From NCBI GenBank assembly GCA_965202785.1, contig OZ241855.1, positions 512,001-576,000 of the forward strand: a stretch of 64,000 nt of DNA, given 5' to 3'. The notes under the pieces are model-generated. The model saw only the letters and a program-made list of their open reading frames with translations. It searched no databases and was not told where the DNA came from. The stretch is from Thermodesulfobacteriota bacterium. GTDB lineage: Bacteria; Desulfobacterota_D; UBA1144; Nemesobacterales; Nemesobacteraceae. Each line of letters opens with the position of its first letter. Positions within the stretch are counted from its first letter, which is position 1. The translations under genes were made by a program, and so were the position numbers. Shown one piece after another: positions 1 to 64,000 of the stretch.

Positions 1-2236
1 GTCCGGGAAGATGCGGGGCAAGGTGGGGTGCAACGCATATGGGGCCCATTCCCGGACCCCCGCCTCCATGGGGGATGCTGAAAGTCTTGTGCAGGTTTAT
101 GTGGCATACGTCAACGCCAATTACGGAGGGAAAACAGAGGCCAACCTGCGCGTTAAGATTCGCCCCGTCCATGTACACCTGCGCGCCACTTGAGTGAATT
201 ATTTCGCATATCTCACTTATTCCGGATTCGAACACCCCGTGAGTCGAAGGATATGTAATCATCAGGCAAGCCACTTTCCCCTCGTTTTTCTGGCAACGCT
301 TTCGAAGGTCGTCTATGTCCACATCCCCGTTTTTCCGGCATTTTACCACCACGACGTCCATACCCGCCATGCGGGCGCTCGCGGGGTTGGTTCCGTGGGC
401 GGAAGAGGGAATCAGCACCACGCGCCTTTCGGTTTCTCCTCTTTCTTCAAAGTACTTGCGTATGACCATAAGGCCCGCGTACTCTCCTTGGGCTCCCGAA
501 TTAGGCTGAAGCGAGCAGGCGTAAAGCCCGGTTATTTCGCAGAGATACTTCTCAAGTTCATCGATCACCCGTGCGTATCCCGCTGCCTGATCCCGGGGCG
601 CAAAAGGATGGATTCTCGAAAATTCCTCCCAGCTTATGGGTACCATTTCGGTCGTACCGTTTAGCTTCATGGTGCAGGAACCGAGAGGAATCATGGAATT
701 AGCCAGGGAAAGATCCCGGCCCTCAAGGCTTTTTATATACCTGAGCATCAGGGTTTCCGAGTGATAGCGGTTAAACACGGGCTGGGCAAGAAAATCACCA
801 TCCCTAAGAAGTTTCTCTGGCACGGACGCAATGGAGCGAGCGCGGTCCACGGCGACGGATCCCTCCTCACCGAGTTCGAGGGAGTTCGAAAAAAGCGAAA
901 GTATCTCGGCTATATCTTCTTCGGTTACCGTTTCGTCAAGTGATATGCAGACTTTGCGGTCCGGGAGATATCTGAAATTGATCCTCCTCTTGAGGGCCTC
1001 CGCGCGAAGCGTTTCGAAGGATTCTTCCCCGCAAGGGGAAAGATCCACGAGAAGGGTGTCGAAAAACGCCCCGTTTAGCTGGACAAGCCCCATTTCCCTA
1101 AAGCCCAGATCGAGCATCTTTGCAAGCGTGTTTATCCTCCCGGAAATGCGCCGCAGCCCGGCTGGACCGTGGTAAACCGCATACATCGAGGACATTATGG
1201 CGAGCAGGGACTGCGCGGTGCATATATTGGAAGTAGCCCTCTCTCTCCTTATGTGCTGTTCCCTGGTCTGAAGTGCCATCCTGTAGGCGGGGTTCTTGTC
1301 CCTGTCTAAAGACACCCCAATTATTCTCCCTGGGACCTGTCTTCTGAACTCGTCTCTCGTAGCGAAATATCCGGCATGGGGACCGCCGTAGCCGACCGGG
1401 ACCCCGAATCTCTGCGAAGTTCCCACGACGGCGTCGGCTCCGAAGCGCCCGGGAGGGGTAAGCAGCACGAGGCTCATCAGATCGGCCGCGACCGCAACCA
1501 TGATGCCGTGGCCGTGGGCGCTTTTGACGAATTCCGAGTAATCCCTCACTTCCCCGAATACGTCCGGATACTGCACAAGCGCACCGAAAAAACTTCCGTC
1601 AAGCGAAACCTTCTCTTCATCTCCCTCCACGATCTTTATTCCCAGGGGCTCGGCCCGGGTCTTCAGGAGATCGATGGTCTGGGGAAAACATCTTCGGGAA
1701 ACGAAAAACCCGTCGGAGTCCGCCTTCTCCCGCTTCGCGCCGCTTAGCCTGTGAAACATGGCCATGGCCTCAGCGGCCGCCGTTGCTTCATCGAGCAGCG
1801 AGGCGTTTGAAAGCCCCATCTCCGTAAGCTCCGAAATCACCGTCTGGAAGTTAAGGAGGGCTTCCAGGCGTCCCTGCGATATTTCCGCCTGGTAAGGAGT
1901 GTACTGAGTGTACCAGCTTGGATTCTCGAGAATATTTCTTAATATGACTGCAGGGACCACGCAGTCGTAGTAACCCAGACCTATGTACGACCTGAATACA
2001 GTGTTCTCGCGCGCGATACCCTTTATATGGTCAAGATAGGAGCTTTCGGTCATGGCAGCGGGAACGGCCATTTCGGTCTCTGAAAGCAGGTCGGCCGGTA
2101 TGGTTTCCCGAACCAGTTCCTCAAGACTTCCCGCACCAGTGCACGAAAGCATCTGGAGTGTTTCCTCGGGCGCGGGACCTATATGTCTCGCCGAGAAAAA
2201 ATCCTCTTGTTCATAAATGCCGTTTTCGTTTCGCAA
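1..2236 (-). CDS. gcvP: Glycine dehydrogenase (glycine cleavage P protein), 3' end outside window
   Basis: Missing from the ORF track; translated by hand. It begins TTG at 2236 after a GGGGAGAG SD and reads ...DFFSARHIGP.... The PLP-lysine motif DVCHINLHKTFSIPHGGGGPGMGPI lies near position 1-120. It follows gcvT and gcvH. Confidence 0.95.
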   Translation of the reverse strand, partial: MRNENGIYEQEDFFSARHIGPAPEETLQMLSCTGAGSLEELVRETIPADLLSETEMAVPAAMTESSYLDHIKGIARENTVFRSYIGLGYYDCVVPAVILRNILENPSWYTQYTPYQAEISQGRLEALLNFQTVISELTEMGLSNASLLDEATAAAEAMAMFHRLSGAKREKADSDGFFVSRRCFPQTIDLLKTRAEPLGIKIVEGDEEKVSLDGSFFGALVQYPDVFGEVRDYSEFVKSAHGHGIMVAVAADLMSLVLLTPPGRFGADAVVGTSQRFGVPVGYGGPHAGYFATRDEFRRQVPGRIIGVSLDRDKNPAYRMALQTREQHIRRERATSNICTAQSLLAIMSSMYAVYHGPAGLRRISGRINTLAKMLDLGFREMGLVQLNGAFFDTLLVDLSPCGEESFETLRAEALKRRINFRYLPDRKVCISLDETVTEEDIAEILSLFSNSLELGEEGSVAVDRARSIASVPEKLLRDGDFLAQPVFNRYHSETLMLRYIKSLEGRDLSLANSMIPLGSCTMKLNGTTEMVPISWEEFSRIHPFAPRDQAAGYARVIDELEKYLCEITGLYACSLQPNSGAQGEYAGLMVIRKYFEERGETERRVVLIPSSAHGTNPASARMAGMDVVVVKCRKNGDVDIDDLRKRCQKNEGKVACLMITYPSTHGVFESGISEICEIIHSSGAQVYMDGANLNAQVGLCFPSVIGVDVCHINLHKTFSIPHGGGGPGMGPICVAPHLAPHLPG

Positions 2237-2296
2237 TCACAACTCTCCCCAAAGAATCAAGTGGAACTCCCCGCCCCATCCATACACCGAGGCACA

Positions 2297-2695
2297 TCAG
2301 GCATCTTCCTCGTCTTCTATCAGTTCTTCGTAACCGGAAGGATCAAGAAGAGCCTCGACTTCGCTTTGGTCAAGCTCATCGGTATGGATCTTTACGATCC
2401 ATCCGTCACCGTAAGGATCAGCGTTTACAAGTTCCGGGGAATCCACGAGAAGATCGTTCACCTCGGCAATTTCCCCCGAGACCGGGGCGAAAAGCTCAGA
2501 AACCGCCTTTGTCGACTCCGCCGCACCGAAGGAGTCTCCCTGAACAAGTTCAGCCCCTTCAACCGGCAGTTCAACAAAAACTATCTCCCCCAGGGCTTCC
2601 TGTGCGTAATCTGTTATTCCGATCACGGCCCTGTCCTCTTCAAATCTCACCCACTCATGCTCCTCAGTATATTTCAAGTTTTTCGGTACACTCAT
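2297..2695 (-). CDS. gcvH: Glycine cleavage H protein
   Basis: LKYTEEHEWV, GITDYAQEALGEIVFVELP, lipoyl-lysine motif ESTKAVSEL, VNADPYGDGW. Confidence 0.97.
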   Translation of the reverse strand: MSVPKNLKYTEEHEWVRFEEDRAVIGITDYAQEALGEIVFVELPVEGAELVQGDSFGAAESTKAVSELFAPVSGEIAEVNDLLVDSPELVNADPYGDGWIVKIHTDELDQSEVEALLDPSGYEELIEDEEDA

Positions 2696-2723
2696 AACCT
2701 AAATGCTCCTTTATGTTCGTTGA

Positions 2724-3818
2724 TTAAGACATACCGTCCTTATGAAGCGGAAATTCAGAAGAAACCGCCTTTCTCACATCTCTGCGGATCTCGATCCCTA
2801 TCTCATCTCCGTACTTAACTTCACCCGAGGCAACCGAAGCAATGCCCACACCAATATCAAGAACCGGTGACATGGTGCCGCTTGTAACCTCTCCTATCTT
2901 TTTTCCGTTTTTCATTACCCCGTAGCCGTGTCTGGGAACCCCCTTATCAAGCATCTTAAAACCGATGGTTTCTCTGGGCGTTCCGCTCTCCACCTGCTCC
3001 AGGAGTATGTCTCTGCCTATAAAATCGCCTTTGTCCATCTTCACGTATCTATTAAGACCAGCCTCGACCGGAGTCGTTTTCTCATCCAGTTCGTTTCCGT
3101 AAAGAGGATATCCGGCTTCTATCCTAAGCGTGTCGCGCGCTCCCAGACCGCAAAGAGCAATCCCGAATTCGCTTCCGCTTTCAAAAAGCTTCTCCCAGAT
3201 CCAGACCGCGTCTCCCCCGGGCACGAACAGTTCAAAGCCGTCTTCACCCGTGTAACCCGTCCTGGCCGCTATAACTCCCGCCGCATTACCCTCAAGAAGC
3301 CTGAAAGAGAACCTCGGGAAATCCCGCACGCTCTCTTCGCCAAGCGCCTTTTCCATTACGGATACGGAACAGGGCCCCTGAACGGCGATCTGCGCGTAGG
3401 CCAGGCTCGCATCGGTTACCTCAACGTCAAACCCCTCGCAGTTATCGACGACCCAGCGGTAGACCTTCTCGGTGTTGGACGCGTTTACGCACACAAGGAA
3501 ATGCTCGGCCGAGAACCTGTAGGTTATAAGGTCGTCAATCGCCCCGCCGTCAGGGTAGCAGAAAAGACCGTAGCGGGCCCGGCCGTCGCGAAGCCCCGCC
3601 ATGTCGTTAGTGTTAAGCTTCTGGCAGAAGGCTTCAGCCTGAGGCCCGGTGATCTCTATTTCTCCCATGTGGCTTACGTCGAAAAGACCGCAGGCGGTCC
3701 TGACAGCCATGTGTTCCTGCCTTATACCGTCGAACTGAAGAGGAAGCTTCCACCCGGCAAAATCGATCATCCTCGCCCCGAAACTCTTGTGTGTTTCGTA
3801 TAAAGGGGTGTAAGTCAT
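2724..3818 (-). CDS. gcvT: Glycine cleavage T protein (aminomethyltransferase)
   Basis: TPLYETH, GLFDVSHMGE, RTGYTGEDGFE, GLGARDTLRIEAG motifs. Confidence 0.97.
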   Translation of the reverse strand: MTYTPLYETHKSFGARMIDFAGWKLPLQFDGIRQEHMAVRTACGLFDVSHMGEIEITGPQAEAFCQKLNTNDMAGLRDGRARYGLFCYPDGGAIDDLITYRFSAEHFLVCVNASNTEKVYRWVVDNCEGFDVEVTDASLAYAQIAVQGPCSVSVMEKALGEESVRDFPRFSFRLLEGNAAGVIAARTGYTGEDGFELFVPGGDAVWIWEKLFESGSEFGIALCGLGARDTLRIEAGYPLYGNELDEKTTPVEAGLNRYVKMDKGDFIGRDILLEQVESGTPRETIGFKMLDKGVPRHGYGVMKNGKKIGEVTSGTMSPVLDIGVGIASVASGEVKYGDEIGIEIRRDVRKAVSSEFPLHKDGMS

Positions 3819-3825
3819 ATACTAG

Positions 3826-3854
3826 ATTAAACATCCAAAAAAGTGGACTGTCAA
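3826..3854 (-). promoter_or_regulatory. Sigma70-like promoter for the gcvTHP operon (TTGACA-N17-TTTAAT)
   Basis: On the minus strand: TTGACA, a 17-nt spacer, TTTAAT, then 7 nt to the gcvT ATG. Confidence 0.6.
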
Positions 3855-4028
3855 AACAATCTCAAGGTACAATTATATCACTTGTTCGGGGATGCCCCAA
3901 TTCCCGAAGCTGCCAATCCGATTGAGAGGATAATAGAGGTGGAAGTTTTCCCATATGGACAGACTATCGTCAATGCTGCTTTGGCAGGCCGTATGCCGGG
4001 CGTGCGGAAGCCGGAAACTGAACGCAAG

Positions 4029-4772
4029 ATGAATTATCCCAGAACAACTGTCTACGCAATATGCCTCTGCTTGGTTGTCTTGTTATCGTCGGCGCCGGCA
4101 GTAGCGCAGACTTGGAATGCGTTCAATGCCCAGTTGCTCTATGGTACGGGCTTCGAACTGGAGCGCGAGAAAGCGGGAACCCTCACTCTGGAATGGATTA
4201 ACGGCTGGGCCTATGGTGATAACTTTGCCTTTATGGATATCCGGCCATTGAGAGGTAACAGTTCATTCTACGGGGAGTGGTCACCCCGTCTGAGCTTCTC
4301 CAAAATAAGCGGCAAATCTTTTTCCGCGGGGCCGGTGGAAGACGTGCTTCTGTCCGGCACTCTGGAGAAGGGAGAAGGCTTTGCCAATTATCTAGTTGGC
4401 GGCGCGGTGGATCTTGATGTGCCCGGGTTTAATCTCGTCCAGACAAACGGCTATTTAAGGCAGAATCCGGACCTTCCCGGAACAACTTGGCAGGTGACAG
4501 TGGTTTGGAATGCGACCTTCGAAACGGGGCCGGCGCACTGGATTTTTCATGGCTTTTTCGACTGGGCCGGCTCAGAGGGTGAAGCCGGAACATCCGCTTA
4601 TCAGAAACAAAATTTTCTTGCTCAGCCTCAGCTCCTGCTGGATGTGGGGCGTCTGGTGAACCAGCAGAAGCGGGTATATGTCGGTATTGAGTGGTGGTAT
4701 TGGCACAACAAGTTTGGCATTTCAGGGGTCGAGGATTCGGCTGTTCAGGCAATGATAAAGGTGGATTTATAA
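4029..4772 (+). CDS. Tsx/OmpK-like nucleoside-specific outer-membrane channel
   Basis: Signal peptide from ATG 4029 (MNYPRTT...APAVA). Motifs TLTLEWINGWAYGDNFAFMD, FYGEWSPRLS, QPQLLLDVG and YVGIEWWYWHNKFG, with an amphipathic beta-strand C-terminus. The ORF-track start at 3843 is probably too long. Confidence 0.8.
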   Translation: MNYPRTTVYAICLCLVVLLSSAPAVAQTWNAFNAQLLYGTGFELEREKAGTLTLEWINGWAYGDNFAFMDIRPLRGNSSFYGEWSPRLSFSKISGKSFSAGPVEDVLLSGTLEKGEGFANYLVGGAVDLDVPGFNLVQTNGYLRQNPDLPGTTWQVTVVWNATFETGPAHWIFHGFFDWAGSEGEAGTSAYQKQNFLAQPQLLLDVGRLVNQQKRVYVGIEWWYWHNKFGISGVEDSAVQAMIKVDL

Positions 4773-4834
4773 CTGATCCCCATTGCCAACCACAGCAGGA
4801 AGATCGTCGGCTGCGGGCACATCCGCGGAAATCA

Positions 4835-4866
4835 GGCGCGCGGGGCTTTGCCCGCGGTGTCTTTTT
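4835..4866 (+). terminator. Possible intrinsic terminator between porin and permease genes
   Basis: GC-rich stem CGCGGG(G)C-TTT-GCCCGCG followed by GTGTCTTTTT. Confidence 0.3.
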
Positions 4867-4936
4867 CATTATAATCGATAGTTGATCGCAGGTTCGCCGT
4901 TTGGTTCTGCGGTTCCACACAACCCCGGAATAAGAC

Positions 4937-6586
4937 ATGAGAAACCTCTTTTCCCCCGCGGGGGCACAGCCTCTTTTTTCATTCTCTGACGCAGAAGGCT
5001 TTTTCGGCCTCATGGTGGACAATCTCGTCCAGTATGTTCTGATCATGGTACTGCTCACCGGTCTTGTGGGTCTGCAAAGGGAGTTTGTTGTCTCCTCGGT
5101 CCTCCCGGCCATAGCGATATCGCTTATTATCGGCAACCTCTACTACGCCTGGCTCGCACAACGGCTCTCGGCAGCCACCGGAAGAAAAGACGTAACGGCG
5201 CTTCCCTATGGGGTAAACACGATTTCCCTGTTCGCCTTCATCTTCCTGGTAATGATCCCGGCGAAACTAGCGGCCGAAAGCCGGGGAGTTCCGCCTCAGG
5301 AAGCCGCGCTTGTGGCCTGGCGCGTCGGGGTCGCGGCTTGCTTTCTCTCCGGAATCATTGAACTCGCAGGATCCGTGATAGCCGAGAGGATCAGAAAGGC
5401 GACTCCGCGCGCCGCGCTGCTCACTTCCCTTGCCGGAATAGCCGTAGCGTTTCTCTGCATGGACTTTGCCGCAAGATGCTTCGCCTATCCTCTGGTCGCC
5501 CTGCTCTCTCTGGGAGTGCTGCTGTTCGCCCTGCTTTCAAGAATGAGACTTCCGCTTGGAATTCCGGGGGTCGGTCTGGCGCTCGTTCTGGGAATACTCA
5601 CCGCGTGGTTTCTCTTTGCAGCGGGATTCGGAGCGGAAACAACGGTGTCGGGACCTGCCGTGAGCCAAGCTCTTGGCGACGTGGGATTCTACCTGCCCAT
5701 TCCGATCCTGGGTGATCTAGTAGCTGGGCTTTCGGATCCCCTCGTACGCTCGGTGCTGATTCCAGTCGTGCTTCCTATGGGTCTTTACAACATCCTCGGA
5801 TCCCTTCAGAACATAGAGTCCGCCGAGGCCGCGGGAGACCCCTATCCCACCGGACCGTGCCTCGCGGTTAACGGCGCGGGATCGATAGCAGCGTCTCTTT
5901 TCGGGTCGTGCTTCCCGACGACCATATATATAGGACATCCGGGATGGAAAGAGATGGGAGCGAAAGGAGGCTACTCGGTAATAAACGGAATTTTCTTTGC
6001 CGTGGTGTCGCTTGTCGGCCTGGGTTCCCTGGTCTCGGCGCTGGTGCCGATTGAAGCCGCCGGAGTAATACTTATATGGATAGGACTCGTGATGACGTCC
6101 CAGGCGTTTCAGACCACTCCCCGCTCACATGCCCCAGCCGTGGCCCTAGGGCTGATACCCGCACTCGCGGCTTGGGGAACCGTGGTGGTTTCCCAGACTG
6201 TTTCGGCAGTGGGAGCCGCTATCTCGGACGGTTCGGTGGCCACGCGCGCGTTTGAGAACCTCAATGTGTTTATTTTCTCGGGTCTTCAGCTGCCAGGACT
6301 GGTAGCGCTTTCCCAGGGATTCATGCTTTCGTCGGTGGTCTGGGCCGCAACAGCCGTCTGCCTCGTTGAACGCAGGCTTAACCAGGCGGCAGCGTGGATG
6401 GGAACGGGAGCTGTGATGGCGTTTTTCGGTTTCATACACGCGGGAGAGATCTCGGTTGAAGGAAATCTTTATTCTCTTGGTTTCGGAACGGGAGCCAAGT
6501 GGGCGGTCGGATACGCTCTTTCGGCCGTCTTTTTCATGATTGTCTCCCACGTTAACCGCAAAAGCGGCGGGGGCGCAACAGGTTGA
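4937..6586 (+). CDS. NCS2/AzgA-like xanthine/uracil/purine permease
   Basis: About 14 hydrophobic segments; family motifs GFFGLMVDNLVQ, VTALPYGVNT, LQNIESAEAAGD, FPTTIYIGHPGWK. Confidence 0.85.
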   Translation: MRNLFSPAGAQPLFSFSDAEGFFGLMVDNLVQYVLIMVLLTGLVGLQREFVVSSVLPAIAISLIIGNLYYAWLAQRLSAATGRKDVTALPYGVNTISLFAFIFLVMIPAKLAAESRGVPPQEAALVAWRVGVAACFLSGIIELAGSVIAERIRKATPRAALLTSLAGIAVAFLCMDFAARCFAYPLVALLSLGVLLFALLSRMRLPLGIPGVGLALVLGILTAWFLFAAGFGAETTVSGPAVSQALGDVGFYLPIPILGDLVAGLSDPLVRSVLIPVVLPMGLYNILGSLQNIESAEAAGDPYPTGPCLAVNGAGSIAASLFGSCFPTTIYIGHPGWKEMGAKGGYSVINGIFFAVVSLVGLGSLVSALVPIEAAGVILIWIGLVMTSQAFQTTPRSHAPAVALGLIPALAAWGTVVVSQTVSAVGAAISDGSVATRAFENLNVFIFSGLQLPGLVALSQGFMLSSVVWAATAVCLVERRLNQAAAWMGTGAVMAFFGFIHAGEISVEGNLYSLGFGTGAKWAVGYALSAVFFMIVSHVNRKSGGGATG

Positions 6587-7242
6587 CCGATAGAGGCGAC
6601 TCCCGAAAAATACGGGATTTCTACTCCGCTCTTTACGAGAGATACGGCCCGCAGGACTGGTGGCCCGCCCGGACAAAGTTTGAGTGCGCAACGGGAGCCA
6701 TACTCACTCAGAACACCTCCTGGAAGAACGTGGAAAAAGCCATAGAGGCGCTCAGGGCAAACTCCATGCTTTCTGCGGAGAAGATAAAAGCGGCATCGCA
6801 CGAGCGCCTCGCCGCCCTGATCCGCCCTTGCGGATATCACAACTTAAAAGCCAAGAGACTTAAGAACTTCATCGACTTCCTGTTTGCCGGTTACGGAGGG
6901 ATGATGGAGAACATGCTGGCTGAGAATACCGACAGACTCAGGGAAAAGCTGCTCTCGGTAAACGGCATCGGCGAAGAGACGGCTGACTCAATACTGCTCT
7001 ACGCGCTCGGCAAACCCGTGTTCGTGGTCGATAACTACTCCCGCAGAATTCTCCGCCGCCACCGCCTGATCCCCGAGGGAGCAAGCTACTCGGAAATGCA
7101 GAAACTTTTTGTGCGAAGCCTTTCTGTGGACACAGAAGTTTTCGGAGAGTACCACGCGCTCATAGTGAAGACGGGAAAGCTTCACTGCCGGAAGACCCCT
7201 AGCTGTGAAGGCTGTCCGCTTGAACATGATCCGCACGATTGA
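6583..7242 (+). CDS. Endonuclease III-related HhH-GPD DNA glycosylase with C-terminal 4Fe-4S motif
   Basis: GPQDWWP, GAILTQNTSWKNV, HhH LLSVNGIGEETADSILLYA, VVDNY, C-terminal CRKTPSCEGCPL. Confidence 0.88.
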   Translation: MTDRGDSRKIRDFYSALYERYGPQDWWPARTKFECATGAILTQNTSWKNVEKAIEALRANSMLSAEKIKAASHERLAALIRPCGYHNLKAKRLKNFIDFLFAGYGGMMENMLAENTDRLREKLLSVNGIGEETADSILLYALGKPVFVVDNYSRRILRRHRLIPEGASYSEMQKLFVRSLSVDTEVFGEYHALIVKTGKLHCRKTPSCEGCPLEHDPHD

Positions 7243-7459
7243 TTCCGCAACAAACTCTCTTTAGCCGGAAATAAAGGGAATTATCAGTTACATAAACCAC
7301 GGTCGGGAACCTGCAACTCGCGGGTTCTCTCGTCCGCCATAGCAGTTTCCTAATTTTGGTTGCGGGAAATGGTATAGAGTTCGCTATATATGTTAAGACT
7401 ACTCCGCGCTACCCAAAAACAGGTTACTCCACAGGTTCTTTCTGTGTTATATTCTCAAC

Positions 7460-7559
7460 TGTGCGAGTTGAAAGAGCCCTGCTATGTCGGGTCTCCGTTA
7501 ATACAACACCCGTTCTAGTGAAATAAGCAGAAAGTCTGAAAACTCTTTCGACTAGCACA
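7460..7559 (+). ncRNA. Candidate structured leader RNA (17-bp closing stem with nested helices)
   Basis: TGTGCGAGTTGAAAGAG (7460-7476) pairs with CTCTTTCGACTAGCACA (7543-7559). Inner pairs CTGCT/AGCAG and CGGGT/ACCCG. An extended -10, TGnTATATT (7445-7453), lies just upstream. Confidence 0.35.
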
Positions 7560-7607
7560 AGGTTCGCACCCACGTGCGTCGCAAACCAAGGCTAGGTGTA
7601 AGAAATT

Positions 7608-8708
7608 TTGATGAGACAAGCTTTATCTGCCCTTGTAGTTGTATTGCTTTTCGTTGTTAGCTGTGGTGGAGGCGAGGGAGATACTGCTGCTGTTCAATCA
7701 GCAAATGATAGGGAACCAACCTGCCTTTTTTCTGCAGATGAAGAAATTCTTTTTCATCAACCGGAGAACTACCACTATTTAGAAAATCTTTGTTCTGATG
7801 GTTCGGTAGTTTCGTATTTTTGTCGTTTTCCCGGTTCTGATAGTACCATCATTTTTAGTGCCGGTGACGACGAAGGTTCCTTAGACAATATCTGTAAAGA
7901 ACTACAGTCCCGTGAGACAGGAATTCCTGTAGGGGTAAGTGAATATAATGAATGCGTGAATGCTGACGATCTGCTTATATATTTTAACAGTTTTTCGCTT
8001 GACCGGTTCACTGTCCGTCCAGAGGTTAGCCTAGCGGAAGGAACTACGGACTTTCAAAAAAATATTGTATGGCGTGCCGTCAAGTTTTTAAACGCCTCCC
8101 TTCCCGATGACTACAAGATAAGAATACGACCTGAGTATATACCCGCCCGAAGTGGCAAACCCCCAAGTGGCGAAATATATATTGATTTTGCCCCTAAAGA
8201 AGAGTGGCAGGATGTAGGAAATTCAGACATGGAAGATTTCATAGCATTGGCGAACTCGTATTCTTCTTCTGATGAACTTTCTGTTCATATCTGGGTCGAC
8301 CCTCAATACATTCAAATCAGGTTTCTGAAGGGTGAGGATGGATTTGAAGAGAGAGTTAACAGAAATGAGAGAGATGCAAACAACATAGCGTTGTTAAGTC
8401 ATGAGTTGCTTCACGCCCTCGGCTTCTCCGGGCATGTTTTTGCCCAAACATTTGGGTCAATAACATTTGCATCAGTTAGGTCAATTATGGTGCCGTATGC
8501 TCAAATCACTGGTACAAGCGCAACCATTGGCGAAACCAGGATAAGAGTCCCCTTTAAAATAGCACTTAAAAATGGACTTCTTCCAGAAGCGGATAGGGCA
8601 GGTTTAAGGTACCTGTATGAAGAGCTTGAACCGGGGGATTCGTCACAGAGCATTGAAGAAGCAGACCTTGATGCATGGCTTGTGGACAAAGGTTGCTTCA
8701 GCCAGTAA
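7608..8708 (+). CDS. Lipoprotein with metzincin-like zinc metallopeptidase motif
   Basis: Lipobox FVVS-C, zinc motif HELLHALGFSGH, Met-turn-like SIMVP; visibly more AT-rich than its neighbours. Confidence 0.7.
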   Translation: MMRQALSALVVVLLFVVSCGGGEGDTAAVQSANDREPTCLFSADEEILFHQPENYHYLENLCSDGSVVSYFCRFPGSDSTIIFSAGDDEGSLDNICKELQSRETGIPVGVSEYNECVNADDLLIYFNSFSLDRFTVRPEVSLAEGTTDFQKNIVWRAVKFLNASLPDDYKIRIRPEYIPARSGKPPSGEIYIDFAPKEEWQDVGNSDMEDFIALANSYSSSDELSVHIWVDPQYIQIRFLKGEDGFEERVNRNERDANNIALLSHELLHALGFSGHVFAQTFGSITFASVRSIMVPYAQITGTSATIGETRIRVPFKIALKNGLLPEADRAGLRYLYEELEPGDSSQSIEEADLDAWLVDKGCFSQ

Positions 8709-9093
8709 ATCAAGCTTCCTTGCCTTCTCGGGGACAGATCCTATATTATCCCCCGAACAGATAATTCCCTGCACAAACGAATTTGACGTTGGAGATGTGG
8801 TCTAGATACTGATGGGCGGAAGACCGATCTCGGAGATTATATTGAGTATTGGAAGATCAGGATTCCGAGTAAGAATCCGAAGGCTAAAATAGGAAAAAAT
8901 ATTGCCCACTGCAAGAGACTAAAAGACCTTCCACGTCATTTCAACACTTGGAATCGTCAAGGCGATGAACGGAAGCGCCCATGCCCTGAAAATCACCGTG
9001 AAGCGATCTTTGCAGCATTTCGCCATGCTTTGACCTACCAGCTCAGAGAAATAGTTTCTTGAATAAAACCGGAGCTTCGGTCAGAGAAGATAT

Positions 9094-9447
9094 CTATCCT
9101 TTCTTAGAAGTAGCAAACTCCACCACGGCCTTGAAGCTCTCCGGGTTTCTTACGGCAAGCTCAGAGAGGCTTTTACGGTCAAGCTCGACCCCCGATTTCT
9201 TGAGCGCGTCAATGAACCTGCTGTAGGAAAGGCCGAAGGGTCTTACTCCGGCATTTATCCTCATGATCCAAAGCGCCCTGAAATCCCTTTTTCTGCGGCG
9301 CCGGTCCCTGTAGGAATAGGCAAGCGCCCTGAGTATGGTTTCCTTCGCCCTTCTGAAATTGTTTTTTCTTCTGCCCCAGTAACCCTTGGCGAGCTTAAGA
9401 ACTCTTTTTTTCCGTCTTCTGGAAGTAACTCCTCTTTTTATACGCAT
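9094..9447 (-). CDS. rplT: 50S ribosomal protein L20
   Basis: MRIKRGV...LAKGYWG...[20 protein letters not shown]; thrS-infC-rpmI-rplT synteny. Confidence 0.98.
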
Positions 9448-9470
9448 CGGTATTCTCCGTCTCTATCAGC

Positions 9471-9668
9471 TCACAGGTAAGGAACATAGGTCTTGATCTT
9501 CTTGGCGGCGGAACCTTCAATGAAGTCCGGCTCCAGTAGTCTCCGCATTCTCTTTGAGCTTTTCTTTACGTTTATATGGCTTTTGCCGCCCTTGTTTCTC
9601 CTTATCTTTCCGCTTCCCGTAGCGGAAAATCTTTTCGCCGCGCTGCGGTTCGTTTTCATCTTAGGCAT
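9471..9668 (-). CDS. rpmI: 50S ribosomal protein L35
   Basis: MPKMKTNRSAAKRFSATGSGK; operon position. Confidence 0.97.
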   Translation of the reverse strand: MPKMKTNRSAAKRFSATGSGKIRRNKGGKSHINVKKSSKRMRRLLEPDFIEGSAAKKIKTYVPYL

Positions 9669-9680
9669 TTGGTACATCCC

Positions 9681-10220
9681 TCACTGTTTTTTTGCCGGTA
9701 CAAGAATCATTATCAGGTTCTTGCCCTCTATTTTGGGCTCCATGTCGACCGAGGCCACATCGGACAGTTTTTCGCGAACATCATTGGCAAGCTCGCGGCC
9801 GAGTTCCGGATGAACTATTTCCCTGCCCCTGAAAAATATCCTCATCCTGGTTTTATGACCCGCTTCAAGAAAACTCTTCATCCGGTTTACCTTAACTTCA
9901 AGGTCGTGTTCTCCTATGTTGGGTCGAAATTTTATCTCCTTTATGGTCTGATCTTTCTGTTTTTTTGCGCTCCGCTGCTTTTTAAGCTCGTACTTGAACT
10001 TCCCGTAATCCATGAGCCTGCATACGGGGGGAGTGGCGTTTGATGCAACCTCAACCACATCGACTCCCTTTTCCTCCGAAATCCGCAAAGCGTCTTCAAT
10101 ACTTACGATTCCCAGCTGCTCACCTTCGACATCTATGAGCCTGACCTCCTTTGCGGTAATCCTCCTGTTAATGCGAGTCTCAGGAACACGGGGCCTAGAA
10201 TTGCTTCTCCTTCTAGCTAT
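9681..10220 (-). CDS. infC: Translation initiation factor IF-3 (probable ATA start)
   Basis: RINRRITAKEVRLID, PPVCRLMDYGKFKYE, KEIKFRPNIGEHD. SD GGAGGT lies 6 nt before an in-frame ATA at 10220 overlapping the thrS stop. Confidence 0.96.
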   Translation of the reverse strand: MARRRSNSRPRVPETRINRRITAKEVRLIDVEGEQLGIVSIEDALRISEEKGVDVVEVASNATPPVCRLMDYGKFKYELKKQRSAKKQKDQTIKEIKFRPNIGEHDLEVKVNRMKSFLEAGHKTRMRIFFRGREIVHPELGRELANDVREKLSDVASVDMEPKIEGKNLIMILVPAKKQ

Positions 10221-12142
10221 ACCGTTACCTCCATCCACCTGTAGGGATCGTTCTCCTCGGTGACGATTTCAATAAAATCATCCACAGGCAACGCCTCCAT
10301 GGCGTCCCCACCGTATTTTCTCGGAGCAACCGTTCCCGTTTCAACCTCCTTGTCTCCTACAACCAGCAGATAGGGAATTTTCATTACCTGCGCTTCCCTA
10401 ACCTTATATCCTAGCTTCTCGTTTCGCAAATCACTGCCGACCCTGATTCCCCGGCGCCGAAGCTCGGCGCAGACTTCCTCGCAGTACTCGGCCTGGTTCT
10501 GCCCCACTGATGCCACCCTCACCTGCTCGGGGCTGAGCCAGAGCGGAAACGCTCCCCCGTAATGTTCTATCAGGATTCCGAAGAACCGCTCGATCGAGCC
10601 GAATATGGCCCTGTGTATCATTATCGGGGTATGTCTAGCGTTATCCTCACCCACAAACTCCATTTCAAACCGCTCGGGCAGGTTGAAATCTACTTGAATA
10701 GTTGAGCACTGCCAAGCCCTGCCTATCACGTCCTTTATCTTAAGATCTATTTTGGGACCGTAAAACGCTCCCCCACCGCGGTCCACTCCGTAGGGAAGAC
10801 CAACATCTGAGAGGGCCTGCTCGATAGCCTCTATTGACCTCTCCCAGTTCTCCTCGCTTCCGACGAATTTCTCCGGGCGCGTCGAAAGGAAAATCTCGTA
10901 ATTATCAAACCCAAAAGTTCTCAGAAAATCCAGAGTGAGGTGAAGCACCCCGGAGACCTCTTCGCGTATCTGGTCAGGTCGGCAGAATATGTGGGCATCG
11001 TCCTGAGAAAACCCCCTCACCCTCAGAAGGCCGTGAAGAACCCCCGAGCGCTCGTACCTGTATACGGTTCCTATCTCTGCCCACCTGATCGGCAGGTCCC
11101 TGTAGCTTCTCGTTTTTGACTTGTAGATCAGTATGTGGAAAGGGCAGTTCATTGGCTTTACCTGGTAATCGGAGTTTTCAACCTCCATGCACGAGAACAT
11201 GTTCTGCGAGTAGAAGTCCACGTGACCGCTTGTGCGCCAGAGATCAAGCTTGGCCATGTGCGGGGTGTAGAGCAGCTCGTAACCCTTGGAGACATGCTCC
11301 TTCTTCCAGAAATCCTCTATAACGCTCCTTACCTTAGCCCCCCTCGGATGCCAGAGAATAAGGCCGGGGCCTATCTCGTCGTTCACACTGAAAAGGTCAA
11401 GCTCTCTTCCAAGCTTGCGGTGATCCCTTTTTTTGGCCTCCTCAAGGTCGCGCAGATACTTGCGCAGATCTTTTTTGTCCCAGAATGCCGTTCCGTAGAT
11501 TCTCTGGAGCATCGGGTTGTTCTCGTTGCCCCTCCAGTAAGCCCCCGCGGAACTCGTGAGCTTAAAAGCCTTTATGAGCCCGGTTGAGGGGAGATGTGGA
11601 CCCCTGCAGAGATCATACCAGTCAGTCTGATCGTATATGGTTATCTCCTCCCCTGCGGGGAGATCGTTTATTATCTCAACCTTGTAGTTCTCCTTTATCC
11701 CGGAGAAAGTGGCGACGGCATCCTCCCTGGTGACCGATTTTCTCACAACAGGGCGGTTTTTCTTTGTTATCTCAAGCATCTTCGCTTCGATGTTCTCAAG
11801 GTCCTCGGGAGTAAAGCCCCTTTCGAAATCAAAGTCGTAGTAAAATCCGTTCTCTATCACGGGACCTATGGTGACCCGGGCTTCGGGGAAAAGAGACTGG
11901 ACGGCTTCGGCCAGAACGTGGGCCGTGGTGTGCCGCAGCAATCCCAAAGATGCTTCGGTATTGCTTTTTACGGGCAGAAGATCGCAGTCGCCCTCAAGAC
12001 GGTGCCAGAAATCAACAATCTGGCCATCTACGGCGGCGCCTACAACGCGCTTGTCACCGTCAAGTTCCGCCAGCACTTCCCCGACGGTGATTCCCGAAGA
12101 AAAAGTGCTCTGCTCTCCGTCTATATTTACCTGTATATCCAA
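10217..12142 (-). CDS. thrS: Threonyl-tRNA synthetase
   Basis: TGS domain, RHTTAHVLA, DLCRGPH, RDHRKLG, KPMNCPFH, GAFYGPKID, IHRAIFGSIERF. Confidence 0.98.
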   Translation of the reverse strand: MDIQVNIDGEQSTFSSGITVGEVLAELDGDKRVVGAAVDGQIVDFWHRLEGDCDLLPVKSNTEASLGLLRHTTAHVLAEAVQSLFPEARVTIGPVIENGFYYDFDFERGFTPEDLENIEAKMLEITKKNRPVVRKSVTREDAVATFSGIKENYKVEIINDLPAGEEITIYDQTDWYDLCRGPHLPSTGLIKAFKLTSSAGAYWRGNENNPMLQRIYGTAFWDKKDLRKYLRDLEEAKKRDHRKLGRELDLFSVNDEIGPGLILWHPRGAKVRSVIEDFWKKEHVSKGYELLYTPHMAKLDLWRTSGHVDFYSQNMFSCMEVENSDYQVKPMNCPFHILIYKSKTRSYRDLPIRWAEIGTVYRYERSGVLHGLLRVRGFSQDDAHIFCRPDQIREEVSGVLHLTLDFLRTFGFDNYEIFLSTRPEKFVGSEENWERSIEAIEQALSDVGLPYGVDRGGGAFYGPKIDLKIKDVIGRAWQCSTIQVDFNLPERFEMEFVGEDNARHTPIMIHRAIFGSIERFFGILIEHYGGAFPLWLSPEQVRVASVGQNQAEYCEEVCAELRRRGIRVGSDLRNEKLGYKVREAQVMKIPYLLVVGDKEVETGTVAPRKYGGDAMEALPVDDFIEIVTEENDPYRWMEVTV

Positions 12143-12167
12143 CCGATTCGTCCCCTGGCTCGTATCG

Positions 12168-12239
12168 TGAGCACGGCAGGATTTGAACCTGCGACCCCTT
12201 GCACGTCAAGCAAGTGCTCTGCCACTGAGCTACGTGCTC
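12168..12239 (-). tRNA. tRNA-Val(GAC), CCA not encoded
   Basis: Minus strand reads GAGCACGTAGCTCAGTGGCAGAGCACTTGCTT-GAC-GTGCAAGGGGTCGCAGGTTCAAATCCTGCCGTGCTCA, a full cloverleaf followed by CGA. Confidence 0.95.
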
Positions 12240-12372
12240 AAAAACTTGGTATTGTCTTTAATTATCCCGTATTGTCAAGAACGGCGGGGACGCTTGAGAA
12301 TGACGGTGGTTTCGGGTAGTTTCACCATTCAGTCAAAGCGTCCCGCAAAAACGGGAATCAAGTGACGGAACC

Positions 12373-13263
12373 ATTCGCAAAACTATACTCAACACGGATT
12401 TCATCGGGCTCGGAGAAACCAGGAGGGGCAAGGTAAGGGATATCTATGATCTCGGCGAGTGTATCGTGATGATAGCCACCGATCGCATCTCGGCCTTCGA
12501 CGTGATACTTCCAAACGGAATACCCGCAAAGGGCGAGGTGCTGAACCGCATCTCCGAGTTCTGGTTTCGAAAAACAGAGGATATCATTCCGAACCACATG
12601 ATCTCGACAGACCCAGAGGATTTTCCCGAGGCCTTCGGGAACCACTCCGAGACGATTGCCGGACGGTCCATGCTCGTGAAAAAGACCGACCCGCTTCCAG
12701 TGGAGTGCGTCGTAAGAGGATATATAAGCGGTTCGGGGTGGGAGGAATACAAAAAAACCGGTTCCGTCTGCGCAATACCCCTCGGGGAAGGCCTCGTTGA
12801 GTCGCAGAAGCTTCCCGAACCCATCTTCACCCCGTCAACCAAGGCCGAGCAGGGAACCCACGACGAGAACATAACGTTCGGGAAAGTGCGCGAGATGATA
12901 GGCGAGGAGCTGGCGGGCAGGGTACGGGACACAAGCATCGAGATTTACACTGCCGCCGCCGGAGTAGCCGAGGAGAAGGGGATCATAATAGCCGACACAA
13001 AATTCGAGTTCGGGATAGACACCGACACTGAAGAACTCATCCTGATAGATGAGGCCCTGACGCCGGATTCCTCAAGATTCTGGCCCCTGGCGGACTACGC
13101 TCCCGGCGGACCGCAGACGAGTTTTGACAAGCAGTTCGTAAGGGATTACCTCAAACAGACAGGCTGGGACAGAAATCCCCCGGCGCCCGAGCTCCCACCC
13201 GACATAGTGAGAAAAACAAGCGAAAAGTATCTTGAGATGCTCAGGCTTTTCTGCGGAGAATAG
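12373..13263 (+). CDS. purC: Phosphoribosylaminoimidazole-succinocarboxamide (SAICAR) synthase
   Basis: [58 protein letters not shown]. The conserved RGKVRDIY motif lies upstream of the ORF-track start (12466), so the start is placed at ATT 12373. Confidence 0.95.
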
Positions 13264-13267
13264 CGCC

Positions 13268-13444
13268 TTGGGAAAAACGAAGTCTCCATGTAACGGCATA
13301 TGCATAATGGACGAGGACACGGAGCTCTGCGTCGGATGCCTTCGCACAAGCGACGAGATAGCGAACTGGGAGGATTATTCAGACGAGCAGAGAGCTGAAG
13401 TCATGCGTGAAATAACGCAGCGGGAAGCGGAGCAGAACCAGTGA
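13268..13444 (+). CDS. DUF1289-family small Cys-rich protein
   Basis: SPCNGIC...LCVGCLRTSDEIANW pattern; TTG start after a GGAGA SD. Confidence 0.8.
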   Translation: MGKTKSPCNGICIMDEDTELCVGCLRTSDEIANWEDYSDEQRAEVMREITQREAEQNQ

Positions 13445-14253
13445 AGACCGTGAGTGTCCTCGGCTGCGGCTGGCTCGGAGAGCCGCTCGCACTCTCCCTC
13501 AAGGAAGCAGGTTTCTCGGTAAGAGGATCGGTCAGAAAGCCCGAGGGGCTCACCGCCCTTTCGGAAAAGGGGATAGAGCCCTACCTTCTAGATATAGCCC
13601 CCGAGGTAAACGCAGACAGAGCGGATGAATTTTTCTCCTCTGACGTTCTTTTCATAAACTTTCCCCCAGAGCGAAGAGACGACATCGAGACCTACCACGA
13701 AAAGCAGATCGAAAACCTCATCGAAGCAATACCGAACCCCCGGGGGAAAATGGTCATTTTCGCCAGTTCAACCTCCGTTTACCCGAACACAAACGGAGTC
13801 GTGAGGGAAGACGACTCCCTCCATCCCGACAAGCCGTCGGGAAAGGCTCTTGTGCGCGTGGAGAAGCTTTTAACGGATAACCCCGAATTCGATACGACCG
13901 TGATACGTTTTTCAGGACTCATAGGCTACGACAGGGCTCCAATAAAGTCGATAAGAAGAAAGAAAATGGTGGTTAACCCCGACTGCCCTCTTAACCTCAT
14001 ACACCGCGACGACTGCATAGGAATTGTGAAAAGCATAATAGATCTCGACGTGAGAAATACGGTGCTCAACGCCACCTGCGATGAGCATCCAACAAGAAGG
14101 GAGTACTACTCGCGTGAAGCCCGGAAATACGAAATCCCGCCGCCGCTTTTCGAAACGGAAAATCCCCCGAAGTACAAGATAGTCTCAAACGAAAAACTCA
14201 AGGAAACGCTCGGGTACAGACTGATTTATCCAGATCCGCTTGGGATTCCTTGA
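13441..14253 (+). CDS. NAD(P)-binding SDR/epimerase-family protein (YeeZ-like)
   Basis: Rossmann motif VLGCGWLG, FASSTSVY, RFSGLIG, NLIHRDDCI. Confidence 0.85.
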   Translation: MKTVSVLGCGWLGEPLALSLKEAGFSVRGSVRKPEGLTALSEKGIEPYLLDIAPEVNADRADEFFSSDVLFINFPPERRDDIETYHEKQIENLIEAIPNPRGKMVIFASSTSVYPNTNGVVREDDSLHPDKPSGKALVRVEKLLTDNPEFDTTVIRFSGLIGYDRAPIKSIRRKKMVVNPDCPLNLIHRDDCIGIVKSIIDLDVRNTVLNATCDEHPTRREYYSREARKYEIPPPLFETENPPKYKIVSNEKLKETLGYRLIYPDPLGIP

Positions 14254-14500
14254 CGTGGTTTCAAGTTCGAAACGCAACTTTTCGGCTCTGCCTTGGCAAC
14301 CCCCCTCGGTGTACCACGATGACCATCACCACTACTTCCATGTAAACTATGGACAACACCTGATGATCTGGGACCGTTTGCACGGCACTCTGCGCAGGCA
14401 GAATCGACGCTACGGCAAAGAGATTTTTGGCGGGTTTGGCGCACCCGACAGTAAGGATGGTGGACAGCAGGACAAACTCGGGCCATTCGTCAAGTACTGA
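14254..14500 (+). pseudogene. 3' remnant of a fatty-acid hydroxylase/sterol desaturase gene
   Basis: LPWQPPSVYHDDHHHYFHVNYG...WDRLHGT is the last histidine box and C-terminal motif of this family. The first two His boxes are absent and the fragment abuts the upstream gene's stop codon. Confidence 0.7.
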
Positions 14501-14561
14501 CGAAAGGCTCATGCGGTTAGGTACGGTTCCGTAGGATGCTTCGCCAGACCTTCAGTGGAAA

Positions 14562-15680
14562 ATGTTCATAGACCCCTTAGAGCAGTGGGCGCAACAACCC
14601 ACGTTCCTGATTGGCGAATACGTCATCATACTGTGCACCTTGATCGCATTTGTCCATGCGCACCGGGCCGGGCGCGCAAATCTGCTCATCTTCCTTGCCG
14701 CACTCGTTACCGGGACAGGCAACGATCTGATCTTCATGGCGCTGCCCCTAGTTGACAACTTCTGGCATGCTCAGGCGAATATCATGCTCACCGCACGCCT
14801 ACCCCTGTACATTCCGTGCATGTACGTGGTCTTCATGTACTGGCCGCTGGTCGCCGTCCGCCGACTCGGCCTAGGGCGCTGGTCGACGGTCGCGCTCACC
14901 GGCTTGGTTGCGTGTATGTTTTACGCACCCTATGACATCGTGGGTGCCAAGTTTCTTTGGTGGACCTGGCACGACAGCGATCCCTGGATCGCAGCGCGGC
15001 TGCTTGGAGCACCTGTCAGTAGCAGCCTGTGGGTGCTCACGTTTGTGGGTTCCTTCGCGCTGCTGCTCGACACCGTCCTGCGCGACAGGGAAGTTACCCG
15101 CAAGGGCTTCCTGACTGGCCTTGCGCTGGTCGCCTGCGCCACCACACCGATGATGATATTGCAGATGACGGTCCTGCAAACCATCGATGGGGGAACACCC
15201 GGCTATCTGGCCTTTGGTCTTGGCTTGGCGACCTACGGCACCGTGGCCTTCCTCGGCTGCCGCCTGGTGAACCACTGCAAGCTCCCCGTCGACTGGTTGG
15301 GTCTCGGAGCTACCATCGCCTACCTGCTTATGCTCACTGTCAACATGACTTTTTTCACACCGGAAACCCACGTTAGTACCGGCCTGCACCAGTTGCCCGG
15401 CCCTTGTGACGTTGAAGAGTCAAACATCCTCGGCGACACACGGAAGAAGTTCCTGTGCATCGACTACTACGAAGAGGATTTCACGTTCGCCTGCACCACG
15501 CCACCAGCGCCCGGAACCCGGTGGTTTACGGTTTGCGGCAAGGCACACACCAACTACGCGGCGTACGCCGCCGCGGTTGGCGGTCTGTCACTTGCAGGAA
15601 TCGTGGTGTTCTCAATGTTCTTTGGTGTCATCGGGCACATCGCCATGCGAGGCGACGGATGCAAGATGGAACAAGGTTGA
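14562..15680 (+). CDS. Multipass membrane protein of unknown function
   Basis: 372 aa with about 9 hydrophobic segments; conserved-looking DNFWHAQ, RLPLYI and PYDIVGAKFLWWTWHDSDP motifs; Cys-containing C-terminal loop. Confidence 0.75.
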   Translation: MFIDPLEQWAQQPTFLIGEYVIILCTLIAFVHAHRAGRANLLIFLAALVTGTGNDLIFMALPLVDNFWHAQANIMLTARLPLYIPCMYVVFMYWPLVAVRRLGLGRWSTVALTGLVACMFYAPYDIVGAKFLWWTWHDSDPWIAARLLGAPVSSSLWVLTFVGSFALLLDTVLRDREVTRKGFLTGLALVACATTPMMILQMTVLQTIDGGTPGYLAFGLGLATYGTVAFLGCRLVNHCKLPVDWLGLGATIAYLLMLTVNMTFFTPETHVSTGLHQLPGPCDVEESNILGDTRKKFLCIDYYEEDFTFACTTPPAPGTRWFTVCGKAHTNYAAYAAAVGGLSLAGIVVFSMFFGVIGHIAMRGDGCKMEQG

Positions 15681-16097
15681 TACGGCGGTGGCGGTGAAAA
15701 TCAGGGCGCATAATATCATAATTGGTGATAGCTACTCTGAAAAACACCGGCCAGAGGACTTCTTATCCTTATATCAAGCAAAAAATTTATATATATGGAT
15801 TCGTTTTTTAGACCTCCTGTAAGCATTTCGATTCTTGCATCAGGCAGCGTGTGCCTGAATTAGAATTTTAAATTCCTTGTCAAACAATTCTGCCTTTTCA
15901 GGCAAAGCACGGGCAACATGCAGGAGGCGGTCTCCCGCGGGACGAAGAGCCCTTGAATGACAAACCGCGGTTGAGAAAAATCTTAAAAAAAGGGAAAATA
16001 AACAGAAGTGAGACGCCAAGTTGTACAGAATCGTTTTCGGGTGGATGACATAAAAATTCTAAACACAAAGCGTAATTTCTCTGGCGCGGCAGCCTAG

Positions 16098-17075
16098 GTG
16101 CCTATGGACGGAATCAGGGAACTCGAACTTGAGAACATAGAAGCGGTAAAGGTCCTCTACGGGGAACTCAACTCGAATCTCAAGGAAATAGAGAGCGAAT
16201 TCGACATAAGCATCCACACCCGGGGCAACAAGATCACTCTAAAGGGGAACGAGGAGAGGACCGCGGAGGCGGGCATGCTCATGGGGCAGATGTACTCTCT
16301 TATAGAGAAGGGGTACGTTCTCCAGCCTTCGGACATAAAGATAGCGAAGAGACTTCTCAGCCAGAAAGACGCCTCCCTCGAAGAGATATTCCTCGACACG
16401 GTCTGCATATCCGTACGGAAGAAAATAATAAGCCCCAAGACGATAAACCAGAAACTCTACATCGACGCCATAAAAAGAAACGACATGGTGTTCGGCATAG
16501 GACCGGCGGGGACGGGGAAAACCTACCTGGCGATGGCGATGGCCGTCTCGGCGTTTACGAACAAGAAGGTAAACAGGATAGTGCTCGCTCGGCCCGCCGT
16601 GGAGGCTGGAGAGAAACTGGGATTTCTCCCCGGCGACCTCCAGGAGAAGGTTAATCCGTACCTGCGGCCCCTCTTCGACGCTCTCTACGACATGATGGAT
16701 TTTGAGAAGGCAAACAGGCTGATCGAGAAGAACATGATTGAAATCGTCCCGATAGCCTACATGAGAGGAAGAACGCTGAATGACGCGTTTATAATTCTCG
16801 ATGAAGCGCAGAACACGACAGCGATACAGATGAAGATGTTTCTTACAAGGCTCGGATTCGGTTCAAAAACGGTCATAACGGGAGACATTACCCAGATAGA
16901 CCTTGCCAGGGAACAGAGCTCCGGGCTGATCGAAGCCATGAACATTCTCTCCGGAATAAAGGGAATAGAGTTTGTTCACTTCTCGAAAACCGACGTCATA
17001 AGACATCCGCTGGTCATGAAAATAATAGACGCTTACGAAAAAATTAAGGATAATGTGAGCGGACGTACACCCTAA
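16098..17075 (+). CDS. phoH: PhoH-family ATPase (YbeZ/PhoH)
   Basis: GPAGTGKT, RPAVEAGEKLGFLPGD, YMRGRTL, ILDEAQN, TGDITQIDL, RHPLV. Confidence 0.93.
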   Translation: MPMDGIRELELENIEAVKVLYGELNSNLKEIESEFDISIHTRGNKITLKGNEERTAEAGMLMGQMYSLIEKGYVLQPSDIKIAKRLLSQKDASLEEIFLDTVCISVRKKIISPKTINQKLYIDAIKRNDMVFGIGPAGTGKTYLAMAMAVSAFTNKKVNRIVLARPAVEAGEKLGFLPGDLQEKVNPYLRPLFDALYDMMDFEKANRLIEKNMIEIVPIAYMRGRTLNDAFIILDEAQNTTAIQMKMFLTRLGFGSKTVITGDITQIDLAREQSSGLIEAMNILSGIKGIEFVHFSKTDVIRHPLVMKIIDAYEKIKDNVSGRTP

Positions 17076-17088
17076 CAGGAGAAAACAG

Positions 17089-17478
17089 ATGAAAACACTC
17101 GCCGTCTTCCTTCTAGCAGCCATGCTGCTTGCTCCCTCGTGCAAAAGATGGGAGAACCCGGCGACTTCCATGATCTCGTCCGACAAGTCCGTGGTGGTCC
17201 TCGTGCTTAATCCCTCGGTATACACGATGCAGGAAGTGCGCGTCAAAGGAAAAGTGTGGGAGATCGAAACGATGGGAGAACCGGCAGAATCGGCGACCTT
17301 CAAGCTCGCCGACAGCGAGGGAAACTACATAACTGTCGTCTGGGAAAAAGAACTCTCTTTTGCCGAGGGGAACATAGTGGAAGCCGCGGGCCTTTTCGAC
17401 AGCAACTTCATCTCCTCTGAGAACAGGTTTGACCCCAAGCTTACGGCACAGACAATCAAAGTTCTGAAAGAGGACTGA
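17089..17478 (+). CDS. Small lipoprotein, probable OB-fold
   Basis: Lipobox LAPS-C; VRVKGKV...FKLAD...GNIVEAAG beta pattern. Confidence 0.6.
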   Translation: MKTLAVFLLAAMLLAPSCKRWENPATSMISSDKSVVVLVLNPSVYTMQEVRVKGKVWEIETMGEPAESATFKLADSEGNYITVVWEKELSFAEGNIVEAAGLFDSNFISSENRFDPKLTAQTIKVLKED

Positions 17479-20034
<2,556 letters not shown>

Positions 20035-20042
<8 letters not shown>

Positions 20043-21633
20043 CTGAAAAACTGACCTGGGTTATCGAAATAATATTCTCTATGGTGGAAATCTCCCCGAT
20101 AACTTCTTCGCTAACCTCGGTGTCGACGTTCGTAAAAACTATGGCTTCCCCGCCGGCAGATTTTCTTCCAAGGTGCATCCGGCCGATGTTTACGCCGTTT
20201 TTCCCGAGAACAGAACACATGGAACCTATGAAGCCCGGGCGGTCGTAATTGTGGCTCACGAGCAGGAACCCCTCGGGAACAATGTCGATCTCGACCCCGT
20301 TCACCTTGACTATCCTCCCGTGATTCCCGCTGAAAACGCTTCCCGAAATCTCGTTGGTCCCCTCGCGGGTCGCAACAGTCACGGTAATGAGATTTGTGTA
20401 CTGGCTCATGGCCGCAGATTTTGATTCCACTACCTTTATTGTCCTTTCCTCGGCTATCGACGGAGCGTTAACGTAGGTCACCGAGATATCCATTATGTGC
20501 GAGAGAAAGCCTTTGAGCACGGAAACCGTCAGGTAACTGCAGTCCATTTCGGCCACCTCGCCCTCGTAAGTTACCTCTATCGTGCGAACCGCGCCCTTGC
20601 AGAGCTGTCCGTGAAGGCTGCCTATCTTCTCGCAGATTGACATATAAGGCTTCATGACGGCAAGCTGCTCTGTGGTAAGCGATGGCATGTTAACCGCGTT
20701 TTTGACGATCCCTTTCTGCGCGAAATCTATAAGCTGCTCCGCCATGGTGGTCCCGACCTTTATCTGAGCCTCCTCCGTCGAAGCGCCCAGATGCGGGGTA
20801 AGAACTATGTTCTCATCGACCGAGAGAACGGGGTTTTCGGGATCTATGGGTTCCGAGGTGTAAACGTCAAACGCCGCTCCTCCCACCTTGCCTTCGCGGA
20901 GAGCCTCAGCCATGTCCGCCTCGTTCACTATCCCCCCTCTGGCACAGTTAATCACTATCACCCCTTCCTTCATCTTCGCAAAAGACTCGGAGTCTATAAG
21001 ATCCCTCGTCTCGTCATTAAGGGGCGTGTGCACCGTTATAACGTCCGAGCGGCGGAAAAGCTCATCCAGGGAGACAAGCTCGATGCTGAGCTTCTTCGCG
21101 GCTTCCTTGCTCAGGTAAGGATCGTACGCGACCGCCTTCATCTTAAGACCCATGGCACGCTCGGCCACAAGCTTTCCTATGTTTCCGAGGCCCACAAGTC
21201 CTATTGTTTTCCCGTAGACCTCAACCCCCTTGTACTTGTTTCTCTCCCACTTGCCCGATTTTATCGAGGAGTGAGCCTGGGGAATCCTTCTGGCAAGGGA
21301 AAGCAGCAGCGTGATGGTGTGTTCCGCCGTGGTTATCGAGTTTGACTCGGGGGTATTCATGACGGCTACCCCGTTTCTGGTCGCGGCGTCAAGGTCTATG
21401 TTGTCTATCCCTATTCCGGCGCGTCCTATGATCCGAAGCCTTCCGCCCGAAGCCTCTATGACTTCCTTGGTAACCTTCGTGGCGCTTCTTACCACGAGGC
21501 CTTCGTAGTCCTTTATTATATCGACAAGCTCGTCGGGAGGGATGCCTTTTCTCTCGTCAACTTCTACCCCCTCGGCGGCCTTAAGAAGTTCAAGGCCCTG
21601 CTTAGCAAGTCCGTCAGTTATAAGTATTTTCAA
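20035..21633 (-). CDS. serA: D-3-phosphoglycerate dehydrogenase (with ASB and ACT domains)
   Basis: [45 protein letters not shown]-terminal DRPGFIG ACT domain; TTG start after GGAGG. Confidence 0.96.
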
Positions 21634-21793
21634 GAGATTCCTCCGGGATGGCGGGATAAAAACCACTAAGATAATAGTTAAACAAAAGACAATGTCAATC
21701 AGTCGGGGCGTGTTTTGGGAGCGGGCGAGAAGAACCTCCAGGGAAGTGCGAAATTGTTAAAAATCGCGATTTGGGTTACCCTAACCTGCCGTA

Positions 21794-22555
21794 ATGAAAG
21801 AAGAAACCGGCATGAATTTTCTTCAGCACGCAGAAGAACTTAGAAAAAGAATCATATATTCCCTGATTCCGATACTTGTCTTCTTCGTTCCCTGCTACAT
21901 TTTCTCAAAACAGCTCTTCGATCTGCTCATGGGACCCATAATAAGGAGTCTGCCCGAGGGAAGCTCCCTCATATTCACCCGCCCGGCCGAAGGGTTTCTT
22001 ACCTATCTCAAGGTATCGCTGTTTTTCTCCTTTTTTCTTTCCGTTCCGTTCATTCTGTACAACGCCTGGCATTTCGTTTCCCCGGCACTCTACAAGAAAG
22101 AAAAAAGGGTCGTTGTCCCGCTCGTCATATTTGGAACTCTGTTCTTCATCCTGGGGGCGCTTTTCTGCTACTTCATCGCCGCTCCCCAGGGACTCCGGTT
22201 CCTCCTCGGCGAATACACGACCCAGTACGTAAAGGCATTTCCCAGCATAAAGGAAGCGCTATCGTTTCTTACGGCGCTTATGATAGGTTTCGGGCTCGTG
22301 TTTGAGTTTCCGCTTGTGGTCTTCATCCTCTCAAGGCTTGGGCTCGTAACGGCGGGATTTCTCGCGAGGAACAGAAAATACGCGCTTTTGATAAACGCCA
22401 TTCTCGCTGCTTTCATAACGCCGACTACAGACGCCGTATCGATGATGTTCATGCTCGTTCCTCTTTTCATCTTCTACGAGCTTGGAATAATCATCGCAAA
22501 GATATTCGCAAAGAAAAAACCTGAAACGGAACCGGCTGGAGAGGAATTCAGTTAA
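21794..22555 (+). CDS. tatC: Twin-arginine translocase subunit TatC
   Basis: HAEELRKR, FVSPALYKKE, FGLVFEFP, AAFITPTTD, YELGI. Confidence 0.95.
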   Translation: MKEETGMNFLQHAEELRKRIIYSLIPILVFFVPCYIFSKQLFDLLMGPIIRSLPEGSSLIFTRPAEGFLTYLKVSLFFSFFLSVPFILYNAWHFVSPALYKKEKRVVVPLVIFGTLFFILGALFCYFIAAPQGLRFLLGEYTTQYVKAFPSIKEALSFLTALMIGFGLVFEFPLVVFILSRLGLVTAGFLARNRKYALLINAILAAFITPTTDAVSMMFMLVPLFIFYELGIIIAKIFAKKKPETEPAGEEFS

Positions 22556-22615
22556 ACAGAAAGACCTGACCCCTAACCGGGAATCCCACTCCGCAGCGCG
22601 GAAAAGGAGAGAAAA

Positions 22616-24322
22616 ATGCCAAGAAAAAAACCTAAGGACCTAATGCATCCCGTCACCTACAAGCGCGAGAACGGGAAATTCGACGTCAACTGGTATCTCA
22701 AGGAAGACCGCTCGAACTGGGTGCTTCCCAAGGTGCTTCGCGAACAGGCGAAGAAACTGGGCAAAAAGCCCTTCCTTCAGTTCGGCTATAAAAAGCCCCT
22801 TAGTTTCTACCAGACGAACCGTCTCGCCAACCGCGTGGCAAACGCCCTTTGCGGCCTCGGGGTTGAGAAGACAAAGAAGGTCGCCGTCTACATGCCTAAC
22901 TCCGATGACTACGTAATAACCTGGTTTGGAATCCTCAAGATGGGAGCCGTGATGGTGCCCATAAACACGGCCTACAAGATGGATTTCCTTGAATACATAA
23001 TCGACAGCTCGGACGCCGAGGTGCTTTTTATAGCGGAAGAGTACCTGGACCGGATGCCCCCCATAGCGAAGAATCTCTCAAAGCTTCGCCACGTCATAGT
23101 CTGGACAAGGAGCGGGGACAGGAAGTTCAAAAAACACGGATACAATTTCCCAAAGATGATCTCCTACTCAGAATTCATAAGCTCGGGCTCGGGCAGGGAG
23201 CCGGACGTCGAGGTCACGTTCATGGACTACGCAAGGCTCATGTACACCTCTGGCACCACGGGCCGCTCAAAAGGGGTCATGAGACCTTGCGCCGCCGATT
23301 ACAGCAGCGCGAGGAACTACGCCGAGATAATGGATGTCGGTCCTGAGGACGTGTGCTTCACGTGCCTTCCGCTTTTCCATTCAAACGCCATGGTGATGAC
23401 CGTCTACCCGGCACTGATAAAAGGAGCGAAAACCGTAGTGGAGGAAAAATACAGCTCAAGCCGCTTCTGGAAATGGATGGTCGACCACGGGGTGACGAAG
23501 TTCAACACCGTGGGAACCATGTCGTATTTTCTCTGGAACACCCCTCCCGTGCCGGAGGAGGGACAGCATAAGATAAAGCTCGTTCTCGGCTCGCCCGCCC
23601 CCCACGACATGATAGAGGAGTTCATGGAGCGCTTCGGGATAAAGTTCATGGAAGGCTACGGCCTGACGGAAATAGGCCAGTGCACCTGGATGAGGCCTGG
23701 AGAGCCTTTCAGGGTGGGGTCCTGCGGAAAGGAAGCCCCAAACTACGAGATAAAGGTCGCCAACCCGGAGACGGACGAGGAGGTGCCGAGGGGGGACATA
23801 GGGGAAATCATAGTGCGCCCCAGGATACCGAACGTGATGCTTCACTACTATCACAAGATGCCCGAGAAGACCGTCGAGGATTTCAGAAATTTCTGGTTCC
23901 ACACGGGCGACGCGGGAAGAATGGACAAAGACGGCTACATATACTTTGTCGACAGGGTGAAGGACTACATAAGAAGAAGGGGCGAGAACATAAGCTCCTT
24001 CGAGGTAGAGAAAATCGTCAACTCCCACCCTGATGTCGAGGAATCGGCCGCGATAGGAATAAAGTCAGAAGCCGGGAAATACGCGGAAGACGAGCTTATG
24101 GTACTAGTGATTCCAAAGGAAGGAAAGGAGGTAGATCCCCCGGAACTAATGGATTACCTTCAGCCCAGAATGCCTTATTTCATGATCCCGAGATTCATAA
24201 GATTCGTAGATTCCTTCCCGAAGACCGGAACGCAGAGAACCCAGAAGAACAAGCTACGCGAACAGGGAGTGACTAAAGACACTTGGGACATGGTGGAAGC
24301 CGGCTACAAGCTGAAGAGGTAG
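22616..24322 (+). CDS. ATP-dependent acyl-CoA ligase (CaiC-like)
   Basis: MYTSGTTGRSKG, EGYGLTE, WFHTGD, DRVKDYIRRRGENISSFEVE, PKTGTQR. Confidence 0.88.
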   Translation: MPRKKPKDLMHPVTYKRENGKFDVNWYLKEDRSNWVLPKVLREQAKKLGKKPFLQFGYKKPLSFYQTNRLANRVANALCGLGVEKTKKVAVYMPNSDDYVITWFGILKMGAVMVPINTAYKMDFLEYIIDSSDAEVLFIAEEYLDRMPPIAKNLSKLRHVIVWTRSGDRKFKKHGYNFPKMISYSEFISSGSGREPDVEVTFMDYARLMYTSGTTGRSKGVMRPCAADYSSARNYAEIMDVGPEDVCFTCLPLFHSNAMVMTVYPALIKGAKTVVEEKYSSSRFWKWMVDHGVTKFNTVGTMSYFLWNTPPVPEEGQHKIKLVLGSPAPHDMIEEFMERFGIKFMEGYGLTEIGQCTWMRPGEPFRVGSCGKEAPNYEIKVANPETDEEVPRGDIGEIIVRPRIPNVMLHYYHKMPEKTVEDFRNFWFHTGDAGRMDKDGYIYFVDRVKDYIRRRGENISSFEVEKIVNSHPDVEESAAIGIKSEAGKYAEDELMVLVIPKEGKEVDPPELMDYLQPRMPYFMIPRFIRFVDSFPKTGTQRTQKNKLREQGVTKDTWDMVEAGYKLKR

Positions 24323-24430
24323 AAGGCTGTATCTTGAAAGGAAGTGTCCGGTTCCTTGCACTTTTTATTCCGTGATTGCAAGAAAACCATTCGTAGCCAT
24401 ATTATTTACAGACATCAACTAACCAAAAAA

Positions 24431-25621
24431 TTATGCGATAGATTTTTCAAAATTAGAGAATTCTGATTCGTAGGTTCGTGCTGCAGAGACTATCCTGCCA
24501 ACCGCATATTCCGCTTCTTCTTGTGTTGTATACCGTCCAATAGAAATTCGTATGGAACTTTCGGAATCGTTAGTGTTAAGACCTATAGCCCGCAGAACAT
24601 GAGAAGGTTCCAGAATTCCACTCGTACAAGCAGAACCTGTTGAAATAGCAACTTCAGGCTGTAAATTTCCTATCAGTGATTTAGCATCAATTCCAGGCAG
24701 AACAACATTGATGTTTCCCGGATGTCTTAGTTTAAAAGAACCATTCAGTTTGCAATTTGGAAGTCCTTTCTTCAATTTTTTCCACATAAAGTCTCTTAGA
24801 GATAAAATATGCTCTTCCTCAGTTTTTCTATTTTCCTTAAGCTCTTTGACGGCTGCCGCAAACCCCGCTACCAGATTAGTTGGTATGGTACCGGATCGAT
24901 ATCCTCCTTGTTGTCCACCTCCCTGAAATAATGCTACCGGTTCCACCTCAATAAATTGGCTTATATAAAGAGCTCCTATTCCCTTCGGCCCATACATTTT
25001 ATGGCTTGATAGGCTTAACAAATCTATCCCGTCTTCTAATACATCAATTCCTCTGTAAGTTGCTTGAGCAGCATCAACATGAAAAATTGCTCCTGCGTTA
25101 TGACACAGTTGCGATATTTCCCTGATCGGCTGATAACTTCCTATCTCATTATTGACCGCCATAACTGAAACAAGTAGCGTTTCCCTATCAATCACTTTTT
25201 GTATATGTTCAATATTCACTAAGCCGTCATTTTCTACTTCAGCTTTAACAACTGAATAACCAAAATTCTCTTCAAGAAATTTAGCGGCACCTAAAATACA
25301 CTTATGTTCAATTTGTGAGACAATTATTTTTTTTCTAGTCCCACTTGCATATCCCGATAGCCCTATTCCAATAACAGCTAAGTTGTTTGCTTCTGTGGCA
25401 CCGGAAGTAAAAACAATTTCATTTTCAAGTGCGCCTATAAAATCAGCTACCTCTCGTGCTGCATTCTCAACTATTTCGGCAGATCTCCAACCGAAAGCAT
25501 GTTCGGAAGAATGAGGATTAGCGAAACCGGTTTCTTCCGCACGCTTCATAGCTTCAAATGCCTTTTTACTAAGAGGAGTTGATGCCTGATAATCTAGATA
25601 TACGGTTAGTTTTTCAGCCAC
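24431..25621 (-). CDS. sspA: Cysteine desulfurase, SspA/DndA-type sulfur donor for DNA phosphorothioation
   Basis: YLDYQASTP, FTSGATEANN, FHVDAAQ, SSHKMYGPKGIG (PLP Lys), STGSACTS (catalytic Cys); divergent from sspBCD. Confidence 0.88.
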   Translation of the reverse strand: MAEKLTVYLDYQASTPLSKKAFEAMKRAEETGFANPHSSEHAFGWRSAEIVENAAREVADFIGALENEIVFTSGATEANNLAVIGIGLSGYASGTRKKIIVSQIEHKCILGAAKFLEENFGYSVVKAEVENDGLVNIEHIQKVIDRETLLVSVMAVNNEIGSYQPIREISQLCHNAGAIFHVDAAQATYRGIDVLEDGIDLLSLSSHKMYGPKGIGALYISQFIEVEPVALFQGGGQQGGYRSGTIPTNLVAGFAAAVKELKENRKTEEEHILSLRDFMWKKLKKGLPNCKLNGSFKLRHPGNINVVLPGIDAKSLIGNLQPEVAISTGSACTSGILEPSHVLRAIGLNTNDSESSIRISIGRYTTQEEAEYAVGRIVSAARTYESEFSNFEKSIA

Positions 25622-25670
25622 TTGACCCTCAATTTTTATTGGTACTCATTATTCTAGAGAATTTCTGATT

Positions 25671-25746
25671 CTGGACAACTTGTCCAGTAAGAAAATTTGA
25701 CCTGCTTAATTAAAAATGGCATCTTTCTGGATAAAACATCCAGAAA
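25671..25746. promoter_or_regulatory. Divergent promoter region with two CTGGA-N7-TCCAG palindromes flanking TTGACC-N17-CATCTT
   Basis: CTGGACAACTTGTCCAG (25671-25687) and TTTCTGGATAAAACATCCAGAAA (25724-25746); -35 at 25697-25702, -10 at 25720-25725. Confidence 0.55.
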
Positions 25747-25756
25747 ATACATTTTT

Positions 25757-26692
25757 ATGCCCTCCACACAAATAGAATTGTCAAATATCAAGCCGATTTT
25801 TTCCGGTCACGAAACGTTTCCATTAAGATATGGATGGCTGAAAAAGGTTTATGACTCAGTATCCCGTGATATAGAATCGGAAGAAAGTACGCGCGATATT
25901 TTTAACAGAGATGAAGCAATAGCTATATTCGGTGTTGGTAAAAACATGGTTGCCTCAATGCGTCATTGGGCAACATGGACTGGCATTCTCAATACTGAAG
26001 GCAAAACCTCGTCTTATGCTAATATGATCCTAGGTAATAACGGATTAGACCCTTGGTTAGAATCCCCTATAAGCCTTTGGATTTTACATTGGCAGCTTAC
26101 TAGTAAGCCTCGGCTCTTGACCTATTTCTGGTTCTTTAATTTATTTAATGGAACAACTTTTGACAAAGAACAAATACAGAAAGCACTGCTTTCGTTATGC
26201 GAAGATTGTTCCCTTAAGATTCCATCCGCAATGACTCTCAAGAGAGATGTTGATTGCTTTATCCGCACTTATGTAAGTAAACCAAGCAAAACAGGAAGAA
26301 TTTCAGAAGATTCATTGGAATCCCCCCTAGCCGAATTAAACCTAATAACACATGTTAACAGGCGAGATGTGTTTCAATCCCGTAGAGGCACAAAATCAAG
26401 TCTCACGGAAGGCGTATTCTTGTTGGTTCTGTGGGATTTCTGGAATCGCAATTGGCGAAACCAAACGACGTTGTCATTAGAAGCTTCGGTTTACGATCCT
26501 TACTCTCCCGGACGTATTTTTCTGATGGATGAAACTGCCATTCTTGAAAAGGCCTACAAGTTAGCGTCTTTAAATGTTGGCATTGAATGGTCAGAAAGCT
26601 CAGGTATGAGACAATTTCAAAGAAACGTTCCATTGAAAAAGATCAGAAAATCCGCAATGCGCTTAATTAAAGATGAATATGCGGTAATGTGA
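25757..26692 (+). CDS. sspB: DUF4007-family protein, SspB-type DNA nickase
   Basis: FSGHETFPLRYGWLKK, FGVGKNMVASMRHW, DPWLE...LWILHWQL, TLKRDVDCFIRTY, SPLAELNL. ATG 25757 is preferred over the ORF-track TTG 25697, which is the -35 box. Confidence 0.88.
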   Translation: MPSTQIELSNIKPIFSGHETFPLRYGWLKKVYDSVSRDIESEESTRDIFNRDEAIAIFGVGKNMVASMRHWATWTGILNTEGKTSSYANMILGNNGLDPWLESPISLWILHWQLTSKPRLLTYFWFFNLFNGTTFDKEQIQKALLSLCEDCSLKIPSAMTLKRDVDCFIRTYVSKPSKTGRISEDSLESPLAELNLITHVNRRDVFQSRRGTKSSLTEGVFLLVLWDFWNRNWRNQTTLSLEASVYDPYSPGRIFLMDETAILEKAYKLASLNVGIEWSESSGMRQFQRNVPLKKIRKSAMRLIKDEYAVM

Positions 26693-29600
26693 AGAAGATG
26701 TTGAATGATGTGGTAGAAATAAATGAGCATTTCAAAAGATCGGTCAATATAAAGAGCGATCTTTCGAATAAGGAACTACTTGAAGGCTACATCTGCCCTA
26801 AATCTTCTGAAGAAGCCCTAATGGGGCTTGTAAAACACATTAAAGGGACTGGGCAGTCTTCATTTACATGGACAGGGCCCTACGGTTCTGGCAAATCAAG
26901 CCTCGTTCTTTTGCTTTCTTCCATAATTTCCCGAGATAACTCATTACGAGAAATCGCATATTCCCATCTTTCTGAAGAAGCCCGTCAACATATTTGCGGC
27001 TTCTTTGAACAAAGAGATTGGGAAATTCTTCCAGTGATCGGCGAACCTGCCAGTCCACTAAAAACTATCGGCCATTCCATGGCTATGAATGGATTCTGCA
27101 AGACGCCTCCTGACGATAATCAAACGCTTATTTCAATCATCGAAAATACCGCAGATAAAAAAAACGGTGTTACCATTTTTATTGATGAAATGGGGAAATT
27201 TTTAGAGAGTTTCTCTAATGGTCAACCTGCCACTGATATCTATCTATTCCAACAGCTAGCGGAACTAGCAAATTCCAGTGACGGTAGAATTATCCTAATT
27301 GGTATACTTCACCAATCATTCAATGAATATGCGCGCAATCTTTCACGGATTACACGTGATGAATGGACAAAAATACAAGGCCGTTTTGTTGACTATCGTA
27401 TTAATACGGTCGGCGAAGAACAGCTTGAATTAATTTCTAAAGCTATTGTTTCCAAAAGAAAGCCAAAACGCCTTACTGTCGAATCGAAAGAGACTGCCGC
27501 CGTAATTAAAAAGAACCGTCCCATTAATGAAAAATCTTTTTCGCAAACTTTAAATGCATGTTGGCCTTTGCATCCAGTCGTCGCCACGTTGTTAGGTCCA
27601 ATTTCTAAGCGTCGCTTTGGCCAGAACCAACGTAGTATTTTTTCCTTTCTGAATTCAGCCGAACTTGGTGGATTCAAAGAATTTCTAAATTCTACAAAGA
27701 CTAAAAGAACTTCCTATTACTACCCAGATTATTATTGGAACTACATACAGATCAATCTGGAATCGTCAATTATTGCATCATCGGATGCTAAACTGTGGGC
27801 TCTAGCAAACGATTCCCTGGCTAGGTGCGAAGCATCTGGTGGGAGTGAAGAACATTTACGCTTGTTAAAAACTATAGCTGTTATTGATATTTTTAAAGGG
27901 CATTCCGGTCTTGCAGCTTCTCGGGAATTACTCAAAACATGTGGTTTCAAAAAGGACTTTCCCGCTTTACTTAAAGACCTAAAAAAATGGTCACTAGTGC
28001 GATTCAAAAAATACAATGGATTCTTTTCTATTTTTGAAGGGAGTGATTTTGATTTAGAAGCAGCTATTGATGAGGCCCTAAAGAATGTAGATTACTTCAG
28101 TTTTGCAAAACTAGCGGAAATAGCACCGTTTAAGCCTTTTGTTGCAAAAAGGCATTACCACACCACAGGTGCATTACGATGGATGAATGTTAACATTCTG
28201 CCAGTTGACGAAGTAGAGGACCTTCCAGCAAAAACAAGAGAAGTATCTGGAGTCTTTGGTGGTTTTTTCATTATCGTACCAACAAACATAGATGAATACG
28301 AACATATTTCTAAACAAATTAAAAGCCTCTCAAGTCACCTATCTAAGAACAAAAACTATGTGGTAGTGTGTGGTATCTCCAAAGAATACGAAACTATATT
28401 ATCTTACAGTAAAGAATTGCTTGCGCTGGAATGGATAGAGAAAAACCGCAATGAAATGCTGGACGGCGACTCGGTCGCCCGCAGGGAGGTAGAATCTAGA
28501 AAGACCTTGATAAAATCATTGCTGGAAGAATTGCTCTCGAAACAAATCAGCACTATTTCTTGGATTAAAAATGGAGAAAATAAGGGAGTTCTTTCCCATC
28601 GGGAAATCATAGGTCTTGTTTCCGATATTGCTGACCAAGTTTTTAAAAACACCCCCATTGTAAAAAGCGAGATGTTAAACCGTGATCGACCATCTAGCAA
28701 TGCGAATGCTGCTTTAAATGCATTGTTACGCAGCTTGATCCTCAATAATGGTGAAAAAAGGCTGGGTATTAATGGCTATCCACCAGAAGGTGGTCTTTTT
28801 AAGGCTTTACTGGAAGACTCTGGTCTGTACAAGAAAATTAATGGTACTTGGCTGTTACAAGAACCGGAAGCCGGGCATAGGTTTAGATTTAATCTACTAT
28901 GGCAGGAAACTGACAGAATTCTATCCAGCAACAAAAACTCTGTTCCTATAAAGAGCATCTACAGTGCATGGCAAACAGCTCCATATGGTCTAAAATCAGG
29001 GCTGTTACCATTTTTTGCGACAGTTTATTTAATGACACGACATAATAAGATAGCTCTTTACCTAAATGAAACATACAGGCCATCTTTCGATGATCTATCC
29101 CTCGATTACCTGATAAAAACGCCTCAAACTGTTTCCTTGCGCTGGGTTGATTATGACGAGTTGGATCTTGAAGTCCTAAGAGCGGTCAGAAAATCCATTA
29201 ATGCAATAGAACTAAACAACTTTTTAATTGATAAGAACGCCTCCGCATTCGATGTAGCACGGTCATTGGTTTCGCTAGTAGATAGCCTGAATCCTTGGGT
29301 ACATAGAACGCGGCGACTTTCAAGAGAAACCATCCGCTTCAGGGAAATAGTTAAGTCGGCGCATGATCCTAACAAACTTCTGTTTGATGATCTACCAAGT
29401 TTGCTAGATACTGATTCAGCAAAGATTCAAGATACTAACGAATTACAGAATGTGGCGGAAAAGATTACCAATTCTCTTGTCGAGTTGACGGAGGCGTACC
29501 CTTATCTCCTGAAGGAATTCGGATTGTTACTCTCAGAAGAATTACAGGTTGGTATGATAACATCGGAAAACATCAAACGTCTCAGAGAAAGGGCGCAATC

Positions 29601-30084
29601 TATTCGAGGAGCTACAGGTGATTTTCGTATTGATGCATTAGCGACTCGTCTTAGCTCTTTTGACGGAACACTAGATGATATAGCAGGTATAGCAAGCCTT
29701 GCTGCTAATAAGCCTATAAAAGACTGGATTGATCTGGATGTTGACCGTGCAAAACAGGAAATGGTTTCTCTCTGTTACGGTTTTAAAAAAGCTGAATTAC
29801 TAGTCCGTGTTCAAGGGAGAAAGACAAATAGACATTCTTTAGCACTGATAACGGCCCTGTCGGGTAACGAAGAAATTTACGATTTGGAATTTGATCTGCT
29901 TGATGACAAAAAAGAAACTATTTTCACACTGAAAGAACTAATCCAGCAGGAAATTCTTGCTAAACCCGTGGATGCAGAAATTGTAATTGCTGTCATTGTG
30001 GAACTAGCTGCCGAGTATATTAAGGAAATTAAAGAACGACCAAATAGACCACTAGCAAATAAAAAAATAGCTTCAAATGTCTGA
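26689..30084 (+). CDS. sspC: Large P-loop ATPase, SspC-type
   Basis: Walker A TGPYGSGKSS, Walker B IFIDEMGKFLE, EWTKIQGRF, WPLHP, QNQRSIFSFL; GTGA overlap with the sspB stop. Confidence 0.85.
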   Translation: MKKMLNDVVEINEHFKRSVNIKSDLSNKELLEGYICPKSSEEALMGLVKHIKGTGQSSFTWTGPYGSGKSSLVLLLSSIISRDNSLREIAYSHLSEEARQHICGFFEQRDWEILPVIGEPASPLKTIGHSMAMNGFCKTPPDDNQTLISIIENTADKKNGVTIFIDEMGKFLESFSNGQPATDIYLFQQLAELANSSDGRIILIGILHQSFNEYARNLSRITRDEWTKIQGRFVDYRINTVGEEQLELISKAIVSKRKPKRLTVESKETAAVIKKNRPINEKSFSQTLNACWPLHPVVATLLGPISKRRFGQNQRSIFSFLNSAELGGFKEFLNSTKTKRTSYYYPDYYWNYIQINLESSIIASSDAKLWALANDSLARCEASGGSEEHLRLLKTIAVIDIFKGHSGLAASRELLKTCGFKKDFPALLKDLKKWSLVRFKKYNGFFSIFEGSDFDLEAAIDEALKNVDYFSFAKLAEIAPFKPFVAKRHYHTTGALRWMNVNILPVDEVEDLPAKTREVSGVFGGFFIIVPTNIDEYEHISKQIKSLSSHLSKNKNYVVVCGISKEYETILSYSKELLALEWIEKNRNEMLDGDSVARREVESRKTLIKSLLEELLSKQISTISWIKNGENKGVLSHREIIGLVSDIADQVFKNTPIVKSEMLNRDRPSSNANAALNALLRSLILNNGEKRLGINGYPPEGGLFKALLEDSGLYKKINGTWLLQEPEAGHRFRFNLLWQETDRILSSNKNSVPIKSIYSAWQTAPYGLKSGLLPFFATVYLMTRHNKIALYLNETYRPSFDDLSLDYLIKTPQTVSLRWVDYDELDLEVLRAVRKSINAIELNNFLIDKNASAFDVARSLVSLVDSLNPWVHRTRRLSRETIRFREIVKSAHDPNKLLFDDLPSLLDTDSAKIQDTNELQNVAEKITNSLVELTEAYPYLLKEFGLLLSEELQVGMITSENIKRLRERAQSIRGATGDFRIDALATRLSSFDGTLDDIAGIASLAANKPIKDWIDLDVDRAKQEMVSLCYGFKKAELLVRVQGRKTNRHSLALITALSGNEEIYDLEFDLLDDKKETIFTLKELIQQEILAKPVDAEIVIAVIVELAAEYIKEIKERPNRPLANKKIASNV

Positions 30085-30910
30085 TAAAGAGAAACACGTT
30101 TTAGGACTCTCTGGAGGAAGGGACAGTGCTGCGCTCGCTGTTTATATGAGAGACAATTACCCAGAGTTGCCTATTGATTATTTTTTCACAGATACAGGAA
30201 AAGAGCTTCCTGAAGTATATGAATATCTAAGCCGTCTGGAAGGTTATCTTGGCAAACAAATTTTAAGAATAAACCCGGATAGAGATTTTGATTTCTGGCT
30301 CATGCAAAATAAAAACTTCCTGCCTTCGCCTAAGGCAAGATGGTGTACTATCCAAATGAAACTACGTCCATTTGAACAATGGATAAAACCATTGCTTGAG
30401 GATGGCTACAAAATCTACTCCTATGTTGCAATCCGGTCAGATGAAGAATATCGAGAGGGTTATCAATCTCGCCATAATAACCTAATTGTGCGGTTACCAT
30501 TAAAAGATGTTGGTATAGACAAATCTGGCGTCGTCGCTATTCTAGAACATTCGGGACTAGGCATGCCAAAATATTATGAGTGGCGTTCCCGCAGTGGCTG
30601 TACTTTTTGTTTTTTCCAGAGAAAAATTGAATGGGTAAATCTCATGGAAAAACACCCTGAAGCTTTCAAAGAAGCAAAAGCATATGAGAAAACTGCTGTA
30701 GAACAAGGTTCTCCATTTACTTGGTCAGAGCAAGAATCCCTTGAAGAATTATCTCGACCAGAAAGAGTAGCACAGATCAAAAAAGACTACGAGAAGCGCT
30801 TAGAACGTCTGAAAAAGCGACGGTTAAAAAACCCATTGCGGGAAAATGACCCGGTGGATTTTGACGAACTGTATGGCAAATCAAAAGTATGCCTAGCCTG
30901 CCATAAGTGA
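30077..30910 (+). CDS. sspD: PAPS-reductase-family ATP pyrophosphatase, SspD-type
   Basis: PP-loop SGGRDS, FTDTGKE, RWCT, SRSGCTFCFFQ, C-terminal CLACHK; overlaps the sspC stop. Confidence 0.88.
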   Translation: MSDKEKHVLGLSGGRDSAALAVYMRDNYPELPIDYFFTDTGKELPEVYEYLSRLEGYLGKQILRINPDRDFDFWLMQNKNFLPSPKARWCTIQMKLRPFEQWIKPLLEDGYKIYSYVAIRSDEEYREGYQSRHNNLIVRLPLKDVGIDKSGVVAILEHSGLGMPKYYEWRSRSGCTFCFFQRKIEWVNLMEKHPEAFKEAKAYEKTAVEQGSPFTWSEQESLEELSRPERVAQIKKDYEKRLERLKKRRLKNPLRENDPVDFDELYGKSKVCLACHK

Positions 30911-31052
30911 TTTCTTACGTTGAAAGCAGTAACCGCTGTAGTATTTCTACAAATACTATATAGCCCCCAATTGCATGTGATTCACTTATGCAATAATGGT
31001 ATCCCTGTTTTCTCTTAGGTAAGCGAGAAAACTTAAAAATTTGTTTAGATGT

Positions 31053-33473
31053 TCATACCTCCAGTGCCGTAACTAGTTCCTGCATGTCAAAGTTCAGCAG
31101 AAACTGAGCATAAAATGTCCCAAACAAATCAGATATGTACTCTGGTATAGATTTCTGCTCATCTTCGCCTTGCTGTAAACTGTATTTACGGTTTTTTGTG
31201 ATGGTATAAAGAACCAGGGTGTGAAAATATACAGCCGAGACATAGCGCTTTTCGGCAATGTCGATGGCACTTTCTCCAGTAAGTTTTGATCGATGTGATA
31301 AAAGCACCTTGCTGTCCATATTGATATAAACAGTCTTTAGTGAATCTTCTTCTTCAAGAAGTTGCACGATAATATCATGGTTCATCTCAATACCATTCTG
31401 CTCTAATTTATCCCATGTTATTTTACCACGGTCTTGATCTCGGTAGACCATAACAAATTCTGGCAACCCTAGCCGAGTGTCTGGCTCTTCTCCTTTCTTT
31501 GGTTTCTTGGGAGTTTTTTCCGGTTCTGAAATTTTGACTAAGAAAATCTGCTCAAGTTTTCCTTCAGGACTTGATAACGACGCACGAACTGTAACCGCAT
31601 CACCAACTTTCACTTCATCTGTGGGATTTAATAAAACACGAATTGTTCCGTTGCGCGGGCTAGACTTGACAACATCAAATATAGTATCAAGAGCTTTGGG
31701 TTCGCCAGGGGAATCTCCACCTCCTGTATTGTTTGGAGAAAAGTTCATTAGTCCAATTTGGAGATCTCCTGGATCACTTATACGATCGAAATATTGATCC
31801 TCTACATCGGTTGAAAATCTGATTGTTTTTTTGCCACCAAGAGGGATTTGCACCATAGGAGGCCCTTCCTCGTCCCGCAGTTTCACATCAATATTAAAGT
31901 AGCTTGGATACCTATTAGGATTAAACGTATTCTTTTTATCCGATTCCTTATCCCGAGTTTTGCGTCCCTTGTCTCTTTTTTGACCTTCTCGTCGATCGTT
32001 CAACTTGAAGTTCTGGCTTAAGAGTTGGGCTAATTCATTGCGGATTGGGAAATTACGTGCGATGTTACGCATAAGATCCTCAGCATCATTGCCTTCGACA
32101 GTGATAGAGGCTTTCCGGTTTTTGTGAATATCTTTTAGGCGACTTCTTGACAAGATTTCAGCTAATCTGTGGCGAAGTTTTCTAGATTTATCACCTTCTT
32201 TTAGGCGGTCACGGGATGCCATAAACAATTCATTGCGGAATTCCATATTAATCTCAGTACAATCGACGTGAACTAGCAGATAGTTTTTCAAAAGAGGAAA
32301 TTTAAGAGACCTAGTAATAAACTCGGATGTGTAGTGCCCATGCACCTGCCCATTGATCGAAAATAGAATTGACATGTTATTCTTGAAGAATTCTCTGCGA
32401 AGAGTCTCTCGGGTTTCTTTTACCGATCGCTGATCCACACGTGGCTTAAACACATAACAAGTTACTCCGACCTGCCCAATTTCGTGATCGGTTATATTTT
32501 CTGAGAAAAAATCTTCTACGTACCGACTCTCTTCTTCAAGGCGCCGTTTCAATCCATAAAGCTCACGTTGAGGATTACGATCGTCTGGATAACGCTTTTC
32601 ATTGTCAATAGTAAATACAGGTAGGGCGGGTTGAAACAGGTATTCATTAATGCTTTGGTTTAGATCTCGTGAGATAACCGACCTAGACCCTGAAGGTAGG
32701 TCATAGGAGTAAAGCTTTATCACTGTTCCGGTAGTAAAACGACGATTATAAAGTCCAAGATCCAGGTCTTCGCAGGTAAAAGAAGGAATTTTGCCGTCTA
32801 TAATTAGATATTCGTACCAGGTGGACTTTTTTCTCCTCTCTTCTTCGGCAGTGAGCGGGTGCCGACGAACCAAGGTGAACCCGAATGCCTGACCATTATC
32901 ATACCGTTTGGAAGCAATAAGTTGATAACGTTGCTGACCACAGAATACAATTGCTCCAGTACCTCCCATGTTATATTTGCCTTGTACAAAGTGAATATCA
33001 TTTTTGTTCCCACGCAAAAGGGACAAAAACGAGGTCTCAAAATCCTCAGGTGCTTGGCCCTCGCCGTCGTCGTAGATTATGAGTGATGTCTCCATACGTG
33101 GCCCATCAGCGAGAATTTGTAGATTTTCCGCTTGCTTTAGGCGCTCCCTCCTTAAGTCCCAGTTCTTATGTTTAGGAAAAAATTGTTGTAAAGCTTCGTC
33201 AATTGATCTTGGCGCTTGGTCCGATTTAGGGTCGATTCCCTGCTCGTAGCATCTGCGCATCAAAATAGCATCAATGCCGTTGGTAATCTTCTCAATTAAT
33301 GCAGGAATCGGTGAAGCTTGCTGGTTTTCAATCACGCCGAAATTGCTCTCGTTTCTTCCATAGGGACGCCAGTTTGATGGATTTCGAATTAACTTGTACT
33401 TATCCAGTATATCTTCAACTCTTTCCTCGACTGGTGCGTTGTAAAGGTCAAAAAAAAGTCGCTTGATATCCAC
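31053..33473 (-). CDS. Uncharacterised GHKL-type (MORC/Hsp90/MutL-like) ATPase
   Basis: GHKL boxes ALIEKITNGIDA (N box), IIYDDGEGQ (G1), QGKYNMGGTG (G2), TTGTVIKL (G3), then a long unassigned C-terminal region. GTG 33473 follows a GGGAGAG SD. Confidence 0.75.
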   Translation of the reverse strand: MDIKRLFFDLYNAPVEERVEDILDKYKLIRNPSNWRPYGRNESNFGVIENQQASPIPALIEKITNGIDAILMRRCYEQGIDPKSDQAPRSIDEALQQFFPKHKNWDLRRERLKQAENLQILADGPRMETSLIIYDDGEGQAPEDFETSFLSLLRGNKNDIHFVQGKYNMGGTGAIVFCGQQRYQLIASKRYDNGQAFGFTLVRRHPLTAEEERRKKSTWYEYLIIDGKIPSFTCEDLDLGLYNRRFTTGTVIKLYSYDLPSGSRSVISRDLNQSINEYLFQPALPVFTIDNEKRYPDDRNPQRELYGLKRRLEEESRYVEDFFSENITDHEIGQVGVTCYVFKPRVDQRSVKETRETLRREFFKNNMSILFSINGQVHGHYTSEFITRSLKFPLLKNYLLVHVDCTEINMEFRNELFMASRDRLKEGDKSRKLRHRLAEILSRSRLKDIHKNRKASITVEGNDAEDLMRNIARNFPIRNELAQLLSQNFKLNDRREGQKRDKGRKTRDKESDKKNTFNPNRYPSYFNIDVKLRDEEGPPMVQIPLGGKKTIRFSTDVEDQYFDRISDPGDLQIGLMNFSPNNTGGGDSPGEPKALDTIFDVVKSSPRNGTIRVLLNPTDEVKVGDAVTVRASLSSPEGKLEQIFLVKISEPEKTPKKPKKGEEPDTRLGLPEFVMVYRDQDRGKITWDKLEQNGIEMNHDIIVQLLEEEDSLKTVYINMDSKVLLSHRSKLTGESAIDIAEKRYVSAVYFHTLVLYTITKNRKYSLQQGEDEQKSIPEYISDLFGTFYAQFLLNFDMQELVTALEV

Positions 33474-33704
33474 CTGAGACTCTCCCTTTATTATATAATC
33501 ATCTTCCAAGCAGTGAGCCCATCTACTACTATATATAGGGCGATTAATTTAACCGACCGACAATACCTGACCAAGAAGACTTGGTTTCGCTATAACTACG
33601 ATACACAACCTCATTTAGAAAGAACTAGATAAAACAACCCTAGGAAGTGTATTGAGTCATACTTAAAGATTTAGTTTATACTTTGAATGGGAAAAAATGG
33701 GGAA

Positions 33705-33718
33705 AGGCTTTTCAGCCT
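33705..33718 (-). terminator. Short hairpin just after the sspE stop
   Basis: Minus strand AGGCT-GAAA-AGCCT followed by TTCCCCATTTTTT. Confidence 0.3.
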
Positions 33719-33726
33719 AACTATAA

Positions 33727-36036
33727 TCATTTGTATGATAACCAAGGAGCAATTTCATCCCACACAAGCCCCAGGATATTATCAGCTCTACGCTTTATAA
33801 ATTGCTTGTCCCATTTTCTAACTTTGTTCAACGGAGAAAGCATATAAAGACTTTCGTTTCTTAATTTTTCAGAAATTGCTTTAAAAGACCCCCCATGCTT
33901 CCTTGCCTTAACTTTAGATAGTAGATTTTTTCTTTCGTCTTGTGTTTCAGCAGCTAGTGCAGCGTAAAACAGTTTTTTATTCGCCCATGAATTATTTCCT
34001 ATCATTGAATTTTCCCTTTGTGGGAGGAGGACAAGATTTCCGATTGTATCGCGGGTATAAGGATTTTGATAAATTTTTGGATCCCATCCATCACCACTGC
34101 CAGATATAGATTGAGGAGCAACGTGTTCAACTGTACCATATTGTTGACCACACCACTTTTCAAAACTAAGGAGATTGATTTCATCGGCGGGAATTATGCC
34201 TTCGCGGCTAATAAGGCCAGCTTTGTTTGGTCTAGCATTATGTGAAGCGGCAAAAAGTAGAAAACGACACAAAGGCCTCGAGCGCTTTGCTAAGTCCACT
34301 TCACGCGCTTGATTGATCCAAGTTTTCTTGTCTTTCACTTCAAGTCGAATTTCCAGATGTTCTCGTAAATTTGCCTTTAATTCTTCAACACTAGGGAGAG
34401 AATTAGTGTGATTTAAACCTACACAAAATGGTTTTTTCTTATCTTGGGAATCTGCATTAATAATTTTTCTAAAGTCACCATCAATTCCTCCAGTGCCTCC
34501 AGTTACCGATCTCCTTAAAACCAGAAAAGCTGTTACAGCTTTTACCGAATCAACAAAGGAATCGGTGTCGTTTTCTCGATATTCCACCCAGTATCTCGCC
34601 AAAATAGGTAGAGCCATACTAGTTTTCATATCCAATATGAATCTAAAGCAAAGCTTTAATATGTCATCTCTCTTAATATCTCCGGTACTGAGGTTAGGTA
34701 TGCTTTCTATGTTCCAATGCCTATACCGGAACTCTGCTATTTCTGCTAACGATTCTACGATTTTGCGTTTGGTTTGTTTTTGCTTACTTTTATCAAATGC
34801 ATTTCGCAAATATGCGCGCTGAGAAGCAAGATCACGCGAAAGTTTGTAGCCATCTAGATACAATGCAAATGTAATAAGTAGATCTTTCGTAGCATTCTGT
34901 CGCTTTTCTGTTTCCTTGTATACAGCATTTAAATATTTTTCAATCCTATCGAAATATTGTTCAGATTCAGAATTATGATAACGGGCAATTTTGTCTTCAA
35001 AGCTAATTACGCGCGGTTTAAAGGTTTCAAGAGCAGTAAGTGGTTCACCTGTTGTATTAAGTGCATCAAAAATATCAAAGGCGGAATCCTCGTCCTTTGT
35101 CTCAACCCGCGTAAGGATAACGCACCTCATCAAGTAATGAGAAAATAGCAAAAGCCTGATTAGACCACTAGAAGCAGAATTTTGGGAAATATGGCTAATT
35201 GCACGATTTTGGTCTTCTTCTTCTCCAAGCACTGTAAGCTTTTCAAATAGATTACGTAACCCCGCTCTTTCAAAACTTTCATGTTGAACTTGCTCATATT
35301 CTAGTTCTTCTTTTGTAGTTTCACTTGGTGTTTTTTTGTCTTCATATATTCTGCTGACTTGCTCCTTTATGTATTTATAATTTTGAAAATAAAGCCTTTC
35401 CTCCGTATCACTTTCCTTTTTTGGCTTGGGGTCAAAAGAAGCCATTCCTCCTTTATAAAAATTGGCGAAATTCATGAGGAAGTTTGCCGTTATAGAAAAG
35501 TATTCTGCCTCTTTTGGGGTAGGAGCTCGGTTGTCTTCTCCGCGAACTATGCGTGGAAATAGCGATGTTGTAACGCGTCCAGGGAGTTGGCCAATTACAC
35601 ATGAAAATAATGTTTCACAGACATGATTAACTTCCTTTTCTATCCACATGGATACTTCTGGTTTGAGATGGCTCCTGTCTTCGCAGTGAAGAAGCAGTTC
35701 TTGAATCAAGCTACAACAAATGAGTATAAGAGTTGTTAACCTTTGTTGTCCATCAACAATAGAAAGTGATGTTCCATCAAATGAATTCTCAGATTGCTCG
35801 GAGACGAGGATCATAGTTGCTAAGAAAGTGTATTTATATTCATCTTTGTTTTTGGATTCAGAAAGATAATAAAATCCGTTCAGGCAATCTTCTAAAAGCC
35901 TTTTAATCTTTTCTTGACTCCAATTGTATGTACGCTGATATTCGGGCACGCGAAAACCTACTCTTGCGCTGTGGCTGTTCATAGTTTCCCAAAAATTATC
36001 AGTTTTTGCCGGAAAAAGTTCTCTTATTGGTCGCAT
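33727..36036 (-). CDS. sspE: SspE-like effector: DUF262 (DGQQR) NTPase plus DUF1524 HNH nuclease
   Basis: VPEYQRTYNW, IVDGQQRLTTL, FDIFDALNTTGEPLT, C-terminal VEHVAPQS...IGNLVLLPQRENSMIGN; 769 aa, next to sspABCD. Confidence 0.85.
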   Translation of the reverse strand: MRPIRELFPAKTDNFWETMNSHSARVGFRVPEYQRTYNWSQEKIKRLLEDCLNGFYYLSESKNKDEYKYTFLATMILVSEQSENSFDGTSLSIVDGQQRLTTLILICCSLIQELLLHCEDRSHLKPEVSMWIEKEVNHVCETLFSCVIGQLPGRVTTSLFPRIVRGEDNRAPTPKEAEYFSITANFLMNFANFYKGGMASFDPKPKKESDTEERLYFQNYKYIKEQVSRIYEDKKTPSETTKEELEYEQVQHESFERAGLRNLFEKLTVLGEEEDQNRAISHISQNSASSGLIRLLLFSHYLMRCVILTRVETKDEDSAFDIFDALNTTGEPLTALETFKPRVISFEDKIARYHNSESEQYFDRIEKYLNAVYKETEKRQNATKDLLITFALYLDGYKLSRDLASQRAYLRNAFDKSKQKQTKRKIVESLAEIAEFRYRHWNIESIPNLSTGDIKRDDILKLCFRFILDMKTSMALPILARYWVEYRENDTDSFVDSVKAVTAFLVLRRSVTGGTGGIDGDFRKIINADSQDKKKPFCVGLNHTNSLPSVEELKANLREHLEIRLEVKDKKTWINQAREVDLAKRSRPLCRFLLFAASHNARPNKAGLISREGIIPADEINLLSFEKWCGQQYGTVEHVAPQSISGSGDGWDPKIYQNPYTRDTIGNLVLLPQRENSMIGNNSWANKKLFYAALAAETQDERKNLLSKVKARKHGGSFKAISEKLRNESLYMLSPLNKVRKWDKQFIKRRADNILGLVWDEIAPWLSYK

Positions 36037-36264
36037 TAATTAACTTCCTTCTAATGTTGATTTTTGTTCCTTGAAAACTTCCAGAGAAGTTTTCACTGGT
36101 TTGCTATGTACGACTCTCATGGCTGTTAATAAGATGCAGGATATCGAGCACCTGATCATCAGTATCTTTCACGTTATATTTGGTTTTATCTCGTTCTTCA
36201 ATATTCATCGGTAAAAATATCTTTCCGTATCATATACATGATTAGAAAAAAGTTTAAAAAAACT

Positions 36265-37809
36265 TTATGCATTCTCTTCAGCAAAACCAATCTGAAAGCC
36301 TTTCCCTTCTTCCCCCCGCGCAACCGTCTCGTAATCGCACCCAATAGCCTTAGCAAGAGCCCCCAGGCGGCGACCGACGGTTTCCGGGTGAGGAATCTGG
36401 TCAGGCATATGCAAGGTAAGCTTCTCTCTGGTCCTCTCAAGCCTGGTGCTCTCAAGAATCCGCGTCACTCCCCCGGAAACTGTGTAGGCAAGGCGAAGTG
36501 CAAGTCCCGTGACCCTGGCTTCCTCAATATCGTCTCCGGAAAGAAAATCTGAAACTTCCCAGCGTCGGACCAGGTTTCCAATCGCCGCGTGCCTTGAGGC
36601 GACCGAAAAAGCCACCCTTACCCTTTCAGGGTGCGTAATTCCCACAAAGGGCATCCGCAGTATCCTCAAAAACACCTGCTCCGCCCGGTACTCGGGATGC
36701 TCGGAAATTCCTATGTCCGAGAGATGACATGCGACAAGCCTGAGTCTTGAGTCTCCAACATATTCATCTGGAATCGCCGCCTCCATCCATCTGCAGAAAG
36801 TCTTGCCGTCCTCAACGGATCTTCCCATCTTAAGTGCGATCTCCTCGCACATGACAACCAGAGGGTCGAGAGAACGCTGCTCCGGGGAAAGATCGTCGTA
36901 TATGCATCCCTCCCGAAGCCCGTACGTGCAGAACGTAAGGTTGTCAACGTCCGTTTTTTTCAGAAGACTCTTCATAAGCGCGGCGGCGTAAGGAGCGGAC
37001 TCCACCCTGTTTCGCCCCAGGATCCAGAGATCCTGAAGCGAACCCGAAGACATCTCGGATATCTCCCGGGCCATCTCAACCGCCCTGAATCTGGAAAGAC
37101 TGTAGCCGTGGACTATGCGAAGCGGGTAATCCTCAGACTCCATGTGTTTTTTAGCAAGAGCTCTCCACGAACCCCCGACGGCGTAGAAGGTCTTCTTTTT
37201 CGCGTTCTCAAGCCAGGGAAGTTCGTCAAGCAGGGGAGCGATCAGTCTCTTGCGGGCCTTCGCGGGACTTAGACCGCTTTCAAGAAGCGGTATCGTGCCA
37301 AGCGGCAACGTGGCGTGGTTCCCTATTTCCCCCTCGCAAACCTCTATCAGCTCAAGGCTTCCGCCGCCTATGTCTCCCACTATGCCGTCAGCTTCAGGGA
37401 TAGCGCACAGGGTTCCGAGCGCGGAAAGCGTTGCCTCCTCCATGCCGGAGAGCACCCGAAGCGAAATCCCGCATTGCTGCTCAACCGCCTCTTTGAAGTC
37501 GGGACCGTTTACGGCGTTTCTTACCGCAGCGGTGGCAACTGCCTTTATTCCGGAAACCCTCATTGAGCGCGCGATATCGACAAAGCGGCTTACGGTCCGC
37601 AGGGCGAGATCCATGCTCTTGGGCGACATCATGCCCCGAGAGTCCATTCCACGCCCCAGGCCGCAGGCGACTTTCTCATCAAGTATCGGAAGCGGGGCAC
37701 GCCTCGGACCCTTGTAAATCACAAGACGGATGGAGTTCGACCCTACGTCTATTACGGCCGCAGTTCCGATCTTGCCGAAGGGCGCGTCGGAGGAAGAAAT
37801 TTCTGTCAT
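36265..37809 (-). CDS. ppx: Exopolyphosphatase Ppx/GppA
   Basis: VIDVGSNSIRLV, ATAAVRNAVNG, DIGGGSLEL, GLREG; downstream of ppk1. Confidence 0.93.
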   Translation of the reverse strand: MTEISSSDAPFGKIGTAAVIDVGSNSIRLVIYKGPRRAPLPILDEKVACGLGRGMDSRGMMSPKSMDLALRTVSRFVDIARSMRVSGIKAVATAAVRNAVNGPDFKEAVEQQCGISLRVLSGMEEATLSALGTLCAIPEADGIVGDIGGGSLELIEVCEGEIGNHATLPLGTIPLLESGLSPAKARKRLIAPLLDELPWLENAKKKTFYAVGGSWRALAKKHMESEDYPLRIVHGYSLSRFRAVEMAREISEMSSGSLQDLWILGRNRVESAPYAAALMKSLLKKTDVDNLTFCTYGLREGCIYDDLSPEQRSLDPLVVMCEEIALKMGRSVEDGKTFCRWMEAAIPDEYVGDSRLRLVACHLSDIGISEHPEYRAEQVFLRILRMPFVGITHPERVRVAFSVASRHAAIGNLVRRWEVSDFLSGDDIEEARVTGLALRLAYTVSGGVTRILESTRLERTREKLTLHMPDQIPHPETVGRRLGALAKAIGCDYETVARGEEGKGFQIGFAEENA

Positions 37810-37813
37810 AGAT

Positions 37814-39979
37814 TTATTCCTGCACAAACTCAGCCGGCATTAGCGGCCGGGATTTGGCAAGCGCCTTGCCTCTTCCTGAAAGACTGGGGTTGGTCATGAA
37901 GTACTTGTGAGCCGAGAATCTGTCCGTATCGCTTTTAAGCTTTTGGAAAGAGCCGTCCGGCTGCATCTCCCAGCTGCTCTCAACGTCGTTTAAGTTAGCC
38001 ACCATCACCTGCTCGACAAGCTGTTTTTTCACAGTGGCGTTTTCGATCGGAACAAGCGACTCCACCCTGCGGTCAAGATTTCGGGGCATCCAGTCGGCAG
38101 ACGAGATGAAAACCTTGCAGGCATTGGAGGGAAGCCCCTCCCCGGCACCGAAGCAGATGACCCTGCTGTGCTCAAGGAAACGTCCCACGATGCTCTTTAC
38201 CCTGATGTTCTCAGAAAGCCCCGGCACTCCGGGCCTCAGGCAGCATATTCCCCGAACGAAAAGCTCGATCCGCACCCCCGCGCAGCTTGCCGCGTAAAGC
38301 GCGTCTATTATCTTGCTGTCCACAAGGGAATTCATCTTGGCCCATATGACCGCGGGGCGTCCGGCCTTCGCATGATTAACCTCGTCCCTTATGAGCTCAA
38401 GCACCTTCGGGCGCATCGTGACGGGAGAGAAGAATATCCTCTCCATCTTCTTCGGAGTGGCGTAGCCGGTCATGTAGTTAAAAAGCTTGGCGGCGTCGCG
38501 TCCCAGCGCCTCGTCGGCGGTGAAGTAGCTGAGATCCGTGTATATCTTTGCGTTTACCGGGTGATAGTTGCCGGTTCCGAAGTGGGCGTAGGTGCGGATG
38601 TCGGAACCTTCCCTCCTTACCACAAGAGACACCTTGGCGTGGGTTTTAAGATCGATGAATCCGAACACGACCTGAACTCCCGCGTCCTCAAGGTCGTGCG
38701 CCCAGCGGATGTTGGCCTCCTCATCGAAACGGGCCTTAAGCTCCACCATGGCAGTTACGGATTTCCCGGCTTCGGCGGCCTCTATGAGCCTTTTCACTAT
38801 CGGAGAGTCTTCCGAGGTGCGGTAAAGCGTCTGCTTGATCGCGACGACCGCCGGATCGGCGGCGGCCTGCTTCAGGAACTCAACGACGACATCGAAACTC
38901 TCGTAGGGGTGGTGAACGACGAAGTCTTTCTGCTGTATGGCGGCGATCACGTCACCTCCGAACTCCCTCACCCTCTCGGGGTAGCGGATGTTCATGCGCT
39001 TGTAAAGAAGGTCGCTTCGCTCATCGAGTATTACCTGTTTCACGCTCTCAAGCCCGAGCATCCCCTTGATCCTGAAGAAATGCGCGTTGCGGGCCTCAAG
39101 CTTCTCCATTATGAAATCAACGATCGTATCCGGCATGTCCGCGTTTACGTCAACCCTGATCACAGACCCTCCCCTTCGAATGGACTTAAGTGCCGTTTCG
39201 AACGTCTCGACCAGGTCTTCCGCGTCCTCGTCTATCTCCAGAAGGCTGTCGCGGGTGACTTCGAAGATTCCGCTGTCCTCCACCTCAAAACCCGGAAAAA
39301 GGGATTTCATGTTGTGCTCGATAACCTTCTCGATCGGGACAAGCTGGATTTTCTTTTCTCCCGGAACCCTTATGAAGCGCTCCACCTGGGAAGGCAACAG
39401 TATGAGACCCTTCATGCGCTTTCCGTCCTCGGCGCGGCTTAGCTGCACGGCGCACACAAGGCTTCCGCTCTGTATGAAGGGAAACGGATGCGCCGGGTCT
39501 ATGGCAAGCGGGGTAAGCACCGGAAAAAGCTTTTTCGAGAACCACTCGGAAAGCCACCTGGCGCCCGAGCGGTCGAGTTTCTCGGGAGTCACAATCTTGA
39601 TCCCCGCCTTCTTGCAGAGAGAAAACAGTTCCTTTTCGCACTCGTACTGGTTGTCAAGCAGAAAGCGGACCTTCTCCCCTATGGCTTCTAGTTGCTGAGA
39701 AGGCGTAAGGCCGTCTTTGCTGCGGTCGGTAACTCCTTCCATAACCTGTCCCGCGAGACCCGCCACCCTGACCATGTAGAACTCGTCAAGGTTGCTCGCA
39801 GAGATCGAGAGAAAGCGCACCCTCTCAAGCAGCGGAACCTTTTTGTTTGCCGCCGTCTCAAGAACCCGCAGGTTAAAGTCAAGCCAGGAAAGCTCCCTGT
39901 TAAGATACTTCTCCTTCCTGGAAAAACCGGCAGGACCCCTCTTGCTGGCGATGTCCGTTATAGAAGAAGCCATCTGCAA
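37814..39979 (-). CDS. ppk1: Polyphosphate kinase 1
   Basis: NRELSWLDFN, SNLDEFYMVRV, DPAHPFPF, HHPYESF, KTHAK, GTGNY, GRFLEHSR, SADWMPRNLDRRVE. Confidence 0.97.
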   Translation of the reverse strand: MQMASSITDIASKRGPAGFSRKEKYLNRELSWLDFNLRVLETAANKKVPLLERVRFLSISASNLDEFYMVRVAGLAGQVMEGVTDRSKDGLTPSQQLEAIGEKVRFLLDNQYECEKELFSLCKKAGIKIVTPEKLDRSGARWLSEWFSKKLFPVLTPLAIDPAHPFPFIQSGSLVCAVQLSRAEDGKRMKGLILLPSQVERFIRVPGEKKIQLVPIEKVIEHNMKSLFPGFEVEDSGIFEVTRDSLLEIDEDAEDLVETFETALKSIRRGGSVIRVDVNADMPDTIVDFIMEKLEARNAHFFRIKGMLGLESVKQVILDERSDLLYKRMNIRYPERVREFGGDVIAAIQQKDFVVHHPYESFDVVVEFLKQAAADPAVVAIKQTLYRTSEDSPIVKRLIEAAEAGKSVTAMVELKARFDEEANIRWAHDLEDAGVQVVFGFIDLKTHAKVSLVVRREGSDIRTYAHFGTGNYHPVNAKIYTDLSYFTADEALGRDAAKLFNYMTGYATPKKMERIFFSPVTMRPKVLELIRDEVNHAKAGRPAVIWAKMNSLVDSKIIDALYAASCAGVRIELFVRGICCLRPGVPGLSENIRVKSIVGRFLEHSRVICFGAGEGLPSNACKVFISSADWMPRNLDRRVESLVPIENATVKKQLVEQVMVANLNDVESSWEMQPDGSFQKLKSDTDRFSAHKYFMTNPSLSGRGKALAKSRPLMPAEFVQE

Positions 39980-40061
39980 CCTCCCGAGGTAATAACATGC
40001 TGCGTCCTAACACCCACAATCCGTGAGTTTACATAATTACCAGGCGTGTGAAAAGCCGGAC

Positions 40062-41612
40062 TCACCGCTCTGTCTCCCAAAACGGGGCAATCCGCACGAG
40101 GCGTCTCCACTGCGGCTGCGCCGTGCGAAGGCACTTTCTAACCCGGGCCTGCGACCACTCCTGCGCTAGGCGGACCACCGAAGGATCGAGCCTCTCGGGC
40201 TTGACCGCCGCGAGTATGTGCCGCGCAACTATCGCGTCGTTTGTCTTTCCGAGGCTGTCCTGGAAGCGTCCCATGAGTTTCATGAAGGGCGGAACCCCGG
40301 GACCGCTCCAGAGCGAGTTGAAGAACTGCGTTGCGTAGCGGGCCTTTTTCCCCCGCTTTCTTATTTCGTGAAGGTCCTCGTCGGGAAGACGGGAAAGGGG
40401 CCTCGTATCTTCGAGAAAATAGCGCCATGTTTTCCTGAGCACGCTTCTGGCAAAAGGCTTCACGGGCTGGCTGAAAGTTCTTGAGCCGACCTCCCTCTCC
40501 ACAGACGCGATCCATCGCTCGAACTGGAGCAGAAGACGGGCGTAGCGGCGGCTCTCAAGACAGGCGGCCGCGTCCCCGACGGCACGGCGCCGCTCGGCGC
40601 GCGCGATGCGCCTAAGGCGCTCCATCGCTTCATCCTGCCCCGGCGCGGCGGAGGCTATTTTGGGAAGCGTCTCGCTTAAAAACACCTGCCAGTCGCGAGC
40701 CGGGGCCAGACGCTGCTGGAACCAGCGGAACTCCCCGTTAAAGGCTTTTCGCTTGTCATATGGAAGTATTCTCTTAAAAGCCCGAAGCGCCGCGCGCACG
40801 CGCCTCATAGCCACCCTCGTCTGGTGAACCCCCTCCGCCCTTCCCTCCAGGGTTGGAATCTCGTTTGCGAACATGTGCTCAAGCGCGCCCGAGATGATGG
40901 AATTAAACGCCTCTCCCACGCTCATCTCCTCTGTGAGAGTGACCTTCGGGGCCTTAAGCGGTCTTGGCCGAAGGGCCGGCCTTGCAAGCGCGTAGCCCCT
41001 CTGCGCCTTGGTAAGGTGGCCGAGGCGTATGTCGTAGGCCTCGCAGAGTTCAAGAGCCACGTCGAACATCCGTGCCGGGTCCCCCGAGAGCAGTTCGAAC
41101 TCCGCTTCGCAGATAGGTTCAGAAACGCGTCCCCGGGGTGTTTCAGCATGAATCACCCCCTGGTCCACCGCCAGCTCGAATTCGGCGCCCTTGGTCCTGA
41201 TGCGAACCGCTTCGCGCTCAAAGTCCGTGGTGAACACGGGGCCGAGACGCTTTTCGTAACGCCGGCGGGTGAGCTTGCGAGCGAGCGCGGGATCATCCAC
41301 GGCGCGCAGATTCGGACAGTCGCCGTTTACCGCCACGGTCCATTCGCGGAAATTCTGAAGGCCCGCGGGGCCTCGAAACGGCGCCTTTATGGTCTGCTCC
41401 CTTCCATTTCCGTTATCGCGTACCCGAAGCGCTATTTCGGATCTTCTGAGAGCGTGGCGCGGAGTGTCGAAATAGGTGCTCACGAGATGGCGCTTTGTGC
41501 GACGCCCCCTACGAAGGGACTTAAGCCCCTTGTAACGCAGAATCCGATTCGCCACGGCGGGCGAAAGGGACAGCTTGAGCTCCATTTCCTCGTACATGAC
41601 GTAAAAATTCAA
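40062..41612 (-). CDS. CYTH + CHAD domain protein (inorganic triphosphatase/polyP-binding)
   Basis: CYTH EMELK, STYFDTP, ALRVR, EAEFEL, TKAQRGY; CHAD VHQTRVAMRRVR, LHEIRKRGKKARY, QDSLGKTND. Confidence 0.9.
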   Translation of the reverse strand: MNFYVMYEEMELKLSLSPAVANRILRYKGLKSLRRGRRTKRHLVSTYFDTPRHALRRSEIALRVRDNGNGREQTIKAPFRGPAGLQNFREWTVAVNGDCPNLRAVDDPALARKLTRRRYEKRLGPVFTTDFEREAVRIRTKGAEFELAVDQGVIHAETPRGRVSEPICEAEFELLSGDPARMFDVALELCEAYDIRLGHLTKAQRGYALARPALRPRPLKAPKVTLTEEMSVGEAFNSIISGALEHMFANEIPTLEGRAEGVHQTRVAMRRVRAALRAFKRILPYDKRKAFNGEFRWFQQRLAPARDWQVFLSETLPKIASAAPGQDEAMERLRRIARAERRRAVGDAAACLESRRYARLLLQFERWIASVEREVGSRTFSQPVKPFARSVLRKTWRYFLEDTRPLSRLPDEDLHEIRKRGKKARYATQFFNSLWSGPGVPPFMKLMGRFQDSLGKTNDAIVARHILAAVKPERLDPSVVRLAQEWSQARVRKCLRTAQPQWRRLVRIAPFWETER

Positions 41613-41729
41613 CCACCCATTTACCGAAAAACAGAATGTTTATTTTACTTGATTAGGACTTGGTTGTCATTTCTCTCCGCTACTGGATGAAACCGGAGGA
41701 AGATGTATAATTTAACATCGTAACCCGCA

Positions 41730-44700
41730 ATGGCAGATTCCTTCGTTCACCTACACCTGCACTCGCAGTACTCGCTTCTTGACGGTTCGATAAAATTCGA
41801 CGAGCTGATCAAAAGAGCCGAGAACCACTCCATGCCCGCCGTCGCAGTAACCGACCACGGAAACCTCTTCGGCGCGTACGAGTTTTTCGAAAAAGCAAAG
41901 GCCCGCGGCGTAAAGCCCATAATAGGCTGCGAACTCTACGTGACTCCCACACTTAAGCTTGAAAAACCTTCCGACGGAAAAAACTACCACCTGACCGTGC
42001 TCTGCATGAACGAGCAGGGATACAGGAACCTCTCGAGGCTCGTTACGAGAGGTTACTTCGAGGGGTTTTACCGCCGCCCGCGGGTTGATCACGAGATGCT
42101 GTCTCAGCACAACGAGGGGCTCATAGTCCTCTCCGGGTGCATGAGCAGCGAACTCTCCCAGGCCATTTTCAAAAAGGATCTGAAGGAACAGGCAAGAATC
42201 GCTTCGATATACAAGGAGATATTCGGGGACCGCTACTATCTTGAAGTGCAGGCAATCGGCCTTGAAGAGCAGCGCAGGATAAACAGGGGGCTCAGGAGAA
42301 TCGGCGAAAAACTCGGCATAAAGCTCGCGGCGACCAACGACTGCCATTTTCTCACTAAGGAAGATTACAAGTCGCACGACGCGCTTCTGTGCATCCAGAC
42401 CGGAAGCATGGTGGCCGACCAAAAGAGAATGAGATTCCAAAGCGACGACTTCTTTGTGAAGACAAGGGAGGAGATGGCCAGGGACATGGAGGGGTTCGAG
42501 GAAGCGCTCGAGGAAGCGGTGAAAATCTCCGAGCGCTGCGACTTCGAGTTCAAAAACGACGGGTACAGGTTCCCGGAATACGTTCCTCCCGAGGGAAAGT
42601 CGCTTGACGAATTCATGCGCGAAATCTCAAGCAGAAATCTCGAGGAGATGCTCCGGGAAAACGAAATACCCCAAGAGTCTCACGAAACCTACCGCGAGCG
42701 GCTCCGCTCGGAACTCGACACCATCTGCAAGATGGGATTTTCCGCGTACTTCCTCGTGGTCTCCGACTTCATATTCCACGCAAAGAAAAACGATATCCCG
42801 GTTGGACCGGGGCGGGGAAGCGCCGCCGGGAGCCTGGTCGCCTACGCCCTCGGCATAACGGCCATCGACCCCATAAGGCATAACCTTATTTTCGAGAGGT
42901 TTCTTAATCCCGAGAGGATAAGCATGCCCGACATAGACGTCGATTTCTGCGGGGAGCACCGTGACGAGGTAATAAGATACGTCACGGAGAAATACGGGGC
43001 GGACAAGGTGGCCCAGATCGGCACCTTCGGAACCATGTCCTCGAAAGCCGTGATAAAGGACGTGGGAAGGGTGCTCGGGCTTCCTTACTCGGAAGTCGAC
43101 CGGCTCTCGAAGATGGTCCCCTCTTTCCGGGGAAAGGTGTTCAGCATAGAGGAGGCCGTAGCAAAGGTAAAGGAGATAAGGGATCAGCTTTCCGAGAACA
43201 AGGAGCTTGCCGAAGCGGTGGAGCTTGCGAGGTCGCTTGAGAACATGGTGCGGCATTCCTCCACCCATGCGGCGGGCGTAGTGATATCGAACGAGCCGCT
43301 TGCCGACTACATACCCCTTTACAGGGGAAGCAAAAACGAGATCGTAACCCAGTTCGACATGAACTCCATAGAGAAGCTCGGCTTCGTGAAATTCGACTTC
43401 CTCGGCCTAAAGACCCTCACCATACTGGACAAGGCGGTTAAGTACGTAAGGGAAAACCAGGCAGAAAATGAAAAGGAATTCGACCTTGACAGGGTCCCCC
43501 TTGACGACCCCAAGGTCTACGCCCTGCTTCGCGAAGGCGCGACCATGGGGATATTCCAGGTTGAATCCCAGGGAATGAAGGATCTTCTGGCGAAACTGCG
43601 GCCCGCAGAATTCGAGGACATAACGGCCGCCCTGGCGCTTTACCGCCCCGGCCCTCTTGACAGCGGCATGGCGGAGGAGTTCACCCGGAGAAAAAACGGG
43701 GGCGCAGTAGATTTCCCGCATCCCGCACTTCGGGAGATACTGGGAGGGACATACGGCCTCTTCGTTTATCAGGAGCAGATAATGCAGACCGCGAGCGAGC
43801 TTGCGGGCTTCACCATGGGGGAGGCGGATCTTCTTCGAAGGGCCATGGGCAAGAAGAAATCAAGCGAAATGAAGGCACAGCGCAAAAGATTCCTGACGGG
43901 AGCGAAGAAAAAGGGCCTCGACAGCAAAAAAGCCGCCGAGCTTTTCGATACCCTTGAGAAGTTCGCCGAATACTCCTTTAACAAGAGTCACAGCGCCGCC
44001 TACGCCATGATCACCTACCAGACAGCCTACCTAAAGGCGCACTACCCGGCTGAATTCATGGCGGCCTTCTTGTCCGTGGAAGCCCACAACGTGGACAAGG
44101 TGATCTCCGGCATAACCGAGTGCAGGAAACTCGGAATCGACGTTCTGCAGCCCGACATAAACCGAAGCTGCTCCGGGTTCACGGTGTCGGAAGGAAAGGT
44201 GCTGTTCGGATTCACCGCAATCAAATACGTCGGGGACGGCCTGACCGAGGAAATAGTCAGAAGCAGGGAAAAAGACGGGGCATTCGAATCTGTCTTCGAC
44301 TTCTGCGCCAGGGTGGATTCAAGAAAACTGAACAAAAAAGCGCTTGAAAGCCTGATAAGGGGGGGAGCTTTCGACTCCCTCGAACCCAACAGGGCGAAGC
44401 TTTTCGCTTCCCGGGAGCCCCTTCTGGGCTACAATGCGATGAAGCATCACGCGCCGGCAAACGGCCAAGGAATGCTGTTTGACCTTCCGAGTTCCGTGGC
44501 CGCCCCGACGCTTGAGGACACCGAGCGGTGGGATGACCGCACCAGGCTTGAGAATGAGCTTGACGTGCTCGGGTTTTTCATATCGTCTCACCCGCTTCGA
44601 AAGTATTCTTCCGAGCTTGAAAAACACAGCCGCCTTCACGACACCGAATCCATAAAGCAGGCAAGAGACGGCTCCGAGGTAAGAATCGCCGGGGTGGTGA

Positions 44701-45179
44701 GATCGTTCGAAACCAAAAACACCCGCAGGGGAACCGGTCTCATCGGCTACTTCACCCTGGAGGATCTGAACGGTTTCGTGGAGGCGATAGTGTTCAACGA
44801 CACCCTGCGCACGTCCAGTTCCCTTCTGGAACAGAAGATCGAGCCCGTAATAGTAAAGGGCAAGGTCGAGATCTCGGACGACAAGATACGTCTTCTCGCA
44901 AGCGGCATCTCCTCGCTCAGGGAAACCAGGACGAACTCCGCGGTCTGCATAAGCATCGCCCGCAAATCGGCAAACGAACAGAACATACTCAGCCTGAGGG
45001 AAATTCTCGAGAAATTCCCTGGAGACTCGACCGTTATAATCGACTTGAAGACCGATTGCTCAGAGGCGGTCTTGAGGGTCGGAAACTGCAAGGTCGACTT
45101 CGGGGACGAGCTGATAGAAAACGTCGAGGGGCTGCTCGGGGAAGGCGCAGTGACCCTCAGGGAAAGCTCATTCGCCTAG
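41730..45179 (+). CDS. dnaE: DNA polymerase III alpha subunit
   Basis: FVHLHLHSQYSLLDG, GPGRGSAAGSLV, FERFLNPERISMPDIDVDF, KFDFLGL, FNKSH. Confidence 0.98.
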   Translation: MADSFVHLHLHSQYSLLDGSIKFDELIKRAENHSMPAVAVTDHGNLFGAYEFFEKAKARGVKPIIGCELYVTPTLKLEKPSDGKNYHLTVLCMNEQGYRNLSRLVTRGYFEGFYRRPRVDHEMLSQHNEGLIVLSGCMSSELSQAIFKKDLKEQARIASIYKEIFGDRYYLEVQAIGLEEQRRINRGLRRIGEKLGIKLAATNDCHFLTKEDYKSHDALLCIQTGSMVADQKRMRFQSDDFFVKTREEMARDMEGFEEALEEAVKISERCDFEFKNDGYRFPEYVPPEGKSLDEFMREISSRNLEEMLRENEIPQESHETYRERLRSELDTICKMGFSAYFLVVSDFIFHAKKNDIPVGPGRGSAAGSLVAYALGITAIDPIRHNLIFERFLNPERISMPDIDVDFCGEHRDEVIRYVTEKYGADKVAQIGTFGTMSSKAVIKDVGRVLGLPYSEVDRLSKMVPSFRGKVFSIEEAVAKVKEIRDQLSENKELAEAVELARSLENMVRHSSTHAAGVVISNEPLADYIPLYRGSKNEIVTQFDMNSIEKLGFVKFDFLGLKTLTILDKAVKYVRENQAENEKEFDLDRVPLDDPKVYALLREGATMGIFQVESQGMKDLLAKLRPAEFEDITAALALYRPGPLDSGMAEEFTRRKNGGAVDFPHPALREILGGTYGLFVYQEQIMQTASELAGFTMGEADLLRRAMGKKKSSEMKAQRKRFLTGAKKKGLDSKKAAELFDTLEKFAEYSFNKSHSAAYAMITYQTAYLKAHYPAEFMAAFLSVEAHNVDKVISGITECRKLGIDVLQPDINRSCSGFTVSEGKVLFGFTAIKYVGDGLTEEIVRSREKDGAFESVFDFCARVDSRKLNKKALESLIRGGAFDSLEPNRAKLFASREPLLGYNAMKHHAPANGQGMLFDLPSSVAAPTLEDTERWDDRTRLENELDVLGFFISSHPLRKYSSELEKHSRLHDTESIKQARDGSEVRIAGVVRSFETKNTRRGTGLIGYFTLEDLNGFVEAIVFNDTLRTSSSLLEQKIEPVIVKGKVEISDDKIRLLASGISSLRETRTNSAVCISIARKSANEQNILSLREILEKFPGDSTVIIDLKTDCSEAVLRVGNCKVDFGDELIENVEGLLGEGAVTLRESSFA

Positions 45180-45455
45180 AAGCTCTATAAGCGCTTTTAA
45201 CTCCTCGGGGTCCTTCGTGATAACGAACACCTCCTGTACCGAAGTGCCGCTTCTCGCTATGAGCTTGGCCCCGCTTAGGGTGCTGTACTTGTAGCTCACC
45301 GCCAGGTTCTCCCCCGTGGCGCGGCCGACCTTTATCTCCCCGGGGATGATTCCCGTCACGTGGTCAAGGTCTGAGATGTTGTCCTCAAGAAAACGCCTCA
45401 GTCCCTTTATTATTGAATGTTCGGTTTTTATCTTGTTTTTTCTGTATTTCATCAT
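45168..45455 (-). CDS. DUF2103-like small protein
   Basis: KIKTEHSII.GL...IIPGEI...KLIARSGTSVQEVFVIT pattern. Confidence 0.65.
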   Translation of the reverse strand: MMKYRKNKIKTEHSIIKGLRRFLEDNISDLDHVTGIIPGEIKVGRATGENLAVSYKYSTLSGAKLIARSGTSVQEVFVITKDPEELKALIELLGE

Positions 45456-45581
45456 TCCTCGGAGAAATATTATACTTTTTTATAGGACCATGGGGTAATA
45501 CGCACTCGGGCGCAGGAATTTCTCGGGTTGCCCGGTTCTCCGTTAATATAATTCGTAACGAGACGCAGAGGATGCCGCGAG

Positions 45582-47057
45582 ATGAGGAAAATAAAGGACC
45601 TTCGCTTTGAGAACGCCTACGCGGAACTGCCACACGAGTTCTACCAGAAAAAAGATCCTGTTCCGTTTGAGAGCCCCCATATGGTGGCGTTTAACGAAAC
45701 CCTGGCGGCGGAACTTGGAATAGACCCGGACGAAAAACGAAACCCCCTTCTTGCCGAGTACCTCTGCGGGAAAAGGCCTCTTGCGGGCGCAGACTCTCTG
45801 GCTATGTACTACGCCGGGTGGCAGTTCGGGGTCTATAACCCGCACCTTGGAGACGGAAGGGCGCTTCTGCTCGGGCAGATAATCGACGAGCGCGACCGGA
45901 GATGGGATCTTCACCTCAAGGGATGCGGAGCGACCAGATTCTCAAGGGGCTTTGACGGAAGGGCCACGCTCAAGTCCTCCATAAGGGAGTACCTGGGAAG
46001 CGAGGCTCTCCACCATCTGGGAATTCCGTCCACGAGGGCTCTCTGCGTGGTGGGAAGCACGGAGAAAATCGAGAGGGAAACCCGAGAACCCGCCGCGATG
46101 ATGCTCCGGGTCGCGGAGACCCACGTGCGTTTCGGTTCGTTCGAAGGTTTTTACTACCGGGGCGAAGAAGACAGCATCCGGACACTTGCCAATTACGTAA
46201 TCGCCCGTCACTACCCCGAGATTTCGAGCGGAACGAAGGAAAGCTACGGGCTTTTTCTGCTCGCAACGGCAGAAAAAACGGCAATCACCGTCGCCAAGTG
46301 GCAGGCTTTCGGGTTTACCCACGGAGTAATGAACACCGACAACATGTCCATAACGGGTCTCACCCTTGATTACGGACCGTACGGATTTCTGGAGACGTTC
46401 GACAGGGATTACGTCTCTAACCACTCGGATCACTTCGGCAGGTACAGCTACGGAAACCAGTCCACGATCGCGCGTTGGAACCTTGAAAAATTCGCAAGAT
46501 GCCTGGAAGTCCTGGTGGACAAAGAGCAGACCGCCCGCGCAATTGAGACCTACAACAAGACGTTTTCTGAGACTTACAGAGATCTGATGCTGCGCAAGTT
46601 CGGCTTTGAGAAGGAAAAAAAAGAATCCCTTCGGTTTATTGAAAAAACCCTCGGGACGCTGGCCGAATCCGGAACGGACTACCATATCTTTCTTAGAAAC
46701 ATCTCTGACGTAAGCCGCGACGGTTCTTTTGAAGGAAATCCCTGGCTTGCGGAACTCTGCGCGGCCTCGGAGGAGTGGCGGCAGTGGATCTCAGAGTACG
46801 CCGGGGAGCTTCGGGAAAATTCGCTCCCTGACCGCGAAAGAAAGAAGCTGATGGATTCCGTCAATCCGAGGTATGTTTTGAGAAACCACATAATGGAGAC
46901 CGCGATAAGGGAAGCCCTTGAGCGGGAGGACTACTCGGAGATAGAAAAAGTAAGGAGGATATTCGAGAATCCCTTCTCGGAGCAGCCGGAGCATGAAAGC
47001 TACTCGGGCGCCTCTCCCGAGTGGGCCAAGAGCCTGGTTGTGAGCTGTCTTTCCTAG
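45582..47057 (+). CDS. selO: Protein adenylyltransferase SelO/YdiU
   Basis: YAGWQFG, LGDGRA, LKGCG, DGRATL, HGVMNTDNMS, DYGPYGF, NPRYVLRN, C-terminal VSCLS. Confidence 0.93.
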   Translation: MRKIKDLRFENAYAELPHEFYQKKDPVPFESPHMVAFNETLAAELGIDPDEKRNPLLAEYLCGKRPLAGADSLAMYYAGWQFGVYNPHLGDGRALLLGQIIDERDRRWDLHLKGCGATRFSRGFDGRATLKSSIREYLGSEALHHLGIPSTRALCVVGSTEKIERETREPAAMMLRVAETHVRFGSFEGFYYRGEEDSIRTLANYVIARHYPEISSGTKESYGLFLLATAEKTAITVAKWQAFGFTHGVMNTDNMSITGLTLDYGPYGFLETFDRDYVSNHSDHFGRYSYGNQSTIARWNLEKFARCLEVLVDKEQTARAIETYNKTFSETYRDLMLRKFGFEKEKKESLRFIEKTLGTLAESGTDYHIFLRNISDVSRDGSFEGNPWLAELCAASEEWRQWISEYAGELRENSLPDRERKKLMDSVNPRYVLRNHIMETAIREALEREDYSEIEKVRRIFENPFSEQPEHESYSGASPEWAKSLVVSCLS

Positions 47058-49183
47058 CCGGCAAGAAAGCTCGCGAGGATTTTTTTCACGCCGGAACCGA
47101 AAAAATCAACCGTAGCCACCGCCTTGTCTCCTTTCCCCTCAATCCGTTTAACGACCCCGGGACCAAAAGTCGGATGGGCAACCCTCTGTCCGGGTCTTAA
47201 GTTCCGATCGGCATCTTCTGATTCATATACGTTCTCTTCAGAAGGCGAGTTGGAATAACTACCGGAATCCCGGTCGGAGAGTTCTCTCTTTCGGGATTCG
47301 TAGATGACATGCTCGGGCGGAAGATTATCTAGGAAACCAGACCTTCGGGCATAGTACGTCCCGCCCGAAACAGTCCCTAAAGAAGCGTAACTCAGGCAGA
47401 GCAGTCGCTTGGCGCGGGTAACCGCGACATAGAAAAGCCTTCTCTCCTCCTCGAGGCCCCCAATGGTCTCCGCAGACCTTTTGTGCGGAAGAAGGTCCTC
47501 GTTTACTCCGACCACGAAGACTGCGGGGAACTCAAGCCCCTTGGCAGCGTGAATCGTCATGAGGGAGACCTTCTCCTCTCCGGAGTCCCCCCTGTCTTCA
47601 TCTGTCGCAAGCAAAACAAGATCGAGAAAATCAGAAAGAGTGATATCGTCCCACCCCTCGGCCGCATTTAAAAGCTCCCTTACGTTCTCCGCCCTCTGGT
47701 GGTCATCCCCCAGGTAATCAAGATAGGCAGTGCGCTCAAGAAGAGCCTTAATCACGCGCGCCACCGGCTGACTCTCCGCCGCCGAGCCAAGTTCCCTTAT
47801 GATGTCGAGGAAACCAGATAGCGCACGCAGAGCCTGTGGAGGCAGAAGATCTTGTTTCTGGCAGTACTCAGCCGCTTCAAAGAGGGCGAATCCACCGGCT
47901 TGAGATGCTTCACGAAGCTTCCGAAGCGTGACCCCTCCTATCTTTCTCGGAGGGACATTCACTATTCTCAGGAAGCTGACGTCGTCCCTCGGGTTCTGAA
48001 CCAGCCGCAGGTAGGCAATCACATCCTTTATCTCGGCCCTCTGGTAAAACCCGACTCCCGACACTATCCTGTAGGGGATTCTCGCGGCCCTGAGTCCCTC
48101 CTCGATCACCCTCGACTGAAAGTTGGCCCTGTAAAAAACCGCCATATCGCTCCACTTGAAGTCTCCGGATTCGACCAGACCCGAAATCCGCTCCGCGACA
48201 AAGCGGGCCTCGTCGGCATTGTCTAGGGCCTTGAATACAAGGGCTTTTTCTCCCTCGGGATTTTCAGTCCAGAGGGTCTTCTCCCTTCTCCCCACATTCT
48301 CCCTTATAACAGAGTTCGCAATGCCGAGTATGTTAGGTGTCGAACGGTAATTGCGCTCAAGCTTAACGACCCTCGCCCCCGGAAAATCCTTCTCGAAATT
48401 CAGAATATTGTTTATGTCGGCTCCCCTCCACCCGTAAATGGACTGGCCGTCATCTCCCACGACGAAAAGATTCAGGCGGCGTTGCGAGAGGGTCTTCGCG
48501 AAGCGGTACTGGGAAACGTTCGTGTCCTGGTACTCGTCTACGAGCACGTGAGAGAACCTGTTTTGGTAGCGGTCGCGAACCCCCTGGTTTTCAGAAAAAA
48601 GCCTGTTTGCAAAAAGAAGAAGGTCGTTAAACGTCACTGCGTTTCGCTTCACAAGTTCCTTTTTGTATAAATCATAAAGATCGCTAAGCCTGCGTCCGTA
48701 AAAATCGTCCTTGAAAGACACATCTCCCCGGTTCTCAAGGGCGTCAAATTCGGAAATCACCCCCTTGGGCGAAAAAAGGCTCTCCCCGTAGTCAAGTTCC
48801 TTCAAACAGCTTTTTAAAAGACTGAGCTGATCGTCCCGGTCGTAGACAACGAAATCCTTCGTGTAGCCCTCAAGAAAATCCGCCTCCATTTTGAGAATCC
48901 GAAGGCAGATCGAATGGAAGGTGCCGATCCATATACCGCTTGCCAGCTCACCCCCCAGATCCCTCGCTCTTTTTTTCATCTCCGCCGCAGCCTTGTTTGT
49001 GAAGGTCACGGCCAGAATCTCTCCGGGAGGAACGCAGAGGTCGTTTAGGAGGTAGGCGATCCGGTGGGCTATGACCCTGGTTTTTCCCGACCCCGGGCCT
49101 GCAAGCACAAGCAGCGGACCTTCTCCGTGGCTTACGGCCTCAATCTGGGAAGGGTTAAGTCCTTTAAGAGAGTTTTTCGGCAC
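47054..49183 (-). CDS. pcrA: UvrD/PcrA superfamily 1 DNA helicase
   Basis: LAGPGSGKT, TFTNKAA, VDEYQDTN, VGDDGQSIYGWRGA, NYRST, TIHAAKGLEF, EERRLFYVAVTRA. The start is moved to GTG 49183 because the ORF-track start overlaps the tRNA. Confidence 0.93.
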   Translation of the reverse strand: MPKNSLKGLNPSQIEAVSHGEGPLLVLAGPGSGKTRVIAHRIAYLLNDLCVPPGEILAVTFTNKAAAEMKKRARDLGGELASGIWIGTFHSICLRILKMEADFLEGYTKDFVVYDRDDQLSLLKSCLKELDYGESLFSPKGVISEFDALENRGDVSFKDDFYGRRLSDLYDLYKKELVKRNAVTFNDLLLFANRLFSENQGVRDRYQNRFSHVLVDEYQDTNVSQYRFAKTLSQRRLNLFVVGDDGQSIYGWRGADINNILNFEKDFPGARVVKLERNYRSTPNILGIANSVIRENVGRREKTLWTENPEGEKALVFKALDNADEARFVAERISGLVESGDFKWSDMAVFYRANFQSRVIEEGLRAARIPYRIVSGVGFYQRAEIKDVIAYLRLVQNPRDDVSFLRIVNVPPRKIGGVTLRKLREASQAGGFALFEAAEYCQKQDLLPPQALRALSGFLDIIRELGSAAESQPVARVIKALLERTAYLDYLGDDHQRAENVRELLNAAEGWDDITLSDFLDLVLLATDEDRGDSGEEKVSLMTIHAAKGLEFPAVFVVGVNEDLLPHKRSAETIGGLEEERRLFYVAVTRAKRLLCLSYASLGTVSGGTYYARRSGFLDNLPPEHVIYESRKRELSDRDSGSYSNSPSEENVYESEDADRNLRPGQRVAHPTFGPGVVKRIEGKGDKAVATVDFFGSGVKKILASFLAG

Positions 49184-49204
49184 GGGTTCTTCAACCGTTT
49201 TTTC

Positions 49205-49278
49205 TGGCTGGGGCGGGAGGACTCGAACCCCCACTACCGGGACCAAAACCCGGTGTCCTGCCGTTAGACGACGCCCCA
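49205..49278 (-). tRNA. tRNA-Gln(TTG)
   Basis: Minus strand reads TGGGGCGTCGTCTAACGGCAGGACACCGGGTT-TTG-GTCCCGGTAGTGGGGGTTCGAGTCCTCCCGCCCCAGCCA. Confidence 0.95.
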
Positions 49279-49454
49279 GTCGGGAAGAATCCTTATGTTA
49301 CCACATTCGCGCGACTGTTAAAGAGAAAACCCAAACCGCGGGCATGGGCTAGGATCAGATGGGTCGAGTCGCTGATATTCAACACGGATCAGCCAGAAAT
49401 GAATCGTTAAACGGCAACTTGGCGATAACCTGACTGCTGCCGCCGGAAAAAAAC

Positions 49455-50762
49455 TTACTGGGAGTTGGAAGCGTCCTCGCAAGTGACGCCAGCGTATTCC
49501 CAGGAAGTGCAGTCATGCTCCCCGGGTTCTGAATATGCACACTCAAGCAGCACTTCTTCCGTACCGTCGCATTCCACGTCATCAAGCAGGAAAAGCAGCG
49601 AGGGCTGTCCTATCCAGATTATATTCGTTTCCGCGGTGCCTCCGGATAAACCCAGCTGGCCGCACGCAACCGTCGCGTCATCGTCATCCCAGAGGTCATC
49701 GCATATCCCCTTCCATCGCTTGGTCTGATCATCAAATATCTGAAGCAGGCCCGAGCTGGAATCCGACACATCACCGGTTTCAAGGCTGGTAGTGGAAATC
49801 AATCGAAGGCTGCCGTCGGGAAGATCGGGATAAACCGGTCCTACATCGAAACTTTCGACCTGCTCCGAACTGCCCGCGTCATCGGTGAATCTGATCCTTA
49901 CCTTGACCCAGTTCTCCTCATCCTCAGACTGGAAAACATAGGCGGAATTCGTTGCGCCCGGAATTTCGGTTTCGTTGTAGGCAAGATCGGACCTGATCCA
50001 CTGATAGGAAAACGAGCTCTCCTCCGTAGGCTTACCGTCTGCGTCAGTGATTCCTGAGTGATCAGCGGTGACCGTAACTCCCGTTTTGGTCTCAGTGCCC
50101 CTGATCGCTATATGGCCGACGGCATCATCATTCGAGGTTGCGGCTTCGCAGCTGACGCCGAAAGCTTCGCTGTCGCCGCAGTTGTTCTCCCCGCGCACCG
50201 AATGCTTGCACTTGTCCTCGCCAAGAACCCTGGCCTCAGAACCCGAGCACTCAAGATCGTCAAGCAGATAATACGCCGACGGGTCCTCCGTGGCGCTTGC
50301 GGGCACCGCAAGCCCGGTAAGCGGAGTCCCTCCCGAGAAACCCAGCTGGCGACAGGCGACCTCTGCCTCCTGTCTGCCGATTACCCTGATATTGCTGTCC
50401 TCTTGTGTTCCCAGAGTCCCGAGTCCGTCATCGCATATGCCCTTCCATTCTCCGGTGCCGTTACCATCCGGATCGTCGAATATTTCAAGCCTGCCCGAGG
50501 GCGCGGCAGTAATAACAAGGCTCACCACCGTGCCTGTAGTGGTATCCACCAATCTGAGGTCGCCGTCCACATTGGGTTCCTGGGTGTTAACCTCAGCAGG
50601 CGCTCCCATAAGCAGAAGCCCGAGCAGAAGCCCCGCAGTTACAAGGAAAACACGGGGTATACTCAAGGCCTTAGCGACTCCGTTTCCAATGCGTACCAAA
50701 GAACACCCCTTGCACCCAAGGCGAGTCCTCAGTTTTCCCAAACGCGTTGTTTTCATCTTCAA
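49455..50762 (-). CDS. Secreted protein with two SRCR (scavenger receptor cysteine-rich) domains around an Ig-like domain
   Basis: Two copies of LRL...SG.L.I...WKGICDD...A.VAC.QLG..GG...LLDD.EC.G.E...C...C...GV.C; central FSYQWIRS...IPGATNSAY...VKVRIRFTDD; N-terminal hydrophobic segment. Confidence 0.88.
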   Translation of the reverse strand: MKMKTTRLGKLRTRLGCKGCSLVRIGNGVAKALSIPRVFLVTAGLLLGLLLMGAPAEVNTQEPNVDGDLRLVDTTTGTVVSLVITAAPSGRLEIFDDPDGNGTGEWKGICDDGLGTLGTQEDSNIRVIGRQEAEVACRQLGFSGGTPLTGLAVPASATEDPSAYYLLDDLECSGSEARVLGEDKCKHSVRGENNCGDSEAFGVSCEAATSNDDAVGHIAIRGTETKTGVTVTADHSGITDADGKPTEESSFSYQWIRSDLAYNETEIPGATNSAYVFQSEDEENWVKVRIRFTDDAGSSEQVESFDVGPVYPDLPDGSLRLISTTSLETGDVSDSSSGLLQIFDDQTKRWKGICDDLWDDDDATVACGQLGLSGGTAETNIIWIGQPSLLFLLDDVECDGTEEVLLECAYSEPGEHDCTSWEYAGVTCEDASNSQ

Positions 50763-50947
50763 GATTGTCTTAAGTCAGGGCAGTTTTCCGGTTCCGACCG
50801 GTCTTCTTTTCGTCCTTAGTCATTCTACTTCTACCGCTTGGTTTTTGCAAGCAGAGCAGATGTTTAGAAAATGCAGAACAGCTAGGCATAACAAAGGGCC
50901 GCAATCGGGAACACGGAGTTGTCAGAGACCAAGTCAGTCTAAAGGGC

Positions 50948-51814
50948 TCAGTCCGCAAGAAAATGCCAGCCGTTTATGCCCCGGGCCAGGAAAACATCGA
51001 ATTCGGAAGAGGTTCCCAGGTACTCGTAGACTTCCTCCGCTTCATGCTGTTCCCTGAAAACGGAAAAAACCGATGACCCGCTTCCCGAGACAAGCACGAA
51101 ACGCGCCCCAAGCGATCGGAAGATATCCTTTAGGGAAAGAATTTCGGGGCACACCCTGAACACCGCCGCCTCAAGGCTGTTCTCAAGGGGAAAATCCCCT
51201 CTGCGGAACCGCTCCGCAAGAGAACCGGGATCGACTTTTCCGGGCGGGCGCTCCGGGCGCTCCCAGCTTTCGTAGACTTCCCGGGTCGAGAGGCTTTTTC
51301 GGGGAAAAAGGATAACGTAGTGAAAAAGCGGGAAATCAGAGAGCACTCCCACCCTCTCTCCCGCTCCCTCGATAAACGAAGAGGTGGATCTTACAAAGAA
51401 CGGAACGTCGGCTCCGAGAGATGCGGCCATCCGGAGCAGGTCCCGGTCGCTAAATTTCCTGAGAACCCTGTTGAGGCCCACTAAAACCGCCGCGGCGTTT
51501 GAGCTTCCTCCTCCGAGGCCGGCACCAAGGGGAATATTCTTTTTTATTGCTATGGAGACCTTTTTTCGAATCCCGGCTTCCTCAAGATAAAGGCGGGAGG
51601 CGACCACGGCAAGATTGTCTTTTCCGGAGGGCATCTCCCTGCCCGAGCATGAAAGACTTGACCCCTCTCCCGATTCTACCGAAAGGTTTATCTCGTCAAA
51701 GAGGCTTACGGGCTGCAGGATGGACTGGAGTTCATGATAGCCGTCGGGGCGCTTTCGGAGAACCCTGAGAAACAGATTTACCTTGGCAGGGGAGAGAAGT
51801 TTAACAAAACTCAT
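50948..51814 (-). CDS. ispE: 4-diphosphocytidyl-2-C-methyl-D-erythritol kinase
   Basis: SPAKVNLFL, RPDGYHEL, KNIPLGAGLGGGSSNAA, LGADVPFF, SGSGSSVF. Confidence 0.96.
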   Translation of the reverse strand: MSFVKLLSPAKVNLFLRVLRKRPDGYHELQSILQPVSLFDEINLSVESGEGSSLSCSGREMPSGKDNLAVVASRLYLEEAGIRKKVSIAIKKNIPLGAGLGGGSSNAAAVLVGLNRVLRKFSDRDLLRMAASLGADVPFFVRSTSSFIEGAGERVGVLSDFPLFHYVILFPRKSLSTREVYESWERPERPPGKVDPGSLAERFRRGDFPLENSLEAAVFRVCPEILSLKDIFRSLGARFVLVSGSGSSVFSVFREQHEAEEVYEYLGTSSEFDVFLARGINGWHFLAD

Positions 51815-52551
51815 TTTCGCGCCACATCCGGCTCGAAATTCATCGCAAGCCTCACGCTTCTAAGTGGAAGCACCAGTCTTTTCAGCTTCTCTGTTTTCTC
51901 ATCAAAGCTGAGAAGAAGCCTGAACACTATGTATTTCCCCTCCGGGGTTCTCTCTCGAAGCCTGTACTTGTAGACCAAAACACCGCCGCCTTCCTCGTTT
52001 AACTTTGTGTACGGGAGACCGAGAATCTCTATCACTTCTGAGAAGTTCGGGATTTCCTTGGGTTCAAGGGACTTCACGGCCGCGGTGCTTGTCTTCTCAA
52101 GCTTTTTCACTTCGGCGCCGCCCACCGAGCCCATAACCTTCCCGAGAACTTCCTTGTTTATATACTTGGTGAAACGCTCGGGAAAGACAATCTCGCAGAG
52201 CTTTCCCTGACAAAGCTTCATCCCCATGTCCAGATCGAAATTTCCCTTTTCGCTCTTTCTGCCCGGGTACTTTTTCACCAGGCGATATACCCAAAGCTCG
52301 GTGTCTGCGGCGACACGGGTCTTTACGGGCGGCGAGTAGACCATGAGCCACTCGACGTCTTCTGAGAGCAGTACGGGGTTTTTGAAGGTGAGGCGGAGAC
52401 CGTCGTGGTCACTCACGCTGAAATTCTCGCTGAAATCCCCGAGATGGCCTTTTACCTCAAGGAACCTGAAGAGCCGGCATCCCCCCACTCCCAGACACAG
52501 GACAAGCAGAAAAGATATGAGAATTCTTCTTCGCGAAAGCGGCTTTCCCAT
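51811..52551 (-). CDS. Hypothetical lipoprotein
   Basis: Basic N-terminus, hydrophobic stretch and lipobox-like VGG-C; overlaps the ispE start. Confidence 0.6.
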   Translation of the reverse strand: MGKPLSRRRILISFLLVLCLGVGGCRLFRFLEVKGHLGDFSENFSVSDHDGLRLTFKNPVLLSEDVEWLMVYSPPVKTRVAADTELWVYRLVKKYPGRKSEKGNFDLDMGMKLCQGKLCEIVFPERFTKYINKEVLGKVMGSVGGAEVKKLEKTSTAAVKSLEPKEIPNFSEVIEILGLPYTKLNEEGGGVLVYKYRLRERTPEGKYIVFRLLLSFDEKTEKLKRLVLPLRSVRLAMNFEPDVARK

Positions 52552-52626
52552 CGGCAATTCGGCATTTCTCCCCTGATATATTATTATACCGTACAGATAA
52601 CCGAGATTTATCTCCAAGGACTTCAG

Positions 52627-53025
52627 ATGTTCGCAAGACTGATAATTCTGTTCACCGTGGTTCCGCTCGTTGAGCTCGCGCTGCTCATAAAGCTCGGGAA
52701 CTTAATAGGACTCTGGCCGACCATATTCATAGTCATAGGGACGGGGGTGCTGGGAGCGGCACTTGCCAGAAGTCAGGGAACGCAGGTTATAAGCGCGATA
52801 AGGGCGGAGGTCGCCGAAGGCAGGCCGCCCACAGAAAGCCTCTTAAACGGTCTTCTGGTGCTCGTGGGAGGGGTTGTGCTTCTCACACCCGGGCTGCTTA
52901 CCGATCTTCTTGGCTTCTCCCTTCTTATTCCCTTTACCAGGAACTGGTTCAAGAAAAAACTTCAAGGCAGACTGAGGAAATACGCGGAGAGGAACTCAGG
53001 CTCCGCAACCATAATAATACGCTGA
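52627..53025 (+). CDS. fxsA: FxsA-family membrane protein
   Basis: LFTVVPLVELALLI, TGVLGAALARSQG, GGVVLLTPGLLTDLLG; start at ATG 52627. Confidence 0.9.
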   Translation: MFARLIILFTVVPLVELALLIKLGNLIGLWPTIFIVIGTGVLGAALARSQGTQVISAIRAEVAEGRPPTESLLNGLLVLVGGVVLLTPGLLTDLLGFSLLIPFTRNWFKKKLQGRLRKYAERNSGSATIIIR

Positions 53026-53041
53026 AGACCCGAAAGCCTGC

Positions 53042-53617
53042 TCACGGCTGAAACGGTTCGTGGCTTATCTTGTGTATTATCGGCATGGAAAAACTTACTG
53101 ACTCCATGAGCTTCTGTCCGTACTGAATCACCCACTCCTCGGGAGCCAGGGAGTAGAAATCCGCAAGCGTCATCCACTCACCTCCCTTCATTATCTCCCC
53201 GTAATCCACGCTTACAAGAAAAGCGGTCATGTCTCCGCCATCCATGGCGTTGAGCACAGAGCACTCCACGTAGGAATGTATTCCCTCTAAGACGGGACAG
53301 CCGTTTCTGCCCTCGAAATGGTCTATGCCGATAAACTTTTTCTTGTCCCTGCCCGAATAAAAACCGAAGTTCCGCACTAGGGCGATCTGGTCCCTTTTGA
53401 GAAGATGAACCACGAGATTCCTGCTTTTCATTATGAATCCGTGAGTGTGATTTCCCTTCCATATCCCCATAAGGAGCCTGGGCACGGTGTGGACTATGGA
53501 AGATGTGACGAGCGTCACAGCCACCTGCCCGTTTATCTCGTCCTCCTGCCTGCTGGTTATGATCACCACAGGGCAGTTATGCCAGAAAACCCCGGTAACT
53601 GAAGGCGCATCATTCAC
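53042..53617 (-). CDS. Flavin reductase-like FMN-binding protein
   Basis: PVVIITS...NGQ, FGFYSGRDKKKF, GCPVLEG..YVEC, GGD; GTG start after AAGGAG. Confidence 0.8.
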   Translation of the reverse strand: MNDAPSVTGVFWHNCPVVIITSRQEDEINGQVAVTLVTSSIVHTVPRLLMGIWKGNHTHGFIMKSRNLVVHLLKRDQIALVRNFGFYSGRDKKKFIGIDHFEGRNGCPVLEGIHSYVECSVLNAMDGGDMTAFLVSVDYGEIMKGGEWMTLADFYSLAPEEWVIQYGQKLMESVSFSMPIIHKISHEPFQP

Positions 53618-53759
53618 TGAAAAACTCCTTTTTATATCCCGGGCCAAAAATGCCGCGGGAGAATTGAAAAAATATCCCCCGTGTGCTATAGTAACCCCGT
53701 CTTTCAAGTTTACCCGCTACAATGCGGCAGCGCCTTTTAAACGAACTGAATTCCTGATT

Positions 53760-54536
53760 ATGAGAAAAATAATCCCGGCGGTCGCCTTTCTTTTCCTGCT
53801 CGTTGGTGTCCTGCACATCTCGGGGTGCTCGAAGAGAGTTTCCACCCCTCCTCCCCCGGCTGAAGAACCCTCGACGGATACTCAGGACAGAGTCATGGCG
53901 GTATCGGAGAGGCTTGAGGAAGCCCGAGCGGAGGGCGCCGAGGACACTTGGGAGTACGAAGAGGCGCAAAAGCTTTTCGAGATGGCCCAGGACCTTATAG
54001 ACGAAGGGAATCTTGAAGAAGCTGAGAAGATCCTTTCTCAAGCGGAACTGAAGGCCACGCAGGCAATCGGCGCCGCCCGGGAAGGCGCCTTCATGGAGGG
54101 CTTTGACGAAGAGGCCCAGGAAATACGGAAATCCCTGCTCAGCGACGCCTTCTCCAAAGAAAACCTTATAAACCTTCCCACCTCGGACGTGTTCTTTCAG
54201 TTCGACAGCGCGGAGATGTCGGAAGAGGCAATGGAGATAATCGACGGCAACATAAGCATCTTCGAAAAAAACAAAGACAGAATCAAATTCATTCTCGTCT
54301 TCGGTTTCTGCGACATCCGCGGGACCGAGGAATACAACCTCTCCCTTGGAAAGAAAAGAGCGGATGAGATCAAAAAGTACATGATCGGAAAAGGGATGTC
54401 TCCCGACATGCTGCACTCAATCAGCAAGGGAGAGACGGAAATATGGCAGGAGGGATCATCGGAGGAAGCGTACAGCCGCAACAGGCGAGGACACTTCATG
54501 GCCCTCTCTGACAATAATTCCTTAGAGAACCAATGA
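53760..54536 (+). CDS. Pal/OmpA-family peptidoglycan-associated lipoprotein with N-terminal helical extension
   Basis: Lipobox ISG-C; VFFQFDSA, GFCDIRGTEEYNLSLGKKRA, ISKGE, NRR; upstream of cpoB. Confidence 0.85.
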   Translation: MRKIIPAVAFLFLLVGVLHISGCSKRVSTPPPPAEEPSTDTQDRVMAVSERLEEARAEGAEDTWEYEEAQKLFEMAQDLIDEGNLEEAEKILSQAELKATQAIGAAREGAFMEGFDEEAQEIRKSLLSDAFSKENLINLPTSDVFFQFDSAEMSEEAMEIIDGNISIFEKNKDRIKFILVFGFCDIRGTEEYNLSLGKKRADEIKKYMIGKGMSPDMLHSISKGETEIWQEGSSEEAYSRNRRGHFMALSDNNSLENQ

Positions 54537-55336
54537 GAAAAAAATATCTGGCCGTCGCCGCAATATCGTTTTGCTCCATGTTCATGTACGGGTGCGTAGC
54601 ATCGGAAGGGGACCTGGATTTTCTTTACTCGAGGCAAAGGGAAGCTGAGACAAACATCAAGAAGATACAGAAGGATATCGACTGGCTGAAGACGGAAGTA
54701 AAGAAAGAAGAGAATATCGTTGGTCTTAACGAAAAGACTTTTGAACTTGAAAACAAGCTTCTGGAACTCGAGCAGATAATAGGCGAGATACATGCTCAGA
54801 GCGAAGAACGGTTCAAAAAAATAGAAGCCGGACTGTCGGCAATCGCAGAGGCAGAATCCCGGGCCGCAGTTCCGCAACCACAGACGCCGCCCGCCCCAGC
54901 TTCCAAGCAGGGTTCTGAAAGCAAAAGCGAGGAACCATCCCCCGCGGAAAAGGGTCCCAAGAAGAACTACGACCTAGGAGTAAAAGAGTTCGCCGACGGC
55001 AACTATGAGGGCGCAAGGGCGCTGCTTCGAGAGTATCTTGCCGCCGCCCCCAAAAGTGATGAGGCTCCAGACGCGATGTTCTTCATCGCAGACTCCTACT
55101 TCAAGGAAAAATTCTACGAGGAAGCCATACTCGAATACCAGAACATAATCGAAACCTGGCCCGCCAGCCCCAAAATCCCGCTTTGCCAGCTCAATCAGGG
55201 AATCGCGCTCCTGAAGATAGGGAAACCGAACGAGGCGAGTCTCTTTTTCGAATCCCTGATCGAGGCGTACCCGGACTCACCCGAAGCCGCAACGGCGAAA
55301 GAACACCTTAAGACCTTGTCCACACCGGGAGAATAA
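54533..55336 (+). CDS. cpoB: CpoB/YbgF-like coiled-coil plus TPR lipoprotein
   Basis: Lipobox, coiled coil, TPR motifs DAMFFIADSYF...AILEYQ...LIEAYPDSPEA; follows pal. Confidence 0.8.
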   Translation: MRKKYLAVAAISFCSMFMYGCVASEGDLDFLYSRQREAETNIKKIQKDIDWLKTEVKKEENIVGLNEKTFELENKLLELEQIIGEIHAQSEERFKKIEAGLSAIAEAESRAAVPQPQTPPAPASKQGSESKSEEPSPAEKGPKKNYDLGVKEFADGNYEGARALLREYLAAAPKSDEAPDAMFFIADSYFKEKFYEEAILEYQNIIETWPASPKIPLCQLNQGIALLKIGKPNEASLFFESLIEAYPDSPEAATAKEHLKTLSTPGE

Positions 55337-55370
55337 AAGCTCCGGCCGTGGTCGGCGCTGAACCGTTTTT

Positions 55371-56663
55371 ATGAAGACCACCAACTCAGAGAAGCTTTTT
55401 CGCAGGGCGAGAAACGTTCTTGTGGGCGGGGTAAACAGTCCCGTGAGATCTTTTGCGGCCGTGGGAGGTTCGCCGCTTTTCGTATCAAGGGCAGAAGGTT
55501 CCTACGTATACGACGCTGATGGGAACAGGTTCATCGACTACGTGGCCTCATGGGGTCCGCTGATCCTGGGACACTCACACCCCTCGGTGGTAAGTGCCGT
55601 CGGGGAGAGGCTTCCCCTGGGAACGAGCTTCGGCGCCCCTTGCGAACTGGAAACGGATCTTGCCACGCTGATAGCAAGACACTTTCCCTCGATCGAGAAG
55701 GTCCGCCTCACCAATTCCGGAACCGAGGCTACCATGAGCGCCATAAGGCTTGCAAGAGCGGTCACCCAAAGGGAATACATAGTCAAGTTCGAGGGATGCT
55801 ACCACGGACACTCGGATTTTCTGCTCGTGAAATCCGGTTCGGGAGCCACGACTTTCGGAAACCCAAGCAGCGCCGGGGTCCCGAAATCGTTTGTGAACAG
55901 AACGCTGCTTGCTCGGTATAACGACATAGATTCCGTCAAAAGGCTTTTCGAGAGGCACCCCAAAAAGATTGCAGGAGTGATAATCGAACCCGTGGCGGGG
56001 AACATGGGAGTGGTGATCCCGGAGAAAAACTTTCTCAAGAAATTGCGCTCTACATGCAAAAAACACGGGGCGGTTCTCATCTTCGACGAGGTCATAACGG
56101 GGTTTCGCCTCGCCAGAGGGGGCGCGCAGGAACTCTTCGGCGTAGTTCCGGACATAACATGTCTCGGGAAAATAATAGGAGGAGGGCTCCCGGTGGGGGC
56201 GTACGGGGCAAGCGCAGAAATAATGCAGATGGTTTCCCCTGAAGGTCCCATGTACCAGGCGGGAACCCTCTCGGGAAATCCGCTTGCCATGGCGGCGGGG
56301 ATTGCGACAGTAAAAGAACTTAACCCGAGAACCTACAGACGCCTTGAGAGCCTGACTGCCTCTCTTGTATCTGGAATAAGGGAGATAATAGCGGAGCTTG
56401 GCATTGCCGCCACCGTAAATTCTGTCGGCTCCATGTTCACCGTGTTTTTCACCGACCAGAGGGTAACGGACTACGCAGGAGCGCTTGGATGCGATACCGC
56501 GAAGTACGCGAGATTCTTCAGAAATCTTCTCCAAAACGGGGTCATGTTCCCGCCGTCTCAGTTCGAAAGTGTATTCGTTTCGACCGCGCACACGAAAAAG
56601 CAGGTAGGCCAGACTCTTCAGGCGGTCTACGCGTCGCTTCGGGAAATCTCCCAGGGAGAGTAA
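55371..56663 (+). CDS. hemL: Glutamate-1-semialdehyde 2,1-aminomutase
   Basis: GGVNSPVR, NSGTEATMSAIRLAR, KFEGCYHGH, FDEVITGFR, GKIIGGGLPVGAYG, YQAGTLSGNP. Confidence 0.97.
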   Translation: MKTTNSEKLFRRARNVLVGGVNSPVRSFAAVGGSPLFVSRAEGSYVYDADGNRFIDYVASWGPLILGHSHPSVVSAVGERLPLGTSFGAPCELETDLATLIARHFPSIEKVRLTNSGTEATMSAIRLARAVTQREYIVKFEGCYHGHSDFLLVKSGSGATTFGNPSSAGVPKSFVNRTLLARYNDIDSVKRLFERHPKKIAGVIIEPVAGNMGVVIPEKNFLKKLRSTCKKHGAVLIFDEVITGFRLARGGAQELFGVVPDITCLGKIIGGGLPVGAYGASAEIMQMVSPEGPMYQAGTLSGNPLAMAAGIATVKELNPRTYRRLESLTASLVSGIREIIAELGIAATVNSVGSMFTVFFTDQRVTDYAGALGCDTAKYARFFRNLLQNGVMFPPSQFESVFVSTAHTKKQVGQTLQAVYASLREISQGE

Positions 56664-56664
56664 A

Positions 56665-56892
56665 ATCAGAAATCCTAACTGGCTTTTTTTCGTTGTAATC
56701 GGAATTGAGTTTGCTTTCTCCGTCATAGCGGGACTCTTTCTCGGGGACTACATCGACGGAAAACTTGACACCGCTTTCCCTTTCTTTACCCTGCTAGGTC
56801 TTGTGTGCGGAGTGATAGCGGGGCTGACCCTGCTTCTGCGGACACTTAGACTGAGACAGCAGAGAAAAAACGGAAACGATGAAGAATCTTAG
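56665..56892 (+). CDS. AtpZ/AtpI ('ATPase gene 1') small membrane protein, no canonical start
   Basis: Absent from the ORF track; translated by hand as IRNPNWLFFVVIGIEFAFSVIAGLFLGDYIDGKLDTAFPFFTLLGLVCGVIAG...NDEES*. Shows the G..lD...t.P pattern and heads the atp genes. Confidence 0.75.
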   Translation: MRNPNWLFFVVIGIEFAFSVIAGLFLGDYIDGKLDTAFPFFTLLGLVCGVIAGLTLLLRTLRLRQQRKNGNDEES

Positions 56893-57220
56893 TCTTGGCG
56901 TTGAGAAACTGTCCCTGGCCGTAACGGCGCTTCTTTTCGTCGTGAATATCGCCATCGGGCAAAGGGAGATTGCGGTGGCCATAGCGGTTGCGGGAGTCCT
57001 TTTTCTGCTGGATTACGTGGCCATAAGATTCGTCGTAAAGGCCCTTGCGGAAAAAAGGTATTCACTTGCGTTTTCCATGTTCATACTGGTCATGAAAATG
57101 CTCGCGTTGCTTGCGATAATAACGGTTTTACTCGTATTTGCAAAACTGAATATATATGGTTTAATGATAGGCTTAACTTCCGTGGTGATAGTAATAATAG
57201 GTAAAGGTTTGAAGGGTTAG
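56879..57220 (+). CDS. ATP synthase I-like membrane protein
   Basis: Four hydrophobic segments, directly upstream of atpB. Confidence 0.7.
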   Translation: MKNLSLGVEKLSLAVTALLFVVNIAIGQREIAVAIAVAGVLFLLDYVAIRFVVKALAEKRYSLAFSMFILVMKMLALLAIITVLLVFAKLNIYGLMIGLTSVVIVIIGKGLKG

Positions 57221-57222
57221 AC

Positions 57223-57912
57223 ATGGAACATTTCAGCTGGTTTTCCCTTGCCGGTCTCATAGAATACGACCATATTCTGGGCGGAGTGCTGGTACTTCTG
57301 TTCATACTGTTTGTCGGCCTGAGGGTAACAAAGCATTACTCGAGGGAAGAATCCGTAATCCCCGAAGAGAAGCCGTCGATGAACATTTTCTTCGAACTCC
57401 TGGGGCTTGAATTCCTTTTCAACACGATTGAAAACGTTTTCGGGTCCCGCGAAAAGGCGAAGAAGTACTTCCCCCTTCTAGCCGGGTCGTTTTTCTTCAT
57501 ACTGTTTGCGAACCTGCTGGGAATGGTCCCGGGTTTTCTTCCGCCGACCGGAAATCTGAACACCACCGTAGCGTGCTCGCTTCTCATATTCGTCATGTAC
57601 AACTACTACGGAATAAGGGAGCACGGGCTCGGCTACGTAAAGCATTTTCTGGGCCCGGTAATTTTCCTTGCGCCGCTTATGCTGATCATCGAGATTATAA
57701 GCCATCTGGTAAGGCCACTGTCGCTGTCCCTCAGGCTTTTCATGAACATAACAGGCGACCACATGGTGCTCGGGGTGTTTACCAACCTCACGCATATACT
57801 GATTCCCATGGCTTTCGTGGGGCTAGGTATTTTCGTATCTTTTTTGCAGGCTTTTATATTCACTATACTTTCGACCATATATATCGCGCTTGCCGAAGCG
57901 CATGAACACTGA
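57223..57912 (+). CDS. atpB: F0 ATP synthase subunit a
   Basis: FILFANLLGMVPG, PPTGNLN, IEIISHLVRPLSLSLRLFMN, LQAFIFTILS. Confidence 0.97.
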   Translation: MEHFSWFSLAGLIEYDHILGGVLVLLFILFVGLRVTKHYSREESVIPEEKPSMNIFFELLGLEFLFNTIENVFGSREKAKKYFPLLAGSFFFILFANLLGMVPGFLPPTGNLNTTVACSLLIFVMYNYYGIREHGLGYVKHFLGPVIFLAPLMLIIEIISHLVRPLSLSLRLFMNITGDHMVLGVFTNLTHILIPMAFVGLGIFVSFLQAFIFTILSTIYIALAEAHEH

Positions 57913-57933
57913 CATAAATTTAGGAGGTAAGAA

Positions 57934-58260
57934 ATGAAAAGGTTGTTTTCTTTTATAGGTCTTGCGGCACTGGCTTCGTTCGGTGCTTTCGTTCCTGACG
58001 CGTTTGCCGCGACTGAGGGGGGCTTAGGAGAACTGGCGAAGATGGGACTTGGAATCGGCGCCGGAGTAGGCATAGGTATAGCCGCAGGCGTCGCGGGAGT
58101 AGGTCAGGGACTCGCCACGGCTTCCGCTGTTGACGGCATAGCTAGAAACCCGGGCGCTTCCGCGAAGATCCAGACGCCCATGATTATCGGTCTCGCCCTG
58201 ATCGAATCTCTGGTAATCTACGCCCTTCTGATAGCGTTTCTGCTTCAGGGAAAAATCTGA
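57934..58260 (+). CDS. atpE: F0 ATP synthase subunit c with N-terminal extension
   Basis: Gly-rich helix, [10 protein letters not shown] loop, [11 protein letters not shown]. Confidence 0.96.
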
Positions 58261-58275
58261 CGCACATAAGAAAAG

Positions 58276-58316
58276 ACGGGGAATACCACAGCAAAAAGGT
58301 TATTCCCCGTTTTATT
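58276..58316 (+). terminator. Intrinsic terminator after atpE (possibly bidirectional)
   Basis: ACGGGGAATA (58276-58285) / TATTCCCCGT (58301-58310) inverted repeat followed by TTTATT, between convergent genes. Confidence 0.6.
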
Positions 58317-58378
58317 ATCTGCCGTTGAGCAGTACGGTTCCGCACAACGAGTTGTAACCGGAATCTGAACGATAATCT

Positions 58379-59734
58379 CTAACCACGGTTGTCGGGATAA
58401 TTCTTCAGCACAAAATCTAGAGCTTCCTCTTTCGAGGCAAGCCTGTTTTCAAGCTGAAGTTCTTCTACCCTTCCCAGTATTTTCGAAAAAACCGGGCCGG
58501 GAGAATATCCAAGATCTATAAGATCCTGTCCGCTGAGAAGCGGCGGGGGTTTTATTTCCTCCCTTCCATATTCTTCCATCTTTTCTCTGATGAAATCGTA
58601 GGCATCGGTTTGTCCGTGACTTGCCATGCAGTCAGCAAGATGCATCTGCATGTGCTCCTCAAAATACGGAAGGGAAAGAAACCTTTTCAGGGTGCTTTCT
58701 CTCATGTTGAAAACATCCTTGAACTTAAGATGCTCAAGGATAAGTTCGGAAATTCTCTTTATCTGCTTTTTGGAGAATCTGAGCCTCCTGCAGATATCCT
58801 CAGACATCTTGGCCCCTACCCTGTCGTGTCCGTTGAACCTTATTCTGTCAGACTCGCTGTAAGTAGGCGGCTTCCCCACATCATGGAGAAGCGCGGCGAC
58901 GGCAAGCTCCTCCGAGTAGCGGCCGTCGGTGTTACCATAGAGCATGTCCATCACAAGGCAGGTATGCTCAAATACGTCTCCTTCGGGGTGGAACTGAGGG
59001 GGCTGGCGGACTCCGTGCATACATTCGACTTCCGGAAGGAAATGTTCAAGAAGACCGCTGGAGCTAAGAAGCTTGAGTCCGTTTCCCGGATTCCGGCGGG
59101 TAAGTATCTTGACGAGTTCTTCGCGTATTCTCTCCCCGCTTACAACGGATATTGCGGCGGCCTCGTTGCGTATAGCCGAAAGGGCCGCTCCGTCGAGCTC
59201 AAAACCGAGACATGACGCAAACCGTACCGCTCTCATCATTCTCAGCCTGTCCTCGCCGAACCTTTCCTCGGGATCTCCTATGGCCCTAACAAGCCTCCGT
59301 TCAAGATCCCCGAGACCTTCCACGTAATCGTAAAGCTCCCGAGAAACCGGATCGTAAAGCATTCCGTTTATCGTAAAATCCCTTCTGCGAACGTCTTCTT
59401 CCGCGCTTTTCGTGTAATCGACATGTTCGGGATGCCTTCCGTCGCCGTAACTCGATTCCCTCCTGAAGGTGGCGACCTCAAACTTCATGTCTCCCCTTAT
59501 CACCAGCACCACGCCGAAGCTCTCCCCCACGGCCACGGTCTTTGCAAACATCCGCTGAATCTGCTCTGGAGTCGCGCTTGTCGCTATATCGATCTCGTCG
59601 CACTCAACACCGAGCAGGGCGTCACGCACGCAGCCGCCCACGAAAAAAGCTTCGTGTCCCTTCTCCCCGAGAGCCTTTACGATCTCAAGCGCCCCCGCGA
59701 AATTTTTCTTCTCGAAATCAAGTTCCCTTTTCAT
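58379..59734 (-). CDS. cca: tRNA nucleotidyltransferase (CCA-adding/poly(A) polymerase family) with HD domain
   Basis: VGGCVRD..LG...DIDIAT-type motif, EVATFR, RRDFTING, EDRLRMMRAVRF, HPEGDVFEHT, LLHDVGKP. Confidence 0.88.
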   Translation of the reverse strand: MKRELDFEKKNFAGALEIVKALGEKGHEAFFVGGCVRDALLGVECDEIDIATSATPEQIQRMFAKTVAVGESFGVVLVIRGDMKFEVATFRRESSYGDGRHPEHVDYTKSAEEDVRRRDFTINGMLYDPVSRELYDYVEGLGDLERRLVRAIGDPEERFGEDRLRMMRAVRFASCLGFELDGAALSAIRNEAAAISVVSGERIREELVKILTRRNPGNGLKLLSSSGLLEHFLPEVECMHGVRQPPQFHPEGDVFEHTCLVMDMLYGNTDGRYSEELAVAALLHDVGKPPTYSESDRIRFNGHDRVGAKMSEDICRRLRFSKKQIKRISELILEHLKFKDVFNMRESTLKRFLSLPYFEEHMQMHLADCMASHGQTDAYDFIREKMEEYGREEIKPPPLLSGQDLIDLGYSPGPVFSKILGRVEELQLENRLASKEEALDFVLKNYPDNRG

Positions 59735-59821
59735 AAATTCGCCACCACGGCGTGCAAACCAGTTAAATTATAGTTTTTAATCTTACCCGAATCACAATCC
59801 GCAAAGGCGGTCCGGACAAGA

Positions 59822-60817
59822 ATGAACGAAAGGAACTTCCGCAATTTCCTCGTGCGAGGGACAAAGGAAAACGGCTCAAGGCTGCTGTTTCAGAAAAAAG
59901 ACGGATGGAGCTGGAAACAAATCACCTGGCCCGATCTTATCACTGAGGTTGAAAGCATAGCCTGCTTTCTTCTGAATTCGGGGTTCTCAACGGGGAGCAG
60001 AATTATTGTTCTCTCGCCCAATACACTTGCGTGTCTTTTTTTCGAACTGGCGGTATTCACGCTGGGAGGAATCTGCCTTCCCGCAAAGAATATGAAGGAA
60101 GCAAGGGAGATCCTCGCGAGTTTATCCGGAAACTGCTTTTTTCTCTGCGCAAGCGCGGATGAGGCGCGTGAACTCACCGAGGCCCCCGTGCTCGGAGAAA
60201 AAATAGAAAAGGTTTTTCTAAGCGTAAACGAAAAGATTCCCGTGGAGGAAAAAACGGTCAGTTACTCAAACGTCGTAAAATTCGGCTTTCTCGGCAGGAA
60301 AAAGCTCAAGGACGAAATAACCGCGATCGGAAACTCGGTAAAAGAGGACTCCCCGGCCGTAATATTTGACGCGGGGGCCGCCACAACCGAGAGCAGAAGC
60401 TTTTCCCATGGAGAGATACTCGATCTCCTGCGCCTCTCAGAACAGGAACTGGGAGAAATCTCTGTCGAGGATCAGACATTTTCCTACCTTCCCGGCTGCA
60501 GTTCTTTTTCCAAGTTCGCCAACCTGCTTAACCTGCAGACCTCAGCCAGGGGAGCCATTGCGGAAGGCGCGGAAGACTTTTTGGTCGATGTCCCAGAGAT
60601 AATGCCGGTGATGCTTTTTCTTCCGGGTGCCGAGATCGAAAATGTCGTTAACAGCCTTCAGGGCGAAAACGGTTCGGCAAGGAACCTCAGAAGCGATCTC
60701 GGGGGAAGAATAAGGCTTCTGCTTACAGACATCCTGCCGCCAGAGAGTACAAGGGACCTGCTGCTTGCGCAGAACATATCAATCGTCAAGCTTGGCAGCC
60801 TTTCGGTCGTTCCCTGA
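59822..60817 (+). CDS. Truncated, degenerate AMP-binding (long-chain acyl-CoA synthetase-like) protein
   Basis: N-terminus resembles FadD/Aas (WKQITW, G.RI..LSPN, SYLP, LGGRIR). The P-loop is degenerate and the C-terminal half is missing. Confidence 0.55.
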   Translation: MNERNFRNFLVRGTKENGSRLLFQKKDGWSWKQITWPDLITEVESIACFLLNSGFSTGSRIIVLSPNTLACLFFELAVFTLGGICLPAKNMKEAREILASLSGNCFFLCASADEARELTEAPVLGEKIEKVFLSVNEKIPVEEKTVSYSNVVKFGFLGRKKLKDEITAIGNSVKEDSPAVIFDAGAATTESRSFSHGEILDLLRLSEQELGEISVEDQTFSYLPGCSSFSKFANLLNLQTSARGAIAEGAEDFLVDVPEIMPVMLFLPGAEIENVVNSLQGENGSARNLRSDLGGRIRLLLTDILPPESTRDLLLAQNISIVKLGSLSVVP

Positions 60818-60820
60818 AAA

Positions 60821-61972
60821 TCAGACCTGCGGTTCGTTCTCCGTTTCCTCAACGCTGCAAAACGCCCTCCCCTTGTTCAGCCTTAAAACCAGTTTTTCCT
60901 CGAGTTCAAGAGTCCGGGAATCCTGCACTATCTCTCCGCTTTTTTCTTTTGAGACTATGGCGTACCCCCTCTCAAGAACGCTGAAAGGGTTCAGGGAGGT
61001 AAGTTTTCCGGAGTAATTCTCGACGCGCCGTTCAAGATTCTCGATCCGCGAGGTCATATGATGCCTGAAACTGGTCGCGAGTCCGTCAAGCTGCATGGAG
61101 AACATGTCTATACGGCTTGTGAGGGAAAAATCGAGGCGGCGGCGAAACTGCGCGAGATCTTCGAGAATTTCCCTTTTTTCCTTTACCGCAAGCTCGGCAG
61201 CCATTGAAGGGGTGGCCGCTCTTACATCGGATACCAGATCGGCTATAGTCACGTCCACTTCATGACCCACGGCCGAAATCACGGGAAAAGGAGAAGCGGC
61301 GATCTTTCTGGCGACCCCCTCGTCGTTAAAGGCCCTGAGATCCTCTTTCGATCCCCCTCCCCTAGTTACAACTACAAGATCAAGGTCCTCCATGCCGTAA
61401 AGCCTATCAAGGGCTGCGGTTATCTCGGCCGGGGCGTTATCCCCCTGAACGCTTGCGGGAGAAATAACAACCTCGACATTGGGAGACCTCCGATATATGA
61501 CTTTGATGACGTCCCTCACCGCGGCTCCCGAAGGGGAAGTAACCACCCCTATTCTGCGGGAGAGAAAAGGAAGGGAGCGTTTTTTCGAGACGTCAAAAAG
61601 CCCTTCTTCGGAAAGCTTCTGCTTGAGCTTTTCAAGCGCGAGCGCGTCGGCGCCCACCCCCTTCGGCTCCATCGCGCTTACGTACAGCTGGTACTTGCCG
61701 TCTTTCTCGTAAACTCCAACGCGCGCGGAGCAGATGACATCCATTCCGTTCTCCGGCGTGAACTTTATCTGCTGGTTATTACCTCTGAAGCAGACTGCGG
61801 AGACCTGGCTCTGCTTGTCCTTCAGGGAGAAATACCAGTGGCCGCTTGCGTAATGCCCCTTGAAACCGGAAATCTCTCCCGCGACCCATATTGTCTCTCC
61901 GCCGAATTCAAGCTCAATCGCATCCTTTATCGAAGAATTGAGTTCCGATACGCTGTAGATTTTCCTGTCCAT
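60821..61972 (-). CDS. xseA: Exodeoxyribonuclease VII large subunit
   Basis: YSVSELN, WVAGEIS, SGHWYFSLKD, VTSPSGAAVRD, RGGGSKEDL, SAVGHEVD, AATPSMAAE, VLERGYA. Confidence 0.96.
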   Translation of the reverse strand: MDRKIYSVSELNSSIKDAIELEFGGETIWVAGEISGFKGHYASGHWYFSLKDKQSQVSAVCFRGNNQQIKFTPENGMDVICSARVGVYEKDGKYQLYVSAMEPKGVGADALALEKLKQKLSEEGLFDVSKKRSLPFLSRRIGVVTSPSGAAVRDVIKVIYRRSPNVEVVISPASVQGDNAPAEITAALDRLYGMEDLDLVVVTRGGGSKEDLRAFNDEGVARKIAASPFPVISAVGHEVDVTIADLVSDVRAATPSMAAELAVKEKREILEDLAQFRRRLDFSLTSRIDMFSMQLDGLATSFRHHMTSRIENLERRVENYSGKLTSLNPFSVLERGYAIVSKEKSGEIVQDSRTLELEEKLVLRLNKGRAFCSVEETENEPQV

Positions 61973-62077
61973 TCTTAAACGTAAATTAATCGGTCGGGCA
62001 GCCGTTGGCAAGACACGAAACGGGAAACCGTTAAAAGATGAGGGAAAAGACAGAAAGTACTTTCCCGGACGAAGAAC

Positions 62078-62575
62078 TTACTCAAACAGATGCGGAGATT
62101 TAGTTTTCACTTTTTCCAGTATTTCGTCTGAAACCTTGAGACTTTCAAGATCCTTGAGATGAAACAGCTGGGAAGCCCGCAATTTCTTTGCGCCTCTAAG
62201 ATTGACATCCCTGAGAATCGCACCGTCGAAATTCGCAAGCTTGAGGTTAGCTCCAGCGAAATCGGCACCCGTAAGATCGGCACCGAGCATGTGGGCCCCT
62301 TCAAGGTTGGTGTCCCTGAATACCGCGCCGCGAAGATCGCAACCCTCAAGGTTCACTCCGCGCATGTTCGCCCCGGAAAAATCTGCACCTACTAGGCTGC
62401 ACCCCTTGCAGAAGGCAAGCTTGAGAGCAGAGTTCGCAAACACGGCGCCGTCAAGGTTAAGCCCGTTAAGATTCGCCCAGCCAAGATCCGGGATAACATC
62501 GGGTTCCTCCTCCCGCCACCGGTTCCACGCGGCCGCACCCTCTTGTACCTTCGAGACGTGCTCAGAATCAGCCAC
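62078..62575 (-). CDS. Pentapeptide-repeat protein
   Basis: WNRWR...PDL leader and tandem A(D/N)(L/F)xx repeats. Confidence 0.9.
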   Translation of the reverse strand: MADSEHVSKVQEGAAAWNRWREEEPDVIPDLGWANLNGLNLDGAVFANSALKLAFCKGCSLVGADFSGANMRGVNLEGCDLRGAVFRDTNLEGAHMLGADLTGADFAGANLKLANFDGAILRDVNLRGAKKLRASQLFHLKDLESLKVSDEILEKVKTKSPHLFE

Positions 62576-62789
62576 AGCACCCCACCGTCAGTGATAATCC
62601 GAAAACCTTAAACGCGGACAGAAGTATGTAAATCGCAATCGCTAGAAGTATCAGGCTTCGAAGAAGTCCCCTGACCCCACCTTTTCCCCTGCGTCGCATA
62701 CTCTCTCCGCAGGCAAGACATACATCCGTTTTCGCCGTGGTCTCGTAACCGCACTCTTCACATCTTCTGACAGGCTGAAGCGACATCAA
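62568..62789 (-). CDS. Small zinc-ribbon membrane protein
   Basis: CEECG...CLACG followed by one transmembrane helix. Confidence 0.6.
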   Translation of the reverse strand: MMSLQPVRRCEECGYETTAKTDVCLACGESMRRRGKGGVRGLLRSLILLAIAIYILLSAFKVFGLSLTVGCCG

Positions 62790-62807
62790 ACCATCCTTTT
62801 TTCTTCC

Positions 62808-63998
62808 TCAACTAACCCTCTTCAGAGCGGAACGAACAAAGACCGGATGCACTTTGGCAATTTCCTGAGCAAGCTGCCCAATGACGTTCTTTATGTCCCA
62901 TTGCGCCCCTTCCGACATCCGCAGGTTCGTCAGGTGGTACAGCTCCCAGAGATCGAACCTGCCGCAGACTCTCCTGTTGTGGGCGTTTGTGACAACGTAG
63001 CTCGCGACGTCGCGAAAACCGGCATGAACGAGTTCCCCATAGAGCCGCTCGCTTTGCCCGACGGCTTCGAGCAGAAGCTCTTCTGTTCCCGATTCCGTAA
63101 CATGTGGTGGAATCGTCACACCCTCCTCCACGGAAGGTTCCTTTATGGTCCAGCTGACTTTCCTGTGCCTAAGCAGCTGATGCCACGCCGCCTCGCTCAG
63201 GACGAACTCCGCGCTGTAGTTAACCGATCTGAATATGCCCACCGGGTTGTCGTGCTTTCCGAGTTCCCGAACAGCCGTTAAGAAAATCTTCTCAAGCTCC
63301 GGGGTGTTCTCGGATAGGTGCCTTTCTATGTCTCCGACCGAAAGTCCCGAGAATTCGAAAAGAAGCCCCCTTGCGATCTCCCTTAAGGCCTCGGCCTGGG
63401 GATTTTCCTTTCCCCGCCCCGTGTAGTCAAAAAGGGCAACCGAAGATCCGTTGCCGGGTCCACTTTCCCCAGCGTTCCCGAGACCGAGCGAGAACTCCTC
63501 AAGCGCCTCTCGCGTTCTGACCATGTAGGGGTTCTCGTCAGCGTACTTAACAAGCGTCGGAACCGAGAACCTGACCTCGCTTTTTATCTCCTCGGCCCTG
63601 TTTCTGGCTTCCGGGTAGCGGCTTGAGAGAAGAGCGGAGATGGTCTGCTCCATGGCTCTTGCGTTCGCCGTCATGCCGAGATTCGTAAGCGTGGAGAGGT
63701 TAAGGGCGTACCTTGCGTCCTCAAACGCTATTTTCTCAAGCGCCCTGAAATGAACTCTTTCCTCCCTGTCCTCGGGAACGGGAAACTTCTTTTTCAGAAA
63801 ATCAAAGAGCTCGGCGTTGAGTCTCGAGTAAACCTCGTACTGAAAATCGCAGAGCTCCCCGAACTCTTTTTTAAGGGCGGGGTGCTGGTCAAGCTCCTGG
63901 GGAATATAGTTGTCGCCTTTGCGCGGTCTCTGGTATCTCTGCGAGTATTCCGTAAACGAGAGAAACTCGTTTGCGCATTCAAGCAGGGACGAGAAAAG
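62808..63998 (-). CDS. thyX: Flavin-dependent thymidylate synthase ThyX, long tandem-domain type; 5' end outside window
   Basis: The frame stays open to the window edge. FTEYSQRY and EDARYAL...TNLGMTANAR mark domain 1; HQLLRHR, ASYVVTNAH and LRMSEGAQWDI mark domain 2. Confidence 0.85.
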   Translation of the reverse strand, partial: LFSSLLECANEFLSFTEYSQRYQRPRKGDNYIPQELDQHPALKKEFGELCDFQYEVYSRLNAELFDFLKKKFPVPEDREERVHFRALEKIAFEDARYALNLSTLTNLGMTANARAMEQTISALLSSRYPEARNRAEEIKSEVRFSVPTLVKYADENPYMVRTREALEEFSLGLGNAGESGPGNGSSVALFDYTGRGKENPQAEALREIARGLLFEFSGLSVGDIERHLSENTPELEKIFLTAVRELGKHDNPVGIFRSVNYSAEFVLSEAAWHQLLRHRKVSWTIKEPSVEEGVTIPPHVTESGTEELLLEAVGQSERLYGELVHAGFRDVASYVVTNAHNRRVCGRFDLWELYHLTNLRMSEGAQWDIKNVIGQLAQEIAKVHPVFVRSALKRVS

Positions 63999-64000
63999 CC

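Follow-up and report, generated by a model that had tools for sequence, protein, structure and literature searches.

A GHKL-fold protein that looks like an undescribed, SspBCD-linked component of the Ssp immune system

The SspABCD-SspE system was reportedly described by Xiong et al. in 2020. The mechanism of SspE is treated in PMC9646914, and in a survey of 2,678 sspBCD clusters the known restriction partners, either SspE or SspFGH, accompanied only ~15% (PMC8092258). The present analysis concerns a conserved, phylum-spanning GHKL ATPase which is nearly always tied to sspBCD and which is a concrete candidate for one of the missing restriction partners. If this is correct, a GHKL/MORC-type engine would for the first time be tied to a mark in the DNA backbone (sulfur) and not to one on a base. 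The family looks like an undescribed component of the Ssp immune system, and the locus is a good test bed, given that the GHKL protein adjoins a well-understood effector, SspE.

In the window, the whole 64,000-nt stretch of DNA that was analysed, the genes form a single AT-rich island (24323..36264) between an acyl-CoA ligase gene (22616-24322) and ppx (36265-37827). A sequence-only reading had described one AT-rich block with six open reading frames. All six were found where it had placed them, and the GC content is 0.38-0.43 over 24-36 kb versus ~0.54, with 0.549 and 0.565 in the adjoining 1-kb intervals. The ligase-ppx junction measures merely ~40-125 bp in six genomes of the same genus and holds variable cargo in further genomes, which marks it as a hotspot for insertion. 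The island is horizontally acquired and of the DNA-phosphorothioation (Ssp) anti-phage type, and its genes stand in the same order in a copy with 96% identity from another sample. A search for terminal repeats at its borders returned short, imperfect matches at chance level only. Scans of the island with promoter and terminator consensus sequences gave 25 matches versus 28.4 in shuffles and 11 versus 9.8, respectively; neither count exceeds chance, and they speak neither for nor against an sspE-GHKL operon. In one RNA-library run (X7), contigs matched stretches of the GHKL gene (31473-32276) and of sspE (34136-35982) at 90-95% identity. As these contigs belong to a relative, have no known strand and may stem from carried-over DNA, they give only a weak hint of expression.

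The sspA gene (24431..25621, minus strand), encoding a cysteine desulfurase (PADLOC SspA, 5.5e-130; Pfam Aminotran_5, 8.3e-76), is divergent from sspB (25697..26692, plus strand; PADLOC SspB, 1.2e-93; Pfam DUF4007, 1.9e-76). The true start of sspB may be downstream of its TTG, as the DUF4007 match starts at residue 35. It is followed on the same strand by sspC (26689..30084), which encodes a BrxC-like ATPase (PADLOC SspC, E=0, 1150 bits, model positions 1-1043 of 1045), and by the PAPS-reductase-like sspD (30077..30910; PADLOC SspD, 7.9e-134, whole model covered; Pfam PAPS_reduct). Overlaps of 4 nt between sspB and sspC and of 8 nt between sspC and sspD fit the translational coupling that had been proposed. 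The GHKL gene and sspE, both on the minus strand, converge on sspD, and the arrangement first described is confirmed. The intact sspE (33727..36036, minus strand) encodes a DUF262 NTPase joined to a DUF1524 His-Me nickase (PADLOC SspE, 5.5e-258, model positions 2-765 of 766; Pfam GmrSD_N and GmrSD_C), which aligns end to end with the solved SspE structures 6jiv (1.1e-93) and 20yv (1.8e-96) and keeps the DGQQR motif. The assignment of these five genes to SspA, B, C, D and SspE was thereby confirmed, with PADLOC E-values from 5.5e-258 to 1.2e-93 (E=0 for SspC), models covered over nearly their whole length and agreement from Pfam.

The sixth gene (31053..33473, minus strand) is convergent with sspD and lies downstream of sspE, from which it is separated by a 253-bp spacer (33474..33726, minus strand). 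Its longest open reading frame spans 818 aa (31053-33509, minus strand); a GTG start at 33473 behind the ribosome-binding site AAAGGGAGAG yields 806 aa, the size originally estimated, and a product identical to the database protein P0002. It is encoded in one copy only in the source genome. The protein exhibits a Bergerat fold with motifs I-IV (ExxxNxxD, DxGxG, GxxGxG and T/GT), which are invariant in the family, and its ATP-site motifs are intact. Its initial designation as GHKL is therefore upheld by fold and motifs but not by Pfam, where HATPase_c_3 remained below threshold (E=0.003, 18 bits versus a 25-bit cutoff), as the family is too divergent for this profile.

Structural alignments of the predicted model span the ATPase and transducer module (32094..33356, minus strand; residues 40-460), in which GHKL is followed by an S5-type transducer domain. 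In Hsp90 and MORC3, the aligned stretch takes in the middle domain. Next comes a basic disordered linker (31890..31988, minus strand; residues 496-528), with pLDDT <50 at residues 496-520. Across homologues it carries 9-13 K+R per ~40 residues and has a conservation of 0.49, the lowest of the main segments. The C-terminal region comprises an Ig/PapD-like beta-sandwich (31509..31889, minus strand; residues ~529-655) and a terminal alpha/beta and helical domain (31056..31469, minus strand; residues ~669-806). Foldseek and VIA wide searches with this region returned lists filled by the generic Ig-like sandwich, with the last ~150 residues little probed. The terminal domain had no significant match in the PDB profile search, where NUDT15 (E ~1.1) was taken as chance, and only unnamed clusters in the ESM Atlas. 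In the best 150 of 419 profile matches, it is almost confined to the C-terminus of 721-847-aa proteins, and no architecture other than the family's own was seen. No longer fused forms of the protein were found, which is weak evidence by the search tool's own grading.

The PADLOC scan that the sequence-only reading had suggested named SspA to SspE and left the sixth protein without a model. Over the whole library at E<=10 (database version from 2023), no Ssp model matched it, including SspF and SspG; the gene thus shows no fit to SspE, SspF or SspG. The sole match, PDC-M42B (18 bits, E 5e-4, residues 726-815), was treated as noise, and Pfam matches to HAS-barrel (E 0.078) and DUF2811 (E ~0.08) were at chance level. 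The four SspF models and the one SspG model (519-607 positions, versus 806 aa here) had no match in the locus or in the whole genome. SspH was not listed in the PADLOC scan and FtsK was absent from the fold-search lists. Against PDB sequences, the whole protein gave nothing at E<=10 and the family profile nothing at E<=1. The C-terminal endonuclease motif of MutL is DQHA(X)2E(X)4E; none of 30 family sequences contained it, and a motif scan of the same 30 found no HKD, GIY-YIG or Walker A motif. Loose PD-(D/E)xK, HNH and DEDD expressions matched all 30 and were hence uninformative. Given that domain, fold and motif searches found no nuclease or other effector domain and that the last 140 residues carry no assignment, we can only infer an effector role.

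With regard to its distribution, the family (~810 aa, 3072 matches) is labelled "hypothetical" in RefSeq and other sources wherever it is named, and no homologues were found among phage records. A related locus is present in a cultured strain, on plasmid pC of Ensifer adhaerens NER9. Identity across phyla is at least 51%, whereas that of SspC is only 23-41%; SspD is likewise highly conserved. Such conservation is unusual for a defence effector. On Pontibacillus and Haladaptatus plasmids, no Ssp gene is annotated within 10 kb of the distant homologues (26-27% identity), and the wider superfamily is thus not Ssp-bound.

The family itself is near-obligately linked to sspBCD and independent of SspE and SspFGH. 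Among 69 loci with full flanks, all of sspBCD lay within 10 kb of the GHKL homologue in 62, part of it in five and none in two, and sspD is present in only ~4% of genomes. The co-occurrence that the sequence-only reading proposed to test is strong with sspBCD but not with sspE, an sspE-like gene being found at merely 3/160 GHKL loci. Conversely, no member of the family was found in any of the 15 sspD-bearing genomes of a neutral sample, and eight of ten other same-genus genomes with sspD lack it. The GHKL tree shares 11-12 splits with those of SspB, SspC and SspD, far above a shuffled null, compared with 29-34 among the latter themselves. Given the 62/69, 3/160 and 0/15 counts, the GHKL protein is best regarded as a dedicated minority partner of SspBCD and not as an appendage of SspE. 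The proposed Ssp variant with a second arm is partly supported: instead of an extra gene on an SspE system, we see here a double-armed locus of a rare kind. The linkage by itself fits a restriction-side and a modification-side role alike.

The explanation that we favour, with slightly more confidence than doubt, is that two restriction-side arms share one modification module, the GHKL protein being an SspE-independent partner of SspBCD and an ATP-gated DNA clamp. SspA-D would write single-strand phosphorothioate (PT) marks, predicted at CCA-type sites, into host DNA, and SspE, the known PT-sensing GTPase/nickase, would be one arm. The GHKL protein, as a putative Hsp90/MORC/MutL-type clamp in restriction or sensing, would recognise the PT status produced by SspBCD and then stop foreign DNA on its own or give a nuclease licence to act. 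Its arm may be parallel to SspE, by analogy with SspFGH and SspE, whose protection is reported to be additive. For its activity, our best guess is a DNA clamp driven by ATP. A bolder version, which we put forward tentatively and consider improbable as a whole, is that a considerable fraction of the "orphan" SspBCD modules have in this family their missing general engine of restriction or sensing. It might then be a MutL-like, ATP-gated clamp which reads PT in the backbone and licenses the nuclease or toxin of an adjoining, swappable cassette (DUF262-only, DndB-like, SIR2, kinase or a paraMORC pair). The client here would be the fully characterised SspE, a pairing open to direct test.

The alternative that survives best, although we think it unlikely, is an accessory on the modification side: the GHKL protein would assist or control SspBCD in site choice, loading, turnover or PT density and would take no part in restriction. 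Its gene is almost always beside sspBCD, and at 8/80 loci no more than 300 nt separate it from sspD, seven of these eight having both genes on one strand. Its high, SspD-like conservation and the failure to find a nuclease domain also suit this role, as do the DndB-like genes which accompany it at 20/80 loci, DndB being a regulator of PT in Dnd systems (PMC10853773 and PMC12914056). Nevertheless, most SspBCD systems, including all 15 of the neutral sample and eight of the ten of the same genus, do without it, and in Vibrio and E. coli the SspBCD that have been characterised produce PT in the absence of any comparable gene (PMC8092258). The lower number of splits shared by the GHKL tree is, moreover, as expected for an exchangeable module.

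Somewhat more doubtful is a composite effector, in which the GHKL protein would be a MutL-like matchmaker for an interchangeable client encoded in the neighbouring slot, so that it and SspE would here form one unit and not parallel arms. The gene order argues for this: sspE is directly upstream on the same strand, the order is preserved in the 96%-identical copy, and at another locus (L047) sspE lies between sspD and the GHKL gene. The slot holds a ParB/DUF262-superfamily gene (DndB-like, DUF262-only or SspE) at 36/61 loci, and SspE has been termed the equivalent of DndB (PMC10853773). However, 15 of the 61 loci have no accessory and nine a different cassette, published SspE is active without such a partner (PMC9646914 and PMC8092258), and loci with sspE do not group as closest relatives of one another, so that no co-evolved pair is evident.

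It is very improbable that the protein has already been described under another name, be it as SspH, as a more recent system of DefenseFinder or PADLOC, or in a paper. The age of the PADLOC database and the weak PDC-M42B match leave some room for this, but the whole-library scan listed nothing else, and SspH is described as FtsK/SpoIIIE-like at its C-terminus (PMC8092258), a feature that the Pfam and fold searches did not show in the GHKL protein. A literature search, whose reach excluded subscription papers and supplements, found no link between a GHKL protein and Ssp. Least credible, and close to refuted already, is an unrelated passenger, a stand-alone defence gene or housekeeping ATPase that happens to share the island with Ssp: the hotspot with its varied cargo, the distant homologues and the two full-flank loci without ssp genes would allow it, but the 62/69 linkage against an sspD frequency of ~4%, the tree congruence and the presence of sspD elsewhere in the genome of one locus (L022) all speak against it.

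Compared with SspABCD-SspE, the island encodes all five proteins at full length, including SspE with its DGQQR motif, but it differs in a sixth, Ssp-dedicated GHKL gene, a divergent sspA and a GHKL-sspE pair convergent with sspD. As in SspABCD-SspFGH with or without SspE (PMC8092258), one SspBCD module would serve two different restriction-side modules at once and, like SspFGH, the GHKL partner accompanies a minority of sspBCD systems. Unlike SspFGH, it is one 806-aa protein and not three genes, with no SspF or SspG homologue, Walker A or FtsK-like domain here.

The prokaryotic MORC and paraMORC1-5 proteins of restriction-modification systems (Iyer, Abhiman and Aravind 2008, PMC2292703) differ from the GHKL protein, which falls below the HATPase_c_3 threshold and has other C-terminal domains; unlike paraMORC operons, the island contains no SF2 helicase, restriction endonuclease or methylase, and the terms Dnd, PAPS and phosphorothioate do not occur in that paper. 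In two genomes (G052 and G057) sspD is followed by a true MORC-type protein, which has no sequence similarity to the GHKL protein. The description "MORC-like" applies to the succession of GHKL and S5-type transducer, but not to sequence similarity or operon partners. The clamps of Hsp90, MutL and Topo VI-B are likewise distinct, since the family lacks the MutL endonuclease motif and its C-terminal region is dissimilar. In VcSduA, a Shedu protein (PMC12137116), the N-terminal GHKL domain is fused to a PD-(D/E)xK nuclease (DUF4263) and there is no partner for modification, whereas in the GHKL family, which is linked to SspBCD, a nuclease is not recognisable; in both, a GHKL ATPase is proposed to control anti-phage activity.

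This analysis revealed that the island at 24323-36264 of the window is an Ssp system, a DNA phosphorothioation (PT) defence, in which SspE occurs, in a rare pairing, alongside a GHKL partner from an undescribed family. An ORF check recovered six genes exactly where the sequence-only reading had placed them in one AT-rich block, and the GC content of the island is 0.38-0.43 versus approximately 0.54 in the DNA around it. PADLOC, which that reading had suggested running, recognised the full set it had named: SspA (5.5e-130), SspB (1.2e-93), SspC (E=0, 1150 bits), SspD (7.9e-134) and SspE (5.5e-258) each matched nearly the whole model, with concordant Pfam results. Overlaps of 4 nt between sspB and sspC and of 8 nt between sspC and sspD agree with the translational coupling proposed for this operon. 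Given that it aligns end to end with the solved SspE structures 6jiv (1.1e-93) and 20yv (1.8e-96) and its DGQQR motif is preserved, the SspE of the window looks functional. Next to the island lie an acyl-CoA ligase gene and tatC at one end and ppx and ppk1 at the opposite end. Contigs of one run from another study match it exactly across the GHKL gene, the spacer, sspE and the ppx border, with zero differences, and a third study contains a copy about 96% identical, with sspC, sspD, the GHKL gene and sspE together on one 9222-nt contig. As copies recur in contigs of other studies, an assembly artefact is ruled out. A second lower-GC patch (0.45-0.47) carries a 366-aa ORF without a Pfam family (7608-8708, plus strand), beside rplT, infC and thrS. 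Outside the window, the same genome has a second DUF262-type gene (G000:C1:58587-58946; open frame 624 aa), matched by the SspE model only N-terminally (E 1e-12), which probably encodes a GmrSD-like type IV restriction enzyme in its own right.

The sixth gene (31053-33473, minus strand) is single-copy in the 1.64-Mb genome. Its most likely start is the GTG at 33473, preceded by a good ribosome-binding site, which yields 806 aa and corresponds exactly to the database protein P0002. The protein is a very divergent GHKL ATPase: Pfam HATPase_c_3 matched below threshold (E 0.003, 18 bits versus 25) and PDB sequence searches found nothing, while the Bergerat residues E61, N65, D68, D135-x-G-x-G139, G165...G173 and T248-G249 are invariant in the family alignment. 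The ATP site is therefore intact, and the GHKL assignment made earlier holds. The GHKL and transducer domains (residues 40-460) are the best-conserved part (mean column identity 0.78-0.79), followed by a helical segment and a basic disordered linker. The C-terminal 280 residues, predicted alone, reached a pLDDT of 83.8; their N-terminal part is a generic Ig/PapD-like sandwich, and no relatives of the terminal alpha/beta-plus-helical domain were found by PDB profile search or in the ESM Atlas. A profile of the C-terminal region matched 419 proteins among 1.84 billion representatives (E<=0.001); in the best 150 of these, the long matches are nearly all 721-847 aa with this domain at the end, which is the architecture of the GHKL family itself. 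Sister lineages of 599-859 aa matched the family profile only over their N-terminal 280-340 residues (E 1e-51 to 1e-56) and have other C-terminal parts (G026:C1:1329738-1330814, G028:C1:155574-156563 and G347:C1:1042250-1043194); no sspD was found in these three genomes. GHKL and transducer modules operate in Hsp90, MutL, MORC and type II topoisomerases. By analogy, we infer that the GHKL protein may be an ATP-gated clamp acting on DNA, whose basic linker and C-terminal domains would make DNA or partner contacts. MORC-type ATPases in a restriction-modification context are described in PMC2292703.

With regard to distribution, 80 loci from species genomes (of 553 matches) and 80 from metagenomes were examined, SspA-E being located by tblastn with the proteins of the window. 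Where at least 9 kb was available on both sides, sspB, sspC and sspD were all present in 43/49 genome-set and 19/20 metagenome loci. Five of the remaining loci have part of sspBCD at the edge of the stretch and two have none: L022, whose chromosome has a strong sspD at a different site, and L124. The genome-set loci with shorter flanks showed all three genes in 15/31, part in 3/31 and none in 13/31, most of the latter stretches ending a few kb from the gene; sspD was sought and not found in the genomes of three of them (L011, L027 and L030). To gauge the background, 400 genomes sampled evenly from another phylum were searched: 15 have sspD, and none of these 15 has the GHKL family. Of 120 genomes of the window's phylum, 12 have sspD and three a full-length family member. 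As GHKL loci with full flanks nearly all have sspBCD and sspD genomes mostly lack the family, the linkage runs strongly in one direction: the GHKL gene depends on the Ssp module, and most Ssp modules do without the gene. The GHKL tree has 11-12 of 51 splits in common with the SspB, SspC and SspD trees (shuffled null mean 0.15, maximum 2), which share 29-34 among themselves; distance correlations agree, although related loci do not count as independent and part of the signal comes from host phylogeny. Such a pattern is expected if the gene moves as a module together with SspBCD and is exchanged now and then. Plasmids of the archaeon Haladaptatus (L167) and of Pontibacillus, from the Bacillota (L168), carry distant homologues, both at 10001-12270, with 26-27% identity over 93-100% of the length. 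No Ssp genes are annotated within 10 kb of them, a soft statement because the PLSDB gene tables are incomplete, and the wider superfamily may have contexts other than Ssp.

With modest confidence, we place the GHKL protein on the restriction or sensing side, where it would act in parallel with SspE. This role is favoured because the gene behaves as an exchangeable module, because double-armed Ssp systems are documented, and because DNA modification by most SspBCD systems proceeds in its absence. The last point makes it less likely that the protein is a modification-side accessory of SspBCD, for all its linkage to these genes. The main weakness of the effector reading is that the GHKL protein has no recognisable nuclease: the MutL endonuclease motif was found in 0/30 family sequences, and HKD, GIY-YIG and Walker A motifs were absent from the same scan.

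An sspE-like gene accompanies the family in only 3/160 loci (L009, L047 and L146), and a genome-wide search behind L028 and L046 found no SspE. The family is thus independent of SspE. A composite unit of the two proteins is the less likely reading; sspE does adjoin the GHKL gene in the window, and in L047 it is placed after sspD and before the GHKL gene. The sspE-bearing loci are not mutual nearest relatives in any of four proteins, and the smallest clades joining them comprise 13 and 31 of 54 tips of the midpoint-rooted GHKL tree; given this scatter, the two genes probably came together on several occasions. The observation of the sequence-only reading is therefore confirmed, and its interpretation, an Ssp variant with a second arm whose homologues might co-occur with sspBCD and sspE, is partly supported: the tie to sspBCD stands, but the gene is no appendage of SspE. 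The gene order is conserved: in a layout that recurs among the gene maps, sspBCD is followed by a variable cassette and then by the GHKL gene. Among the 61 loci that have both sspC and sspD, the cassette holds a ParB/DUF262-superfamily gene (DndB-like, DUF262-only or SspE) in 36/61, a paraMORC-HEF_HK gene with a 646-aa gene in 9/61, and no recognisable accessory in 15/61. The two-gene cassette, which either separates sspD from the GHKL gene or directly follows the latter, was seen in L001, L007, L010 (8037-9977), L014 (4986-7379), L020, L028, L036, L041, L071 and L169 (5333-9708). Its first protein (797 aa; HATPase_c_3, HEF_HK and HATPase_c; 'sensor histidine kinase' in RefSeq) is of the paraMORC type described in PMC8011034, and the second (646 aa) has no family. 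L169 (NZ_CP101520.1 96546-118960), on the repABC plasmid pC of the cultured strain Ensifer adhaerens NER9, comprises sspA, DUF4007, sspC, sspD, this cassette and a GHKL gene 51% identical, and could serve as an experimental model.

Within the genus, the junction between the acyl-CoA ligase gene and ppx, bordered in the window at 24323 and 36264, is a recurrent insertion hotspot. Among 36 genomes it measures approximately 40-125 bp in G035, G037, G044, G046, G050 and G053 and elsewhere holds 0.4-27 kb of varied cargo, including sspD in six other genomes (G040, G043, G048, G051, G060 and G067). In G056, with a ligase 99% identical to that of the window, the insert is another one, 7.8 kb long and lacking sspD. 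The Ssp modules of the genus differ in their partners. In G067, sspA-B-C-D-GHKL all point the same way beside an IS30-type gene, and the proteins share only 35-69% identity with those of the window. In G052 (L084, 11130-15024) and G057 (L086, 10319-14763), the genes after sspABCD encode an SF2 helicase, a MORC-type HATPase_c_3 ATPase that Pfam recognises and a PLD-family nuclease, apparently another undescribed Ssp-linked module; sspC is represented there by two ORFs (435+639 and 535+643 aa). In G048 (L085, 2490-9897), sspABCD precedes a PLD-SNF2 helicase, an AAA_23 ATPase, a 153-aa ORF and a distant SspE (about 30% identical to that of the window). In this genus, only the genome bearing the window combines the GHKL family with SspE.

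The family comprises 3072 matches of about 810 aa, with at least 60% identity among the 120 listed, and every source that gives it a name, six RefSeq plasmid records among them, uses "hypothetical". The openly searchable full text of main articles yielded no GHKL/MORC-type protein tied to Ssp. Term look-up gave no such link in PMC8092258, PMC2292703, PMC8011034, PMC12914056, PMC10853773, PMC13712998, PMC12137116 and PMC12839542, and zero occurrences of GHKL or MORC in two Aravind-lab surveys of PT and BREX systems. At E<=10, PADLOC returned no model for the sixth protein except a weak PDC-M42B, and the four SspF models (560-607 positions) and one SspG model (519 positions) run against the whole genome had no matches; the GHKL protein is independent of SspFGH. 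According to PMC8092258, SspF is a Walker-A protein and SspH resembles FtsK/SpoIIIE; the sixth protein fits neither, SspH being compared by description, and the view that it is neither SspE nor part of SspFGH is supported. In its distribution, the GHKL family nevertheless resembles both, since SspE and SspFGH likewise each accompany only a minority of sspBCD clusters (7.4% and 7.3% of 2,678, respectively, in the same paper).
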